The notes beneath the pieces are model-generated. The model searched no databases and was not told where the DNA came from. It saw only the letters and a list, made by a program, of their open reading frames with translations. The position numbers were made by a program, and so were the translations under genes. This document shows positions 1 through 53,528 of a stretch of 53,528 nt of DNA, piece by piece (within the stretch, counting starts at the first letter, position 1; every line of letters begins with the position of its first letter). This DNA comes from Candidatus Flavonifractor merdipullorum (GTDB taxonomy: Bacteria; Bacillota; Clostridia; Oscillospirales; Oscillospiraceae). The stretch is from the NCBI GenBank assembly GCA_019114165.1, contig DXGA01000106.1, forward strand, positions 1 to 53,528, given 5' to 3'.

Positions 1-168
1 CTGACCACCATGAACCCGGAGACCCGAAGGCTCATCAAGGTCATGCCCGAGGACGTGGAGCGCACCGCCCAGGTCTTCGACCTGCTGCTGGGAGACAATC
101 TCCAGGGCAGAAAGGACCATATCGCGGAAAACGGGTATAAATATCTGGAACTGGCGGATATATCATAA
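1..168 (+). CDS. C-terminal end of a type IIA topoisomerase B subunit (GyrB/ParE), 5'-truncated by the window edge
   Basis: Frame 1 reads LTTMNPETRRLIKV...FDLLLGDNLQGRKDHI*, matching the GyrB/ParE C-terminal motif (TTMNPE.R.L...LMG.....RK.FI); lies directly upstream of the A subunit. Confidence 0.85.
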   Translation: MTTMNPETRRLIKVMPEDVERTAQVFDLLLGDNLQGRKDHIAENGYKYLELADIS

Positions 169-195
169 ACAATCCTCTGAAAAGGACGGAACTCA

Positions 196-2439
196 ATGGC
201 CAAGAAAAAGGCCCCCGAGGAGGGGGCGAAGCACAAAAATAACCCCAACGTCATGGGCCTGCGGCCCGAGGTGCTGGAGCAGCCCATCACCGAGACGCTG
301 GAGATCAACTACATGCCCTACGCCATGAGCGTCATCGTCTCCCGGGCCATCCCGGAGATTGACGGCTTCAAGCCCAGCCACCGGAAGCTGCTGTACACCA
401 TGTACCAGATGAAGCTGCTGGGCGGCGCCCGCACCAAGAGCGCCAACGTGGTGGGCCAGACCATGAAGCTCAACCCCCACGGCAACGCCGCCATCTATGA
501 CACCATGGTGCGCCTCTCCCGGGGCTACGGCGCCCTCCTCCACCCCCTGGTGGACTCCAAGGGCAACTTCGGTAAAGTCTACTCCCGGGATATGGCCTGG
601 GCCGCCAGCCGTTATACCGAGGTGCGCCTCGACCCCATCTGCGCCGAGCTCTTCCGGGACATCGACCAGGACACGGTGGACTTTGTGGATAACTACGACG
701 GCAAGCTCAAAGAGCCCACCCTTCTGCCCACCACCTTCCCCAATGTGCTGGTCTCCGCCAATCAGGGCATTGCGGTAGGCATGGCCTCCAACCTGTGCGG
801 CTTCAACCTGACCGAGGTGTGCGACGCCGCCATCGCCTGGATGAAAAAGCCCGGCGTGGACCTGCTGCCCATCCTTAAAGCCCCCGATTTCCCCACTGGC
901 GGCGCGCTGCTCTACGACGAGGCCGCCCTCCGTCAGATCTACGACACCGGCCGCGGCTCCGTCCAGGTGCGGGCCAAGTGGCGCTATCTGAAAAGCGAAA
1001 ACCTCATTGAGATCTACGAGATTCCCTACTCCACCACCGTGGAGGCCATCATGGACAAGGTGGCCGAGCTCATCAAGGGCGGCAAGATCAAAGAGATCGC
1101 CGATATGCGGGACGAGACCGACCTCAACGGCCTGAAAATCACCATCGACCTCAAGCGGGGGGCCGACCCGGACAAGCTCATGGCCAAGCTCTTCCGCTCC
1201 ACCCCGCTGCAGGACCCCTATTCCTGCAACTTCAATATCCTCATTGCCGGTATGCCCAGAGTCATGGGGGTGGGCGAGATCCTCACCGAGTGGATCGCCT
1301 GGCGGATGGACGGCGTCCGCCGCCGCACCTTCTTCGAGTTGCAGAAAAAGCAGCAAAAACTCCACCTGCTCCAGGGTCTCCAGAAAATCCTGCTGGACAT
1401 CGACCGGGCCATTTCCATCATCCGGGAGACCGAGGAGGATGCCGACGTCATCCCCAACCTGATGATCGGTTTCGGCATCGACCAGGTGCAGGCCGAATAT
1501 GTGGCCGACATCAAGCTGCGCAACATCAACAAGGAATACATCCTCAAGCGCACCCAGGAGACCGACTCCCTCTCCAAAGAGATCGCCGACTTGCAGGATA
1601 TTGTGGAAAACCCCGCCCGCATCAAGAAGATCATCACGACAGAGCTTCAGGCGGTGAAGAAAAAATACGCCGCGCCCCGGAAAACCGAGATCCTCTACGA
1701 CTGGAGCGAGCAGGCCAAGGACGACCCCGACGAGGAGATTCCCGATTACCCCGTCTTCGCCTTCCTCTCCAAAGAGGGCTACTTCAAAAAGATCACCCCC
1801 CAGTCTCTCCGCATGAGCGCCGAGCAGAAGTACAAGGAGGGCGACGGCCCCTTCCTCCAGTGGGAGGGGAACAACAGGGACGAACTGCTGGTCTTCACCG
1901 ACAGGCAGCAGTGCTACAAGACCCGCCTTTCCGAGTTTGCCGACACCAAAGCCAGCGTATTGGGCGAGTACCTGCCCACCCGGCTGGGCATGGAGCAGGG
2001 CGAAACGGTGGTGTGGGCCGCCGTCACCGGCGATTACAGCGGACACGTCTTCTTCTTCTTTGCAAACGGCAAGGTGGCCCGGGTGGAGCTCTCTGCCTAC
2101 AAGACCCAGACCAGACGCCGCCGTCTCACCGGCGCTTACTCCGATAAATCCCCCCTGGCCGCCGCGCTCCTCCTCCACGAGGATACCGAAGTGGCCGTTG
2201 CTTCCACCGAGGGGCGCTGCCTCCTCTTCCACACCGCCCTTCTGGCCCCCAAGGCCACCCGCTCCACCCAGGGCGTGGCTGTGATGACCCTGAAGCCCAA
2301 GTACCAGGTGGCATGGGCCCTGCCCCTTGCCGAGACCAAAATCGTCAATCAGGCCCGTTACCGGGCCAAGAGCCTCCCGGTCAACGGCGCGCTCCTGCGT
2401 CCCGAAGACAAGGGAGAAGAACAATTGACCATCCTGTGA
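196..2439 (+). CDS. Type IIA topoisomerase A subunit (GyrA/ParC family, probably topoisomerase IV-like)
   Basis: YAMSVIVSRAIPEIDGFKP, KSANVVG, PHG, catalytic AASRYTE, GIAVGMA, PDFPTGG; no GyrA-box (QxRGGKG) recognised. Confidence 0.92.
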   Translation: MAKKKAPEEGAKHKNNPNVMGLRPEVLEQPITETLEINYMPYAMSVIVSRAIPEIDGFKPSHRKLLYTMYQMKLLGGARTKSANVVGQTMKLNPHGNAAIYDTMVRLSRGYGALLHPLVDSKGNFGKVYSRDMAWAASRYTEVRLDPICAELFRDIDQDTVDFVDNYDGKLKEPTLLPTTFPNVLVSANQGIAVGMASNLCGFNLTEVCDAAIAWMKKPGVDLLPILKAPDFPTGGALLYDEAALRQIYDTGRGSVQVRAKWRYLKSENLIEIYEIPYSTTVEAIMDKVAELIKGGKIKEIADMRDETDLNGLKITIDLKRGADPDKLMAKLFRSTPLQDPYSCNFNILIAGMPRVMGVGEILTEWIAWRMDGVRRRTFFELQKKQQKLHLLQGLQKILLDIDRAISIIRETEEDADVIPNLMIGFGIDQVQAEYVADIKLRNINKEYILKRTQETDSLSKEIADLQDIVENPARIKKIITTELQAVKKKYAAPRKTEILYDWSEQAKDDPDEEIPDYPVFAFLSKEGYFKKITPQSLRMSAEQKYKEGDGPFLQWEGNNRDELLVFTDRQQCYKTRLSEFADTKASVLGEYLPTRLGMEQGETVVWAAVTGDYSGHVFFFFANGKVARVELSAYKTQTRRRRLTGAYSDKSPLAAALLLHEDTEVAVASTEGRCLLFHTALLAPKATRSTQGVAVMTLKPKYQVAWALPLAETKIVNQARYRAKSLPVNGALLRPEDKGEEQLTIL

Positions 2440-2451
2440 CCGGAGGTTTTT

Positions 2452-3321
2452 ATGAAATCCAAAGCCAAACAGCTCATTCTCTCCTATCTGGTGATCACCG
2501 TGGCCTCCGCCATCTATGCCCTGGGCTTCGACTGGTGCTACGCGCCCAACCAGATCGGCTTCGGCGGCATTACCGGCCTTGCCCAGGTCATCAACGCCGC
2601 CGTCCCTGCCCTGTCTATCGGCCTGCTGGTCATCATCCTCAACATTCCGCTCTTTTTCCTGGGCTGGAGACTGCTGGGCGGACACCTGCTCCTTTCTTCC
2701 CTCTACGCCATGTTCATCTCCTCTGTTTTCGTGGATCTGATGGCCGCTTTCATCACGTTCAAACCCATGGACCCCATGCTGGCCGCCATTTTCGGCGGTA
2801 TCCTGGTGGGCCTTTCTCTGGGCCTGATCTTCCTCCAGGGGGCCACCACCGGCGGCACCGATCTGGCCGCCCGGCTCCTCAAGCTCCGTCTCTCCTGGCT
2901 GCCTATGGGGAAGCTTCTGATGGGCGTGGACCTGGTGGTCATCGCCGCCGCCGCCGTGGCCTTCGGGAACCTGTCCAGCGCCCTCTATGGCGTGGTGTCC
3001 CTCTATATCTCCACTGTGGTGATGGATATGGTCCTCTACGGTATGGACTCGGCCAAGGTGGCCTATATCATCAGCCAGAGGCCGGAGGACATTTCCAAGG
3101 GCATTTTCCGTGAAATGGACCGGGGCGTCACCATCCTCCACGGCGAGGGCGCTTACTCCGGCGAGGAAAAGCGGGTGCTCATGTGCGCCTTCAAACAGCG
3201 CCAGATCGTCCCCCTCAAGCATCTGGTCAAGGAGATCGACCCCACCGCCTTTATCATCGTCTGCGACGCCCACGAGGTGCTGGGCGACGGTTTCCGCTCC
3301 TATCACGCCAACGAACTCTGA
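2452..3321 (+). CDS. YitT family membrane protein (C-terminal DUF2179-like domain)
   Basis: GGITGLA, LNIPLF, GATTGGTD, RGVT...GAYSG, IDPTAFI motifs; GGAGG RBS. Confidence 0.88.
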   Translation: MKSKAKQLILSYLVITVASAIYALGFDWCYAPNQIGFGGITGLAQVINAAVPALSIGLLVIILNIPLFFLGWRLLGGHLLLSSLYAMFISSVFVDLMAAFITFKPMDPMLAAIFGGILVGLSLGLIFLQGATTGGTDLAARLLKLRLSWLPMGKLLMGVDLVVIAAAAVAFGNLSSALYGVVSLYISTVVMDMVLYGMDSAKVAYIISQRPEDISKGIFREMDRGVTILHGEGAYSGEEKRVLMCAFKQRQIVPLKHLVKEIDPTAFIIVCDAHEVLGDGFRSYHANEL

Positions 3322-3347
3322 CCCAATTCAAAAGGAGGTTTTCAAGT

Positions 3348-3938
3348 ATGCCTGATCTGGAACAATTGCAGCGCAATCTGCGGGAACGGGGCTTTGAATG
3401 CTCCTATTTCCCCACCGCAAAGGAGGCCGCCGACTATCTGGACGGAAAGATCGACGGCTGCACCGTGGGCATGGGCGGCTCCATGACCATCCAGCAGCTG
3501 GGTCTGATGGATCGTCTGCCGAAGCACAACGACTTCCGCTCCCACTGGGCCGGCGGCACCTGGGCCGACTCGGAGGGAACCCAGGTCTACCTCTGCTCGG
3601 TGAACGGTCTGGCCGAGACCGGCGAGATCGTCAACATCGACGGCAGCGGCAACCGGGTGGCCGCCACGATTTACGGCCATCAGGAGCTCTATCTGGTGGT
3701 GGGGATCAACAAAATTACCCCCGACTATGAAAGCGCCCTGTGGCGGGCGCGGAACATCGCCGCGCCCCGCAACGCCCAGCGTCTGGGGGTGGACACCCCC
3801 TGCGCCAAGCTGGGCGACCGCTGCTACGACTGCCGCAGCCCTCAGCGGATCTGCCGCGCCCTCACCGTCCTGTGGGAAAAGCCCCGGGCCATCGGTCGGG
3901 CGGAGGTGGTCCTGGTGGGGGAGGAGCTGGGCCTTTGA
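3348..3938 (+). CDS. Lactate utilization (LUD domain) protein
   Basis: GGSMT, GEIVNIDGSGNRVAA, GINKI, C-terminal PC...CYDC...RIC; start moved to ATG 3348 behind AAGGAGG. Confidence 0.85.
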   Translation: MPDLEQLQRNLRERGFECSYFPTAKEAADYLDGKIDGCTVGMGGSMTIQQLGLMDRLPKHNDFRSHWAGGTWADSEGTQVYLCSVNGLAETGEIVNIDGSGNRVAATIYGHQELYLVVGINKITPDYESALWRARNIAAPRNAQRLGVDTPCAKLGDRCYDCRSPQRICRALTVLWEKPRAIGRAEVVLVGEELGL

Positions 3939-5041
3939 TGGGCCGCTTCCGCCGTTGGGCGGCGCTGCTTTTGCTCTGCCTGCTGCCTGTTCTGGGCGGC
4001 TGCTCGGCCATTCTGGAGCGGGAATATCTGGTCACCGCCCCCCATGAGGAACAGCCCGTTACCGACGACGACGAAAACGTCCTGCGGGCAGAAAACTATC
4101 AGGAGCTGGTGAACAGCATCCTCTATTTCGTGGACCACCGGATGGAACACGGGGTGGTGCGGCTGGTCAACTATCCCCGCGACGTGGAGAGCGACCTGTC
4201 CGCCGCCTGTCTGGAAGTGGCCAACGACGCACCCATCGGGGCGTACGCCGTCTCCGACATCCGGCACGACTCCACCCGGGTGGTCAAGTATTACGAGGCA
4301 AACCTCTACATCACCTACCGCCGCACCGCCCAGCAGATGGATTCCATCCGCACCGTCATCGGGGCCAGCGCCATCCGGTCGGTGCTGGGGGAGACCCTGT
4401 CCACCTTCTCCGCCGAGTCGGTGCTGCGGGTGAGCTACTTTGCCGACGACGAGGCCTACATCTCCAACCTGGTGCGGCAGGCCTATTACGACACCCCCGA
4501 CGCCGCCCTGGGCATGCCGGAGTATACCATCGCCTTTTACCCCGAGCAGGGCAGCGAGCGCATTGTGGAGATCCTCTTTACCTATCCGGAGTCGGTCAAG
4601 ACCCTCAGCGACCGGCGGCAGGCCCTCCAGCGGCAGGCCGAAGGATATACCGCTCCCCTTCAGGGACAGACCGGACAAAAGGCCGTCTCCTCCATCTTCC
4701 AGCTTCTCCGCCAGCAGGTGCCGTCCCTGTCCGAAGGGTCCACCGCCTATGACGCTCTGGTGGACGGCCAGGCCGACAGCGAAGGCATGGCCCTGGCCTT
4801 TCAGCTCTTGTGCCAGTATCTCAAAGTGGAGTCCACGGTGGTGCAGGGGACGGTGAACGGCGTGCCCCACTTCTGGAACGTGGTCACCTTTGACGACGGC
4901 GCCTCCCGCCATGTGGATACCACCCGGGAAGAGGGGCTTTTGCTGGACGACAGCCAGCTTTCCGCCCTGGGCTACACCTGGGACCAGAACGAAGTGCCCA
5001 CCTGTACGCCTGCCCCTCAGGAGACCCAACAGGACCCCTGA
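3938..5041 (+). CDS. Lipoprotein with C-terminal transglutaminase-like domain
   Basis: Signal peptide with lipobox LGGC; DSEGMALAF...HFWNVV...HVD fits the transglutaminase-core pattern; ATG overlaps the upstream TGA. Confidence 0.7.
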   Translation: MGRFRRWAALLLLCLLPVLGGCSAILEREYLVTAPHEEQPVTDDDENVLRAENYQELVNSILYFVDHRMEHGVVRLVNYPRDVESDLSAACLEVANDAPIGAYAVSDIRHDSTRVVKYYEANLYITYRRTAQQMDSIRTVIGASAIRSVLGETLSTFSAESVLRVSYFADDEAYISNLVRQAYYDTPDAALGMPEYTIAFYPEQGSERIVEILFTYPESVKTLSDRRQALQRQAEGYTAPLQGQTGQKAVSSIFQLLRQQVPSLSEGSTAYDALVDGQADSEGMALAFQLLCQYLKVESTVVQGTVNGVPHFWNVVTFDDGASRHVDTTREEGLLLDDSQLSALGYTWDQNEVPTCTPAPQETQQDP

Positions 5042-5071
5042 AAAAATCCTGTCTTTTTTTCAAAAAAACAC

Positions 5072-5100
5072 TTGACGAATGACGAGACTTCCGCTATAAT
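5072..5100 (+). promoter_or_regulatory. Sigma-A promoter of tRNA-Gly copy 1
   Basis: TTGACG-N17-TATAAT. Confidence 0.85.
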
Positions 5101-5114
5101 AACATCTGTCGCTT

Positions 5115-5190
5115 GCAGGTGTAGCTCATCTGGTAGAGCGCCACCTTGCCAAGGTGGAGGTAGCGAGTTCGAGCCTCGTCACCTGCTCCA
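5115..5190 (+). tRNA. tRNA-Gly (GCC)
   Basis: 76 nt; acceptor stem GCAGGTG/CACCTGC, anticodon arm CCACC-TTGCCAA-GGTGG, GTTCGAG T-loop, encoded CCA. Confidence 0.97.
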
Positions 5191-5194
5191 AGCG

Positions 5195-5231
5195 AAAAGG
5201 ACACGATGAAAATCGTGTCCTTTTCTTTTTT
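5195..5231 (+). terminator. Intrinsic terminator after tRNA copy 1
   Basis: AAAAGGACACGAT-GAAA-ATCGTGTCCTTTT followed by a T-tract. Confidence 0.85.
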
Positions 5232-5286
5232 CGTGCGGGCGGCAGACCCGCACCGGCACAGTTGCGAAAAAAATTTCAAAAAGCCC

Positions 5287-5315
5287 TTGACAGTTGGGAA
5301 ATATTTTGCTACAAT
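5287..5315 (+). promoter_or_regulatory. Sigma-A promoter of tRNA-Gly copy 2
   Basis: TTGACA-N17-TACAAT with extended -10 TG. Confidence 0.85.
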
Positions 5316-5329
5316 GACATCCGTCGCTT

Positions 5330-5405
5330 GCAGGTGTAGCTCATCTGGTAGAGCGCCACCTTGCCAAGGTGGAGGTAGCGAGTTCGAGCCTCGTCACCTG
5401 CTCCA
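5330..5405 (+). tRNA. tRNA-Gly (GCC), identical second copy
   Basis: Sequence identical to 5115-5190. Confidence 0.97.
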
Positions 5406-5408
5406 AGC

Positions 5409-5446
5409 AAAAAGGACACGATGAAAATCGTGTCCTTTTCTTTTTT
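5409..5446 (+). terminator. Intrinsic terminator after tRNA copy 2, probably also serving the convergent ATPase gene
   Basis: Same hairpin as 5195-5231, flanked by A- and T-tracts. Confidence 0.85.
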
Positions 5447-5448
5447 CC

Positions 5449-6528
5449 CTAAAGGGCCAGCAGGGAAGAAGCGATTTCCTCCGCGGTGGCTTCCACCCGG
5501 CCAAAGTCCACATGGGGGTTGTAGAGCCGCTCCAGCGCGTCGTGCATCTCCTTTGCCTGGGCCATGGCCTCCACCGCCTCCTGGGTCAATGCTCCGGCGA
5601 TCTTGCGGGAGAAGCGGAGCCGCGCCCGGCGGAGCCGCAGAAGGGTCCGGTCTGCCATGGCGTCCAGATGGAGCCGCCGGTAGGGACGGCCCGGATAGGG
5701 CTGCTCCGGTGTGCTGCTCACAAAGCCCAGCGAGAGGGACGGGATGAGCAGATGGGACATCCGGTCGGGCTGGGTGGGATCGGGGCAGACGATCACGTCA
5801 TAGCCCGCCGCCATCGCCCCGGAAGCCAAGGCGGTCAGCAGAGGATGGGCCAGACCGTAGGTATCGCACAGGGCGTAGATGCGGGTACAAAGGGCGTCGG
5901 CGGTGGAGAAGTTGCACACCGTCCCCTGACAGCACACCGCATTCAAAAAGCGCTGCACCGCTTTTCCCGGCTCCTTGCCGGTCCTGCGGCACTCCCGGGA
6001 CAAAATCCCCCGGGCCCGGCGGAGCATCTTTTCCTCCAGCTCCGGGGTCTCCAGCAGGGACCGGAGGTCCGCCCGGATCTCCGACGCCGCCGTCAGGCAG
6101 CGGTAGGCCCGGCGGTAGCAGTCCTTGTAGCCCGCCATGGCCTCCGCCAGCTGGTTCCGCATGGGTCTGAGGGCCGCGCTGTCGTAACAGTCCCCCAGAT
6201 TCACATAGTGCTCCAGCGCCCCCGGGCAGGTGGGCTCCACCACATGGGGGGCGGTGGCGTCCACGATGGCGGCCCCCAGCTCGCTGTCCACGATGGCGTC
6301 CAGAGAGACCGGGTCGCCGGAGCACTGGATGTACTCCACGGTATGTCCTGCCTCTTCCAGCCGCTGGGCCACACGGCGCATCAGGGTGGACTTGCCGCAG
6401 CCCGGCCCGCCCTTGAGGAGATAGAGGACCTGGGCGTTTTCCAGGTCGATGAGCTGGTCATAAAGAGAATAAAAGCCCGTAGGGGCATTGGCTCCCAGAA
6501 AAAAACGGACTTGCGGGGTGTTTGCCAT
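5449..6528 (-). CDS. P-loop ATPase-like protein (PRK06851-like family)
   Basis: FFLGANAPTGFYS N-terminus, Walker A GGPGCGKS, VDATAPH, HDALERLYNPHVDF; start at ATG 6528 behind GGAGG. Confidence 0.75.
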   Translation of the reverse strand: MANTPQVRFFLGANAPTGFYSLYDQLIDLENAQVLYLLKGGPGCGKSTLMRRVAQRLEEAGHTVEYIQCSGDPVSLDAIVDSELGAAIVDATAPHVVEPTCPGALEHYVNLGDCYDSAALRPMRNQLAEAMAGYKDCYRRAYRCLTAASEIRADLRSLLETPELEEKMLRRARGILSRECRRTGKEPGKAVQRFLNAVCCQGTVCNFSTADALCTRIYALCDTYGLAHPLLTALASGAMAAGYDVIVCPDPTQPDRMSHLLIPSLSLGFVSSTPEQPYPGRPYRRLHLDAMADRTLLRLRRARLRFSRKIAGALTQEAVEAMAQAKEMHDALERLYNPHVDFGRVEATAEEIASSLLAL

Positions 6529-6666
6529 AAAAAAACCTCCGTTCCATTGCGTTCTCACCCCACAATATGCCGCCTGCGTCCCGCCTGTGCCCGGCGGTTG
6601 CCACCCGGGGACATCTGTGCTAGAATAAAGTCCGCTTTATATCGGACTTTGGAGGTGTGTTTTTCC

Positions 6667-8103
6667 TTGAATATGCTCTCTCTGGCCTTTTTTCTCTTCT
6701 TTCCCCTGGTCATGGCCGGATATCTGCTCTTTCCCGCCAAAGCCGCCCGGCTCTGGCTGCTGGCGGCAAGCTGGCTGTTCGCCCTGTGGGCCGGACCGGA
6801 AGGGCTGCTCTCCCTCCTGTGCGCCACTCTCATCACCTATGTGGGCGGACGGATACTGGGCCGCTGTACCGGGTGGAAACGGCGGGGTGTTCTGGCCCTT
6901 TTGCTGGTCATGCTCTTCGGCGCCCTCTTCCTCTTCAAATACCTGGACTTCGCCTGCCAGCTGCTGACCGGTCTGGGCTGGGCCGTCCAGCCCCCCGCTC
7001 TGCTGCTTCCCGCCGGCATCTCCTTCTATCTCTTCATGGCGGCGGGCTATCTGGTGGACGTGTATCGGGAAAAAGCCGAACCCCGGCGGAATGTTCTCGA
7101 CGTAGCCCTCTTTTTGTCCTTCTTTCCCCAGCTCCTCTCGGGACCCATCGGACGGGCGGAACAGGTGATGCCCCAGTTCCGCACCCGCCGCCGTCCCTCC
7201 TGGGATGGCCTGCGGTTGGGGGCCTTCCGGTTTTTGTGGGGTGCCTTCAAAAAGCTGGTCGTCGCCGACCGGCTGGGTATGCTGGTCTCCACCGTCTACG
7301 CAAATCCCGGTACGTTTGGACGGCTCCAGGTCATCGCCGCCGCCTGCGCCTTCTCCATCCAGATCTATTGCGATTTCTCCGCCTATTCCGACATGGCCCT
7401 GGGCTGCGCCCAGATGCTGGGGGTGGAGCTGATGGAGAACTTCAAGACGCCCTATTTCTCCCGCTCCATCGCGGAGTTCTGGCGGCGGTGGCATATCTCC
7501 CTGTCCTCCTGGTTCCGCGATTACCTCTACATCCCCCTGGGGGGCAGCAGAAAGGGAACGGTACGGAAATATCTGAATGTGCTCATCGTCTTCGCCGTCA
7601 GCGGACTGTGGCACGGCGCGGGGCTGACCTTCCTCATCTGGGGACTGCTCAACGGCCTCTATCAGGTGATCGGCGGGATCACCATAGGGCCACGCACCGC
7701 CCTGCGGAAACGTGTGGGCCTGTCCGATGACCACCCCGTCACCGTGGGGATTCAGATGCTCCTTACCTTTCTCCTGAGCACGGTGGCCTGGGTGTTCTTC
7801 AAGGCCGACTCTCTGGGCAAGGCGGCGGCCATTTTTGGGGCCATGGTCTCCGGGCCGTGGCTCACCCATCCGGTCACCGCCTGGGGACTGGACCGGCCGG
7901 AGCTGCTGGTGGCGGCGCTGGCGGTGGCGCTGCTGGTGGTGGTGGACATCCGCTCCCTTCAAAAGCCGGTGGGTACCGCCCTGCTGGGCTGGAAAGGTCC
8001 GGTGCGGTGGGCGGCTGTGCTGGCTCTGCTGGCAGTGGTGCTGGTCTTCGGCATCTACGGCACCGGCTACGACGCCCAGGACTTCATCTATTTCAAGTTT
8101 TAA
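6667..8103 (+). CDS. MBOAT family O-acyltransferase (AlgI/DltB/PatA-like)
   Basis: PAGISFY, FFPQLLSGPI, QIYCDFSAYSDMA, EFWRRWHISLSSWFRDYLYIPLGG, GLWHGA, terminal FIYFKF; start is TTG 6667 or ATG 6673, not the 5512 ORF start. Confidence 0.93.
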   Translation: MNMLSLAFFLFFPLVMAGYLLFPAKAARLWLLAASWLFALWAGPEGLLSLLCATLITYVGGRILGRCTGWKRRGVLALLLVMLFGALFLFKYLDFACQLLTGLGWAVQPPALLLPAGISFYLFMAAGYLVDVYREKAEPRRNVLDVALFLSFFPQLLSGPIGRAEQVMPQFRTRRRPSWDGLRLGAFRFLWGAFKKLVVADRLGMLVSTVYANPGTFGRLQVIAAACAFSIQIYCDFSAYSDMALGCAQMLGVELMENFKTPYFSRSIAEFWRRWHISLSSWFRDYLYIPLGGSRKGTVRKYLNVLIVFAVSGLWHGAGLTFLIWGLLNGLYQVIGGITIGPRTALRKRVGLSDDHPVTVGIQMLLTFLLSTVAWVFFKADSLGKAAAIFGAMVSGPWLTHPVTAWGLDRPELLVAALAVALLVVVDIRSLQKPVGTALLGWKGPVRWAAVLALLAVVLVFGIYGTGYDAQDFIYFKF

Positions 8104-8115
8104 GGAGATGGGCAG

Positions 8116-9111
8116 ATGACAGAAAAACGCTGGAAACATTGCTGCTGGGCTTTGGCCTTTCTGGCCATTGCCGCGCTGCTGATTGCGCTCCTCTCCTGTG
8201 TGCTCCGTCCCGTCCGCACCAGCTACGGCGCGGTGTGGAAGCCCTACCTGGCCGAGCCGGACAACAGCCTGGATTATCTCTGGATGGGCAGCTCCTACGC
8301 CTACTGCGACCTGAACCCCGCCGTCCTCTACGACGCGTGCGGGCTCACCGGCTATGTGGTGGCGGGTCCCGAGCTGACCCTCTCACAAAGCTATTGGTAC
8401 CTGCGGGAGGCCCTCAAGACCCAGACGCCCGCCGCCGTCTATCTGGAAGCCACCAGCCTTTTCTTTGAAAAATACCAGAACTATTCTCAGATCAATGTGG
8501 GCTATCTGCCCGCGGGGTTCAACAAGCTGGGGGCGGTGTTCACCGCGGCCGAACCGGAACTGCGGAGCGGGCTGCTCTGCGACCTCATCTTCTACCACGG
8601 CCGCTGGAAGGAGCTGACCGCCAGCGAGGTGTGGAAGGCGCTCTCTCCCCCGGAGACCGACGTCTACAAGGGCTACACCTGCGTGGAGGGGAGCGACGGT
8701 ACCCGGGGGGAGACCCCCTATATCCGCACCCTGAACGAGGAAGCGGTTTATATGGAGAATCTGGAGTGGCTGGACAAAATGGCGCGGCTCTGTGAAGAAA
8801 AGGGCATCGCCTTTACCGCCGTGCTCCACCCCACCTGGAGCCGCATCCCCGCCGAGACCAGAGAAAAGCTGGCCGACGACCTGAGCGAGCGGCAGATCTC
8901 CTTCCTGGACTGGACCGAGGCGGAGGACTCCATGGGCATCGTGCCCGACGCCCACTACTACGACGCCGGACACCTGAACCGGGAGGGCGCGGAGGTCTTT
9001 TCCCGTTGGGTGGGACGGTTCCTCACCGGAGAAGAGGGGCTTACCCCCCGCACCCAGACGACAGAAAACACCTGGAACTGGCAGCAGGCCGCCGCCTTCT
9101 GGGCGCAATAA
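8116..9111 (+). CDS. Membrane-anchored SGNH/GDSL-like acetyltransferase partner (AlgJ/DltD/PatB-like)
   Basis: N-terminal TM helix, GSS motif (WMGSSY), C-terminal DAGHLN (DxxH); directly follows the MBOAT gene. Confidence 0.7.
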   Translation: MTEKRWKHCCWALAFLAIAALLIALLSCVLRPVRTSYGAVWKPYLAEPDNSLDYLWMGSSYAYCDLNPAVLYDACGLTGYVVAGPELTLSQSYWYLREALKTQTPAAVYLEATSLFFEKYQNYSQINVGYLPAGFNKLGAVFTAAEPELRSGLLCDLIFYHGRWKELTASEVWKALSPPETDVYKGYTCVEGSDGTRGETPYIRTLNEEAVYMENLEWLDKMARLCEEKGIAFTAVLHPTWSRIPAETREKLADDLSERQISFLDWTEAEDSMGIVPDAHYYDAGHLNREGAEVFSRWVGRFLTGEEGLTPRTQTTENTWNWQQAAAFWAQ

Positions 9112-9112
9112 A

Positions 9113-9154
9113 AAGGGCCCGCCGCAGAATTTTTTCATTCTGCGGCGGGCCCTT
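9113..9154. terminator. Bidirectional terminator hairpin between convergent genes
   Basis: AAGGGCCCGCCGCAGAAT / ATTCTGCGGCGGGCCCTT inverted repeat. Confidence 0.8.
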
Positions 9155-9159
9155 CTGTT

Positions 9160-10557
9160 TTAGAGCGGCACCCGATCCAGTCCACACATTTTTTCCCACC
9201 GTTTGCTTTTCCAGCGCAGGGAGCAGAGGATACCCCGCAGGATGAGGTCCACGCTCATGGCGATCCACACGCCGGCCAGTCCGAAGTGAAACTGGCGGAC
9301 CAGCAGCAGCGCCAATACGATACGCACTCCCCACATGGAGACCAGCCCCACCACCATGGGATAGCGTACATCGTGGGCCCCTCTCAGGGTGCCGGACAGC
9401 ACAATGGACACGGCAAAAAAGGGCTCCGCCGGAGCCACGATGCGCAGCATCTGGGCGGCTTCCTCCACCACGGCGGGGTCGGAGTTGAACAGCCCGGCCA
9501 GCGGTCCCGAGAGGAGGAAGAGCAGCACGCCGGTTCCGGCGCATAGAAGTCCGCCCGCCCAGGCGGAGAGGGTGCCGTAAGCCCGGGCGTCTTCCCGGTC
9601 TTTTGCACCCACCGCCCGGCCCACCAGAGCAATACCGGCATAAGAGATGCCGTAGGCAGGCAGATAGCAGAGACCTTCAGCGGTGGTGGCGATCTGGTTG
9701 GCGGCCAGGGAAACGGTGCTGAGGGAGGCCACCACCGCCGTCATGGCGATCTGGCCCAGATTGATGGTGGCCCGCTCCAGCGCCGAGGGCAGGCCCAGAT
9801 GGACGGCCTGCCGGATGATGGCCCCATTGGGCCGGATGCCCCGCAGATGGACGCGGAAGCGGTCGCCCTGCTGAAGGGCGGCCCACAAAAGGGCGCTGCC
9901 CGCCACCGCAAGCGCGGTAGCCGAGGCGATGGCGGCGCCCGCCACCCCCAAGCCAGCGCCGGGCACAGTGATGGAGAGCCCCAGCACAGTTACGGTCCTG
10001 GTTTCGTAAATGAGAAAGAAATTGAGCACCAGGTTGATGAGGTTGGCGGCGGTGTTGAAAAAGAGGGGCGTTTTGGTATTGCCCATGCAGCGCAGGATGG
10101 CGGAAAAAATGGCGCTGCATGCGGTAAAAGGCATACTCAGCGTGTAGAACCGCAAATAAGCCACCGCCCCGGGCAGCACCTCCGGCTTGGCCCCCAGCCA
10201 CCGGGGAATGGACCCGGCCAGAAGCTGGAAGAGGAGCAGCGCCGCGCCGCCGCAGGCCAGGACGGCCAGAATGCCCTGCCGGATGATCTCCCGCACCTTC
10301 TCGTCGTCCTCCGCGCCCATGGCGTTGGACACCTGGACGGAATAGCCCACGCCCACCCCGGCCAGGATGCCGTTGATGAGCCAGATGGAGGCGGCGTTCA
10401 CCGACACCGCGGCGGTGGCCGCCGCGCCCAGGACCCCCACCATGGCGGTGTCCACATAGCTCACCATGGTGGTCATCACCTGTTCCACAATGGCGGGCCA
10501 GGAGAGCCGCCACATCAATCCCATTCGTCCCCGTCCATACCGTCCAAGGTTCCTCAT
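9160..10557 (-). CDS. MATE family efflux transporter
   Basis: VDTAMVG, RCMGNTKTP, LGVAGAAIAS, multiple TM helices, internal two-fold repeat; start 10557 (alternative 10584). Confidence 0.93.
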   Translation of the reverse strand: MRNLGRYGRGRMGLMWRLSWPAIVEQVMTTMVSYVDTAMVGVLGAAATAAVSVNAASIWLINGILAGVGVGYSVQVSNAMGAEDDEKVREIIRQGILAVLACGGAALLLFQLLAGSIPRWLGAKPEVLPGAVAYLRFYTLSMPFTACSAIFSAILRCMGNTKTPLFFNTAANLINLVLNFFLIYETRTVTVLGLSITVPGAGLGVAGAAIASATALAVAGSALLWAALQQGDRFRVHLRGIRPNGAIIRQAVHLGLPSALERATINLGQIAMTAVVASLSTVSLAANQIATTAEGLCYLPAYGISYAGIALVGRAVGAKDREDARAYGTLSAWAGGLLCAGTGVLLFLLSGPLAGLFNSDPAVVEEAAQMLRIVAPAEPFFAVSIVLSGTLRGAHDVRYPMVVGLVSMWGVRIVLALLLVRQFHFGLAGVWIAMSVDLILRGILCSLRWKSKRWEKMCGLDRVPL

Positions 10558-10595
10558 TGCATCATCTCCGCATTCTTTTGTCATTCAGCAGAGAC

Positions 10596-10624
10596 AGTGT
10601 ACCGTATTCAGACCATACTTGCAA
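10596..10624 (-). promoter_or_regulatory. Putative sigma-A promoter of the MATE gene
   Basis: TTGCAA-N17-TACACT on the minus strand, immediately after the holin stop codon. Confidence 0.55.
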
Positions 10625-10631
10625 TCTTTTT

Positions 10632-11078
10632 TCAGCGTTTTTCCGTTCCACTTTGGGAATTATCCCGTAAGACCTCCAGCGCGGCCTGCAAAAAGGCAGG
10701 ATATGGGACTCCCATCAGCCCAAGGTTTTCCAGAATGGACAAGCCCTCGTTGGCGGTAAAAAAGAGGATGACCGCCGTGCGTGCATACGCGCCGCCGCCC
10801 AGGGCTCCGTCCAGGCGGTTGGCCACCAAAACCAGCAGCAGCTCCGCCCCCTTGCGTACCAGGCCCAAAAACCCGGCCCGGCTGTCCAGCGCGCCGCTCT
10901 CACTTTTTCCCGAGCGGTGGAAGATACCGGCCACCATCAGCCCCGTCAGATAATCCACCGCCATGCACCAGACCAGGGTCTCCAGCCCGCCGTCCCACCC
11001 GCCCAGCGCCGCCGCCAGGGCGCTTCCCGCCGCGGACAGTGCCGCCGTCACGCCGCAGCGCAGGTGTATTCCATTCAT
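10632..11078 (-). CDS. Phage holin (toxin secretion/phage lysis holin family)
   Basis: LGGWD..L..L...M.VDY.TG, S..GF.GL.RK, FF.ANEGLSILEN.GLMGVP.P; ATG 11078 overlaps the upstream TGA. Confidence 0.9.
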   Translation of the reverse strand: MNGIHLRCGVTAALSAAGSALAAALGGWDGGLETLVWCMAVDYLTGLMVAGIFHRSGKSESGALDSRAGFLGLVRKGAELLLVLVANRLDGALGGGAYARTAVILFFTANEGLSILENLGLMGVPYPAFLQAALEVLRDNSQSGTEKR

Positions 11079-11665
11079 ACCGCTCCCTCCAGTCGATATC
11101 GCTCCACCATTTTCTCCAGCTCTTCCCAGGTAACGTCCAATCCGTCCAGCACGCTCCATCTGCCGAACCGGGTCTCCATCTCTTCCCAGGTAATGTACCA
11201 GTAGCGGTACTCGATGCCCAGATGGCAGGGGAGAATCTCCTCGATGATGCCTTTCATTTCGTCAAATCCATCGGGAATACCGGGTACATCGGGGAAACGG
11301 ACGGCGATCTCTCCGGGGACCCCGGTCTCTTCAGCCACGGCGTTAAGCCCGCATCCTCTCAGGTTGTCGTTGATGGCCTGAAGGGTAAAGCTGTCGCCGC
11401 CGATGCGCAGCAGCGCGGCCAGCGCGGCCCGCCGGTCCGGCAGGTTTTCCGTCACCGGACGGCGGGTCAGCAGCGCTTCGATCTTACTTAGTCCCCAGCT
11501 CTCAGCGGTCGTCAGCAGCATTTCCCGCTGGACCTGGGCCAGCTCGTCGCCGCACTGGTCCAGCGCCTCGCCGGCGGCTGTCAGCGCTCCGCCGTTGAGG
11601 CTCCCCTCCAGCCGGTAAACCCCCATGGGTTCCAGAAGGGCTTTCAGGTCCTGCACATAGCTCAT
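11075..11665 (-). CDS. Baseplate wedge/tail protein (YmfQ/DUF2313/XkdU-like)
   Basis: Follows baseplate J; TAESWGL..IE, RRAAL, ILPCHL motif. Confidence 0.75.
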   Translation of the reverse strand: MSYVQDLKALLEPMGVYRLEGSLNGGALTAAGEALDQCGDELAQVQREMLLTTAESWGLSKIEALLTRRPVTENLPDRRAALAALLRIGGDSFTLQAINDNLRGCGLNAVAEETGVPGEIAVRFPDVPGIPDGFDEMKGIIEEILPCHLGIEYRYWYITWEEMETRFGRWSVLDGLDVTWEELEKMVERYRLEGAV

Positions 11666-12726
11666 GCGTCCCCCTCCATTTCGGTGATGCTGAGGTTGCC
11701 CAGCTGGGGAAGGGTATCCGCCCGGGCCATCACGTCGGCGGCAGGGTACAGTACCGTGCAGTTTCCCACCGCCTGGGGCGAAAAGGCCAGTTCGGTCAGT
11801 TTTGCCCGCAGGACGCTCTGCCCCAGCCGGGTGCCGTCAAACCAGGCGCGAATAGCGTTCCGCGCGGCCTCCTGCGCGGCCTGGAGGGTATATCCCTCCG
11901 CCGGCGCAACCGCTACCGATACATCCACCGTCTCCAGTTCCGGGCCTCTCACCTCCACCTCCACGGCGATCTCCCGCCGCTGGGCAAAGTGGGCGCGCAA
12001 GGTCTCCAGCAGGTCTTCCCCCGGAGTTCCCTGCGCGGTGGAGACCACCACGTCCACCGTCCCCACGCCTCTGCTTCTGGGGATGACGGCGGCGGCGGCC
12101 ACCTGGGGAAAAGAGAGAGCCTCCTGCTGATAAAAGGCGGCGTTTGCGCCGTTGGGCATCCGGCGGTAGGTCTCCAGCACCCGCTGCCGGAGAACCTCAT
12201 CCTCTTCCGCGTCGGCGCCGCCGGAAAAGGCCTCCGGATTGACGCACCCGCTAATCCCCACCGGGGCCACCGCCATGGTGAGGATGGAACCGGCGGCGGC
12301 ATTGCCGCTCTCCCCCGGTTCCAAAGCGCGAGCGGGCACATCCACCGTGCTGCTTCCCTCTTCCAGAAGGCCTTCTTCGGTGGTCTCGAAGCGGACCAGG
12401 CCCGCCGTCATGCAGACGGTCCCGGCGGGGATGGTCAGAGCGGCGGGGGCCGGTCCGTCGCTGAGAAAGCGGATGACCCCCTGGGCCGTGGACGCGCCCC
12501 GCCGCTCGATGCCCCGCAGCTGGGCGTGGAGGTCCAGATACTCCCCCTGGGCGCTCTGGGGGAAGCACTGCCGGGTGATCCACTCTCCCTGTACATAGAG
12601 CCCGTAGATTTGGGCGGCCACGGCGTAAAACCGCACCGCAAGATCGCTGCTGCCTGTGGTCTCCACGCCGGTCTCAGCCTGAAACCGGGCCAGCATCTGG
12701 GCATAGATCTCCTCAATGGTTTTCAA
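11662..12726 (-). CDS. Baseplate J-like protein (Mu gp47/XkdT)
   Basis: AQGEYLDLHA..RGIER, TIPAGT, PGESGN, GGADAEEDEVLRQR, RGVGTVDV. Confidence 0.92.
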   Translation of the reverse strand: MKTIEEIYAQMLARFQAETGVETTGSSDLAVRFYAVAAQIYGLYVQGEWITRQCFPQSAQGEYLDLHAQLRGIERRGASTAQGVIRFLSDGPAPAALTIPAGTVCMTAGLVRFETTEEGLLEEGSSTVDVPARALEPGESGNAAAGSILTMAVAPVGISGCVNPEAFSGGADAEEDEVLRQRVLETYRRMPNGANAAFYQQEALSFPQVAAAAVIPRSRGVGTVDVVVSTAQGTPGEDLLETLRAHFAQRREIAVEVEVRGPELETVDVSVAVAPAEGYTLQAAQEAARNAIRAWFDGTRLGQSVLRAKLTELAFSPQAVGNCTVLYPAADVMARADTLPQLGNLSITEMEGDA

Positions 12727-12738
12727 GATATTCCCCCT

Positions 12739-13086
12739 TTACAGTGTGGTCTCCAACGTCAGATTGTCCCCGTTCCAGCGCAGAAAGACGGACAGTCTGG
12801 TCTGTCCGCCCTCTTCTTCCAGTGCAACGCCGGTCACCTCCAGCCCTTCCTCATCGGCCAGGGCCTCGGTGACATACTGTCTTGCCAGAGCGGTTCTGCC
12901 GCCCGGCTTTTCCCTTGTCAGCGCGGAGAGGCGGCTGCCCAGCTCAGGCAGGAAGGGGAAGCTCCCTCTCAGGATACAAAGCTTCCACAAAACCCGCTGA
13001 AGCAGGGCTTCCGCCCCTTCCACCCGGCAAAATCCGCCGGAGCCGTCGGGCACATAATCGCCGTTTCGTATCATCAGTTCCGTCAT
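12739..13086 (-). CDS. Baseplate wedge / sheath initiator (gp25/gp46/XkdS-like)
   Basis: Size, position before baseplate J, RGSFPFLPELGSRL..L motif. Confidence 0.72.
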   Translation of the reverse strand: MTELMIRNGDYVPDGSGGFCRVEGAEALLQRVLWKLCILRGSFPFLPELGSRLSALTREKPGGRTALARQYVTEALADEEGLEVTGVALEEEGGQTRLSVFLRWNGDNLTLETTL

Positions 13087-13458
13087 TCACATTCCTCCCG
13101 GCTGGATGTCCTGCCCGTTGAACCGGAGGGCGGTCCCCCGGATCTCTACGGAACCGTCTGCCCGCAGGCGGATGGCCGCGCCGCCGGGGGTGGAGATGGC
13201 GACCTCGCCGGGCTCCAGCCCTTCCTCACACCGGGCGCCGGCCACACACAGGGTCTCGCCGGCGTTTCCGGCTTTGAGGACCAGCACTTCCTGATGGAGG
13301 GCGGGCCGCCAGCAATAGCCGCCCGGCCCAAAGACGGGCAGCGCCCGCCGTTCACCGTCCAGATAGACCGCCGCCGGATTGCCGGACACGGTCACTTCTC
13401 CCAGCCGGGCGTGGTCCTGTACCGATCCCGCCGCCCGGCCCTGACGTGAAAGCCACAT
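13087..13458 (-). CDS. Short baseplate spike-like protein (Mu gp45/gpV/XkdR position)
   Basis: P.G....P...EVLV N-terminal part, then LEPGEVAI....GAAIRL..DGSVEI beta-strand segment; lies between hub and wedge. Confidence 0.65.
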   Translation of the reverse strand: MWLSRQGRAAGSVQDHARLGEVTVSGNPAAVYLDGERRALPVFGPGGYCWRPALHQEVLVLKAGNAGETLCVAGARCEEGLEPGEVAISTPGGAAIRLRADGSVEIRGTALRFNGQDIQPGGM

Positions 13459-13473
13459 AAAAGTTCTCCTTTC

Positions 13474-14412
13474 TCAGGGCGTCCCCAGCACCAGCGTGCT
13501 GGAAGCGCCTTCTTCGTTCCAGCTGCATTCCATTTCCCGCACGCTCCACCGCCCGCCGCAGCCCGGCCATTGGTCGCTGACGGTGACCAGCTCGCCGGGC
13601 CAGGCGGGAAAAAGTTCCGTCAGGCTGACTTCCAGCCGCCGCGCCTCTTCGGCGGAGCGCTCCAGCTGATACCGGGCGGAATAGCGCATGGCCTCATAGC
13701 CGGTCTTGTTGGGCATGGTGAGGACCTTTCTGCTCTGTCCGCCCCGGGCGGTAAAATCGGCGTCCTGTACCGTCTGAGTGATTTTCCCGGCGGTATCCCG
13801 CACAAAGATCTGGGAATAACGCCCGTACCGCTGCTCGCGCAGGGTCAGAGAGGTAACAGCGGTATCCGCGCCCAGGGTGTACCCTCCGCTCTGGGGGAGC
13901 GGACTGAGGATAAGCCGTCCCATCCGGTCAAAGCGTGGGGAGATGCCGCCGTAGCAGCGTGCAAAGCGCTCCACCACCTGCCACTCGCTGCTCCCCGTGT
14001 CCACCGAGAAGGGGGAAACGGCGGGAAAAGTTCCCCGCTCCCCCACCGTGATCCCATAGGGGGTCACATGGTCTCGCAGGATGTCGTCCAGAGTGGCCAC
14101 CTGGTAGTCCGCCCCCACCGCCTCATTGTCCAGCAGCAGGGCGGCCATTCCTCTTCCCCGGATCATCAGCCTGGTCCCGTTGCCGTCCCGGCAGCTCTCA
14201 CACTCATCCACCACGCCGGTAAAAACGGTCTGGTCCTTCCACACCCCACGAAACCGTGTAAATTGGGCCAGCAGATCGGCTCGAACGCCGTCCCACAGGG
14301 CGCATACTTCAAAGCTGTCGCAGGGGGAGCCCAGGCCGTAGCACAGCCGCCATTCATAGAGCTGGGGCAGCTGATACTCGCTCCCGTCCCAGCAAGTGAG
14401 AAAACCTGTCAT
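13474..14412 (-). CDS. Baseplate hub protein (Mu gp44/XkdQ/P2 gpD-like)
   Basis: PCDSFEV, VFTGVVDE, IRGRGMAALLLD, PGELVTV; position after the LysM gene. Confidence 0.78.
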   Translation of the reverse strand: MTGFLTCWDGSEYQLPQLYEWRLCYGLGSPCDSFEVCALWDGVRADLLAQFTRFRGVWKDQTVFTGVVDECESCRDGNGTRLMIRGRGMAALLLDNEAVGADYQVATLDDILRDHVTPYGITVGERGTFPAVSPFSVDTGSSEWQVVERFARCYGGISPRFDRMGRLILSPLPQSGGYTLGADTAVTSLTLREQRYGRYSQIFVRDTAGKITQTVQDADFTARGGQSRKVLTMPNKTGYEAMRYSARYQLERSAEEARRLEVSLTELFPAWPGELVTVSDQWPGCGGRWSVREMECSWNEEGASSTLVLGTP

Positions 14413-14984
14413 TGGACCCGCACCTTCTCTCCGATGTGGATGAGGTTTGGGTTCTTGATCTGGGGATTGAGGGCAATGAGGTCATGGAGGGGGATGCCGT
14501 AGTCCACCGCAATGGACCAGAGGCTTTCCCCCTTGACTACCGTATGGTAGCGGGTAGCGGAGACGGCGGTCTGCTGATTCAGACCGCCGGTGCTGCCGGT
14601 CTGGGTAACGGCGGTGAGTCCGGTTTTGTGGCCGGTAAAATCCTCCCAGAAGGTAAAGGAGTAGGCCACATAATCCTTTCTGGGCTCCTGCCGGAGGGAG
14701 AGGTCCACAAAATAGGCACTGGCGCACTGCCAGACGGGATGGACCAGCATACCGGGTCCGTTTGCGTAGAAGACGGAGGCCAGTTTTTTGAACTCCTCAT
14801 AGGCCCCCGGACCGGTAAACTCCCCTTCTCCCCGCATGATGCGCCGGGTGGGGCCCAGATCCTGCAGGGCGTAGCGTCCGAAGGGGATTTTCCGCACGCT
14901 CATCACCCGCTGATATTCAATGGTGTACGTTCTGGGATTGTGGGGCCAGACGTAGGTTTTATAGCGCATGGGACTGAGATTCAC
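14409..14984 (-). CDS. Tail tube initiator with C-terminal LysM domain (XkdP/Mu gp41-like)
   Basis: C-terminal LysM YHTVVKGESLWSIA..YG....LIALNPQIKNPNLIHIGEKV; QDLG...R and GMLVHP N-terminal motifs. Confidence 0.85.
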   Translation of the reverse strand: MNLSPMRYKTYVWPHNPRTYTIEYQRVMSVRKIPFGRYALQDLGPTRRIMRGEGEFTGPGAYEEFKKLASVFYANGPGMLVHPVWQCASAYFVDLSLRQEPRKDYVAYSFTFWEDFTGHKTGLTAVTQTGSTGGLNQQTAVSATRYHTVVKGESLWSIAVDYGIPLHDLIALNPQIKNPNLIHIGEKVRVQ

Positions 14985-15001
14985 GCCATCCCTCCGTTCT
15001 T

Positions 15002-15493
15002 TTAGTATAGGCGGAACGCGCCGTCATAGCGTCTTGCGTCCACCTCCATCTGCCGGTCCAGTTGGGCCAGGGTGAGCCGCTGCTGTTCTCCCCCTTCCCG
15101 GGAGAGAGAAACGGTGCGCTCCAGTGTCCGGCTGCTGCGGCTCACGGCCTGCCCGGTGCGCCGGAGGGCGCGGTAGAGGAGCGCCGCCGGGGCGGCTTGA
15201 TTCCGGGTCTGGTCCGGTGCGTCCATATCCTGCTTTTGAGAAACAGAAGGCAGGTTTTGTTTACGCTCACCCACCACGGCAGCCTGCCATACCGATCCGT
15301 TTCCGGTCAGACGAAACGTAGAGAAGACCGGCGGTTCTTCCTGTCCGCCTTCTGCCCGGTCTTCCCGTTTTCCGGGGGTTCCATCAGAGACCTGCTTTTT
15401 TTCCACCGGAACCGGATGGACGGTGGAAAGCTCCATGGTCTCCGTTTCTTCCTCCTGCTGCTCCAGCAGGAGAACTTCCAGATAATCGGTCAC
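15002..15493 (-). CDS. Hypothetical protein in the tape-measure position (putative very short tape measure protein)
   Basis: Only ORF between the tail chaperone and the LysM initiator; 163 aa; function assigned by gene order alone. Confidence 0.5.
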   Translation of the reverse strand: MTDYLEVLLLEQQEEETETMELSTVHPVPVEKKQVSDGTPGKREDRAEGGQEEPPVFSTFRLTGNGSVWQAAVVGERKQNLPSVSQKQDMDAPDQTRNQAAPAALLYRALRRTGQAVSRSSRTLERTVSLSREGGEQQRLTLAQLDRQMEVDARRYDGAFRLY

Positions 15494-15785
15494 GGTCTTC
15501 CCCCCTTGCTGAGGATTTCATAGCGTTTTTCATCAAAGGCGGCATTCTGTCCGCCTTCGCCGCCCGATTTCAGCCCGCCGCAGACCGGGCAGCGGTCCTC
15601 CACGGCGTGCATCCTGCAAGTGGGGCACAGCTGATCCAGTACCTCCTCGTCGTCCAGCATAAGATTGAGGGCGCACCAGAGGTAATCCCGGTTTTTCATC
15701 CGGCGTGCCCGTTCCTCGGTGGGCAGCACGCCGAAGGCGCGGAGCACGCGCCAGCGCAGCCGTTCCTCCGGCGCGTGCTCCAGAC
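15490..15785 (-). CDS. -1 frameshift extension of the tail assembly chaperone (gpGT-like), carrying CPTC/CPVC motifs
   Basis: Frame is open from the slippery A7 run through SLEHAPEERLRWRVLRAFGVLP... to the stop at 15490; no convincing RBS of its own. Confidence 0.72.
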
Positions 15786-16133
15786 TTTTTTTAGCTGTTG
15801 GACCGCCTCCTCTCCGCAGTCCGGCCCGGGATTTTCCTCCCGGTCAAAGTCGGACCAGATTTTGCTCAGCGTCCCGATCTCCCTTGGGGTCAGCGCGTCC
15901 AGCACAGCCCCGCCGTCGGCAAAGAGAGGGCCATGTGCTCCCTCCAGTGCTCTGGCCAGAAGGGCGGCGTTGCGGCAAAGGGCGGTCTCACCCCGGGACT
16001 GGGCCAGCAGATCTCCTTCTCTTCTGGCCTCCAGCACCTCCCGGGCGGAGAGGAGCCGGAGCTGCCGCCCGCCGGTCAGCATCAGCGCCTGAGCCCCGGC
16101 GGAGAGAACGGTCCAGGACATCTCCCCGCTCAT
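15696..16133 (-). CDS. Tail assembly chaperone (gpG/XkdN-like)
   Basis: Follows the tube gene; LRLLSAREVL, LTPREI motifs; LKK encoded by CTA AAA AAA. Confidence 0.72.
   Translation of the reverse strand: MSGEMSWTVLSAGAQALMLTGGRQLRLLSAREVLEARREGDLLAQSRGETALCRNAALLARALEGAHGPLFADGGAVLDALTPREIGTLSKIWSDFDREENPGPDCGEEAVQQLKKVWSTRRRNGCAGACSAPSACCPPRNGHAG
15741..15792 (-). promoter_or_regulatory. Programmed -1 ribosomal frameshift signal
   Basis: Slippery A AAA AAA (15792-15786), 4-nt spacer, then hairpin GGAGCACGCGCC...GGCGCGTGCTCC (12 perfect bp, 15781-15741). Confidence 0.8.
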
Positions 16134-16519
16134 GCGCCGGTCTCAATGCGCTTGGCGGCCACCACGGTGATTTTCTCCACCACCATAGCGCCCAGCGCGC
16201 CGGTTTCGCTGATGTCCCTCCACTGACAGCCGGAGTAGATGATCTTCCGGTCGGGCTTGCAGATGACCAGACTGAAGTCAGCCAGGCTGTGGAAGTCCAC
16301 CCCGTCCCGGATGGCCTCATCAGTGGCATAGAGCCGGGTCAGCTCGATCACATGGGTCCGCTGCCCGGGGATGGTGGCCACCGGCTCCTCCTCGCCGAAT
16401 GCCTCCACGGTCTGACTGGTCCTGGTGGTTTTGGCGGCATAGCTCTGGACGACGGCCACTTTTTTGCCGTCGATCTCCAGATAGATGTCGCTGCTGGTGG
16501 GAAAACCCGCCACACCCAT
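16130..16519 (-). CDS. Tail tube protein
   Basis: 129-aa beta-rich protein directly after the sheath gene. Confidence 0.75.
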   Translation of the reverse strand: MGVAGFPTSSDIYLEIDGKKVAVVQSYAAKTTRTSQTVEAFGEEEPVATIPGQRTHVIELTRLYATDEAIRDGVDFHSLADFSLVICKPDRKIIYSGCQWRDISETGALGAMVVEKITVVAAKRIETGA

Positions 16520-16532
16520 ACGTTTTCCTCCT

Positions 16533-17570
16533 TTACACGGTAATGTGGGCCGTCAGCCAGATCTGGTTGAGGCCGTGGGTCACGGTGAAGGAGAACTCCA
16601 CCAGACACACGGTGGGGTTCTCGCTGTCGGCGGTGACGGCGACGTCGCTATACCCGGTGATGATCTCCCGGCTGAGCTTATTCTCCAGCTCCATTACCAC
16701 CTGGGAACGAATGGCGCCCCGGGTCTGCTGGGTGTTTTTGGCGCGCTGGAACCGGGCCCGGAGAGACTGGCGGATGGTGGGGATCACATCGTCCACAATG
16801 AGGATGGTGTTCAGCTCCCGCCAGGTGGCGTCTTCCGCCTCGCCGGTCTTGGTGCGGGTGGTAACGCCCCGCACCACCGAAATGGCGCCCGCCACTTCTT
16901 CCAGAGGGGTTACGCCCCCACGAACCAGCACGTCGATCTCGCTGTCGGCATACCGGGCGCTCAGCCCGGAGAGGCCGGAGAGTACCGCGCCGCTCAGGGG
17001 GACGGCGGGATCGCGTTCCCCGGCAATGGTCCCTGCCACCGCGGCGGCGATCCGTCCGGCGGAGCCTTCCGGCTCGGGCGGGGCAACCAGTACCACCCGC
17101 TCAGAGTTGATCTCCTGGGCCAGCTGGGCCAGTTCCGCGGCGCTCTTGCCGGCGGGCGCGCCCACCACGGCGATGCGCTCCCGCCTTGCCTGGGAGGATT
17201 CGGCCACGCTGTCCCGCAGCGCCTGCCATACGGCGATGTCGGTGCTGTCGCACACCTGAATGTCGATCCCTTCCGTCCCGGCCAGCAGGGCGAAGGCGTC
17301 GGTGTAATCATCCTCCGCCACCGGTACGGCGTACACCGCGCCCGCGCCATTGCGGAAAAGAAGGGTTACCAGTTCGGTCATGGCGTCGCCGGGGCCGAAG
17401 ATCGTCTCCGCCTCTTCCCACCGGCTGAATCTATAAAGGCGCCCAGCTTCTCCGGCGGCGCTTTTGGCGGCCAGACCCACGGTCTTGCTGCCGCCGCCGG
17501 AGCGAATGAGGGACGAGGCGTCGTAGGTAGAATAGACGCCGGGCCGCTCATGATTGGTCACATGGTTCAC
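16533..17570 (-). CDS. Contractile tail sheath protein
   Basis: N-terminal RPGVY, RERIAVV, GGVTPL, VVRGVTT, NT..TR..IRS, C-terminal F.V...LNQI.L. Confidence 0.9.
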   Translation of the reverse strand: MNHVTNHERPGVYSTYDASSLIRSGGGSKTVGLAAKSAAGEAGRLYRFSRWEEAETIFGPGDAMTELVTLLFRNGAGAVYAVPVAEDDYTDAFALLAGTEGIDIQVCDSTDIAVWQALRDSVAESSQARRERIAVVGAPAGKSAAELAQLAQEINSERVVLVAPPEPEGSAGRIAAAVAGTIAGERDPAVPLSGAVLSGLSGLSARYADSEIDVLVRGGVTPLEEVAGAISVVRGVTTRTKTGEAEDATWRELNTILIVDDVIPTIRQSLRARFQRAKNTQQTRGAIRSQVVMELENKLSREIITGYSDVAVTADSENPTVCLVEFSFTVTHGLNQIWLTAHITV

Positions 17571-18063
17571 ACTTCATGTCTCCTTTCACCTCAAAGTCCA
17601 GGAAGGAACCGTCTTCCCGCCGGACGGCATAGAGCATGGCGTCGTAGACGGCCTGAGCGGGGCAGCGGTAGCGCCGTTCCTGCCGGTCGAAGGTGGTCTC
17701 ACCGCAGGAAACATTCTGAAGACGCAGCCCTTCCGGCCCACCCTTGTGGAGTACAGCGGTGAGCAGATCGAAGGCGGTACGCACCCCTTCTTCTCCGCTG
17801 CCCATGGCGGCGTAGAGGTCCAGCCCGATGGTAAGGCGCACCCGCTGGCCGTACAGCTCCTGCCAGCTCTGGCTGTCGCCCTCCCAGATCTGGCCCAGAT
17901 AGTTGGAAAATCCGGCGGAGGAGCTGTCGCACTGGCGGAGGGAGACCACCACCACCGGCTCCTCCGTGGTGCGCCCCGCCATGGGGAAGGCGCACAGGGC
18001 GGAGATGCCCTGTGCCTCCAGATAGTCCCGCATTTTTTCGCGTATGGTGTCCAGTCCGGTCAT
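17548..18063 (-). CDS. Neck / tail terminator-like protein
   Basis: Position before the sheath gene; ATG 18063 behind GGAGG, overlapping the upstream stop. Confidence 0.55.
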   Translation of the reverse strand: MTGLDTIREKMRDYLEAQGISALCAFPMAGRTTEEPVVVVSLRQCDSSSAGFSNYLGQIWEGDSQSWQELYGQRVRLTIGLDLYAAMGSGEEGVRTAFDLLTAVLHKGGPEGLRLQNVSCGETTFDRQERRYRCPAQAVYDAMLYAVRREDGSFLDFEVKGDMKCEPCDQS

Positions 18064-18389
18064 ACCTCCTCCTCTCCGGGCACGAGGACGGCCCACCAGT
18101 GGCTGACTGCATCCCCAATGTAGATGGGCTGGGCCTGTACCACGTCATAGCGTATCCCGCCGCACCGCACCTGATCGTCTCCCGCTTTTACGGGAAGAGA
18201 ACCGCTTCCCAGATAGAGGAAGCGGTCTTCCCGCCTGATGCCCAGCGGGGTGGGCAGATTCTGGAGGGTGTCGGTGCTGCGGATGGGCTGTACGAACGCG
18301 TAATCCTCCACACAGCTCCCATCCGCCCGGCGGAGGGTAATGGGCTGCCCGTAGCGCCGGAGGAGAGCGGAGATGGCGCCGCGGTTCAT
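18060..18389 (-). CDS. Head closure (stopper)-like protein
   Basis: 109 aa; YGQPITLRR N-terminus, GDDQV..GG.RY.V; canonical position. Confidence 0.62.
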   Translation of the reverse strand: MNRGAISALLRRYGQPITLRRADGSCVEDYAFVQPIRSTDTLQNLPTPLGIRREDRFLYLGSGSLPVKAGDDQVRCGGIRYDVVQAQPIYIGDAVSHWWAVLVPGEEEV

Positions 18390-18727
18390 CCCCTCACCCC
18401 CCGAAAGGCAAAGCGGACGTCCCGGAGATAGGGCCTTAACACCTCTTCGGCCATCTGCCGCAGGTTCTGAGGCTTGCTTCCGCCGGTCTCCACGGTGAGA
18501 TCACCGGCGGAAAAGCGCGCCACAGTTTGGACGCCCTCCAATCCGGCCAGCGCGGTCCAGGCCGCAGCAATGCAAAAGGCAGAAGCGCAATCCTGCGGGG
18601 AAACGCCCTCTTTCAGCCGTCCGGCCCATTCAAGCTGTGCGGCCCTGACCAGCGTACGCAGCTGTTGGGACTCGCTGACCTGACCCAAGGCCACCGCCAG
18701 AGCCAGGATCTCTTCCTCCATGTCCAT
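18386..18727 (-). CDS. Head-tail connector (adaptor)-like protein
   Basis: Follows the capsid gene; helical, FSAGDLTV hairpin, ..L.PYL C-terminus. Confidence 0.65.
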   Translation of the reverse strand: MDMEEEILALAVALGQVSESQQLRTLVRAAQLEWAGRLKEGVSPQDCASAFCIAAAWTALAGLEGVQTVARFSAGDLTVETGGSKPQNLRQMAEEVLRPYLRDVRFAFRGVRG

Positions 18728-18728
18728 A

Positions 18729-19766
18729 TCAGTCCCCCAGCTTGAGGACCTTGGCCGCGCCGGTGAAGAGCTTGGCAAAGCCGGAGATGGAGGTGATGGC
18801 GGCCCGTTCCAGCTGACGGTCGATGAGCTTATCGTACTCCACCGTCACGTCGCTGCCCTTGACCATTTCCAGGGCGTAATTCTTGTCCAGACCGATGAGG
18901 GTGCCGCTTGCCAGGGCGGAGGTGCGCAGGAGCTTGGCCCCCAGGGGAGTGGCCAGCTGACCGGTGCCCTGGAAGTTGAGACCGGTGAGGGGGTCCTGGA
19001 ACTCGGGCATTTTGAGGAGGGCGCGCATCATATCGCCCGAGACCAGCAGGGTGTTCATCTCGTAGGGATGGAACTGGGCCCAGAAATCCACCAGATCATC
19101 GTAAGTGAGGGTACCGGCGGAGCCGCCAATGGGCTCCTGCCCCACGGTGAAGGTGTCGGCGGGGTTTTTGTTGCCGTCGCCGTTGATGAGCACATCGATG
19201 GCGTCCTCCAGGTGCATCCGGTTGATGTGGGCGCCGATCTGGCGGAGGGTGACGGAGAAGAGGTCCAGCTTCTGATAGCGGATGGCCTCATAGGAGGCCA
19301 CCAGCATGCGGCCCCGCTTGTGGAGGCGGACCAGATTTTCCTGGGTCTTGACCTGGGTCTGGGGGAGGACGGAGCCCTCTTCCACGAAGCGCAGGCGCTT
19401 TTCGTCGTCGTCGGGAACAGAGGTGATGGAGCGGTAATCCAGACCGTCGAAGCGGGTGACGGCGGCGGTGATGTGGGGGATGAGGTCGCTCTCCTCCATG
19501 CCCTGCCGGACGGAGCGGGCCACATACTCGGGGAAGAGGACGGCGGACTGGGCGGTGGAGAAGAACTTCTCCACCACGTCGGAGCCTTCGCCCCGCACCT
19601 TGATGTCAAAGCGCTTGAGCTGGCGCTGGTAGGCGTCCAGGCCCTCCAGGTCGGTACCCTTGTAGCGTTCGGAGGGATCTTCCCGTTCCAGCACCTGGGT
19701 AAAGGTGCGCCCGGCCTCGTTGTACATCCCCTTTTCCAGTCTGAGATTGTCGTAGCGGTAAGCCAT
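18729..19766 (-). CDS. Major capsid protein (HK97 fold)
   Basis: LFPEYV, FVEEGSVLP (E-loop), KRGRML..SYEAI, GDG, LG.KL..T..L; 345 aa; position after protease and decoration genes. Confidence 0.88.
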   Translation of the reverse strand: MAYRYDNLRLEKGMYNEAGRTFTQVLEREDPSERYKGTDLEGLDAYQRQLKRFDIKVRGEGSDVVEKFFSTAQSAVLFPEYVARSVRQGMEESDLIPHITAAVTRFDGLDYRSITSVPDDDEKRLRFVEEGSVLPQTQVKTQENLVRLHKRGRMLVASYEAIRYQKLDLFSVTLRQIGAHINRMHLEDAIDVLINGDGNKNPADTFTVGQEPIGGSAGTLTYDDLVDFWAQFHPYEMNTLLVSGDMMRALLKMPEFQDPLTGLNFQGTGQLATPLGAKLLRTSALASGTLIGLDKNYALEMVKGSDVTVEYDKLIDRQLERAAITSISGFAKLFTGAAKVLKLGD

Positions 19767-19793
19767 AGCAGTACTCCTTTCGTGTGTGGGTGA

Positions 19794-20138
19794 TTAGAGC
19801 AGGATGACGGCGGTCTGGGCGTCGGCGTCGGTCTGGACCACCAGATAGGGAGTGCCCGCGCCTTCGTCGGCCTTCATGCCGCCGGAGCCGTCGGCGGAGA
19901 GCTTGACCCAGCCGGTGGTGGAAACACCGGCAGCCTTGACGGCGATAAAGCCGGACAGCTGCACCGAGGCAAAGCCGTCCCGCACCACCACGGCCATACC
20001 GGCAATGCGCTCCCCGGCGGCGCAGGGGGCCACGGTGCTGTCGTTGCTGACCTTGACCACCTGGCCCATTTTGACGGTCTCGCCGCACTGGAAGGTGGCC
20101 ATCATCTGGCCCACGCCCTCATAGGAAATGGATTTCAT
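19794..20138 (-). CDS. Capsid decoration/cement protein (DUF2190-like)
   Basis: 114 aa; GQVVKV, G.A......ASVQLSG; between protease and capsid genes. Confidence 0.65.
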   Translation of the reverse strand: MKSISYEGVGQMMATFQCGETVKMGQVVKVSNDSTVAPCAAGERIAGMAVVVRDGFASVQLSGFIAVKAAGVSTTGWVKLSADGSGGMKADEGAGTPYLVVQTDADAQTAVILL

Positions 20139-20166
20139 AGTGTACCTCCTTAAAAAGTGTTCCGTA

Positions 20167-21051
20167 TCAGATCAGGAAGGGGTCATCCCGTTCCTGCTGT
20201 CGGGTGGTGTTGTCCCACAGCTGGGGCCCGTCGGGGCAGAGCTTGCGGGCCTGCATCTCGTAGACCTTGCGCAGGTTTTCCAGTTCATCTTCCTCCAAGC
20301 GGCCTGCGATGGCGGTCAGTACCTCGTGGCGCAGCTCGGGCTGGACCATGCCGCCCAGCCGTACCACTTCCTTGCGGAGGGCGGAGAGGTACCGCCGTCC
20401 GGTCTGGGCTTCCCGCTCCAGCTGTTCCAGGCGATCCATTTTCATACCTTTGATAACTCCGGCGTTGACCTGAGCGGGCACCGCCACAAAGGACCACTCG
20501 TAGGCGTCGGTGGCGTCCAGCAGCTCGGCCCAGCAGCGCTTTCCGTCATAGACGCGGCCTTTCACATGGGCGCAGCTCTCCCGGTCATGGATGTCTGCGC
20601 CGCAGATGGAGCAGACCGCTCTGGATACGCTGCACCCCACGGAGACCTCCTTTTTGATGCCCCCTTCAATCTCGGCAATGAGGGAGGCGCTCTCGGGGGT
20701 GCGCAGCATATAGGCCCAGCCCTTCAGGTAGCAATAGGGGTCTCCGGCGGTGGTGTACAGCTTAGGCTCTTCCACCAATTCGGTACGGTAGATGCGTCCC
20801 ACCTGTTCTCTGGCGCTCCAGTTGTGGTCAAAGATACCGCACTTGCCCACAAAGAGGGGGGCCAGCTGTTCCAGGGTTTCTCTGGGGAAGCGCTCGTGGT
20901 CCCGGTCCACCTCGTTGTCGCACAGGCGCACGCAGAAGACATAGACGTCCTCCGCCTTGAGACTGGTGTGATTGAGGGCGTTGAGCGCGTCCAGCTCCTC
21001 CTGGGCGGGGATACCGGCGGCGCCGCTTCCCGCTTCTTTGATTTTCTTCAT
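20167..21051 (-). CDS. Prohead protease with C-terminal scaffold region
   Basis: DRDHERF, FDHNW, I.GGIKKEVSVG (catalytic Ser region), EWSFVAVPA; CSIC...CAH insertion; helical C-terminus. Confidence 0.8.
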   Translation of the reverse strand: MKKIKEAGSGAAGIPAQEELDALNALNHTSLKAEDVYVFCVRLCDNEVDRDHERFPRETLEQLAPLFVGKCGIFDHNWSAREQVGRIYRTELVEEPKLYTTAGDPYCYLKGWAYMLRTPESASLIAEIEGGIKKEVSVGCSVSRAVCSICGADIHDRESCAHVKGRVYDGKRCWAELLDATDAYEWSFVAVPAQVNAGVIKGMKMDRLEQLEREAQTGRRYLSALRKEVVRLGGMVQPELRHEVLTAIAGRLEEDELENLRKVYEMQARKLCPDGPQLWDNTTRQQERDDPFLI

Positions 21052-21064
21052 GGATCATCCTCCT

Positions 21065-22231
21065 TTAGCCCTTTATCTGGGCCATATTCTGTCTGATCTG
21101 CTCTTCCTGGGCCCGATAGAGCCCGGCTCTGGCCTCTTCCACCAGGTCCTGCAAGCTGATGTCGTCCCAAATGATCTCCACCCACGGCTCAAATCCGTGG
21201 ACCCGCAGCCACCACTCGCAGATTCTTTCCACCACCGGCTCCAGGTTGCGCCGGAGTGCGGTGAGCTCACTGGTCAGCATATCGGCCTGCTGGGTGCTCA
21301 TCCGCTCGGTGGAGGACCAGGAGAGACCCAGTAAAAAGGGAGGCACACCGGTGCGTGCCACCAGCTGCTCTAAAATCTGCCGTACAGGGACCTCACTGTC
21401 CAGGATCTGGTTGTCCGCGCCGATGACCTTGATGTCCACATCGCCCACGGCCACGAAATCCCGGACGCTCCCCTCTTTTCCGGCCTGCATGGCGGCGGAC
21501 CACTCCCGGGCGATCTGCTGGCTGCGTTCCTGGGCATAGGCCCGGTCCAGGCTGTCGTTACCGGGCTTGTAGACCACGGCAAAGCGGACGTTGCCCATCC
21601 GTTCCCAGTTCATCCCCATGGCCTGATAGATTTTCAGCAGCACGCCGGTGAGAAATGGCATACTGCGCAGGAGGGACACGCCGTAAGGACTGCCGCTCTC
21701 TGGCTGAAAGGGGGTGAAGAGGATCAGGTCCTGTTGGGGGAGGGGCTGGACGGTGCCGTCTCCCTTTCGGAGACAGAGGGTCATATCCAGCGGAGAGGGC
21801 CCTTCCCGGATCTCAAGCAGCGCGGGGTCGCCGCAGAGGAGGGCGGCCACATCCTTTTTGTCGGCAGAGAGGACGATCTCTCCCACCGCCCGTCCGCAGG
21901 TGAGCATGGAATCCAGATAAGCGTCCAGAAAGGACTGTAATCCCCGCTGTCCTCTGCCGGTGCTGACGGTGCGGAGGAAGTGGTCCATTCCCTTTTGCGC
22001 GGCGGGGTCGGAAGTTCTGACGCGGACGCCGCCGGTGAGGCGTATGAGCTTCAAAATGGCGGCGTCCACAATGGGAACCGCCTCCCGGATACTGCGGTAA
22101 AGGGCCATCTCTCCATTTCTCAGGGGCACATAGCCGTCCAATGCGCCGAAGGGATGGCGCTGGCTGTCCCGGAGCTGTGCCTGAACAGCTTTGGTGACAG
22201 ACGGTTGTTTTTTGCGGTCAAACCAACCCAA
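21065..22231 (-). CDS. Portal protein
   Basis: Position after TerL; PIVDAAI, G.AVGEIV, PYGVSLL, GVPPFLLG; TTG start behind AGGAGG. Confidence 0.85.
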   Translation of the reverse strand: MGWFDRKKQPSVTKAVQAQLRDSQRHPFGALDGYVPLRNGEMALYRSIREAVPIVDAAILKLIRLTGGVRVRTSDPAAQKGMDHFLRTVSTGRGQRGLQSFLDAYLDSMLTCGRAVGEIVLSADKKDVAALLCGDPALLEIREGPSPLDMTLCLRKGDGTVQPLPQQDLILFTPFQPESGSPYGVSLLRSMPFLTGVLLKIYQAMGMNWERMGNVRFAVVYKPGNDSLDRAYAQERSQQIAREWSAAMQAGKEGSVRDFVAVGDVDIKVIGADNQILDSEVPVRQILEQLVARTGVPPFLLGLSWSSTERMSTQQADMLTSELTALRRNLEPVVERICEWWLRVHGFEPWVEIIWDDISLQDLVEEARAGLYRAQEEQIRQNMAQIKG

Positions 22232-22251
22232 AGTTGGGTTCCTCCTTTCTT

Positions 22252-23508
22252 TTAAAAGATGTTTCGTTCCACAAAGCCCACGCCGAAGGGCTGCCGGTGT
22301 TCTCTTGCCGCCACGGTGACGGCAAAATACCGGATCTCATCCATGGCGTGGTCGTACTCCTTGCGCACCCTGTCGCCCTTTGCCCTGGTGTCCCAGCAAT
22401 AGCGGGAAAACTCCCGCATGCTGTCCTCGCACCCCTGACAGATGACCAGCTTTCCCTCCCGCAGCAGCTGGGCGGTGGTGCGTATGCCGGAGAGCACGTC
22501 GTTCTCCGCCTTGACCACCCGCCACCCCTCCCGCCGGAGGGTCTCAATAAAGCTGGCGGCGGAGGGGTCGGCCACCACCAGTTCCACCGGCCGGTCACCG
22601 GCGAGACGCCGGAGGTCGGCGGCATATTCTCCGTCGGTTTTCTGCCTACCCTCCCGTCTGGAGTCGTAATAATACTCCTTGACCCGGTACCAGATGCCGT
22701 TGTTCCGTCCCCACAGTCCAAAGGAAGCGGGGTTGACGGTGCCGTAGTCGCAGGAGATGCACCACCGCTCCATGGGGCCGGGCGGGACGGGCTTGCGCCA
22801 GCTTTCATCGAAGAAGTCGTAGACCAGGCCTTCCGCGGCGGCCCACTCTCCCAGGACGAAGCGGCGGTAGAAGGTACCGCTGTAACTGCGGGCATAGCGC
22901 TCGATGATGTCGGGGGTGAGGGCGGGGTTATCCGCCATGGTAAAGTGGAGATAGAGGACCTTGTGCTCCTCCTGCTTGCAAATCCACTCCTTGTAAAACC
23001 AGTGTTCCGGACCTTCCGGGTTGCAGGAAAACCAGAGGCGGCTGCCGGGGACGGAGCACCGGGCCAAAGCCTGTTCCACGAAGGAGCGGGGCATCAGGGC
23101 CACCTCATCCAGCAGGACGCCGGCCAGGGTCACGCCCTGGATAAGAGCGGCGGAGCTTTCGTCTCTGCCGCCGAAGAGGTGGAAGGTATTTTCCCGCTTT
23201 CCAAAGGAGACGGTAATCAGATTCTGGCTGAGTTTTTCCGTACATCGGAAGCCCAGCTGCCGCAGGGCAGGCAGGAGGGAACGAATGAGGTTGCGCCGGA
23301 GGGAGATCACGGTTTTGCCGCACACGCCGAAGGCGCAGCCGTGGAAGCGGGCCATGGCCCAGCAAAAGAAGGAAAGGCCGGTGCACAACGTCTTTCCCGA
23401 GCGGACCGCGCCGTCACAGATGATGGCTTCTCTGTCCTTCCAGGGAGAAGTCTCGCACCACCAGGTAAGGACGGCGCGCTGTTTGGGGGAAAAGGGCTCA
23501 AACTGCAT
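22252..23508 (-). CDS. Terminase large subunit (PBSX-type)
   Basis: Walker A DGAVRSGKT, Walker B VLLDE, NP coupling region, nuclease acidic motifs CDYG, DPSA, DHAMDEIRY. Confidence 0.95.
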   Translation of the reverse strand: MQFEPFSPKQRAVLTWWCETSPWKDREAIICDGAVRSGKTLCTGLSFFCWAMARFHGCAFGVCGKTVISLRRNLIRSLLPALRQLGFRCTEKLSQNLITVSFGKRENTFHLFGGRDESSAALIQGVTLAGVLLDEVALMPRSFVEQALARCSVPGSRLWFSCNPEGPEHWFYKEWICKQEEHKVLYLHFTMADNPALTPDIIERYARSYSGTFYRRFVLGEWAAAEGLVYDFFDESWRKPVPPGPMERWCISCDYGTVNPASFGLWGRNNGIWYRVKEYYYDSRREGRQKTDGEYAADLRRLAGDRPVELVVADPSAASFIETLRREGWRVVKAENDVLSGIRTTAQLLREGKLVICQGCEDSMREFSRYCWDTRAKGDRVRKEYDHAMDEIRYFAVTVAAREHRQPFGVGFVERNIF

Positions 23509-23803
23509 TCTGGGTGCTTCCCCCATTCTCCAGTGCCTGGAAGAAAGCGGCGGCCTGCCCGTCGGGGTCTTCGGAGAGCTCCAGGGCTTTCTCGGCCAGG
23601 CGGAGCCGGTCTACGAAGCGGACTTCCGCCCCGCCCTTGTCGCTTCTGCGGAACTCCTCCAGCAGGGTAAGGTCGAGGGTGTCGATGGTATCCAACTGCT
23701 GGGGGCTGAGAAAGGCCAGTTTGACGCCGTCATTGGGACGGCTTCTGGCCAGACGCTTGAGCATGCTGCGGGCGATATCTGCCCCGGACTGTTCTTTTCG
23801 CAT
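23498..23803 (-). CDS. Putative terminase small subunit, short (about 101 aa)
   Basis: Overlaps the TerL start; LKRLA...GAEVRFVDRLRLAE resembles the TerS oligomerisation region; start ATG 23803 or 23809 behind AAGGAGGTG. Confidence 0.62.
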   Translation of the reverse strand: MRKEQSGADIARSMLKRLARSRPNDGVKLAFLSPQQLDTIDTLDLTLLEEFRRSDKGGAEVRFVDRLRLAEKALELSEDPDGQAAAFFQALENGGSTQNAV

Positions 23804-23854
23804 TTGCATCTCACCTCCTTGTGGTTTCAATGTAAGGCGACCCGGGGTGAGATT

Positions 23855-23872
23855 TTGCACGTTTGGATGCAA
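23855..23872 (-). promoter_or_regulatory. Dyad motif TTGCA-TCCAAACG-TGCAA upstream of the phage-like operon
   Basis: Inverted 5-bp arms; 17/18 identical copy at 53459-53476 at a similar distance from a start codon. Confidence 0.6.
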
Positions 23873-23890
23873 ATAAGGAAAAAAGAGCAG

Positions 23891-23926
23891 AAAAAAGCCT
23901 CCCGTGCGCGTATGCGCACAGGAGGC
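23891..23926 (-). terminator. Intrinsic terminator of the ispE operon
   Basis: GCCTCCTGTGCGC-ATAC-GCGCACGGGAGGC-TTTTTT on the minus strand. Confidence 0.85.
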
Positions 23927-24201
23927 TAGGCTGTCGATAAAGTGTATTTCTATGATTTATGCTGCAAGTATGCTGCAAGGGCCTCGCAGAGTTCCGCCGT
24001 CCGCAGACGGTGGAAGAGGGTCGAATCGTGTTTTCCGGCGGCGTGTACGTCGGAAAACACTCCGCTCAGCCCACAAGCGTACGCGCTTTGCGCGTGCGAC
24101 GCAGTGGGCTGCATCCCCTCGAAAAAATGCTTGCATTTTTGAGAAGCGTGTCGAAGTTTTTCGACACGCTGACCTCCCGTGCGCGTATGCGCACAGGAGG
24201 C
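23898..24201. repeat. 29-bp direct repeat (23898-23926 and 24173-24201), probable target-site duplication
   Basis: CCTCCCGTGCGCGTATGCGCACAGGAGGC present twice, identical. Confidence 0.92.
23927..24172. mobile_element. 246-bp non-coding MITE-like insertion
   Basis: Bounded by the 29-bp duplication; imperfect inverted ends (AGGCTGTCGATAAA / TTTTTCGACACGCTG); five internal hairpins; no transposase. Confidence 0.7.
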
Positions 24202-24216
24202 GTAAAGCAGTCAGAT

Positions 24217-25077
24217 TCAGATGGTATGGGTGAGGAAGGTGTCCGTATAGCGTACCCGCAGCTCTTCCCAGGCGGTCTGCGTCTTTTTCTGGTCGTCGAA
24301 GAGGGCGAACACAGCCGAGCCGGTGCCACTCATGCAGGCGCCCAGGGCGCCATGCTGGATGAAGACGTGTTTGATGGCGGTGATCTCCGCCTGCTGATGG
24401 CGGGGGAGCACATCCTCAAAGACGTTGTACATCCGGCGGGCCACGCCGCCCAGATCGCCCTGTTCCAGGGCGCAGAGCATCCCTTTCAGGTCGGGCCGGC
24501 GCACCACTTTGACGCTGTCGATGCGCTTGAAGAGGGCGGGGGTGGAGACGGGGAAGGGGGGCTTGCAGATGACGGCGTGGCACTGGGGCAGCTTGGGCAG
24601 GGGGGACAGGATTTCTCCTCTGCCTCTGGCCAAAGCGGTACCGCCCATGACGCAGTAGGGTACGTCGGAGCCCACCTGGGCGGCCAGCTGAATGAGCTGC
24701 TGTTGGGAGCGGCCCAGGCCCAGCAGCTCATTGAGGGCCACCAGAACGGCGGCGGCGTCGGAGCTCCCCCCGCCCAGACCGGCGCAGACGGGCACCACCT
24801 TTTTCAGGGTGATGTCGATGCCGTTCCAGTCCACCCCTGCATCCTCGCAGAGACGGATGGCGGCGGCGGCGGCCAGATTAGTGGGTCCCGTCGGAAGGAA
24901 CGGGAGGTTGGAGGCCACGCGGATGCCCTGGGGACCGCCGGTGGTGATGGAGATCTCATCGCCCAGGGCGACGGACTGCATGACCATGGCCAGGTCGTGG
25001 TAACCGTCATCCCGTTGGGCCAGAACGTCCAGAGTGAGATTGAGTTTTGCCGGGGCCAGGCGCTGGATAGATGCCAT
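24217..25077 (-). CDS. ispE: 4-diphosphocytidyl-2-C-methyl-D-erythritol kinase
   Basis: APAKLNLTL, DGYHDL, PVCAGLGGGSSDAA, GSDVP, MSGTGS. Confidence 0.96.
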   Translation of the reverse strand: MASIQRLAPAKLNLTLDVLAQRDDGYHDLAMVMQSVALGDEISITTGGPQGIRVASNLPFLPTGPTNLAAAAAIRLCEDAGVDWNGIDITLKKVVPVCAGLGGGSSDAAAVLVALNELLGLGRSQQQLIQLAAQVGSDVPYCVMGGTALARGRGEILSPLPKLPQCHAVICKPPFPVSTPALFKRIDSVKVVRRPDLKGMLCALEQGDLGGVARRMYNVFEDVLPRHQQAEITAIKHVFIQHGALGACMSGTGSAVFALFDDQKKTQTAWEELRVRYTDTFLTHTI

Positions 25078-25121
25078 GTCGCTCCCTCATTTCTGTGGTG
25101 TGTGGGGTACGAGGCACGGAT

Positions 25122-26396
25122 TCAGCGGATCTTCCGCGCCTCCAGGTAAAACCGTTTGTCGTGGGCCTGCCCCATGGAGAAGGTCTTGCGGGGCAGGATG
25201 CCGTCCCGGGCGATGCCGGCAAAGAAGCTTCCCTTGTCGATGGCGGGCAGGAGGAAGCCCATGCAGCCGGTACCGGCGGCCAGACTGCGCAGCACGTCTT
25301 CGCCGTGGATGTAATCCATGCCGCCGCCGTGGCGGATGAGGTAATCGTCCAGGAAGGGCTGGAGGGCAGCCAGGAGGAGATGGGTCTGGGGTCTGGGCAC
25401 GGTGAGGAACCCTTCCTGCCCGGCGGCGATGTAGTGGATGACCTGACCGGGTCCCTGTCCCTCGTAAGCGCCGTGGAAGGCTTTTTTCAGCTCGGAGAGC
25501 AGCTGCTGGGGGTCCACGCCGAAGAGGATACGGTGGATAGGCTCAAACTTCAGGCTTTCCTCCCGCAGATTGGTCAGCTCCACCATGGCATAGCGTGCGG
25601 GGAGACCGGCCCACTGACTGGGGGGCACCATGCGTTTTTGCCGCTCGTAGCACTCTTTGGCGGTGGCGAGGGAGTGGTTGCCGTCGCCCACGGCGTAGGC
25701 CATGGGCTGGCTCTGTCCGTACCGGCTGCGGAAGGTCTTGGGGTCTTCCAGCCGCCGGAGGGCGCTGGCCACCTGAGCCAGGGCTTCCTCGTCCAGCTTC
25801 CACCCGGTCAGGTGTCCCCCGTCCTCCATCAGGGAGAAGTCATAGAGCTTTTCCATCCGGTCTTTGGCGGCGGTGAGGGGGTCGAAGAGCCACGCTTCGG
25901 GGTCGTCCACCAGCACCATCACATGGGACAGTTCCAGCCGGGCGTTTTTGCGCACAGCCACTCTGGGGGGGATGCGGGCGGGTACTACCCCTTCGGTGGA
26001 GCGGATGAGGGACTGGGCGCCGGTCTCATAGTCGTAGCGTTCCAGGTCCAGCTTTCCCACCAGTCCCCGCCGGACGCCGCCTCCTCTCAGGCGGCGTTCC
26101 ACATAGATCATGGCGTTCTGGATGGGCTGGAAGCGGTCTTCCCGGAGATATCGGGTCATATTGTTGTTGACTTCCACGATATCGGTGCCCACATTGGGGC
26201 CGTCGAGGCAGCTTTCGGGCAGGACCAGCGCCAGGGTAGAGGGAGCGGTGCCCACGAACTCAGCCACGCGCTGCCAGTATTCCGGCTGGGCGGTGTACTG
26301 ATCGCAGGCAACCACCGACCAGCGCTTGAGGTCGCAGTTGCGGGGCAGCAGGAGGTCGGCGGGGGTAAAGGCAAGGCCATGAAAAAGATCGTTCAT
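25122..26396 (-). CDS. DUF1015 domain protein
   Basis: WSVVACDQYT, IRSTE, VGDGNHSLATAK, FEPIHR, LPRKTFSMG. Confidence 0.85.
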   Translation of the reverse strand: MNDLFHGLAFTPADLLLPRNCDLKRWSVVACDQYTAQPEYWQRVAEFVGTAPSTLALVLPESCLDGPNVGTDIVEVNNNMTRYLREDRFQPIQNAMIYVERRLRGGGVRRGLVGKLDLERYDYETGAQSLIRSTEGVVPARIPPRVAVRKNARLELSHVMVLVDDPEAWLFDPLTAAKDRMEKLYDFSLMEDGGHLTGWKLDEEALAQVASALRRLEDPKTFRSRYGQSQPMAYAVGDGNHSLATAKECYERQKRMVPPSQWAGLPARYAMVELTNLREESLKFEPIHRILFGVDPQQLLSELKKAFHGAYEGQGPGQVIHYIAAGQEGFLTVPRPQTHLLLAALQPFLDDYLIRHGGGMDYIHGEDVLRSLAAGTGCMGFLLPAIDKGSFFAGIARDGILPRKTFSMGQAHDKRFYLEARKIR

Positions 26397-26444
26397 AATA
26401 CTCCTCCCTTCCCAGGACAGACGGATGAAATTGTAGGTGTTGGG

Positions 26445-27047
26445 TCAGTTCATAGCCTGCCGGATGGCGGCCAGGAGCTGATCGAAGGTCTCATAGGCGG
26501 GGATGTAGGGATAATCGGCCTTGATCTGGTCGGTGCTCTTAAAGAGGAAACCGGCCTTGCTGACCTGGATCATCCCCAGGTCATTGAAGCTGTCACCGGC
26601 GGCGATGGTGTCGTAGCCGATGGACTGGAGGGCTTTGACGGTGGTCAGCTTGGACTGGGGGCAGCGCATCTGGAAGCCGGTGATGGTGCCGTCGGGGTCC
26701 ACCTCCAGGGTGTTGCAGAAGAGGGTGGGCCAGCCCAGCTTTTTCATCAGGGGCTGGGCGAACTGCTCAAAGGTATCGCTGAGGATGATGACCTGAGAGA
26801 AGGAGCGCAGCTCATCCAGGAAGGCTTTGGCCCCGGGGAGGGGGTCGATGGAAGCGATGGTCTTCTGGATCTCGGGGAGACCCAGGTGGTGCTCTTTGAG
26901 CAGGTCGATGCGGAAGCGCATGAGCTTGTCGTAATCGGGCTCGTCACGGGTGGTGCGTTTCAGCTCCGGGATACCGGCGGCCTCCGCGAAGGCGATCCAG
27001 ATCTCGGGGACCAGAACGCCCTCCATGTCCAGACAGGTAATAAACAT
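26445..27047 (-). CDS. thrH: Phosphoserine phosphatase / homoserine phosphotransferase (HAD)
   Basis: CLDMEGVLVPEIW, TTRDEPDYD, LSDTF, AAGDSFND; start ATG 27047. Confidence 0.92.
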   Translation of the reverse strand: MFITCLDMEGVLVPEIWIAFAEAAGIPELKRTTRDEPDYDKLMRFRIDLLKEHHLGLPEIQKTIASIDPLPGAKAFLDELRSFSQVIILSDTFEQFAQPLMKKLGWPTLFCNTLEVDPDGTITGFQMRCPQSKLTTVKALQSIGYDTIAAGDSFNDLGMIQVSKAGFLFKSTDQIKADYPYIPAYETFDQLLAAIRQAMN

Positions 27048-27061
27048 GGTGCCCCTCCTTT

Positions 27062-28255
27062 TTAGTTGCCTTGTTCTCTGGCCTGTTTTTTGCGCAGGTT
27101 GTTGAGGAAGTTGTCCATACGGGTGAGGGCCTCGGCGATGTCCTTCATGCTGGTGGCGTAGCAACAGCGGACGAAGCCCTCGCCGCCGGGTCCGAAGGCG
27201 TTGCCGGCGATGACAGCCACCTTTTCCTCCATGAGGAAGCGCTCGCAGAACTCCTCGGAGGACAGTCCGGTGGGCCGGATGTCGGGGAAGACATAGAAAG
27301 CGCCCTTGGGCTCGAAGCAGGGCAGTCCGATGCGGCGAAGGCCCTCCACCAGGTAACGGCGGCGGCCGTCGTACTCGTCCCGCATCTTTTCGATGTCGTG
27401 GTCACCGTTGCGCATGGCCTCGATGGCAGCGTACTGGCTGGTAGTGGGGGCGGACATGATGCCGAACTGATGGAGCTTGAGCATCTGGGTGACGATGGGA
27501 GCGGGTCCGCAGACGTATCCCATACGCCAGCCGGTCATGGCGTGGCTCTTGGAGAAGCCGTTGACCACGATGGTGCGCTCTTTGAGCTGGGGCAGGTTGG
27601 CGGGGGAAACGTGGTGCTGACCGTAGGTGAGCTCGGCGTAGATCTCGTCGGAGATGACCATGATGTCGGTGCCTTCCAGCACTTCGGCAATGGCCTCCAG
27701 ATCCTTGCGCTCCATGATGCCGCCGGTGGGGTTATTGGGGAAGGGCAGCACCAGCACCTTGGTCTTGGGGGTGATGGCGGCGCGGAGCTCCTCGGGGGTG
27801 AGGCGGAACTCGTTCTCCGCCTTGGTCTCCACATAGACGGGGGTACCGCCGGCCATCAGGGCCAGAGGACCATAGCAGACGAAGGAGGGCACGGGGACGA
27901 TGACCTCGTCGCCGGGGTTGAGGAGGCAGCGGAGGGCCAGGTCGATGGCCTCGCTGCCGCCCACGGTGACGATGATCTCGTGGGCGAAATCGTACTGAAG
28001 GTCAAAGCGGCGATTGAGGTAGGCGGCGATCTCCCGGCGGAGTTCGGCCATACCGGCGTTGGAGGTATACTTGGTAAAGCCCTTTTCCAGGGAATAGATA
28101 CCGGCGTCGCGGATGTGCCAGGGGGTGACGAAATCGGGCTCGCCGATGCCCAGGGAGATGGCGTCTTTCATCTCCTCCAGGATGTCGAAGAATTTACGGA
28201 TACCGGAAGGCTGGACCTGTTGGATCCGGCTGGAAATCAGGTTTTCATAGTTCAT
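27062..28255 (-). CDS. Class I/II PLP-dependent aminotransferase
   Basis: SGIRKFFD, GEPDF, PNNPTG, SDEIY, GFSKSHAMTGWR, PKGAFY. Confidence 0.93.
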   Translation of the reverse strand: MNYENLISSRIQQVQPSGIRKFFDILEEMKDAISLGIGEPDFVTPWHIRDAGIYSLEKGFTKYTSNAGMAELRREIAAYLNRRFDLQYDFAHEIIVTVGGSEAIDLALRCLLNPGDEVIVPVPSFVCYGPLALMAGGTPVYVETKAENEFRLTPEELRAAITPKTKVLVLPFPNNPTGGIMERKDLEAIAEVLEGTDIMVISDEIYAELTYGQHHVSPANLPQLKERTIVVNGFSKSHAMTGWRMGYVCGPAPIVTQMLKLHQFGIMSAPTTSQYAAIEAMRNGDHDIEKMRDEYDGRRRYLVEGLRRIGLPCFEPKGAFYVFPDIRPTGLSSEEFCERFLMEEKVAVIAGNAFGPGGEGFVRCCYATSMKDIAEALTRMDNFLNNLRKKQAREQGN

Positions 28256-28731
28256 ACGAAGATCCACTCCCTCTCCTGTTCCTCACGCTTTTCAAAGATG
28301 AGGTGCTTTTCCTTGTATTTTTTGAGGATGAAGTGGGTTGCGGTGCCGGTCACGCCCTCCAGAGTTGCCAGGCGCTGACCCACGAACTGGGCCACTTCCT
28401 TGAGGGTGCGGCCGGAGATGATGACGGTGAGGTCGAAGGCGCCGGACATGAGGTAGACGCTCTCCACCTCGTCGTACTGGTAAATGCGCTCGGCGACCCG
28501 GTCAAAACCTTCGTTGCGCTGGGGGGTGACTTTGACTTCGATGAGTGCGGTGACGCTTTCCCGGTCGGTGCGGTCCCAGTCCACGATAGCCTTGTAGCCC
28601 AGGACGACTTTATCCTCCTCGTAAGCGCGGATGGCAGCCTTGACTTCCTCGGCCGACATACCGGACATGGAGGCCAGCTGCTCGGTGGTGAGGGTGCAGT
28701 CCTCCTCCAGCAGTTGCAGCAGTTTTTTCAT
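28252..28731 (-). CDS. Lrp/AsnC family transcriptional regulator
   Basis: N-terminal HTH, VYLMSGAFDL, TATHFILKKYK; overlaps the aminotransferase start. Confidence 0.9.
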   Translation of the reverse strand: MKKLLQLLEEDCTLTTEQLASMSGMSAEEVKAAIRAYEEDKVVLGYKAIVDWDRTDRESVTALIEVKVTPQRNEGFDRVAERIYQYDEVESVYLMSGAFDLTVIISGRTLKEVAQFVGQRLATLEGVTGTATHFILKKYKEKHLIFEKREEQEREWIFV

Positions 28732-28941
28732 AATATCGCTCTCCTCCTTATTGGGGTGATGAACTTCAGGTTATGATTTCTTTATTATACTCCCTGGCGG
28801 GTCCGTAATACAATACTTTGCCTGTCTAAAGCAAAGAAGACGCGCAGAATGCACAAAACAAAAAGACGGTTTTAACTAAAATTGTAAAATATGCGCAACA
28901 GGCTCACCGGACACCGGCGAGCCTGTTGTAGTGGGAAGGAT

Positions 28942-29514
28942 TCAAAGGGAATAAGTTCTCTCACAGCGGGCGCGGATCATGGCCTGAATGGATTTGAGAT
29001 CGGCGAAGGTCTCAGGCCGTTTACCGGGGTCGCGGAGGAGGGCGGCGGGGTGGTAGATGGCGGTCATCATGACCCCTGCCTTTTCCACCCATTGGCCGTG
29101 TTCTTTGGTGATCTTATAGTCGGAGTGGATCAGGCGGCCCGCGGCGATCCTGCCCAGACAGACGATGATCTTGGGCCGGATGAGGGCCACCTGATTGCGG
29201 AGGTAGCCGATGCAGGCCTCCTGCTCGGTGTTGAGGGGGTCCCGGTTTCCGGGAGGACGGCACTTGACCATGTTGCCGATAAAGACCCGTTCCCGGCTCA
29301 GGTCGATCATCTCCATCATCTGATCCAGAAACTGGCCGCCCCGACCGACGAAGGGCCGTCCGGAGAGGTCTTCCTGCTCGCCGGGTCCCTCGCCGATGAA
29401 CATGACCTCGGCGTCTCTGGGCCCTTCTCCGAAGACCACGTTGGTGCGGGTCTGGGCCAGCGGGCAGCGCTGGCAATGCATGCAGGCGTCATAGAGCTGC
29501 TCCCAGTTGAGCAT
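28942..29514 (-). CDS. Uracil-DNA glycosylase, family 4
   Basis: [30 protein letters not shown]. Confidence 0.93.
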
Positions 29515-29575
29515 CGGTCCCCCTCCTTTCCGGTGTTTTGGTTATTATAGCACAAAACTGTCCGGAGGAAAAGGT

Positions 29576-30976
29576 TCAGTGCTGGGGCAGACGGTTTTCC
29601 TCCCCCTTATGGATGCGGACCACCAGGCTGGAGAGAGCCACCAGGGCGATCAGGTTGGGCAGGACCATGATGCCGTTGAAGAAGTCGGCCATGTTCCACA
29701 CCAGGTCCAGCTTGAGGCAGGAGCCGATGATGATGCACACCACCACGATGGCGGCGTAGATCTTGACGGCCTTCTGGCCCAAGAGGTAGCGGACGTTCTG
29801 CTCGCCGAAGAAGTACCAGCCGATGATGGTGGAGAAGGCGAAGAAGAGCATGCAGATGGCCACGAAGGCGTTGCCGAAGGAGCCGTAGAGGCTGCTGAAG
29901 GCGGTCTGCGCCAGGGCGGTACCCTCGGTGCCGGTGGCCACGGCGTTGGTGGTGAGCATCACCAGGGCGGTGAGGGTGAGGACGATAAAGGTGTCGATGA
30001 ACACGCCGATCATAGCCACCACGCCCTGATCCTGGGGCTTATCCACCTTGGCGATGGCGTGGGCGTGGGGGGTGGAGCCCATACCGGCCTCGTTGGAGAA
30101 GAGGCCGCGGGCCACGCCGTAGCGCATGGCCTCCCGCATGGTGATACCGGCGGCGCCGCCCAGCACGGCCTGGGGATTAAAGGCGCCCTGGAAGATGTGG
30201 GCGAAGGTGGCGGGGATGTTCTGCCAGTTGGCAATGATAACGATGAGGCTGCCCACGATATAAATGCCGGCCATCAGGGGAACGATCTTTTCGGTGACCG
30301 AGGCGATGCGCTTGACGCCGCCCAGGAAGATGAAGGCGGCCACAGCGGCGACCACGATGCCCACAGCGATCTTGGGCATACCAAAGGCGGTATAGAAGGC
30401 GTCGCTGATGGAGTTGGACTGGACCATATTGCCCATGAAGCCCAGGGCCAGGATGAGGGCCACGGAGAAGAAGCCGGCCAGGAACTTACCGAACTTATTC
30501 TGGAAGGCGGCGCGGATGTAGTAGACGGGACCGCCCACCACGTGGCCGTTTTCGTCCTTGGTCTTGAAGTGCTGGGCCAGGATGGCCTCGGCGTAGATGG
30601 TGGCCATGCCGAAGAAGGCAGCCACCCACATCCAGAAGATGGCGCCGGGACCGCCGGAGACCAGCGCCGTGGCGCAGCCGGTGATGTTGCCGGTACCCAC
30701 CTGAGCGGCGATGGCGGTAGCCAGAGCCTGGAAGGAACTCATGCCGTCCTTGCTGGCCTTTTTGCCGAAGAGGTTGAAGCCGCCGAAGAGTCGGCGGAAG
30801 CCCTCACCGAACTTGCGTACCTGCACGAAGCCCAGCCGCAGGGTAAAGAAGATACCGCCCAGCACCAGCACATAGATGAGAATGTTGTCCCACACAAAGT
30901 CGCTGGCGATCTTGACGACACCGGCCAGCTGATCCGATGCCGTCACCAGGCTGTCCCAAATCTGATCCAAATCCAT
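29576..30976 (-). CDS. Alanine/glycine:cation symporter (AGCS family)
   Basis: AQVGTGNI, GGPGAIFWMW, GGPVYY, RGLFSNEAGMGS, FAFSTIIGW; start at ATG 30976. Confidence 0.94.
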   Translation of the reverse strand: MDLDQIWDSLVTASDQLAGVVKIASDFVWDNILIYVLVLGGIFFTLRLGFVQVRKFGEGFRRLFGGFNLFGKKASKDGMSSFQALATAIAAQVGTGNITGCATALVSGGPGAIFWMWVAAFFGMATIYAEAILAQHFKTKDENGHVVGGPVYYIRAAFQNKFGKFLAGFFSVALILALGFMGNMVQSNSISDAFYTAFGMPKIAVGIVVAAVAAFIFLGGVKRIASVTEKIVPLMAGIYIVGSLIVIIANWQNIPATFAHIFQGAFNPQAVLGGAAGITMREAMRYGVARGLFSNEAGMGSTPHAHAIAKVDKPQDQGVVAMIGVFIDTFIVLTLTALVMLTTNAVATGTEGTALAQTAFSSLYGSFGNAFVAICMLFFAFSTIIGWYFFGEQNVRYLLGQKAVKIYAAIVVVCIIIGSCLKLDLVWNMADFFNGIMVLPNLIALVALSSLVVRIHKGEENRLPQH

Positions 30977-31065
30977 TGCAAACGCTCCCTTTCTCTTTTC
31001 CGGAGGAGACCCTGTGTGCCCGCATATGGCGCACGCACGCACTCCCACCATGGACAAAAGAGCGT

Positions 31066-31096
31066 AAAAAAAAGCCGGTCCCAAATCGGTCCGGCT
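31066..31096 (-). terminator. Leader terminator (riboswitch expression platform)
   Basis: AGCCGGACC-GATTTG-GGACCGGCT stem with one mismatch, followed by T8, between the aptamer and the symporter start. Confidence 0.75.
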
Positions 31097-31127
31097 CTGA
31101 TCTGACCACAAAAAACGGTCGTTTCCT

Positions 31128-31252
31128 CTCTGTCCTTTTGCCTGAGAGATCGGCGCGTACGCCTTACACCTTCGGCACCCGAAACCGGGTTTCTCCAGAG
31201 CCTTTGCCGTCAGCCAGCGACACACGTACGCCAGCGGCGGTCTTTTCACTGT
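31128..31252 (-). ncRNA. Glycine riboswitch (single aptamer with 5' accessory helix)
   Basis: CTCTGGAGA...GCCGAAGG.GTAA...CTCTCAGGCAAAAGGACAGAG (31200-31128) upstream of an AGCS symporter. Confidence 0.92.
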
Positions 31253-31259
31253 GAGCACT

Positions 31260-31288
31260 ATCATAGCCCATCTTTCGCCCGCCGTCAA
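31260..31288 (-). promoter_or_regulatory. Sigma-A promoter of the riboswitch leader
   Basis: TTGACG-N17-TATGAT. Confidence 0.75.
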
Positions 31289-31298
31289 GGAAAAGTTT

Positions 31299-32123
31299 CT
31301 AAACCGAATGGTTTTTGTTTTCCTCCAGCAGGGAAAGAATGGCGGCGGCGGCGCCGTTTTCGGCGTTGGAGCCGGTGACACGCTTGGCCTGCTTTTTGAC
31401 GTAATCAGGTGCGTTTCCCATGGCGATGGACATGGAAACGGCGGAAAATAGGCCCAGATCGTTGTCGCTGTCGCCGATGCCGGCGGTCTCCTCCATGGGG
31501 ATGTCCAGCATCTCGGCCAGGGCCTGGAGGGCGGTGCCCTTATCCACTCCCTTGGGGAGGATCTCGATGTTGTTCCATCCGGAGGAGGTAAGGCACAAAC
31601 CGTCTAACCCTTCCAGATGGGGAGCCACCTGGGAAAACTGGTCCAGGTCGTCGGTCTGGGCGTAAATCTTGTTCACCGGCAGGTCATTTCCAGCCAGAAA
31701 GGCGGGAAGATGTTCCACAACTTCTTTGTATTTGTGGAATCCCGGGGCTTCATAGGCCTGAAACATCTCGTCTCCCCGGCGGTCCACCACCAGTCCGTCG
31801 CCCACGAAGACCATCATGCCGAAGCCGTGGGTTTCCAGGGCGGACATCGCGGCAAGGGCCTGTTCTCTGGGGAGGGTCCAGCGGCGGAGGTTGCGCTGTT
31901 GGGCACAGTCGGCCACGGTGGCGCCCCCCTGACAGACCATGAGGGAGTCACAGCCGGAGAGGGGGACCAGGTGTTCGGCCTCCTGCCAGGAGCGTCCGGT
32001 GGCCAGGACCACACGGACGCCCTGTTCTCTGGCCTTTGTGATGGCGGCTTTTGTCTCGGGGGTCACCCTCCACTGGGGATTCAGCAGGGTGCCGTCCACA
32101 TCCAGGGCAATGAGTCGGTACAT
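31299..32123 (-). CDS. Cof-type HAD-IIB hydrolase
   Basis: ALDVDGTLL, LATGR, VDKG, GDSDND, AMGNA; start ATG 32123. Confidence 0.93.
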   Translation of the reverse strand: MYRLIALDVDGTLLNPQWRVTPETKAAITKAREQGVRVVLATGRSWQEAEHLVPLSGCDSLMVCQGGATVADCAQQRNLRRWTLPREQALAAMSALETHGFGMMVFVGDGLVVDRRGDEMFQAYEAPGFHKYKEVVEHLPAFLAGNDLPVNKIYAQTDDLDQFSQVAPHLEGLDGLCLTSSGWNNIEILPKGVDKGTALQALAEMLDIPMEETAGIGDSDNDLGLFSAVSMSIAMGNAPDYVKKQAKRVTGSNAENGAAAAILSLLEENKNHSV

Positions 32124-32191
32124 ATCGATCTCCTTTTGACAAGCTGGGACCGCCCTGTAAAAAGGACGGTCCCAGCGGAATAATACGAAAA

Positions 32192-35100
32192 TCAGAGCAT
32201 GGAATAGAGCAGTTTGGCCACTTCGGCCCGGGTAATGGGGTTGTTGGGGTTGATGCGGTTCTGATAGCCGCTGACGATACCCTGGGCCACCAGGGTCTCC
32301 ACATAGGGCAAGGCCCAGCTTCCCACGCTGGAAGCGTCGGTGAAGGTGAGGGGCGCGGTGGCATAGCCCTTGGCCTGGGTGCGGCCCAGCACGGTCATGA
32401 CCTCCACCCGGGTGATGGAGGCGTTGGGATTGGCCAGCAGGGAGCCGTCGGCCCCGGCGGTGCCCTGAAGGATGCCCAGGGCATACATGGCCTTGATCTC
32501 GGAGCGGCACCAATCGGGGATGGCGTCGGCGTCAGCGAAGGGCAGTTCGGTATCGGCATAGAGGGAGAGGTCCAGACCCATCCAGCGGGCGGTCATGGCG
32601 AAGAACTCGCCCCGGCTGATGTTGCGGTCGGGCTGGAAGAGGAGGGCGCCGTCAGCGCCGCCCACGCCGTTGGTGACGCTGTGCTCGTAGAGGTATCCGG
32701 CATAGGTGGCGGCCCAATGGTCGTCCATGTCGGAGAAGGTACCGGCGGTGACGGAGGAGGCCACGTCAGCGGAGCCCCGGCCCAGGTTGCCGCTGGCGTC
32801 CCGGACGGTGACGGTGACCCGGTGGGCCTTGCCGTCGGAGAGGTTCAGGTTGGCGGTGAGGGCGCTGGCGCCTTCGTTCCAGCTGCCGTTTGTCTCCACG
32901 CCGTCTACGGTGAGGACCACCTGTTCACTGGAGAAGGTGCGGTCCAGATCGTCGCTGACCACGGCGGTGAGCTGACTGCCGGATAAGGTCATCTTGACGG
33001 TAGGGGGGGTAATATCCTGGATCTCCTGATTGGCAGAGGTGATCTGATCGATCCAGAGGGTACCCTCGGTCTGATCGGTGCCGCAGAGGATCTCAAAGCC
33101 GGTGATCTGGGTGGTGCCGCTGGGCAGCTGGAGCATGGTCCACTGCCAGTCGGTGTGGTTGAGTCCGGTGACGGTGTGGACTTCCTGTTCACCGTCGGCA
33201 TTGGTGGTGTAGACGCTCAGGCTGTTGTCCGAGCCGTCGCCCTTCACCCACAGGCCCACATACCGCTCGCCCTGAGGCAGCGTGAGGGCGCTGGAGAGGG
33301 ATGCCTTGCCCTCCTGAGTGGTGTAGTCCATGCGCAGACAGGCCGAACCCAGTTTGACGTTGGCCTGGTTTTCTTCCATGGTCAGCTGCACGGTCTCGCT
33401 GGGCATGATGGTGGCCGGTCCCTCCTCCTCGAAGGACTCCAGCGTGCTGATGTGACCGGCCACGTTGACCTGGATGGTGACCTGCTTGCCGCCGGCGGAG
33501 ACGGTGATGGAGCCTACGCCTTTGTCGTCCGAGGCGGTAAAGACGCCGTTTGCGTCGATGGTGCCGATGTTGGAGGCACACTTCCAGGTGTAACAGGTAT
33601 CCTGACTGACCAAAGCGAGGTTCCGGTATTTGGCGCTGGCGTTGAGGTCCACCTGTTCGCCGGGGCTGAGACTGAGGGTGGTGACGGCCGCGCCGGTGTC
33701 GGCTCTGGAGACGGTGATGGTATCGGGGGATTGGATGACGGTCACCGAAGCGGAGCCTTCATACCGTCCATCGCTGGCGGCCACTTCCGTGATGCCCCCC
33801 TCGCTTCCGGCGGTGAAGAGGCCGTCGGCGGTGATGGTGCCGTCTCCGTTGCGCAGGGAGTAAAGGAGTTCAGCTTCCTCCTCGGTCTCCATGGGGAAGT
33901 AGGCGGTATCCAGCGGTGTGGCGGAGAACTGGACCGAAGCGCCGGAGAGGAGGATATTGTCTCTGGGTTCCAGATAATAGCTGCCCAGCTCGCCGGTGGG
34001 CTGGAGGTCGGTGGTGAGGAAGATGGCGGTGGAGTTGGAGCGCTGGGTGCCCTCAGAGGGCTTATTTTGAATTTCCATGCTGTCTTCCACGGGGTAAGTA
34101 GCGCCCAGAGTGGTAGAGCCGCCGCCGTCCAGAGCCACGGCCTGAACGCAGCCCAGCTCGATGAGGCGCTTTGCGGTCTGCTCCAGGGTACAGCCCACGC
34201 TGTACCCGGCCTGACCGCCGTCCAGGGTGTAGAAAATGACGCTGCCGTCCTCTTTGATGCCGATGGCGGTGCGTGCGGTCCTGGTGTTGGCATTGCTGTC
34301 GTTCTGGAAGGTGGAATAATCCACCTGGCCGTTATTCACCAGACGGCTGGGCGCGCCGGTGGCGGAGACGGCCTGCGCCCAGTTGTTGGTAGTGTCCTTG
34401 CTGGTAAAGTCCACCTCCACGGTGTCGCCGGGCTTGAGGGCTTTGAGCGGGTCGGTCCACATGGTACCGCTCTGGTTGTTGACGGTGAGGATGTACTTAC
34501 CGGCGGGGATGGAGATGGAGCCGGTGGATTCCAGCACCTGCTCGACCGTAAAGGTCATCCGTCCGCCGATAACGGGCTGATCGGAGCGGGTGACCTGGGT
34601 GCCGTCGGCCCGGGTGACGGTGTCGCCCAGATTGTCGGTCACGGGGGTGAGGATGACGTCCACACCGGGGCTGGTGTTCTGGGTGGTGGTGGCGAAGTCG
34701 CTGTTCATGAGGGTGTAGGAGCTGCTGCCGTTGCGGATCTTGTTAAAGCCTCCGGCCACCATGTAGGTCTGACCGCCGAAGGTAGCCTGAATGGAGATGG
34801 CGGGCTTTCCGATGAAGGCGGTGCCGTCGGCCCGGAAGCCCACGGCCCAGTACCACGCGCCGCTGCCCAGGGAGCTGTCGGCGGAGTAGGCGGAGCGGAG
34901 GACGCCGTCGGTGATGACGATGCCGTTGGGCGCGCCGGTGGAGAAGGCGTAGTAATCGCCGTTGATGCCGCCCACCACCCGGTCGCCCTGCTGTTCCAGG
35001 GTCTTGGCCATGCCGGAGAGGGTGTCTCTGCTGATGATGGTGTTGCCGTAGGCCACGGTGGGGACCACGTCGCTGTTGGGGGCGTAAGTGAGGAAATGTT

Positions 35101-35284
35101 CGGTGCGCAGGTCGGAATATGTATCGCTCCAGAACTGGCCCTTGGTGATGCCGGTGCCCACCGAGAGGTCGGTACTGGTGGCGTGCAGGTCGTGTCCGAG
35201 TGCCACGGAGGCCTGCGCGGCGGGGCCCATGACAAGGGTGAGGGCCAACGCGGCGGACAAGATCTGCCGGATGGATGTTTTCAT
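32192..35284 (-). CDS. Secreted S-layer-anchored protein with phosphodiester glycosidase (NAGPA/DUF2233-like) domain, Ig-like domains and three SLH repeats
   Basis: Signal peptide; GINGDY, ARTAIG, ALDGGGS; SLH motifs ISRGEF, ITRVEV, ITRAEV. Confidence 0.87.
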   Translation of the reverse strand: MKTSIRQILSAALALTLVMGPAAQASVALGHDLHATSTDLSVGTGITKGQFWSDTYSDLRTEHFLTYAPNSDVVPTVAYGNTIISRDTLSGMAKTLEQQGDRVVGGINGDYYAFSTGAPNGIVITDGVLRSAYSADSSLGSGAWYWAVGFRADGTAFIGKPAISIQATFGGQTYMVAGGFNKIRNGSSSYTLMNSDFATTTQNTSPGVDVILTPVTDNLGDTVTRADGTQVTRSDQPVIGGRMTFTVEQVLESTGSISIPAGKYILTVNNQSGTMWTDPLKALKPGDTVEVDFTSKDTTNNWAQAVSATGAPSRLVNNGQVDYSTFQNDSNANTRTARTAIGIKEDGSVIFYTLDGGQAGYSVGCTLEQTAKRLIELGCVQAVALDGGGSTTLGATYPVEDSMEIQNKPSEGTQRSNSTAIFLTTDLQPTGELGSYYLEPRDNILLSGASVQFSATPLDTAYFPMETEEEAELLYSLRNGDGTITADGLFTAGSEGGITEVAASDGRYEGSASVTVIQSPDTITVSRADTGAAVTTLSLSPGEQVDLNASAKYRNLALVSQDTCYTWKCASNIGTIDANGVFTASDDKGVGSITVSAGGKQVTIQVNVAGHISTLESFEEEGPATIMPSETVQLTMEENQANVKLGSACLRMDYTTQEGKASLSSALTLPQGERYVGLWVKGDGSDNSLSVYTTNADGEQEVHTVTGLNHTDWQWTMLQLPSGTTQITGFEILCGTDQTEGTLWIDQITSANQEIQDITPPTVKMTLSGSQLTAVVSDDLDRTFSSEQVVLTVDGVETNGSWNEGASALTANLNLSDGKAHRVTVTVRDASGNLGRGSADVASSVTAGTFSDMDDHWAATYAGYLYEHSVTNGVGGADGALLFQPDRNISRGEFFAMTARWMGLDLSLYADTELPFADADAIPDWCRSEIKAMYALGILQGTAGADGSLLANPNASITRVEVMTVLGRTQAKGYATAPLTFTDASSVGSWALPYVETLVAQGIVSGYQNRINPNNPITRAEVAKLLYSML

Positions 35285-35445
35285 GATCGAGGTACCTCCA
35301 TTAAAATCTGGCCCGGGGGAAGGGCAAAAAGACGCCCGGCCCCACTGGGCCGGGCGTTGAGAAACGACAGCTCACAGAGCTTGTCCCCTATGGTAACACA
35401 AACCGCCGGACTTGTAAACAGGAAGGGAAAAAGAGACCGTTTCTG

Positions 35446-36654
35446 TTACATTTCCGGTCCTTGCTGTTCTCTTATCCTGCGGAGTCTGGGCAGGAGGGTG
35501 TCCAGGGCCTCCTTTTCCTGCACCTCCAGCAGCGTGCCGATGAGCTGGTTGGAGACCAGGAAGCCGGAAGGGGTAAAGTGCCACCGGCGCTCTTCCCGGA
35601 CGGCCCAGCCTCTGCGCTCGTACTCCTCCAGCTTCTGCTCGATGGGGTCGAAGTTCATAAAGTATTCTCTCCGGTATTCCCACTCTTCCACGCCCCGGAC
35701 GGTGCGCAGGCGGAGCATAAGGTACTCGCCGCTCCGCTCCCGCTGAGGGATGAGCTCCGACTCATCCACGATGTTTCCCCCGTGGAGGACGCCCTTGATG
35801 TAGCGGTCCAGATCGCGAACAAAGGAATAGCGCCGTCCGCCGAAGTCGGAGTGCGCGCCGGGGCCGAAGCCGATGTAGGGATTTCCCAGCCAGTACTTGA
35901 GGTTGTGCCGGGACTGGAAGCCGTTTTTGGCAAAGTTGGAGATTTCATACTGCTTATAGCCCGCTTCCCTGAGCCGGTCCACCATCCAGAGATACATATC
36001 GGCTTGCAGATCGTCGTCGGGGATGATCTCGCCGCCGGCGACCCGGAGGAAGAGCGGGGTACCCTCTTCCACCTTCAGACCATAACAGGAGAGATGTTCC
36101 GGTTCCAGAGCGATGAGGTCTTCCACCGACTGCTTCCAGCCCTCCATATCCTGCCCGGGCAGACCGTAAATGAGGTCCAGGCTGAGATTTTTGATCTTGG
36201 CGTCACGGACGGCCTGCACGGCCTCTTTGGCCTGCTGGAAGGTATGGGGCCGGTGGAGGTTGGCAAGCTGGGCATCACAGGAGGACTGAACGCCCAGTGA
36301 AATACGGTTGACGCCGGCGCGGCGGAGGGAGGTGAGCATTTTTTTGTCCACGCTGTCGGGGTTGCATTCCACGGTGATCTCGGCGTCGCGGATCACGTCG
36401 AAGCGGCGCTGGATCTCGGCCAAAATATCCCGCAGGCGTTTGGCGCCGAAGAAACTGGGGGTACCGCCGCCGAAGTAGATGGTGTCCACCTGATATCCTT
36501 TGGCCAGGGGCGCAGTCTCGCGGATGTGGGCAATGAGGGCTTTGCGGTAGTCCTCCATCCGGTCCTCCCGTCCCGCCAGCGAGTAGAAGTCGCAGTAATC
36601 ACACTTGCTGCGGCAGAAGGGGATATGAACATAAATACCGAGTTTTCCTGGCAT
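35446..36654 (-). CDS. hemW: Radical SAM heme chaperone (HemN-like)
   Basis: YVHIPFCRSKCDYCDF, YFGGGTPS, YEISNF, HNLKYW; start ATG 36654. Confidence 0.9.
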   Translation of the reverse strand: MPGKLGIYVHIPFCRSKCDYCDFYSLAGREDRMEDYRKALIAHIRETAPLAKGYQVDTIYFGGGTPSFFGAKRLRDILAEIQRRFDVIRDAEITVECNPDSVDKKMLTSLRRAGVNRISLGVQSSCDAQLANLHRPHTFQQAKEAVQAVRDAKIKNLSLDLIYGLPGQDMEGWKQSVEDLIALEPEHLSCYGLKVEEGTPLFLRVAGGEIIPDDDLQADMYLWMVDRLREAGYKQYEISNFAKNGFQSRHNLKYWLGNPYIGFGPGAHSDFGGRRYSFVRDLDRYIKGVLHGGNIVDESELIPQRERSGEYLMLRLRTVRGVEEWEYRREYFMNFDPIEQKLEEYERRGWAVREERRWHFTPSGFLVSNQLIGTLLEVQEKEALDTLLPRLRRIREQQGPEM

Positions 36655-36856
36655 GGGACGACACCTCAATAGAAGAATGACGGCGCACGCAGCGCACATG
36701 CAGCCGTTCTGGTAGATTTTTATTATACCGCGTTTTGGACAGATTGAAAATAGGCGCGATGTCGCTTTTTGCGGAAATTGGCAGAACGGCAAAAGGGATC
36801 CTGATTTTTGGAGTTGGTTATGGTATACTTTCAGCAGAAAAAGGGGGATTACAGCC

Positions 36857-37762
36857 ATGGAAAAGAGGAGCGCCCGCCGTCTGACCCTGACGGTGCCGCC
36901 GGAGCAGGACGGCGTGAAAGTAGACACGTTGCTGCGCCGCACGCTGGGTCTTTCGGGTACGTTGGTGAAGAAGGCCAAGCGCCTCACAGACGGCATTTTG
37001 CTGGACGGCCGCCCGGTCTGGGTGACGGCGTCCGCCCGGGCGGGACAGACCCTGTCGGTGCTGGTGGGCGACTTACCGGATGCAGTGGGGGACATCGCCC
37101 CTGCGCCCGGACCGCTGGACATCGTGTATGAAGACGAGGATATTCTGATTCTGAACAAGTCCGCCGGCGTGGCCATGCACCCCAGTCCGGGCCACGATAC
37201 CGATACGCTGGGGAATTTTGTCGTAAATTATTACAACCAGTGTGGACATAGTCCCATTTTCCGACCGGTGAACCGGCTGGACAAGGGCACGTCGGGGCTG
37301 TTGTGCGCCGCCCAGCACGCCCACGCGCACGAAAAGCTGAAAGAGGCGCTGCACACCCCGGCTTTTCAGCGGGTCTATCTGGCGGTGTGCGAAGGGGTTC
37401 TTCCTGCCCGCTCCGGCGTGATCGACGCCCCCATCGGTCGGGAAGAGGGCTCTTCTATCCGCCGTACGGTTTGCCCCGACGGACTTCCCGCCCAAACGGA
37501 ATACGAAGTGCTGTCCAGCGCCCACGGCCGCAGTCTGGTGCGTCTCACCCTGACCACCGGGCGGACCCATCAGATCCGGGTCCATATGGCCCATATCGGC
37601 TGTCCGCTGACGGGGGATTTTCTTTATGGCACGGAAATAGAAGCCATTTCCCGCCCTGCCCTCCACTCCCATCAACTGACGCTCTGTCATCCGGTGACCG
37701 GACAGCAAATGAGCTGGATGGCTCCCCTGCCTGATGACATGGCCCGTCTCCTGGAGGTCTAA
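36857..37762 (+). CDS. RluA/RluD family pseudouridine synthase
   Basis: S4-like N-terminus, NRLDKGTSG, TGRTHQIRVH, GDFLYG. Confidence 0.94.
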   Translation: MEKRSARRLTLTVPPEQDGVKVDTLLRRTLGLSGTLVKKAKRLTDGILLDGRPVWVTASARAGQTLSVLVGDLPDAVGDIAPAPGPLDIVYEDEDILILNKSAGVAMHPSPGHDTDTLGNFVVNYYNQCGHSPIFRPVNRLDKGTSGLLCAAQHAHAHEKLKEALHTPAFQRVYLAVCEGVLPARSGVIDAPIGREEGSSIRRTVCPDGLPAQTEYEVLSSAHGRSLVRLTLTTGRTHQIRVHMAHIGCPLTGDFLYGTEIEAISRPALHSHQLTLCHPVTGQQMSWMAPLPDDMARLLEV

Positions 37763-37853
37763 GGTTTGACCAGCAGCGTGGAGATTTGCAGGGACAACGG
37801 AGGCACACAGTCCAAGGCAACCTTTGTGGCAGACCGCCCCATTCCACAGATGA

Positions 37854-37887
37854 AAAGAGGTCAGGACCAAACGGTCCTGACCTCTTT
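37854..37887. terminator. Bidirectional terminator
   Basis: AAAGAGGTCAGGACC-AAAC-GGTCCTGACCTCTTT perfect hairpin between convergent genes. Confidence 0.85.
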
Positions 37888-37890
37888 GAT

Positions 37891-38256
37891 TCAATGAAAC
37901 CACCGCTCTCCCAACGAGACGCCAAAGGAAAAGGCGGCGTACAGGGAAAGCAGAAAGAGCACCATCAACCCATATCCAAACAGCAGTCCGGTGACAAACC
38001 GCCTTGGATTGGTACTCTCATAGGAAGTACGCGCCTGGATGACGCCGTCAGCCACCATGGGAATGAGGAGCAGCGCGGCAACCCATACCGGCGGATGCCA
38101 GAAGGCCACGGAACACACCGCAGCCAGTACCCCCGTTACCTCGCCGGTGCAGCGGGCACAGACGGGAAAGGGCCGCCCCTTATAGTGAAAGGAGCGGTCC
38201 TCCCTGCAATGGCACCCGCAAAGAATGGGGAGCCATCGATAAAGCCAGTTCAGCAA
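37891..38256 (-). CDS. DUF2085-like membrane protein
   Basis: CH....RSF, PVCARCTG, DG..Q, STNPRRFVTG. Confidence 0.8.
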   Translation of the reverse strand: MLNWLYRWLPILCGCHCREDRSFHYKGRPFPVCARCTGEVTGVLAAVCSVAFWHPPVWVAALLLIPMVADGVIQARTSYESTNPRRFVTGLLFGYGLMVLFLLSLYAAFSFGVSLGERWFH

Positions 38257-38257
38257 A

Positions 38258-38587
38258 TCAGTAGTACATCATGCTGGTGCCAACGCCCACAACGATAGCC
38301 AAAATGTAGAAGACCACACCGATGCATACCGAGATAAGCGCGCCCATACCAGCCGTCTTAGCGGTGACAGGCTTTTCATCCTTCCAAACCAGGAAGAGGA
38401 TCAGGCCCACAAGAGGGATACAAAAGCCCAACAAGCCCCAACCGAAGCCGCCGTTGTCATAGCTGTTGCGAGGCGGCATGCCGCCGGAGTAGTTATAGTT
38501 GGCGCCGGAGTTCTGCGACGCGCCGCACTTGGGACAAATCATTGTTCCGTCGTTGATCTGGGAACCGCAGTTCTTGCAAAAAGCCAT
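38258..38587 (-). CDS. Zinc-ribbon membrane protein
   Basis: FCKNCG...CPKCG followed by two TM helices (IPLVGLILFLVWK). Confidence 0.8.
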   Translation of the reverse strand: MAFCKNCGSQINDGTMICPKCGASQNSGANYNYSGGMPPRNSYDNGGFGWGLLGFCIPLVGLILFLVWKDEKPVTAKTAGMGALISVCIGVVFYILAIVVGVGTSMMYY

Positions 38588-38723
38588 AGTTTTGCCTCCC
38601 AACTAAAATTGAATCACACAATCACACAAAAGAGGGTGTGCGCAGGATCATTATATCGAATCCTGTCGGCAAGCGCAAGATATTTTCCCTGACCGAAATA
38701 ATTTTTATAAAGCAAACGTCCAG

Positions 38724-40013
38724 TCACATGGAGACCTGATCCAGGGCCTTTTCCAGATCTTTGAGGAGATCTTCCACATCCTCGATGCCCACCGAGAGGC
38801 GCACCAGGTCGGGAGAGATACCGGCGGCCTGCAATTCCTCGTCGTTCATCTGGCGGTGGGTGGTGGAAGCGGGATGGAGCACGCAGGTCTTGGCGTCGGC
38901 CACGTGGGTGGCGATGGAGGCCAGCTCCAGCCCGGCCATGAAGGCCTCGGCGGCGGCGCGCCCGCCCTTGACGCCGAAGGAGACCACGCCGCAGGAGCCG
39001 TTGGGCATATACTTCTGGGCCAGTTCGTGGTGGGGATCGCCGGGGAGACCGGGGTACTTGACCCAGGCCACCTTCTCATGGCTCTGGAGGAACTTGGCCA
39101 CCGTCAGGGCGTTTTCACAGTGGCGGGGCATACGGAGGTGGAGGGTTTCCAGACCCACGTTGAGGAAATAGGCGTTCATGGGGGCGGCGCAGGCGCCGAA
39201 ATCCCGCATGAGCTGTACCGTAGCCTTGGTGATGAAAGCGCCGCCCAGACCAAAGCGCTCGGTGTAGGTCACGCCGTGGTAGCTCTCATCGGGGGTGGTG
39301 AGGCCGGGAAACTTGTCGGCGTGGGCGGTCCAGTCGAAGGTGCCGCCGTCCACGATGGCGCCGCCCACCTGGTTGGCGTGGCCGTCCATGTACTTGGTGG
39401 TGGAGTGGGTGACAATGTCGGCCCCCCACTTGAGGGGCTGGCAGTTGATGGGGGTGGGGAAGGTGTTGTCCACGATGAGGGGCACGCCGTGGGCGTGGGC
39501 CACCCGGGCGAACTTTTCGATGTCCAGCACGGTGAGGGCGGGGTTTGCGATGGTCTCACCGAAGAGGGCCTTGGTGTTGGGGCGGAAAGCGGCGTTCAGC
39601 TCTTCCTCGGAACACTCGGGGTCCACGAAGGTGAACTCCACGCCCATACGGCGCATGGTGACGGCGAAGAGGTTATAAGTGCCGCCGTAGATGGCGGAGG
39701 AAGCCACCACATGGTCGCCGCAGGAGGCGATGTTGAAGATGGCGAAGAAATTGGCGGCCTGACCGGAGGCGGTGAGCATGGCAGCGGTGCCGCCCTCCAG
39801 GGCGCAGATTTTGGCGGCCACCTGATCGCTGGTGGGGTTCTGGAGGCGGGTATAGAAGTAGCCGCTGTCCTCCAGGTCGAAGAGCTTGCCCATGGCCTCG
39901 CCGGTCTCATACCGGAAGGTGGTGGACTGGACGATGGGGATGTTACGGGGCTGTCCGTTTTCGGGGCGGTAGCCTGCGTGGAGGCACTGAGTGCCGGGAT
40001 GCTGCTGGCTCAT
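38724..40013 (-). CDS. metY: O-acetylhomoserine aminocarboxypropyltransferase (sulfhydrylase)
   Basis: YTRLQNPT, SGQAA, ETIANP, VDNTF, HSTTKY, HPASTTHRQ, RLSVGIE. Confidence 0.9.
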   Translation of the reverse strand: MSQQHPGTQCLHAGYRPENGQPRNIPIVQSTTFRYETGEAMGKLFDLEDSGYFYTRLQNPTSDQVAAKICALEGGTAAMLTASGQAANFFAIFNIASCGDHVVASSAIYGGTYNLFAVTMRRMGVEFTFVDPECSEEELNAAFRPNTKALFGETIANPALTVLDIEKFARVAHAHGVPLIVDNTFPTPINCQPLKWGADIVTHSTTKYMDGHANQVGGAIVDGGTFDWTAHADKFPGLTTPDESYHGVTYTERFGLGGAFITKATVQLMRDFGACAAPMNAYFLNVGLETLHLRMPRHCENALTVAKFLQSHEKVAWVKYPGLPGDPHHELAQKYMPNGSCGVVSFGVKGGRAAAEAFMAGLELASIATHVADAKTCVLHPASTTHRQMNDEELQAAGISPDLVRLSVGIEDVEDLLKDLEKALDQVSM

Positions 40014-40100
40014 GTGTGGTCTTCCTTTCTTGCAACGTTGGGATACCCCGTGAAAGGCGGGGCCTGGCGTCCGGTCAGACCGGCGGCGTCAGTGGAAACT

Positions 40101-40129
40101 ATGGTACTTTACCGCGGCAAATTTGTCAA
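40101..40129 (-). promoter_or_regulatory. Sigma-A promoter of metY
   Basis: TTGACA-N17-TACCAT. Confidence 0.7.
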
Positions 40130-41037
40130 CTCTTTTCCAGGGAAGCGTCGGCTTCCAGGGGTTCGCTGAGGTTGATACCGGCCTGCATCCCCAGATTCTG
40201 GCCTTCCACCCGGATCTGTACAGCGCTGACGCCGTCCAGATTGCTGGACATGGTGTTGACCAGGGAATAGAGGCAGAGCTTTATCTGGGCGTCGGTACCG
40301 GAGAAGAGGGCCATAAACTCCTGGGAGAGATCCAGATAGCAGATGCCGTTTTCGGCAACGCCGCTGATGAGGTAGGTGTCGGGCGGCAGGGCCTGACCCA
40401 GACTTTCGGAGAGGGGCCCGGCCAGAAGGGCGCCGAAGACGCCGCTGATCAGGGAATCGCCTTCCACCAGCATCATCTGCCGGTATTCCAGTCCCAGACC
40501 TTCGCCGGAGGTGCGTGGGAACCAGAGGGCGGCGGTATAATAGATGGGCTGCTCCTCGGAGCCGGAGAGGATGACGTCCTCCGGGCGGAGCTGGGTGGTG
40601 GTCTGGAAGGGGAGGGTCTCCCCCTCCACGGTGACCTGCACGGCGTCCACGTCCTCCACCTGGCAGAGGGTAAGGGTCAAACAGTAGTTGGCCAGGGTCA
40701 GGTCGATGCCGGACAATCCGCCGTAGGGTTCGGAGAAGTCCAGGGAGAGAACGCCGTTTTGCAGGCTCCAGCTGCGCAGTTCGGTGCCCTCAGGGAAGGG
40801 GCTGCTCTGGCTGCTCTCATAGGGCTGCTGGAGGAGCAGGTCCAACAACGCGGGGACCACCGCCTGTCCGTCAGGGACGGCATAGGTCTCCGCGGCCACG
40901 GCAGCGCCGTCGGCGTCCTCGGCGGAGCGGTAATAGACCTGATAATTGTGGCTGTCGTCGGCGGAACGGACCAGCACGCAGCCGCTGAGCAGCAGTGCGG
41001 CGGAGAGTCCGGCGGCAGTCAGGGCGACTTTTTTCAT
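40126..41037 (-). CDS. GerMN domain lipoprotein (two GerMN repeats)
   Basis: Lipobox LSGC; LDFS/LDLS, LTLTL/LVNTM, VQVTVEG/VQIRVEG. Confidence 0.85.
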   Translation of the reverse strand: MKKVALTAAGLSAALLLSGCVLVRSADDSHNYQVYYRSAEDADGAAVAAETYAVPDGQAVVPALLDLLLQQPYESSQSSPFPEGTELRSWSLQNGVLSLDFSEPYGGLSGIDLTLANYCLTLTLCQVEDVDAVQVTVEGETLPFQTTTQLRPEDVILSGSEEQPIYYTAALWFPRTSGEGLGLEYRQMMLVEGDSLISGVFGALLAGPLSESLGQALPPDTYLISGVAENGICYLDLSQEFMALFSGTDAQIKLCLYSLVNTMSSNLDGVSAVQIRVEGQNLGMQAGINLSEPLEADASLEKS

Positions 41038-42518
41038 GGTCTCTCCTCCTTCTGCTGCCAGCGGGGAAAGCGGACTTCAAAGCAGCTGCCCGGCTCCGGT
41101 TCTCTCCGGCGGACGGAGACGGAACCACCGTGCTGGCGCACCGTATCCCGGACGATGGAGAGGCCCAGACCGGTGCCGCCGGCGGCGCGGGAGCGGGCCT
41201 TGTCCACCCGGTAGAAGCGGTCAAAGATTTTGGGCAGGTCCTGTTCCGGGATGCCCACGCCGGTATCCTCGATGCGGAGCAGGACGGAATCCAGCTGGGG
41301 TCCGGTCAGAGTGAGGGTGACCATCACCCGTCCGCCGGGCAGGTTATATTTGACGGCGTTTTCCATCAGGTTGAAGGCCACCTGATAGATATCGTCTTCG
41401 GTGGACAGAATGAGACATCCCGGTTCCAGATGCAATTCCAGGGTCACATTGACGGCTCTGGCCAAGGGGGAGAGCATCCGTTCCACCTTTTCGGCCACCT
41501 TGCCCACGTCCACCGGCACCAGCGCAACGGCCCGGCCGTTATCCAGCCGGGTGAGGGCCAGCAGCTTTTCCGTGATGCGGGTGAGGCGCTCGGCCTCTTC
41601 GCCGATGTCGCTCACAAACTCCTGCACCGTCTCAGCGTCCATGCCGTCGTTCTGGAGGATGGAGTCGGTGAGCAGGCGAATGGAGGCCAGGGGGGTTTTC
41701 AGCTCGTGAGAGGCGTCGGAGACAAAGCGGCGGCGGACCTCCTCGGTGGTCTGGAGCCTGCCGGTGAGCTCGTTGAACTCATCGGCCAGCAGGGCCAGCT
41801 CGTCCTTACCGGAGACCGACACCCGGTGGCTGTACTCGCCTTCCCGGACGCTGCGCACGCCGGCCAGCAGCTCCTCCACCCGCCGGGTAACGGCCTTGGA
41901 GAATACCACGCTGAGGATGAGGGCGGCGGCGCACAGCAAAATAGAGATGTTGCGCAAATTGTCCTGAAAGTTCATTAAGAGCTGGGCCTGATCGCTGTCG
42001 TACTCGTAGAGATAGACCGCTCCCTGGGTCATGCCCCGGTAGACCACCGGAGAGGCGGCGCGGCTGCGGAAGGCGCTCTCCCGGTATTCCGAGCGGAAGA
42101 CGTCGTTGCCATGGAGGGCGGTGACCACTTCCCATAAAAGGGCGTACCGTCCCTCGGCGTTGTCCAGCTGGCTGGTGTCGTAGAGGACCCGCCCGGCGGG
42201 GTCGGTGACCATGATGCGGTCCACCCCGGTGATGCCCAATTTGGTCAGGTTTGCCTCCACGCCGTCGGCGGTGAGGGCCTCAGAGCCTGCCAGCGTCGAG
42301 GTGACGATGTCGGTCTGGCGGCGGAGGGAATCTTCTTTGGACTGGAACATCAGACTCTGGGAGATCAGGACGGGATAGGTATTGAGGAAGATGGTCAGGG
42401 CGATGACGATGGCGCCGTAGCTGAGGGTGAACCGGGTCTGGAGGGAGCGGGCAGGCCCTACCAGACGGCGAACCGGACCCCAGTTGGCCAGCCGTTTGAG
42501 CCAGCGGGGCTTATCCAT
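41034..42518 (-). CDS. HAMP-domain sensor histidine kinase
   Basis: Two TM helices, SHELKTPL, NLMENAVKY, DTGVG, FDRFYRVD, GGTGLGL. Confidence 0.95.
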   Translation of the reverse strand: MDKPRWLKRLANWGPVRRLVGPARSLQTRFTLSYGAIVIALTIFLNTYPVLISQSLMFQSKEDSLRRQTDIVTSTLAGSEALTADGVEANLTKLGITGVDRIMVTDPAGRVLYDTSQLDNAEGRYALLWEVVTALHGNDVFRSEYRESAFRSRAASPVVYRGMTQGAVYLYEYDSDQAQLLMNFQDNLRNISILLCAAALILSVVFSKAVTRRVEELLAGVRSVREGEYSHRVSVSGKDELALLADEFNELTGRLQTTEEVRRRFVSDASHELKTPLASIRLLTDSILQNDGMDAETVQEFVSDIGEEAERLTRITEKLLALTRLDNGRAVALVPVDVGKVAEKVERMLSPLARAVNVTLELHLEPGCLILSTEDDIYQVAFNLMENAVKYNLPGGRVMVTLTLTGPQLDSVLLRIEDTGVGIPEQDLPKIFDRFYRVDKARSRAAGGTGLGLSIVRDTVRQHGGSVSVRRREPEPGSCFEVRFPRWQQKEERP

Positions 42519-43194
42519 TTTTGAGGTAATAGCCCACGCCCCACTTGGTCATGAGGTAGGCGGGATGGGCAGGGTCCAGCTCCAGTTTTTCCCGAAGGCG
42601 GCGGATATGGACGTCCACGGTGCGGTAATCGCCGGCGTACTCATAGCCCCACACCACGTTCAGGAGATTTTCCCGGCTGTATACCCGGTTGGGGTTGCGC
42701 ATGAGCAGCTCCATCAGGTCGAATTCCTTGGCCGTCAGATCCACAGGGGTGTTGTCCTTCCAGGCGGCCCGCTCGTCGGGGTCCAGGGTGATGTGTCCCA
42801 CAGTGAGCCGTCCGCCCCGTGCTTTCTGCTGGGTCATGCCGGCCCGGCGGATGAGGGCGCGGATGCGGGCTTTCAGTTCCAGGATGTTAAAGGGTTTTGT
42901 GATGTAATCGTCGGCGCCGCACTCAAAGCCCATGAGCTTGTCGGCGTCCTCGCTGCGTGCGGTGAGCATGATGATGGGCACATTGGAAAACTCCCGGATG
43001 CGCATGCAGGCCTGGAGGCCGTCGATGCGGGGCATCATCAGATCCAGGAGGATGAGGTCGAAGGAGCAGCCCCGGGCCAGCTCCACGGCGGTCTCGCCGT
43101 CGTACCCCACTTCCACCTGGTAGCCTTCGCTCTCCAGGTTGAATTTGATGGCCTTAACGATGACTTTCTCATCATCCACGACTAATATTTTCAA
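42511..43194 (-). CDS. OmpR/PhoB family response regulator
   Basis: ILVVDDE, LDLMMP, GADDYITKPF, RTVDVHIRRLREK, WGVGY. Confidence 0.95.
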   Translation of the reverse strand: MKILVVDDEKVIVKAIKFNLESEGYQVEVGYDGETAVELARGCSFDLILLDLMMPRIDGLQACMRIREFSNVPIIMLTARSEDADKLMGFECGADDYITKPFNILELKARIRALIRRAGMTQQKARGGRLTVGHITLDPDERAAWKDNTPVDLTAKEFDLMELLMRNPNRVYSRENLLNVVWGYEYAGDYRTVDVHIRRLREKLELDPAHPAYLMTKWGVGYYLKNG

Positions 43195-43215
43195 AGATGA
43201 CTCTCCTTTCCGCGG

Positions 43216-43638
43216 TCATTCTACGGTAATGCTGTCTATGATATTGGCCAGAATCCCTTCGCCGATGCCGCTCACCCGGGTCAGATCCTCCGGGATACGG
43301 AAGGGGCCGTTTGCTTCCCGGTCGTCCACGATGGCCTGAGCCCGTTTTTCTCCGATACCGGGGAGGGTCTGAAGCTCTTCCAGACCGGCGGTGTTGATGT
43401 TGATTTTTCCCGTCATCCCGGCGGACGGAACAGCAGAAGATGGGGATGGTTCCGGCTGGGCCGTGGAGGAAGCCGGCGGTTCCACAGCGGTATCCTCTAT
43501 CTTTGCTGCAATGGCGTGACGTTCCACCCGAACGGCGGGAACACGGCCGCTGCCGCTGGACAGCCAACCGACGGAGCAGACAACGCATAGTGCGCACAGT
43601 ACAAGGGAAGCCCATTCAATACCGGAAAATTTTCGCAT
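43216..43638 (-). CDS. comEA: ComEA-like helix-hairpin-helix DNA-binding membrane protein
   Basis: N-terminal TM helix; ININTA, LPGIG, VSGIG HhH motifs; start approximate. Confidence 0.82.
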   Translation of the reverse strand: MRKFSGIEWASLVLCALCVVCSVGWLSSGSGRVPAVRVERHAIAAKIEDTAVEPPASSTAQPEPSPSSAVPSAGMTGKININTAGLEELQTLPGIGEKRAQAIVDDREANGPFRIPEDLTRVSGIGEGILANIIDSITVE

Positions 43639-43768
43639 TTTTCCGCTCCTTTCCGTTGCGCCGCCGGTTGTGGTTTGGTATAATAATTTATAGCACACTT
43701 CTCTCAGGAAGGAAGACCGGAGGATTTCCGGATCTGCTTTAGTATAACATAAATATGGAGCGTTTCCT

Positions 43769-45217
43769 ATGAAAAAAAATCGTATTCTCTCTTTTTTGCT
43801 CTCTCTGGCGCTGGGTGCGTCTCTGCTGAGCGTTCCCGCCCTTGCCGCTGAGATCGACACCCACGCCGCCGCCGAGGGCGAGGTGGTGGAAGAAGTAGAT
43901 ATCCGCCAGACCGCCGATTCCTCTCAGAGCCAGATCATCGCCGATATGCATGTGGAGGCCGGTTCCGCCATTCTGGTGGACGCCGACACCGGCGAGATCC
44001 TCTATGAGCAGGACGCCCACGTCAAGCGCTATCCTGCCTCCATCACCAAGGTCATGACCTGTCTCCTCACCCTGGAGGCGGTGGACCGGGGCGAGCTGGG
44101 TCTGGAGGACGTGGTGACGGCCAGCAGCAACCTGCACACCGGCATTGGCGAAAACGCCTCCACGGCGGACATCAAGGAAGGGGAGCAGCTGCGCATCATC
44201 GACCTTCTGTACGCGGCGCTGATCCCGTCGGCCAACGAGGCGTGCAACGTGCTGGCCGAGGCGGTGTCGGGCAGTGTGGACGCCTTTGTGGACCTGATGA
44301 ACCAGCGGGCTCAGGAGCTGGGCATGGCGGGCACCCACTTTGCCAATACCCACGGCTATCATGACGACGACCACTATACCACCGCTTACGACATCTATCT
44401 CATGAGCCGGGAGGCCATGAAGTACGAGACCTTCCGTACCATCGTCTCCTCCAAGAACTACACCATGCCGGCCACCAACATGAACCCCGAGCGGATCGTC
44501 CGCTCCACCAACGGCCTGATTTCCACCTATAACGTGACGGGCTACTGGTACGAGTACGCCATCGGCGTCAAGACCGGCCACACGCCGGAGGCGGGCTATT
44601 GTCTGTCCGCGGCGGCGGAAAAGAACGGCAAGACCCTGATCTCGGTGGTCATGGACTGCACCCGGGTGGAGGGCACCACCGGCAGCGAGGGCTTTACTTA
44701 CTTTTCCGAGAGCAAGCGCCTTCTGGACTGGGGGTTTTCCAACTTCTCTCAGCAGGTGATTCTGGACGACTCAGCCATGGACTTCCCCGAGGTGGGTGTG
44801 ACCCTTTCCAAGGAAGCGGACTATGTGACGGTCCGTCCCAGCGGTTCGCTCTCCGTGACGCTGCCGGACGACATTGATATCAGCTCCTTTGAGCGGGTGG
44901 TGGACTGCCCCGAGACGGTGGAAGCCCCTGTGGAAGCAGGGCAGAAGCTGGGCACGGTGACCATGACCTATAACGGCCAGGAATACGGCACACTGGACCT
45001 GGTGGCCAACAGCACCGTGGCCCGGTCGGAGCTGCTCTACCGTCTGGATCAGATCCAGCGCTTTTTCAGTCAGCTTTGGGTGCGCGTGGTGCTCATCGTG
45101 CTGGCTGTGGTGCTGGTGGTGCTGGTGATACGCGGCCTGCTCTTTGGCGGACGCCGGGGCGGAAACCGTTACGGCGGCACATCCCGCTCCCGTTACTCCG
45201 GCCGTCGCCGCCGCTGA
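43769..45217 (+). CDS. D-alanyl-D-alanine carboxypeptidase (peptidase S11)
   Basis: Signal peptide; PASITK (SxxK), SAN (SxN), KTG; C-terminal TM anchor with basic tail. Confidence 0.93.
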   Translation: MKKNRILSFLLSLALGASLLSVPALAAEIDTHAAAEGEVVEEVDIRQTADSSQSQIIADMHVEAGSAILVDADTGEILYEQDAHVKRYPASITKVMTCLLTLEAVDRGELGLEDVVTASSNLHTGIGENASTADIKEGEQLRIIDLLYAALIPSANEACNVLAEAVSGSVDAFVDLMNQRAQELGMAGTHFANTHGYHDDDHYTTAYDIYLMSREAMKYETFRTIVSSKNYTMPATNMNPERIVRSTNGLISTYNVTGYWYEYAIGVKTGHTPEAGYCLSAAAEKNGKTLISVVMDCTRVEGTTGSEGFTYFSESKRLLDWGFSNFSQQVILDDSAMDFPEVGVTLSKEADYVTVRPSGSLSVTLPDDIDISSFERVVDCPETVEAPVEAGQKLGTVTMTYNGQEYGTLDLVANSTVARSELLYRLDQIQRFFSQLWVRVVLIVLAVVLVVLVIRGLLFGGRRGGNRYGGTSRSRYSGRRRR

Positions 45218-45238
45218 TCTTTCGCTGTTTTCATTTTT

Positions 45239-45275
45239 AAAAGGACTTGCTGTTTGATGCAGCAGGTCCTTTTTT
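45239..45275 (+). terminator. Intrinsic terminator
   Basis: AAAAGGACTTGCTG...CAGCAGGTCCTTTTTT. Confidence 0.8.
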
Positions 45276-45370
45276 CTTTCTGTGTTGACAAAAGAGGTTT
45301 GTTCTGATAAACTCCAGATGCCGGGAGGTCCCTTGCGACAAACCCATTTTATGTGACAGGAGGCTATTTT

Positions 45371-45739
45371 ATGGAAGACTATCAGCTGTACGAGGCGGAA
45401 TACCGCCTGATGGATCTGGTCTGGTCCCGGGAACCCATCAATTCCACCCAGCTGGCGCGGCTTTGCCTGGAGCAATTTGGGTGGAAAAAGCCCACTGTGT
45501 ACAATCTCATCCGCAAGCTGAGTGACCGGGGATTTCTGCGCAATGAGAATGCCACGGTCACGGCGCTGGTGGACCGGAGCGCGGTGCGCCGCTATGAGAG
45601 CGCACAGGTGGTAAAGCACAGCTTTGGGGATTCTTTGCCCGCCTTTGTGGCGGCTTTTCTGAGTAACCGGCGGCTGAGCGCCGCGGAAGCGGATGCGCTG
45701 CGCCGTCTGATCGATGAAAGTGAGGAAGACCATGCGTGA
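45371..45739 (+). CDS. BlaI/MecI/CopY family repressor
   Basis: E...MDLVW, WKKPTV..LI.KL..RGF, F.....AFVAAF, LS..E...LRRLI. Confidence 0.9.
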   Translation: MEDYQLYEAEYRLMDLVWSREPINSTQLARLCLEQFGWKKPTVYNLIRKLSDRGFLRNENATVTALVDRSAVRRYESAQVVKHSFGDSLPAFVAAFLSNRRLSAAEADALRRLIDESEEDHA

Positions 45740-47396
45740 ATGGTTTCAGACGATTCTTTCCATGAGTCTCACGGCAGGGGTGACCGCCCTGGTAGTGCTT
45801 CCCTTGCGCTGGCTGGGGCAGCGGCTGAAATTGCCTGGCGGGCTTTCTGTGCTGCTGTGGCTGGCGGTACTGGTGCGGATGGTGCTGCCCACAGGGGTGC
45901 TGACCGCTCCTTTCAGCCTGCTGCGCTGGAGCGCGCCGGTGGTGGAGACCCAGGCGGAAACCTTTGCGGCGTCTCTGCCGGCAGATGCTGCCCTGCCGTC
46001 CGGAACAGCGGCCGCTGCGGTTCTCTCCGTTCCGCCGCTCCCCTGGTATTTCTGGGTCTGGCTGCTGGGCGCGGTGCTGCTGTGGAGTTATACCCTTTTT
46101 ACCTGGGCCCGTCTGGGCGCGCAGGTCTCTTCCGCGATTTGCCGGTCGTCGGAGGGAACGGAGTGGTGGGAGAGCGACCGGATTTCCTCTCCCTTTGTGT
46201 ACGGTCTGCTGCGTCCCCGAATCTTTGTTCCTTTGGGTGTGGAAGCGGATGTGCTGCACTGGGTGCTGCGCCACGAGCAGTCTCACATCCGGCTGGGTCA
46301 TCCTGTTCTAAAGCTTCTCTTCTTTGTGGCGCTGGGATTGCACTGGTGGAATCCTGTGTTGTGGCTGGCGTGGTTTCTTTTCTGCCGGGATCTGGAGCTC
46401 CAATGTGACGCCGCCGTGCTGCGCCGCTGGCCGGCATACCGGAAGGAATACGCTTCCGCTCTATTGGCGCTGGCATCCCCCCATCCGGCCCCCTTTGCTC
46501 CGCCGGGCTTTGGAGAGACCGGCGTGGGCCAGCGTATCCGGCGGGTGCTGAACTGGCGGCGTCCTACGGTATGGGCCGCGGCAGCCCTTTTGCTCGTCCT
46601 TTTGGTGGGCATCGGTCTTGTATGCGATCCCCTCTATCGCCCGCTGCCTCAGACCACCCCTGAACTCACCCTCCACCTCACCGAGGACGGACCGGGCAAA
46701 GAGGGGGGCGACGTACTGCCTGTCTCCCCCACCGGGGAAGGTACATGGACAGACACGCTGCCCGCCCTGCACCGGTTCAGCAGCATCCCTTCCCCCTGGG
46801 TGGACCTCTATCTGGATGAAAACCGGATGCCGGATGAGATCCAGTGTACGGAGTATCTGCTGGAGGACGGCGTCCCAACGGGCGCGCAACCGGCGGAGCT
46901 CTCCCCGTACGGCAATGATACCGGTTTTCTGCTTCGGGTACGTCCCCGGGGGACCGGTTCGGGCGGACTGGAGACCCGGCTTTATGTGTTGGACTGCCTG
47001 TGGCAGTCGGGCAAAGACCGTCTGTCTCTCTCTTACGCCTTTCAGCTGACCTTCCCCCGCGTGGCGGAGAATCAGAAACTGACAACGCCCATTCTGGTGG
47101 CCGGGGACACCCTTCTCTCGGATGGCGGAGAAGCCTCTGTTCCTTACGGCGCATATCTGAATCTGACCCATCCGGACCGCAGCGGAGAAGTCTCCCTCAC
47201 CGCCCATACCCGGGAGAGCGGTGAAACAGACATTTCCAGCGGCAGTGTGGCGGGCGGCTCCACCGGGGTGAAACTCACCCCCATCGGCGTTCCGGAGGGA
47301 ACCTACCCGCCCCAGACCCAGTACTATACCCTGACGTACACTTGGGAGGACGGTACACAGAGCATCTATACCTTTACGCTCCATCTGACCCCATAG
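45732..47396 (+). CDS. BlaR1-type M56 metallopeptidase sensor with unrecognised extracellular C-terminus
   Basis: SPFVYGLLRPRI, HEQSH (HExxH), HWWNP, DLELQCD; overlaps the blaI-like gene. Confidence 0.88.
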   Translation: MREWFQTILSMSLTAGVTALVVLPLRWLGQRLKLPGGLSVLLWLAVLVRMVLPTGVLTAPFSLLRWSAPVVETQAETFAASLPADAALPSGTAAAAVLSVPPLPWYFWVWLLGAVLLWSYTLFTWARLGAQVSSAICRSSEGTEWWESDRISSPFVYGLLRPRIFVPLGVEADVLHWVLRHEQSHIRLGHPVLKLLFFVALGLHWWNPVLWLAWFLFCRDLELQCDAAVLRRWPAYRKEYASALLALASPHPAPFAPPGFGETGVGQRIRRVLNWRRPTVWAAAALLLVLLVGIGLVCDPLYRPLPQTTPELTLHLTEDGPGKEGGDVLPVSPTGEGTWTDTLPALHRFSSIPSPWVDLYLDENRMPDEIQCTEYLLEDGVPTGAQPAELSPYGNDTGFLLRVRPRGTGSGGLETRLYVLDCLWQSGKDRLSLSYAFQLTFPRVAENQKLTTPILVAGDTLLSDGGEASVPYGAYLNLTHPDRSGEVSLTAHTRESGETDISSGSVAGGSTGVKLTPIGVPEGTYPPQTQYYTLTYTWEDGTQSIYTFTLHLTP

Positions 47397-47407
47397 ACGC
47401 AAAAGAA

Positions 47408-47446
47408 GGCGGACTGCTTCCAAATCCGGAGCAGTCCGCCCTTTTT
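47408..47446. terminator. Terminator hairpin between convergent genes
   Basis: GGCGGACTGCTTC...GGAGCAGTCCGCC followed by a T-tract. Confidence 0.8.
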
Positions 47447-47519
47447 CGTGAAAATACGGAGCGGTATAGATGTATCGGTGAGCTGTCCCATACCGACCGC
47501 TTGCCCTATCTCTTATCTT

Positions 47520-47771
47520 TTATCCCTTATCTCTGATCTCCCCCAGCGCCTTGGCCAGCTGGTCGGGACAGGAGGTGGCCTTTCCGCCGCAGCGGATGCC
47601 GGAGAGACGCCGGATGACTTCCTCCACCGGCATTCCCTCCACCAGCTTGGCAATGCCCTGAAGATTGCCGTCGCAGCCGGCGGTGACTTTCAGAGAACGG
47701 ACCACACCGTCCTCCACGTCGATGCACATTTTGCGGGAACAGACGCCCTTGGGCTGATACTCATAAATCAT
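47520..47771 (-). CDS. TSCPD domain protein (TIGR03905-like)
   Basis: PKGVCS, GCDGNL, GIRCG, TSCPDQLA. Confidence 0.9.
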   Translation of the reverse strand: MIYEYQPKGVCSRKMCIDVEDGVVRSLKVTAGCDGNLQGIAKLVEGMPVEEVIRRLSGIRCGGKATSCPDQLAKALGEIRDKG

Positions 47772-48795
47772 GCTGCGTTCCTCTTTTCTCTAAAATACTC
47801 CGCTCACCGGCGAGATTCTCTTCAAACAGGGCGCGGACCGTCCGGGGGTCGTCACTCTGTCCCAGGGCCCACATGAGTTTGGTGACAGCGGCTTCGGTGG
47901 TCATGTCCCGTCCCTGGAGGACGCCCTGTTCCAGCGCCAGCCGTCCGGCCTGGTAGAGGGAGAAGTCGCTGGGCTCATAGAGGCACTGGCTGCACACCAC
48001 CACCGCCACGCCGGCCTGAGCGGCGGTCTGGAGCTTGGCCACCAGATCCCGGCGGACAAAGTGGAGCCCGCCCGCGCCGAAGGCTTCGATGACGATGCCC
48101 CGGTAGTGCATCTGGAGAAGCATATCGAAAAGCTCCGGGTCCACGCCGGGGGTGAGCTTCATCAAAAATACCCGGGGGGAAATGGCGTCTTTGAGAACAC
48201 ATTCCGCCCCGGCCTTTGGGGGCAGCGCGCCGGGGTTGAGGTTGAGCCCGCCGCCGGAGATCTGGGCCACATAGGGCCAGTTGACGCTCTCGAAGGCGTC
48301 AAAGCCGGTGGTGCGGGTCTTGACGGCCCGGGTGCCCAGAATGACCTTCCGGTCGAAGGCCACGAAGACGCCGGGCGTGGCGGAGGCGGCCATGGCCAGC
48401 GCCAGCCGGAGATTTTCCGGACCGTCGGAGAGGGGGTGGTCGATGGGGAGCTGGGACCCGGTGAGGACCACGGGAATGCCGATGCCCCGCACCATAAAGG
48501 AGAGGATGGCGGCGGTATAGGCCATGGTATCGGTGCCGTGGGTGACCACGATGCCGTCAAACCGGTACCGGTTCTGATAGACGTGGCGGGCGATGATCTG
48601 CCACTCCTCGGGCTGGATGTTGGAGCTGTCCATGTGGAGGATGTCGCGGACGGTGACCTCATAGTTTGCCAGGGTGCGGCGGGGCAGCATGGCGGTGAGG
48701 GCCGCGCCGTCCAGGCCGGGGGCCAGTCCCTCGTCGGTGGGCTGGGAGGCGATGGTCCCGCCGGTGGCCAGCAGGAGGATACGGGGTTTGGTCAC
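47761..48795 (-). CDS. ansA: L-asparaginase, type I
   Basis: ATGGTIA, DSSN, HGTDTM, LTGSQ, MTTEAAVTKL; GTG start 48795 behind GGAGG. Confidence 0.9.
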   Translation of the reverse strand: MTKPRILLLATGGTIASQPTDEGLAPGLDGAALTAMLPRRTLANYEVTVRDILHMDSSNIQPEEWQIIARHVYQNRYRFDGIVVTHGTDTMAYTAAILSFMVRGIGIPVVLTGSQLPIDHPLSDGPENLRLALAMAASATPGVFVAFDRKVILGTRAVKTRTTGFDAFESVNWPYVAQISGGGLNLNPGALPPKAGAECVLKDAISPRVFLMKLTPGVDPELFDMLLQMHYRGIVIEAFGAGGLHFVRRDLVAKLQTAAQAGVAVVVCSQCLYEPSDFSLYQAGRLALEQGVLQGRDMTTEAAVTKLMWALGQSDDPRTVRALFEENLAGERSILEKRGTQHDL

Positions 48796-48796
48796 G

Positions 48797-49402
48797 TCAG
48801 AACACCTCCGCCAGAGCGGCGGCCCGGTCCATGGCCTGATGAAGGATGGTGGCCCGGTCAAGGCTCACGTCGTCCAGCCCCTCGGCGGCCAGGCACTGAA
48901 ATTCCCGGATGCCGTACATGGCGCACAGGGCTTCCAGCTGTTTTGCACCCATCTCCATCCAGGAGGTGCCCGGCCGGGAGAAATTCCCGCCCCGGGTGGT
49001 GATGAGCAGAAGCTTTTTGGCTTTGCAGAGGCCCACGCTCCGCCCCACTTCGTCATAGCCGAAGGTGATGTCGCACACTGAGATCCGCTCCAGATAGATC
49101 TTCAAAATAGCGGGAAAGGAGAGGTCCCAGAAGGGGGCGGCAATGACGATCTTGTCGGCGGCGGCGAACTGCCGTGCGGGGGCGAAGATCTCATGGTCCA
49201 GCTGACCGGCGTTCCACAGCTCATCCCGCTGGGCCAGTACCTCGGGATACTGGGGAGAGAGCCGGTTTTCGCATAGACTCCGGCGCTTTACCACACTCTC
49301 GGGATGCCGGGTATGGTACGCCTCCAGAAACCGGCGGGCCAGCGCCAGGGTGCGGGATCGTTCTCCCCGCACACAGGCATCCACAAAAAGGATTTCTTCC
49401 AT
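48797..49402 (-). CDS. FMN-dependent NAD(P)H oxidoreductase (AzoR/AcpD flavodoxin-like)
   Basis: SRT..LA, FAAADKIVIAAPFWDLSFPA, TTRGG, AEGLD. Confidence 0.87.
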   Translation of the reverse strand: MEEILFVDACVRGERSRTLALARRFLEAYHTRHPESVVKRRSLCENRLSPQYPEVLAQRDELWNAGQLDHEIFAPARQFAAADKIVIAAPFWDLSFPAILKIYLERISVCDITFGYDEVGRSVGLCKAKKLLLITTRGGNFSRPGTSWMEMGAKQLEALCAMYGIREFQCLAAEGLDDVSLDRATILHQAMDRAAALAEVF

Positions 49403-49451
49403 GTTTTCACACTCCTAGGTCACAACTGCGGGGCAAAAGCCGCCTACTGTT

Positions 49452-50591
49452 TTATCCTACCACAGCCCCCTCCGTGATGCAAGGCAGGCCGGCCTCCAGA
49501 AAGGCTGGAAGGGCGGCCAAGTTTTCCGGCAGAGTCCAATCCACCGTTCCGGCCACGGCGAAAACGGTTTTATCCTGCCGCAGGAGAAGGTATGTTCCCC
49601 GCTCGTATCGGAGCAGTATGCATTCCGTCCCGGGAAGGTCCATTTCCACCGGCGTGCCCGTGCCGGTTCCACAGGCAACCTGACGGCTTTTGTCCCGGTC
49701 GGCCTGGGCTGTCAGCTGGTCAAACGCAGCTTGGGCCAGCCAGGTCCACCGGGCATCATAGCGCTTGGTGTATAAGATCCCGTTTTCCAGAGATTCGACG
49801 GCCCATGTCTCCGTCAGTCCCGGTCCTTTTTCCACATAGACCTCCAATCCGGTGGATGGTCTTTGCTCCAATCCCATTTGCGTGATGGGGGGACATGAGA
49901 GCTGATCCAGGGTGGTCACAGACCGTTGATCTCCCCTGACCGCACCCCAAAGGAGGATACCGGCTATCAACAGCCAAAGAAGTACCTCGCCCATCCCCCA
50001 AAACCGCGCCTTACGCGGACGGACCGGGGCGGTACGACGGGCAGACAAAAGGGCATGTCCCACCAGCAGCAGTTCAAAGAGCGTCAGCAGCAAAAGGGCC
50101 GTCGCCAGCAGCAGTGCCGCCCAGTCCTGGAAGACTTCAAACCAGTAGAATGCCCCTCTGGTCATCCCGAAACCCAGCTGCAAGAACATATTTTCCAGCA
50201 CCACCACCGCCGCCACAATAGTAGGCTGGACGGCGCTGTATTTGACCTGTCGTTTCTCCAATTCCGGGTCTGTCTGGAGGGGCGCCACATCCCGGCCGGG
50301 CTGGGCGCGGAAGAGGGCCGCTTTTCCGACGCTCCCCAAGAAGGTCCAGCCAGCGTCGGCGCAAAGCTGCACATACTCTTTTTTCTCTTCCTCATCCCGC
50401 AAGGCCTTTTGTGGGATCAGGTCGGCGGTATACCGGTGCGTCTCTCCATCCGCCGGACGGAAAAGCCCGATCCAGGGCCATAGAATTCGTTCCAACCTCC
50501 ACCCCTGTTTCTCCTGCTGTTCCAGAAGAAGGGGCAGGGAGCGGTAATCCACCGGCTGGACCCGCAGAAAGCCCAATTTCCGGCGTTTCAT
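49452..50591 (-). CDS. DUF2812-like membrane protein, paralogue 3
   Basis: GWRL, EYVQLCADAGW, PLQTD, several TM helices. Confidence 0.78.
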   Translation of the reverse strand: MKRRKLGFLRVQPVDYRSLPLLLEQQEKQGWRLERILWPWIGLFRPADGETHRYTADLIPQKALRDEEEKKEYVQLCADAGWTFLGSVGKAALFRAQPGRDVAPLQTDPELEKRQVKYSAVQPTIVAAVVVLENMFLQLGFGMTRGAFYWFEVFQDWAALLLATALLLLTLFELLLVGHALLSARRTAPVRPRKARFWGMGEVLLWLLIAGILLWGAVRGDQRSVTTLDQLSCPPITQMGLEQRPSTGLEVYVEKGPGLTETWAVESLENGILYTKRYDARWTWLAQAAFDQLTAQADRDKSRQVACGTGTGTPVEMDLPGTECILLRYERGTYLLLRQDKTVFAVAGTVDWTLPENLAALPAFLEAGLPCITEGAVVG

Positions 50592-50592
50592 C

Positions 50593-51741
50593 TCAAGACT
50601 CCTCCCAATGCAAGGCAGAAAGCACTTCCGGCCAGACCGCCTCTCGGGTAATCGCTTCGGTATTCTCGCCGGTGCGCCACCCCACGAAGGCCACTTCTCT
50701 TCCCTTCCGGATCAGTACGAAGGTCTCTTCCCGGGCCACCCAACTCTCGTCGGTCCCGGTCAGCGGGCAGGCGGTAAACGCTAAGACGCCATATCCGTTC
50801 TGTCCTCTCTCCATCCGTTCGTTCAGCAGGGCGTGGGAAAGCCATACCGCCACTTTCTCATTGATGCAGGTATACCGCTCACACCAGAGGGCGTCCTCCC
50901 CGGCGCACTGCGCATAGTCCCACCCCTCGACCAGAAAGGACTGGGTCTTGTGCAGGGAGAGCACAAAGGTATCCGCATTCTCTCCCCCCAGCCGTTCCAG
51001 GGTGGGAACGGGCGCCTCTTCCACCACGCTCCACTGGGTGTCGGTGGGCGCTTCCAGCCCCACCGACACCTGCTGGGTGAAAAATAGCTCACCCAGAGGA
51101 AGGAACACCATGCCCACCAGATAGAGGCACCACGACACCCAGTAAAGGGCCACTCTTGCCCGGCAGAGGGGCAATGCACACCGGGGCACTGCATCCTCTC
51201 TCCTGTACCGGAAAAGAAGAGCGGTGTAATGGCCCAGGGTCCAAATCAGATGAAGGGCAAAAAGACCCACACCCACAGCGGTGACCTGGGCGGCGGCGCT
51301 GGTGATCAGCGAGATGCTCCAATCCTTTTGCGCGGAAAGCGCCCACGGGAGAAAGACGGCCAGCATCAGAAAGGCCAGAATGTACACCAGGAACTCAACC
51401 ACCAGTTTTTTGCGGAAGTACCGCTGCCCCTCCAATCCCTTGTCGCTCTGGAGGGGCGTTACTTCCCGCCCCGGCAGAGCGCGGAACAGGTCCATGCCGT
51501 TGACTTTGCTCACCCGCTCCCAACCGGCGTCGGCGCACAGCTGGAGGTAATCTTCCTGGTCTTCCCACCCCACGGACAAATCGGCAAAGTGGCGGACCTT
51601 TCTTTCCTCCACCTTGCGGAAGGAAGCAAAAATGCGGTTGCAGTGTTCCAGCTCCCAACCCTGTCCGGCCATATCGTCCAGCCAGCGCTGGGCGGTCTTA
51701 TAATCCACCGCCTCCAAAAGACAGAGCGTATATTTCTTCAT
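50593..51741 (-). CDS. DUF2812-like membrane protein, paralogue 2
   Basis: WLDDMAGQGWEL, DYLQLCADAGW, PLQSD; start ATG 51741. Confidence 0.8.
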   Translation of the reverse strand: MKKYTLCLLEAVDYKTAQRWLDDMAGQGWELEHCNRIFASFRKVEERKVRHFADLSVGWEDQEDYLQLCADAGWERVSKVNGMDLFRALPGREVTPLQSDKGLEGQRYFRKKLVVEFLVYILAFLMLAVFLPWALSAQKDWSISLITSAAAQVTAVGVGLFALHLIWTLGHYTALLFRYRREDAVPRCALPLCRARVALYWVSWCLYLVGMVFLPLGELFFTQQVSVGLEAPTDTQWSVVEEAPVPTLERLGGENADTFVLSLHKTQSFLVEGWDYAQCAGEDALWCERYTCINEKVAVWLSHALLNERMERGQNGYGVLAFTACPLTGTDESWVAREETFVLIRKGREVAFVGWRTGENTEAITREAVWPEVLSALHWEES

Positions 51742-51751
51742 GGCGTCCACC

Positions 51752-53047
51752 TCACTCATCCAAACAATGTTCCATCCGCCGGATCACGTCCGTTTTGAGG
51801 GCATCCTCCACCGGTCCCACTGTAAAGAGCTCCGCCTTGACCACGCCGTTTTCCTCCCGCAGCAGGTAGACGGTGTGAACGGTATCCTCTCTCCAGTGCT
51901 CCTCCAACTGCCAGAGGTCTTCCCGTCCCTCTGCCGGTTCCAGCCCAGGCTCGGCCTGCATTTCATACCGGAAGGCGATACGGGCCAGTTCCGCCGATCT
52001 GCTCCGATAGCAGGAAAGGGAGGCCTGGTCCTGGCCGTCTGTTTCGTTCCAGCTGGTATAGTTAAGCAAAAATCCCTTGTCTTCCTTGTGGTTATAGCGG
52101 AGGGTATCGGCGTTGCCCAGACTCTGGGTGGCCACCTGCTGCGGGTCGTCGGTCAGGAGCGACGGGATCGCGGGCCCGGGGGTCTCCCAGCTGCTCACCG
52201 CCGGAAAAAGGAGCAGCCAGTAGAGGAGGGTCACCACAGCCGCCCCCATAAAAGCCTTTGCCGTCCGTCTCTGTCCCGCTGTGGAGAAGGGCCGTCTCCA
52301 AAACCAGATTCCAATGACGAGCCACACCGCGACGAAAAAGAGGATCTGTGAAAAGCCATCCTTGCACGCCTTGTGGATCATGGAAACGACTACCATCGCA
52401 CCGAAGATCATGCGCCAGAAGTGGAGGAATTTTCCCAAAAAGACGCTGCCCCGTCCCGGTACAGGAAGAGGTTCTCCGTCCGAGGCGGTTTTGCGCAGGC
52501 CCCTCCACTGGCAGAAAAAGCGGAGCAGAGAAGCAAGTTCCCCCGCCAGCACAAAGAAAATAGAGGGGAGCAATACCGGATTCATCCCCAGCCACAGGAG
52601 AAGCGTTTCCGCGTTCAGCATCTGCTCTTGCGTGACCAGGAAGAGAAAAGCGGCGGCCAGCAGGGCCAGCAGGACAACGCTCCAGATCATCCCTTTTTTC
52701 ATCTGCTTCCACACCTGCTTCTGGAAGCGCTCGTATTCCAGCGCGCTGTCGGTTTGGATGGGGGGCGTGCCCACCGGGGCCTCGTAGATGTTCCAGTAGC
52801 CTCTTTTCGCCACAAAGGTCCACCCGGCGTCGGCGCAGAGCTGCAAATAGTCGTCGTTTTCGTCAAACTGAGCGTCGCACCAGTCCACGCAGTAGGAGAC
52901 CGGCCGGTCGGTGCGGACATACCGGGCGATCTCGTCCAGCCAGAGACGGTCCAGCTTCCAGCCAGCCGCGCCCAGCCGGTTGAGCTCGTCCTGGGCGGCC
53001 TGGATGTCCATGGTGGAATAGGGGAAGAAACGATAGCGGTATTTCAT
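51752..53047 (-). CDS. DUF2812-like membrane protein, paralogue 1
   Basis: GWKL, DYLQLCADAGW, PIQTD. Confidence 0.8.
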   Translation of the reverse strand: MKYRYRFFPYSTMDIQAAQDELNRLGAAGWKLDRLWLDEIARYVRTDRPVSYCVDWCDAQFDENDDYLQLCADAGWTFVAKRGYWNIYEAPVGTPPIQTDSALEYERFQKQVWKQMKKGMIWSVVLLALLAAAFLFLVTQEQMLNAETLLLWLGMNPVLLPSIFFVLAGELASLLRFFCQWRGLRKTASDGEPLPVPGRGSVFLGKFLHFWRMIFGAMVVVSMIHKACKDGFSQILFFVAVWLVIGIWFWRRPFSTAGQRRTAKAFMGAAVVTLLYWLLLFPAVSSWETPGPAIPSLLTDDPQQVATQSLGNADTLRYNHKEDKGFLLNYTSWNETDGQDQASLSCYRSRSAELARIAFRYEMQAEPGLEPAEGREDLWQLEEHWREDTVHTVYLLREENGVVKAELFTVGPVEDALKTDVIRRMEHCLDE

Positions 53048-53367
53048 GGGTTTTCCTCCTCTCTCAGGGCCCGTTCCATATCCAGGGCCTGCTGTTGGAT
53101 GCGGTGGTACTCCTGTTGTAAGCGCTCTTCTCCTTCGGGTGAAATCAAATAGTACTTTCGGTTTTCCACGGTGTTGGTCCGGTGGATGTATCCGTCCTTT
53201 TCGAAACGGTCCAGCAGGGCGTAGAGGGTGCCCGCGCCGATGGTGACCCGCTCCCCGGTGAGCCGGGCCACATACTGCATGATACCGTAGCCGTGCCGCT
53301 CGGACCGCAGGGCCAGCAGCACATAAAACATCTGCTCGGTCAGCGTCTCCAATTTTTTACGCGCCAC
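53044..53367 (-). CDS. PadR family transcriptional regulator
   Basis: LTEQMFYVLLAL, HGYGIMQ, GAGTLY, RKYY; GTG start behind AGGAGG. Confidence 0.92.
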   Translation of the reverse strand: MARKKLETLTEQMFYVLLALRSERHGYGIMQYVARLTGERVTIGAGTLYALLDRFEKDGYIHRTNTVENRKYYLISPEGEERLQQEYHRIQQQALDMERALREEENP

Positions 53368-53380
53368 GGTGCCACCTCCT

Positions 53381-53439
53381 ATATCGATATTCGCTACTCT
53401 CTTCAAACTCATGGTATATCAATATTCGATATATGTCAA
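53381..53439 (-). promoter_or_regulatory. padR promoter with two operator-like palindromes
   Basis: TTGACA-N17-TACCAT (53439-53411); ATATCAATATTCGATAT (53416-53432) spans the spacer and ATATCGATATTCGCTAC (53381-53397) abuts the RBS. Confidence 0.72.
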
Positions 53440-53458
53440 CAGAAATTTTTCCGGTTAA

Positions 53459-53476
53459 TTGCATCCAAACGTACAA
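53459..53476 (+). promoter_or_regulatory. Second copy of the phage-operon upstream motif (TTGCATCCAAACGTACAA)
   Basis: 17/18 identical to 23872-23855; ends 41 nt before ATG 53518. Confidence 0.6.
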
Positions 53477-53517
53477 CATTGCGGGGCGGGGCGGAGGAGG
53501 GTAAAGGAGGGATTTTT

Positions 53518-53528
53518 ATGGCAAGTTA
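53518..53528 (+). CDS. Start of an unknown gene (M-A-S-Y/stop...), cut by the window edge
   Basis: AAAGGAGG RBS with appropriate spacing to ATG GCA AGT. Confidence 0.55.

What the first reader, a model, noticed from the sequence alone, without database searches (positions are those of the whole stretch)
10632..23803. Candidate gene transfer agent: an intact, minimal head plus contractile-tail operon with no phage life-cycle genes
Seen: 21 ORFs on one strand over 13.2 kb, many coupled by ATGA-type overlaps, with no obvious stops or frameshift damage. They cover DNA packaging, capsid, neck, sheath and tube, baseplate and holin. The operon starts just after the ispE terminator and ends just before the MATE promoter, leaving no room for integrase, repressor, replication, recombination or cargo genes. 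I saw no att repeats, and base composition looks host-like. Established: structural-only clusters of this size in core-gene context are the architecture of RcGTA-type agents, and B. subtilis PBSX is a replication-defective myophage that packages host DNA. Tailocins and eCIS lack terminase, portal and capsid. Inference: this is a domesticated DNA-packaging particle with a contractile tail in a Clostridia-like host. I know of no characterised GTA of this kind there, but I cannot check the literature.
Basis: partly seen in the sequence, partly recalled or inferred. Interest (0 to 1): 0.93.

Follow-up and report, generated by a model that had tools for sequence, protein, structure and literature searches.

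The report
Host-kept contractile-tail gene transfer particle
Many gut Oscillospirales bacteria have inherited, intact and in step with their own family tree, a 13-kb set of phage head and contractile-tail genes with no replication or integration genes, which likely builds short-tailed particles that package host DNA, possibly during spore formation.

Summary
Confirmed. The 21 ORFs are intact and encode terminase, portal, capsid, neck, sheath, tube, baseplate and holin, with no integrase, repressor or replication genes. The host is an Oscillospiraceae member close to Pseudoflavonifractor. The capsid gene is in 12 of 12 genus genomes and 130 of 300 family genomes, as one locus each. Its head-gene tree shares 47 of 51 splits with RpoB across five families, and dN/dS is 0.04-0.44 by module. 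Against a related complete prophage, the tape measure has shrunk from 822 to 163 residues. The small terminase lacks its N-terminal DNA-binding region, as in RcGTA. A conserved palindrome upstream also precedes a tail-fibre-slot gene (starting at the window's end) and an amidase elsewhere in the genome. The promoters loosely resemble late mother-cell sporulation promoters. Domestication is strongly supported; particles, packaged DNA and gene transfer are untested. PBSX-like killing remains the main rival. It is not FpGTA, and five literature searches found no description.

The parts
23896..23927 (-). Intrinsic terminator insulating the operon from ispE
   Evidence: 14-pair hairpin plus T run
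23850..23872 (-). Conserved palindromic operator/promoter box, consensus TGYACG-N4-CGTRCA followed by ACTTTT
   Evidence: 65 of 85 terS upstream regions match 13 or more of 19 positions; shuffles mean 1.7, max 6
23498..23803 (-). Small terminase, 101 aa, lacking the N-terminal ~55 residues
   Evidence: 160-206-aa orthologues hit PF03592 and phrog_51; alignment shows the missing N-terminus
22252..23508 (-). Large terminase (PBSX-family model TIGR01547)
   Evidence: Walker A GKT/S, Walker B DE and nuclease aspartates kept in 54 of 54
21065..22231 (-). Portal protein
   Evidence: phrog_30703 E 2e-162
20167..21051 (-). Probable prohead protease/scaffold
   Evidence: phrog_16951 unknown; nearest named Atlas clusters are PF04586 prohead proteases at 0.89, a lead only; position
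19794..20138 (-). Head decoration/structural protein
   Evidence: phrog_4588
18729..19766 (-). Major capsid protein
   Evidence: phrog_3922, PF25209; weak HK97 model TIGR01554 below cut-off, no N4-type hit
18386..18727 (-). Probable head-tail adaptor
   Evidence: position and conservation only
18060..18389 (-). Probable stopper
   Evidence: position and conservation only
17548..18063 (-). Probable tail terminator
   Evidence: phrog_25177 unknown; position
16533..17570 (-). Contractile tail sheath, minimal 345-aa form
   Evidence: PF04984 and PF17482; model pLDDT 89, best fold matches phage 812 sheath and diffocin CD1363, TM 0.77 and 0.71
16130..16519 (-). Tail tube
   Evidence: phrog_27038 and phrog_985; position after sheath
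15696..16133 (-). Tail assembly chaperone
   Evidence: position; overlaps the next ORF in the -1 frame
15786..15792 (-). Slippery A7 heptamer, predicted programmed -1 frameshift
   Evidence: slippery heptamer in 46 of 54 loci with both parts (46 of the 47 with a -1 offset; 7 are in-frame fusions)
15490..15747 (-). Chaperone frameshift extension (TAC2)
   Evidence: weak match at the same slot in prophage G645
15002..15493 (-). Miniature tape-measure-slot protein, 163 aa
   Evidence: conserved C-terminal motif; length tracks tail type; same slot holds an 822-aa PF10145 tape measure with a similar C-terminus in G645
14409..14984 (-). LysM tube initiator (baseplate hub 1 type)
   Evidence: PF01476, PF07157; phrog_184, phrog_16855
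13474..14412 (-). Baseplate hub
   Evidence: phrog_177, PF22255
13087..13458 (-). Probable baseplate spike
   Evidence: phrog_25991 unknown; position
12739..13086 (-). Baseplate wedge subunit
   Evidence: phrog_975, phrog_43
11662..12726 (-). Baseplate J
   Evidence: PF04865 E 3e-54
11075..11665 (-). Mu Gp48-like baseplate wedge protein
   Evidence: PF10076 below cut-off, phrog_521
10632..11078 (-). Holin
   Evidence: PF05105, TIGR01593
53459..53481 (+). Second copy of the palindromic box
   Evidence: second-best matrix hit in the whole G000 assembly, score 24.8
53518..53528 (+). Start of a 137-aa fibre-slot (DUF7483-like) gene cut by the contig end
   Evidence: last 26 nt of the window equal the first 26 nt of G000:C42 and occur nowhere else; homologues follow the Gp48-like gene in other families

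Best explanation
This is an intact phage-derived structural operon that Oscillospirales hosts have inherited vertically, and it likely builds gene-transfer-agent-like particles: a head predicted to fill with random host DNA, on a predicted very short contractile tail that would inject the DNA into related cells. Shown: gene content, single locus per genome, co-divergence with RpoB, purifying selection, intact terminase motifs, loss of the TerS N-terminus, a shrunken tape-measure slot, and a shared upstream box at the operon, a fibre-slot gene and an amidase. Inferred: an unidentified host-encoded activator binds the box and switches on these scattered genes together; the truncated TerS makes packaging sequence-blind, as proposed for RcGTA; the roughly 160-residue ruler gives a tail of only a few rings; release is by holin plus amidase or by the host's own lysis programme, possibly mother-cell lysis at the end of sporulation. 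With no replication or excision genes the locus cannot propagate itself.
For: Capsid gene in 11 of 11 other genus genomes and 130 of 300 family genomes, one match each except a frameshift-split gene in G049; 35 of 300 order genomes in five families, a sixth family. 50 of 50 fully spanned loci keep ten core genes in order, 11.3-13.7 kb. No integrase or replication initiator among 93 flank proteins. Head tree against RpoB, 54 genomes: 47 of 51 splits shared (random mean 0.18, max 2), distance r = 0.89. dN/dS over 13 pairs: head 0.04-0.31, neck 0.11-0.44, tail 0.07-0.39, baseplate 0.08-0.37. TerL motifs kept in 54 of 54. TerS lacks its N-terminus, the feature described for RcGTA gp1 (PMC6854486, passages). 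RcGTA's tape measure is about 216 residues for five tube rings (PMC7296036, passages). Head and terminase are kept where the sheath is not found, which points to DNA packaging as the selected function. GTA-like packaging of 5.9-kb fragments was reported for an Oscillospiraceae MAG with no locus found (PMC12946183), and uniform VLP coverage for genus NSJ-51 (bioRxiv 10.64898/2026.07.08.737213), while the record of strain NSJ-51 carries the full operon (L044).
Against: No particle, packaged DNA, expression or transfer has been observed; RNA-run contigs cover operon and flanks alike. 170 of 300 family genomes gave no match and several genera are patchy (g43 4/6, g45 3/6, g37 1/6, g47 1/6). Flanking genes differ between genera. 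One well-supported conflict between the trees (L082/L084). Frame breaks in a few assemblies: L034 and L074 baseplate J, L069 sheath, G049 capsid. TerS keeps its N-terminus in basal Oscillospiraceae and most other families, so the truncation is later than domestication. The box precedes only 2 of 10 genus amidases and 4 of 29 fibre-like genes examined. The regulator was not found. PBSX shows that this anatomy can package DNA without delivering it (PMC7667829, passages). An earlier scan note describes a different candidate GTA operon in the same family, so the published packaging signals cannot be assigned to this locus.
Confidence: 0.6

Rival explanations
1. PBSX-like phage-type bacteriocin: the particle packages host DNA as a by-product, and its selected job is to kill related strains with the contractile tail; variable fibre genes set the target range.
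For: Same head-plus-contractile-tail, replication-free anatomy as PBSX, which packages random 13-kb DNA and kills without transfer (PMC7667829, passages). TerL matches the PBSX-family model; the sheath fold is close to diffocin. Fibre-like genes occur in 1-7 matches per genome in the genus.
Against: The sheath was not found genome-wide in 5 of 5 sheath-less carriers tested (no positive control in that call), and tube and wedge genes are missing in further lineages, while terminase, portal and capsid stay. The tape-measure slot is very short. Holin is in the operon in only 4 of 50 fully spanned loci.
Confidence: 0.2
2. A domesticated capsid maker with a role other than gene delivery or killing, for example removing or storing mother-cell DNA during sporulation, decorating spores, or acting as a decoy or interference factor against phages.
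For: Head-only and tube-less forms persist under selection. Promoter spacing resembles late mother-cell promoters. The operon is rarer in genomes where spoIVA was not found, 4 of 25 against 126 of 275.
Against: This window's lineage keeps a complete injection apparatus, including the chaperone frameshift signal and a fibre-slot gene, which a storage or decoy role would not need.
Confidence: 0.15
3. A decaying prophage remnant, or a helper-dependent capsid-forming satellite that moves between hosts.
For: A complete prophage with the same structural gene order and 42-50% identity in capsid, portal, sheath and tube exists in G645. Neighbouring genes differ between genera. Three of the five IMG/VR records searched hold an integrase.
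Against: 47 of 51 splits shared with RpoB, dN/dS far below 1, one locus per genome, host-like codon usage and no att repeats. The integrase next to the operon in G964 belongs to a second prophage with its own terminase, portal, capsid and 1,461-aa tape measure; in G966 it lies about 15 kb away, beyond other genes. The 46.7-kb 'phage' MT835508 is a chromosome piece with rpoA and secY.
Confidence: 0.05

Closest known systems
PBSX of Bacillus subtilis (defective prophage, phage-like bacteriocin)
   Same: Head plus contractile tail without self-replication; TerL matches the PBSX-family model; tail gene order sheath-tube-chaperone-tape measure-LysM-hub-spike-wedge-J (PBSX order recalled, not checked by a call).
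   Different: About 13 kb with no repressor or sigma-like activator at the locus (PBSX's xre/xpf and ~28 kb size recalled); tape-measure slot 163 aa; lysis and fibre genes dispersed; promoter box unlike the genus LexA sites; sheath lost in several lineages.
RcGTA (Rhodobacter capsulatus) and related alphaproteobacterial GTAs
   Same: Compact structural cluster, vertical inheritance, TerS without N-terminal DNA-binding domain (PMC6854486), very short tape measure (PMC7296036), accessory genes at other loci.
   Different: RcGTA has a non-contractile tail and a Gram-negative host; no sequence relationship was tested or seen; transfer is proven for RcGTA and untested here.
FpGTA of Faecalibacterium prausnitzii (PMC12946183)
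   Same: Gut Oscillospirales host, structural-only operon with short TerS, second locus for fibre and lysis genes.
   Different: FpGTA is podovirus-like with an N4-gp56-family capsid protein; this capsid is PF25209/phrog_3922 with no N4-type hit and the operon has sheath and tube.
Temperate myophage lineage represented by the prophage in G645 (L412, L332, L413)
   Same: Same structural gene order; capsid 49%, portal 48%, sheath 42%, tube 50%, baseplate J 32% identical.
   Different: It has integrase, repressor-like regulator, anti-repressor, replication initiator, SSB, RusA, an unrelated TerL, a portal fused to gpF, an 822-aa tape measure and no copy of the box before its late genes.
Diffocins, R-pyocins and eCIS
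   Same: Minimal sheath fold, TM 0.66-0.71 to diffocin, AFP and pyocin sheaths; vertical retention by the host.
   Different: These lack terminase, portal and capsid (established knowledge); here these genes are among the most conserved.

Membership tests
Gene transfer agent | Phage-derived head, packaging and tail genes without replication or integration genes | tested here: met
Gene transfer agent | Vertical inheritance with the host | tested here: met
   47 of 51 splits shared with RpoB, 54 genomes, five families
Gene transfer agent | Purifying selection and intact genes | tested here: met
   dN/dS 0.04-0.44 by module; few frame breaks
Gene transfer agent | Small terminase without the specific DNA-binding domain | tested here: met
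   met in this clade; not met in basal members and most other families
Gene transfer agent | Genes at several loci under host control | tested here: inconclusive
   shared box at three G000 loci; regulator not found
Gene transfer agent | Particles are made and hold random host DNA too short to carry the locus | not testable with these tools
   published VLP signals in the family are not tied to this locus
Gene transfer agent | Packaged DNA is delivered to and recombines in recipients | not testable with these tools
   needs a transfer assay
PBSX-like element | Head plus contractile tail, no autonomous replication | tested here: met
PBSX-like element | Own repressor and late activator at the locus, DNA-damage induction (recalled) | tested here: not met
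   no regulator gene in the operon; box differs from the sites before lexA; induction itself untested
PBSX-like element | Kills non-carrier strains without DNA injection | not testable with these tools
   needs killing assays
FpGTA | N4-gp56-family capsid and podovirus-type short tail | tested here: not met
   sheath and tube present
Tailocin / eCIS | No capsid, portal or terminase | tested here: not met
   all three present and conserved
Active prophage or capsid-forming satellite | Integrase, att sites, replication module, horizontal spread | tested here: not met
Late mother-cell (sigma-K-type) regulon | AC-N16-(C/A)ATAGGAT promoter as before dpaA and cotJA in this genus | tested here: inconclusive
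   close match for the amidase; for terS the score peaks at spacer 16-17 but only 12 of 60 score above zero at 16

The most novel reading that the evidence does not exclude
An ancient, order-wide family of contractile-tailed gene transfer agents that is wired into sporulation: the doomed mother cell switches the scattered genes on through a sigma-K-type promoter plus a palindrome-binding activator, packs its own chromosome into capsids and releases them at mother-cell lysis, so gene donation costs no extra cell death. Lineages then trimmed the tail from full contractile to head-only while keeping the packaging motor.
Probability: 0.3. Interest if true: 0.95.

Novelty: new variant of a known kind. 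Interest (0 to 1): 0.8.

Why it matters
Virus-like particles from human and mouse guts carry short random DNA of Oscillospiraceae and Ruminococcaceae, and for most taxa no responsible genes are known (PMC12946183; bioRxiv 10.64898/2026.07.08.737213). This locus is a concrete candidate present in cultured strains, so the question becomes directly testable. If it transfers DNA it would be a contractile-tailed gene transfer agent in Gram-positive gut bacteria, as old as several families, and a major unrecognised route of gene exchange. The graded tail loss gives a natural series for how a phage is domesticated. A sporulation link would answer why cells pay for lytic gene donation. It also matters for databases: these loci are filed as viruses in IMG/VR and INPHARED.

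Tried and rejected
Expression: four metatranscriptome runs from three studies cover operon and flanks in all 30 bins at similar depth, and contigs cannot exclude DNA carry-over, so this says nothing. Regulator: the 135-aa winged-helix gene behind the box in G006 is in only 9 of 301 family genomes; the predicted late activator of prophage G645 found nothing in 5 genomes (no positive control); LexA control is not supported because regions before lexA carry a different site and score below zero or near zero with the box matrix; no box before dpaA, cotJA or spoIIID, and 1 of 30 spoIVA regions scored above 10. A loose palindrome pattern with one mismatch matched about as often as its reversed control in 5 genomes; only the longer pattern was specific. 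Fibre-slot model (pLDDT 74.5) had no PDB fold match at E <= 0.001. Capsid profile had no PDB sequence match. Atlas look-up of the tape-measure slot did not complete. The first RpoB tree was faulty because antisense frames were picked in some loci and was redone. The CBM5/12 gene found in G000 lies on a short contig with a separate lysis cassette and is not counted as part of this system. The holin found elsewhere in G596 has no box. Contigs laid on the window end run past it but their further letters are not shown, so the join to C42 rests on the 26-nt overlap. Rejected: active prophage, satellite, tailocin, FpGTA orthologue.
Full report
Observation. The minus strand from 23803 to 10632 holds 21 open frames that cover 99.8% of the span, with 7 of 20 junctions overlapping by 4 nt. 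PHROGs, Pfam and NCBIfam name TerL, portal, a head structural protein, capsid, sheath, LysM protein, hub, wedge, baseplate J, a Gp48-like protein and holin; the tube hits phrog_27038 and phrog_985; six frames have no hit. Each gene has one copy in the assembly, which is 83% complete. A terminator at 23927-23896 lies between ispE and the operon, and no sigma-70 consensus promoter was found. GC (63.5% against 63.2%) and codon usage (r = 0.95) match 11 host genes, and no att-like repeat joins the flanks. The operon has no endolysin, no fibre and no long tape measure.

Host and range. The nearest named capsid (93%) is in Pseudoflavonifractor phocaeensis An569, family Oscillospiraceae; 291 genome stretches encode a relative and the best 80 were fetched. 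The capsid gene is in 11 of 11 other genus genomes and 130 of 300 family genomes of at least 90% completeness, one match each except a frameshift-split gene in G049. Many genera are all-or-none, some are patchy (g1 6/6, g39 5/6, g43 4/6, g45 3/6, g37 1/6, g47 1/6, five genera 0/6). In the order it is in 35 of 300 genomes from five families, plus one genome of a sixth. In a class-wide sample the portal matched 6 of 349 other genomes, only one outside the order; one genome was not scored. Among the 80 named loci, the 50 that span terL to the Gp48-like gene with flanks keep all ten core genes in order over 11.3-13.7 kb; 4 of 50 have the holin. Flanks differ between genera and are host genes: 93 flank proteins (56 of 74 cluster representatives and 37 of 118 singletons, chosen for nearness to the operon) gave no integrase or replication initiator; one HTH regulator and the rpsF-ssb-rpsR SSB were the only phage-like hits. 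My gene caller was weak in low-GC loci L072-L077.

Vertical descent and selection. For 54 genomes in five families, a tree of TerL, portal, protease and capsid shares 47 of 51 splits with an RpoB tree; shuffled labels share 0.18 on average and at most 2; patristic distances correlate at r = 0.89; one supported split conflicts. Left out: five genomes with no RpoB match (L055, L062, L068, L089, L099) and L187, cut by a contig end. Nei-Gojobori dN/dS over 13 pairs is 0.04-0.31 for head, 0.11-0.44 for neck, 0.07-0.39 for tail and 0.08-0.37 for baseplate genes, against 0.02-0.14 for rpoB; window against L021 gives 0.10-0.52 per gene; the tape-measure slot and holin were not measured. TerL Walker and nuclease residues are kept in 54 of 54. 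Frame breaks are few: L034 and L074 baseplate J, L069 sheath, G049 capsid. The chaperone pair keeps a slippery heptamer in 46 of 54 loci.

Viral databases. Of 68 IMG/VR loci only 3 contigs exceed 20 kb. Three of five large records searched hold an integrase; in G964 it belongs to a second prophage with its own terminase, portal, capsid and tape measure inserted after the operon. In INPHARED only five unannotated faecal contigs match the capsid above 50%; the largest, which I opened, is a chromosome piece with rpoA and secY. The one out-of-order genome, G645, has a complete prophage with the same structural order, capsid 49% identical, integrase, anti-repressor, replication initiator, an unrelated TerL and an 822-aa tape measure. 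It joins the tree on a long branch between the family groups. With no root this fits one domestication from such a phage, but does not exclude two.

Miniaturisation. TerS is 101 aa; orthologues of 160-206 aa match PF03592 and carry about 55 extra N-terminal residues. Loss of that domain is the feature proposed to make RcGTA packaging random (PMC6854486, passages). The gene in the tape-measure slot is 163 aa here, mostly 147-289 aa in Oscillospiraceae loci with a sheath, about 55-60 aa where only a tube remains and about 40-60 aa where the tube is missing; a C-terminal motif is conserved and resembles the end of the G645 tape measure. RcGTA uses about 216 residues for five tube rings (PMC7296036, passages), so a stubby tail is inferred. 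The sheath model is confident and closest to phage 812 and diffocin sheaths. Across the order the tail is graded from full contractile to baseplate-only to head plus hub; the sheath profile found nothing in 5 of 5 sheath-less genomes (no positive control). On the RpoB tree this implies about four separate sheath losses (my reading).

A dispersed regulon. A palindrome, TGYACG-N4-CGTRCA, lies mostly 55-70 nt before terS in 65 of 85 loci (shuffles 1.7, max 6). A matrix built from these sites finds three clear hits in G000: terS itself (circular), a stand-alone Amidase_2 gene on C76, and a site at window 53459. Only 2 of 1,965 RBS-start regions score 15 or more. The gene after 53459 continues on C42 by a unique 26-nt overlap and encodes 137 aa with weak DUF7483 similarity; its homologues directly follow the Gp48-like gene, the usual fibre slot, in L170, L173-L176, L181, L182, L188, L160, L163 and L164. 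In two Flavonifractor-group genomes the box also precedes a CBM5/12 gene, which ends the operon in other loci, and a RepA_N-type gene. Limits: the box precedes 2 of 10 genus amidases and 4 of 29 fibre-like genes, and the binding protein is unknown.

Sporulation hint. Nine dpaA and cotJA promoters of the genus share (C/A)ATAGGAT, and the five dpaA ones have AC 16 nt upstream; that these are late mother-cell, sigma-K-type promoters is recalled from Bacillus and Clostridioides. Eight of 10 amidase orthologues have the same CATAGGAT. The box's right arm ends in AC, and a matrix from the nine promoters scores 60 terS promoters best at spacers 16 and 17 (mean -5.3, against -6.5 to -14.1 elsewhere), but only 12 of 60 are positive at 16, and the window's own terS site is negative. 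The operon is in 126 of 275 genomes with spoIVA and 4 of 25 without (Fisher p = 0.005, overstated because kin are not independent and five of the 25 are one genus). Holin was not found in 4 of 5 carriers whose operon lacks it. This is suggestive, not shown.

Literature. PMC12946183 (abstract, first part of the text, section 9, passages, supplement 3 part 1 of 2, supplement searches) describes FpGTA as podovirus-like with an N4-gp56 capsid and reports 5.9-kb GTA-like packaging in an Oscillospiraceae MAG without a locus. bioRxiv 10.64898/2026.07.08.737213 (section 12 and passages) reports uniform VLP coverage for genus NSJ-51 and a 12.7-kb candidate cluster in Butyricicoccaceae QXXE01 with a transcriptional activator; I did not see its supplementary gene maps, which could show a relative of this element. 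PMC7667829 (passages) describes PBSX. Searches found no description of this operon; the library omits most subscription papers. The scan itself noted this system, including tail-less forms, in other genomes; these notes are unchecked and are not counted as support.

Verdict. A real, ancient, host-maintained phage-particle system. Domestication is about 95% likely, DNA-filled particles about 85%, gene delivery as the selected function about 60%, PBSX-like killing about 20%. It works like a GTA by anatomy but cannot be filed as one until packaging and transfer are shown. New variant of a known kind; interest 0.8.

Noticed in passing
window 23898-23926 and 24173-24201: Two identical 29-nt hairpin repeats 275 nt apart in the ispE-terS gap; the inner one forms the terminator.
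   Followed up: partly
window 5115-5190 and 5330-5405: Two tRNA-Gly(GCC) genes 5 kb downstream of the operon; their 3' end is not repeated elsewhere in the window.
   Followed up: yes
window 49452-53412: PadR-family regulator followed by three tandem DUF2812 genes, divergent from the fibre-slot promoter.
   Followed up: no
G000:C18, about 4850 (-) and 7900-8071 (+): Two oppositely oriented copies of the same promoter and N-terminus of a fibre-family gene; a box-like palindrome lies upstream of at least one. Possible swapping or inversion locus.
   Followed up: partly
L292, L303, L309, L315 (G009:C4); L291, L304, L310 (G011:C60); G004: Fibre-family paralogues in three to seven matches per genome, clustered on one contig with near-identical 5' ends and no box.
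   Followed up: partly
L406:1561-2043, L407:980-1462, L275:1568-1975: Small winged-helix genes (RepA_N-type in two genomes) directly behind the box; they could drive local run-off replication or regulate the operon in some lineages.
   Followed up: partly
L273, L276, L277 (G006), L269, L274 (G010), L271 (G001): High-scoring box copies with no particle gene behind them, some in direct repeats about 1 kb apart beside what looks like a tRNA end. Unexplained.
   Followed up: no
L265 (G000:C122): 3.5-kb contig with a separate phage-type lysis cassette: holin-like genes, M15 peptidase and a CBM5/12-like gene.
   Followed up: partly
L417-L418 (G964) and L415 (G967): A second, complete non-contractile prophage sits about 140 nt after the Gp48-like gene in a Flavonifractor plautii-like record; IMG/VR merges it with the operon as one 55-kb provirus.
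   Followed up: yes
L369 and L371 (G001:C218, C217): spoIIID is in two pieces on two contigs, split near residue 34-40, which may be an inserted element; G000 has no match over the cut-off.
   Followed up: no
L374 and L378 (G000:C178, C129): Two full-length lexA paralogues over the family cut-off in the window's genome.
   Followed up: no
L098: A record titled Bacteroidaceae carries the sheath-less form seen in L088-L099; probably a mis-binned or mislabelled contig.
   Followed up: no
L247 (MT835508.1): A 46.7-kb INPHARED 'bacteriophage' is a bacterial chromosome fragment carrying a head-only form of the operon.
   Followed up: yes
L068, L070 upstream; L080 downstream: A CHAP-domain endolysin-like gene sits next to the operon (with a holin in L068 and L070), so lysis genes differ between lineages.
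   Followed up: partly
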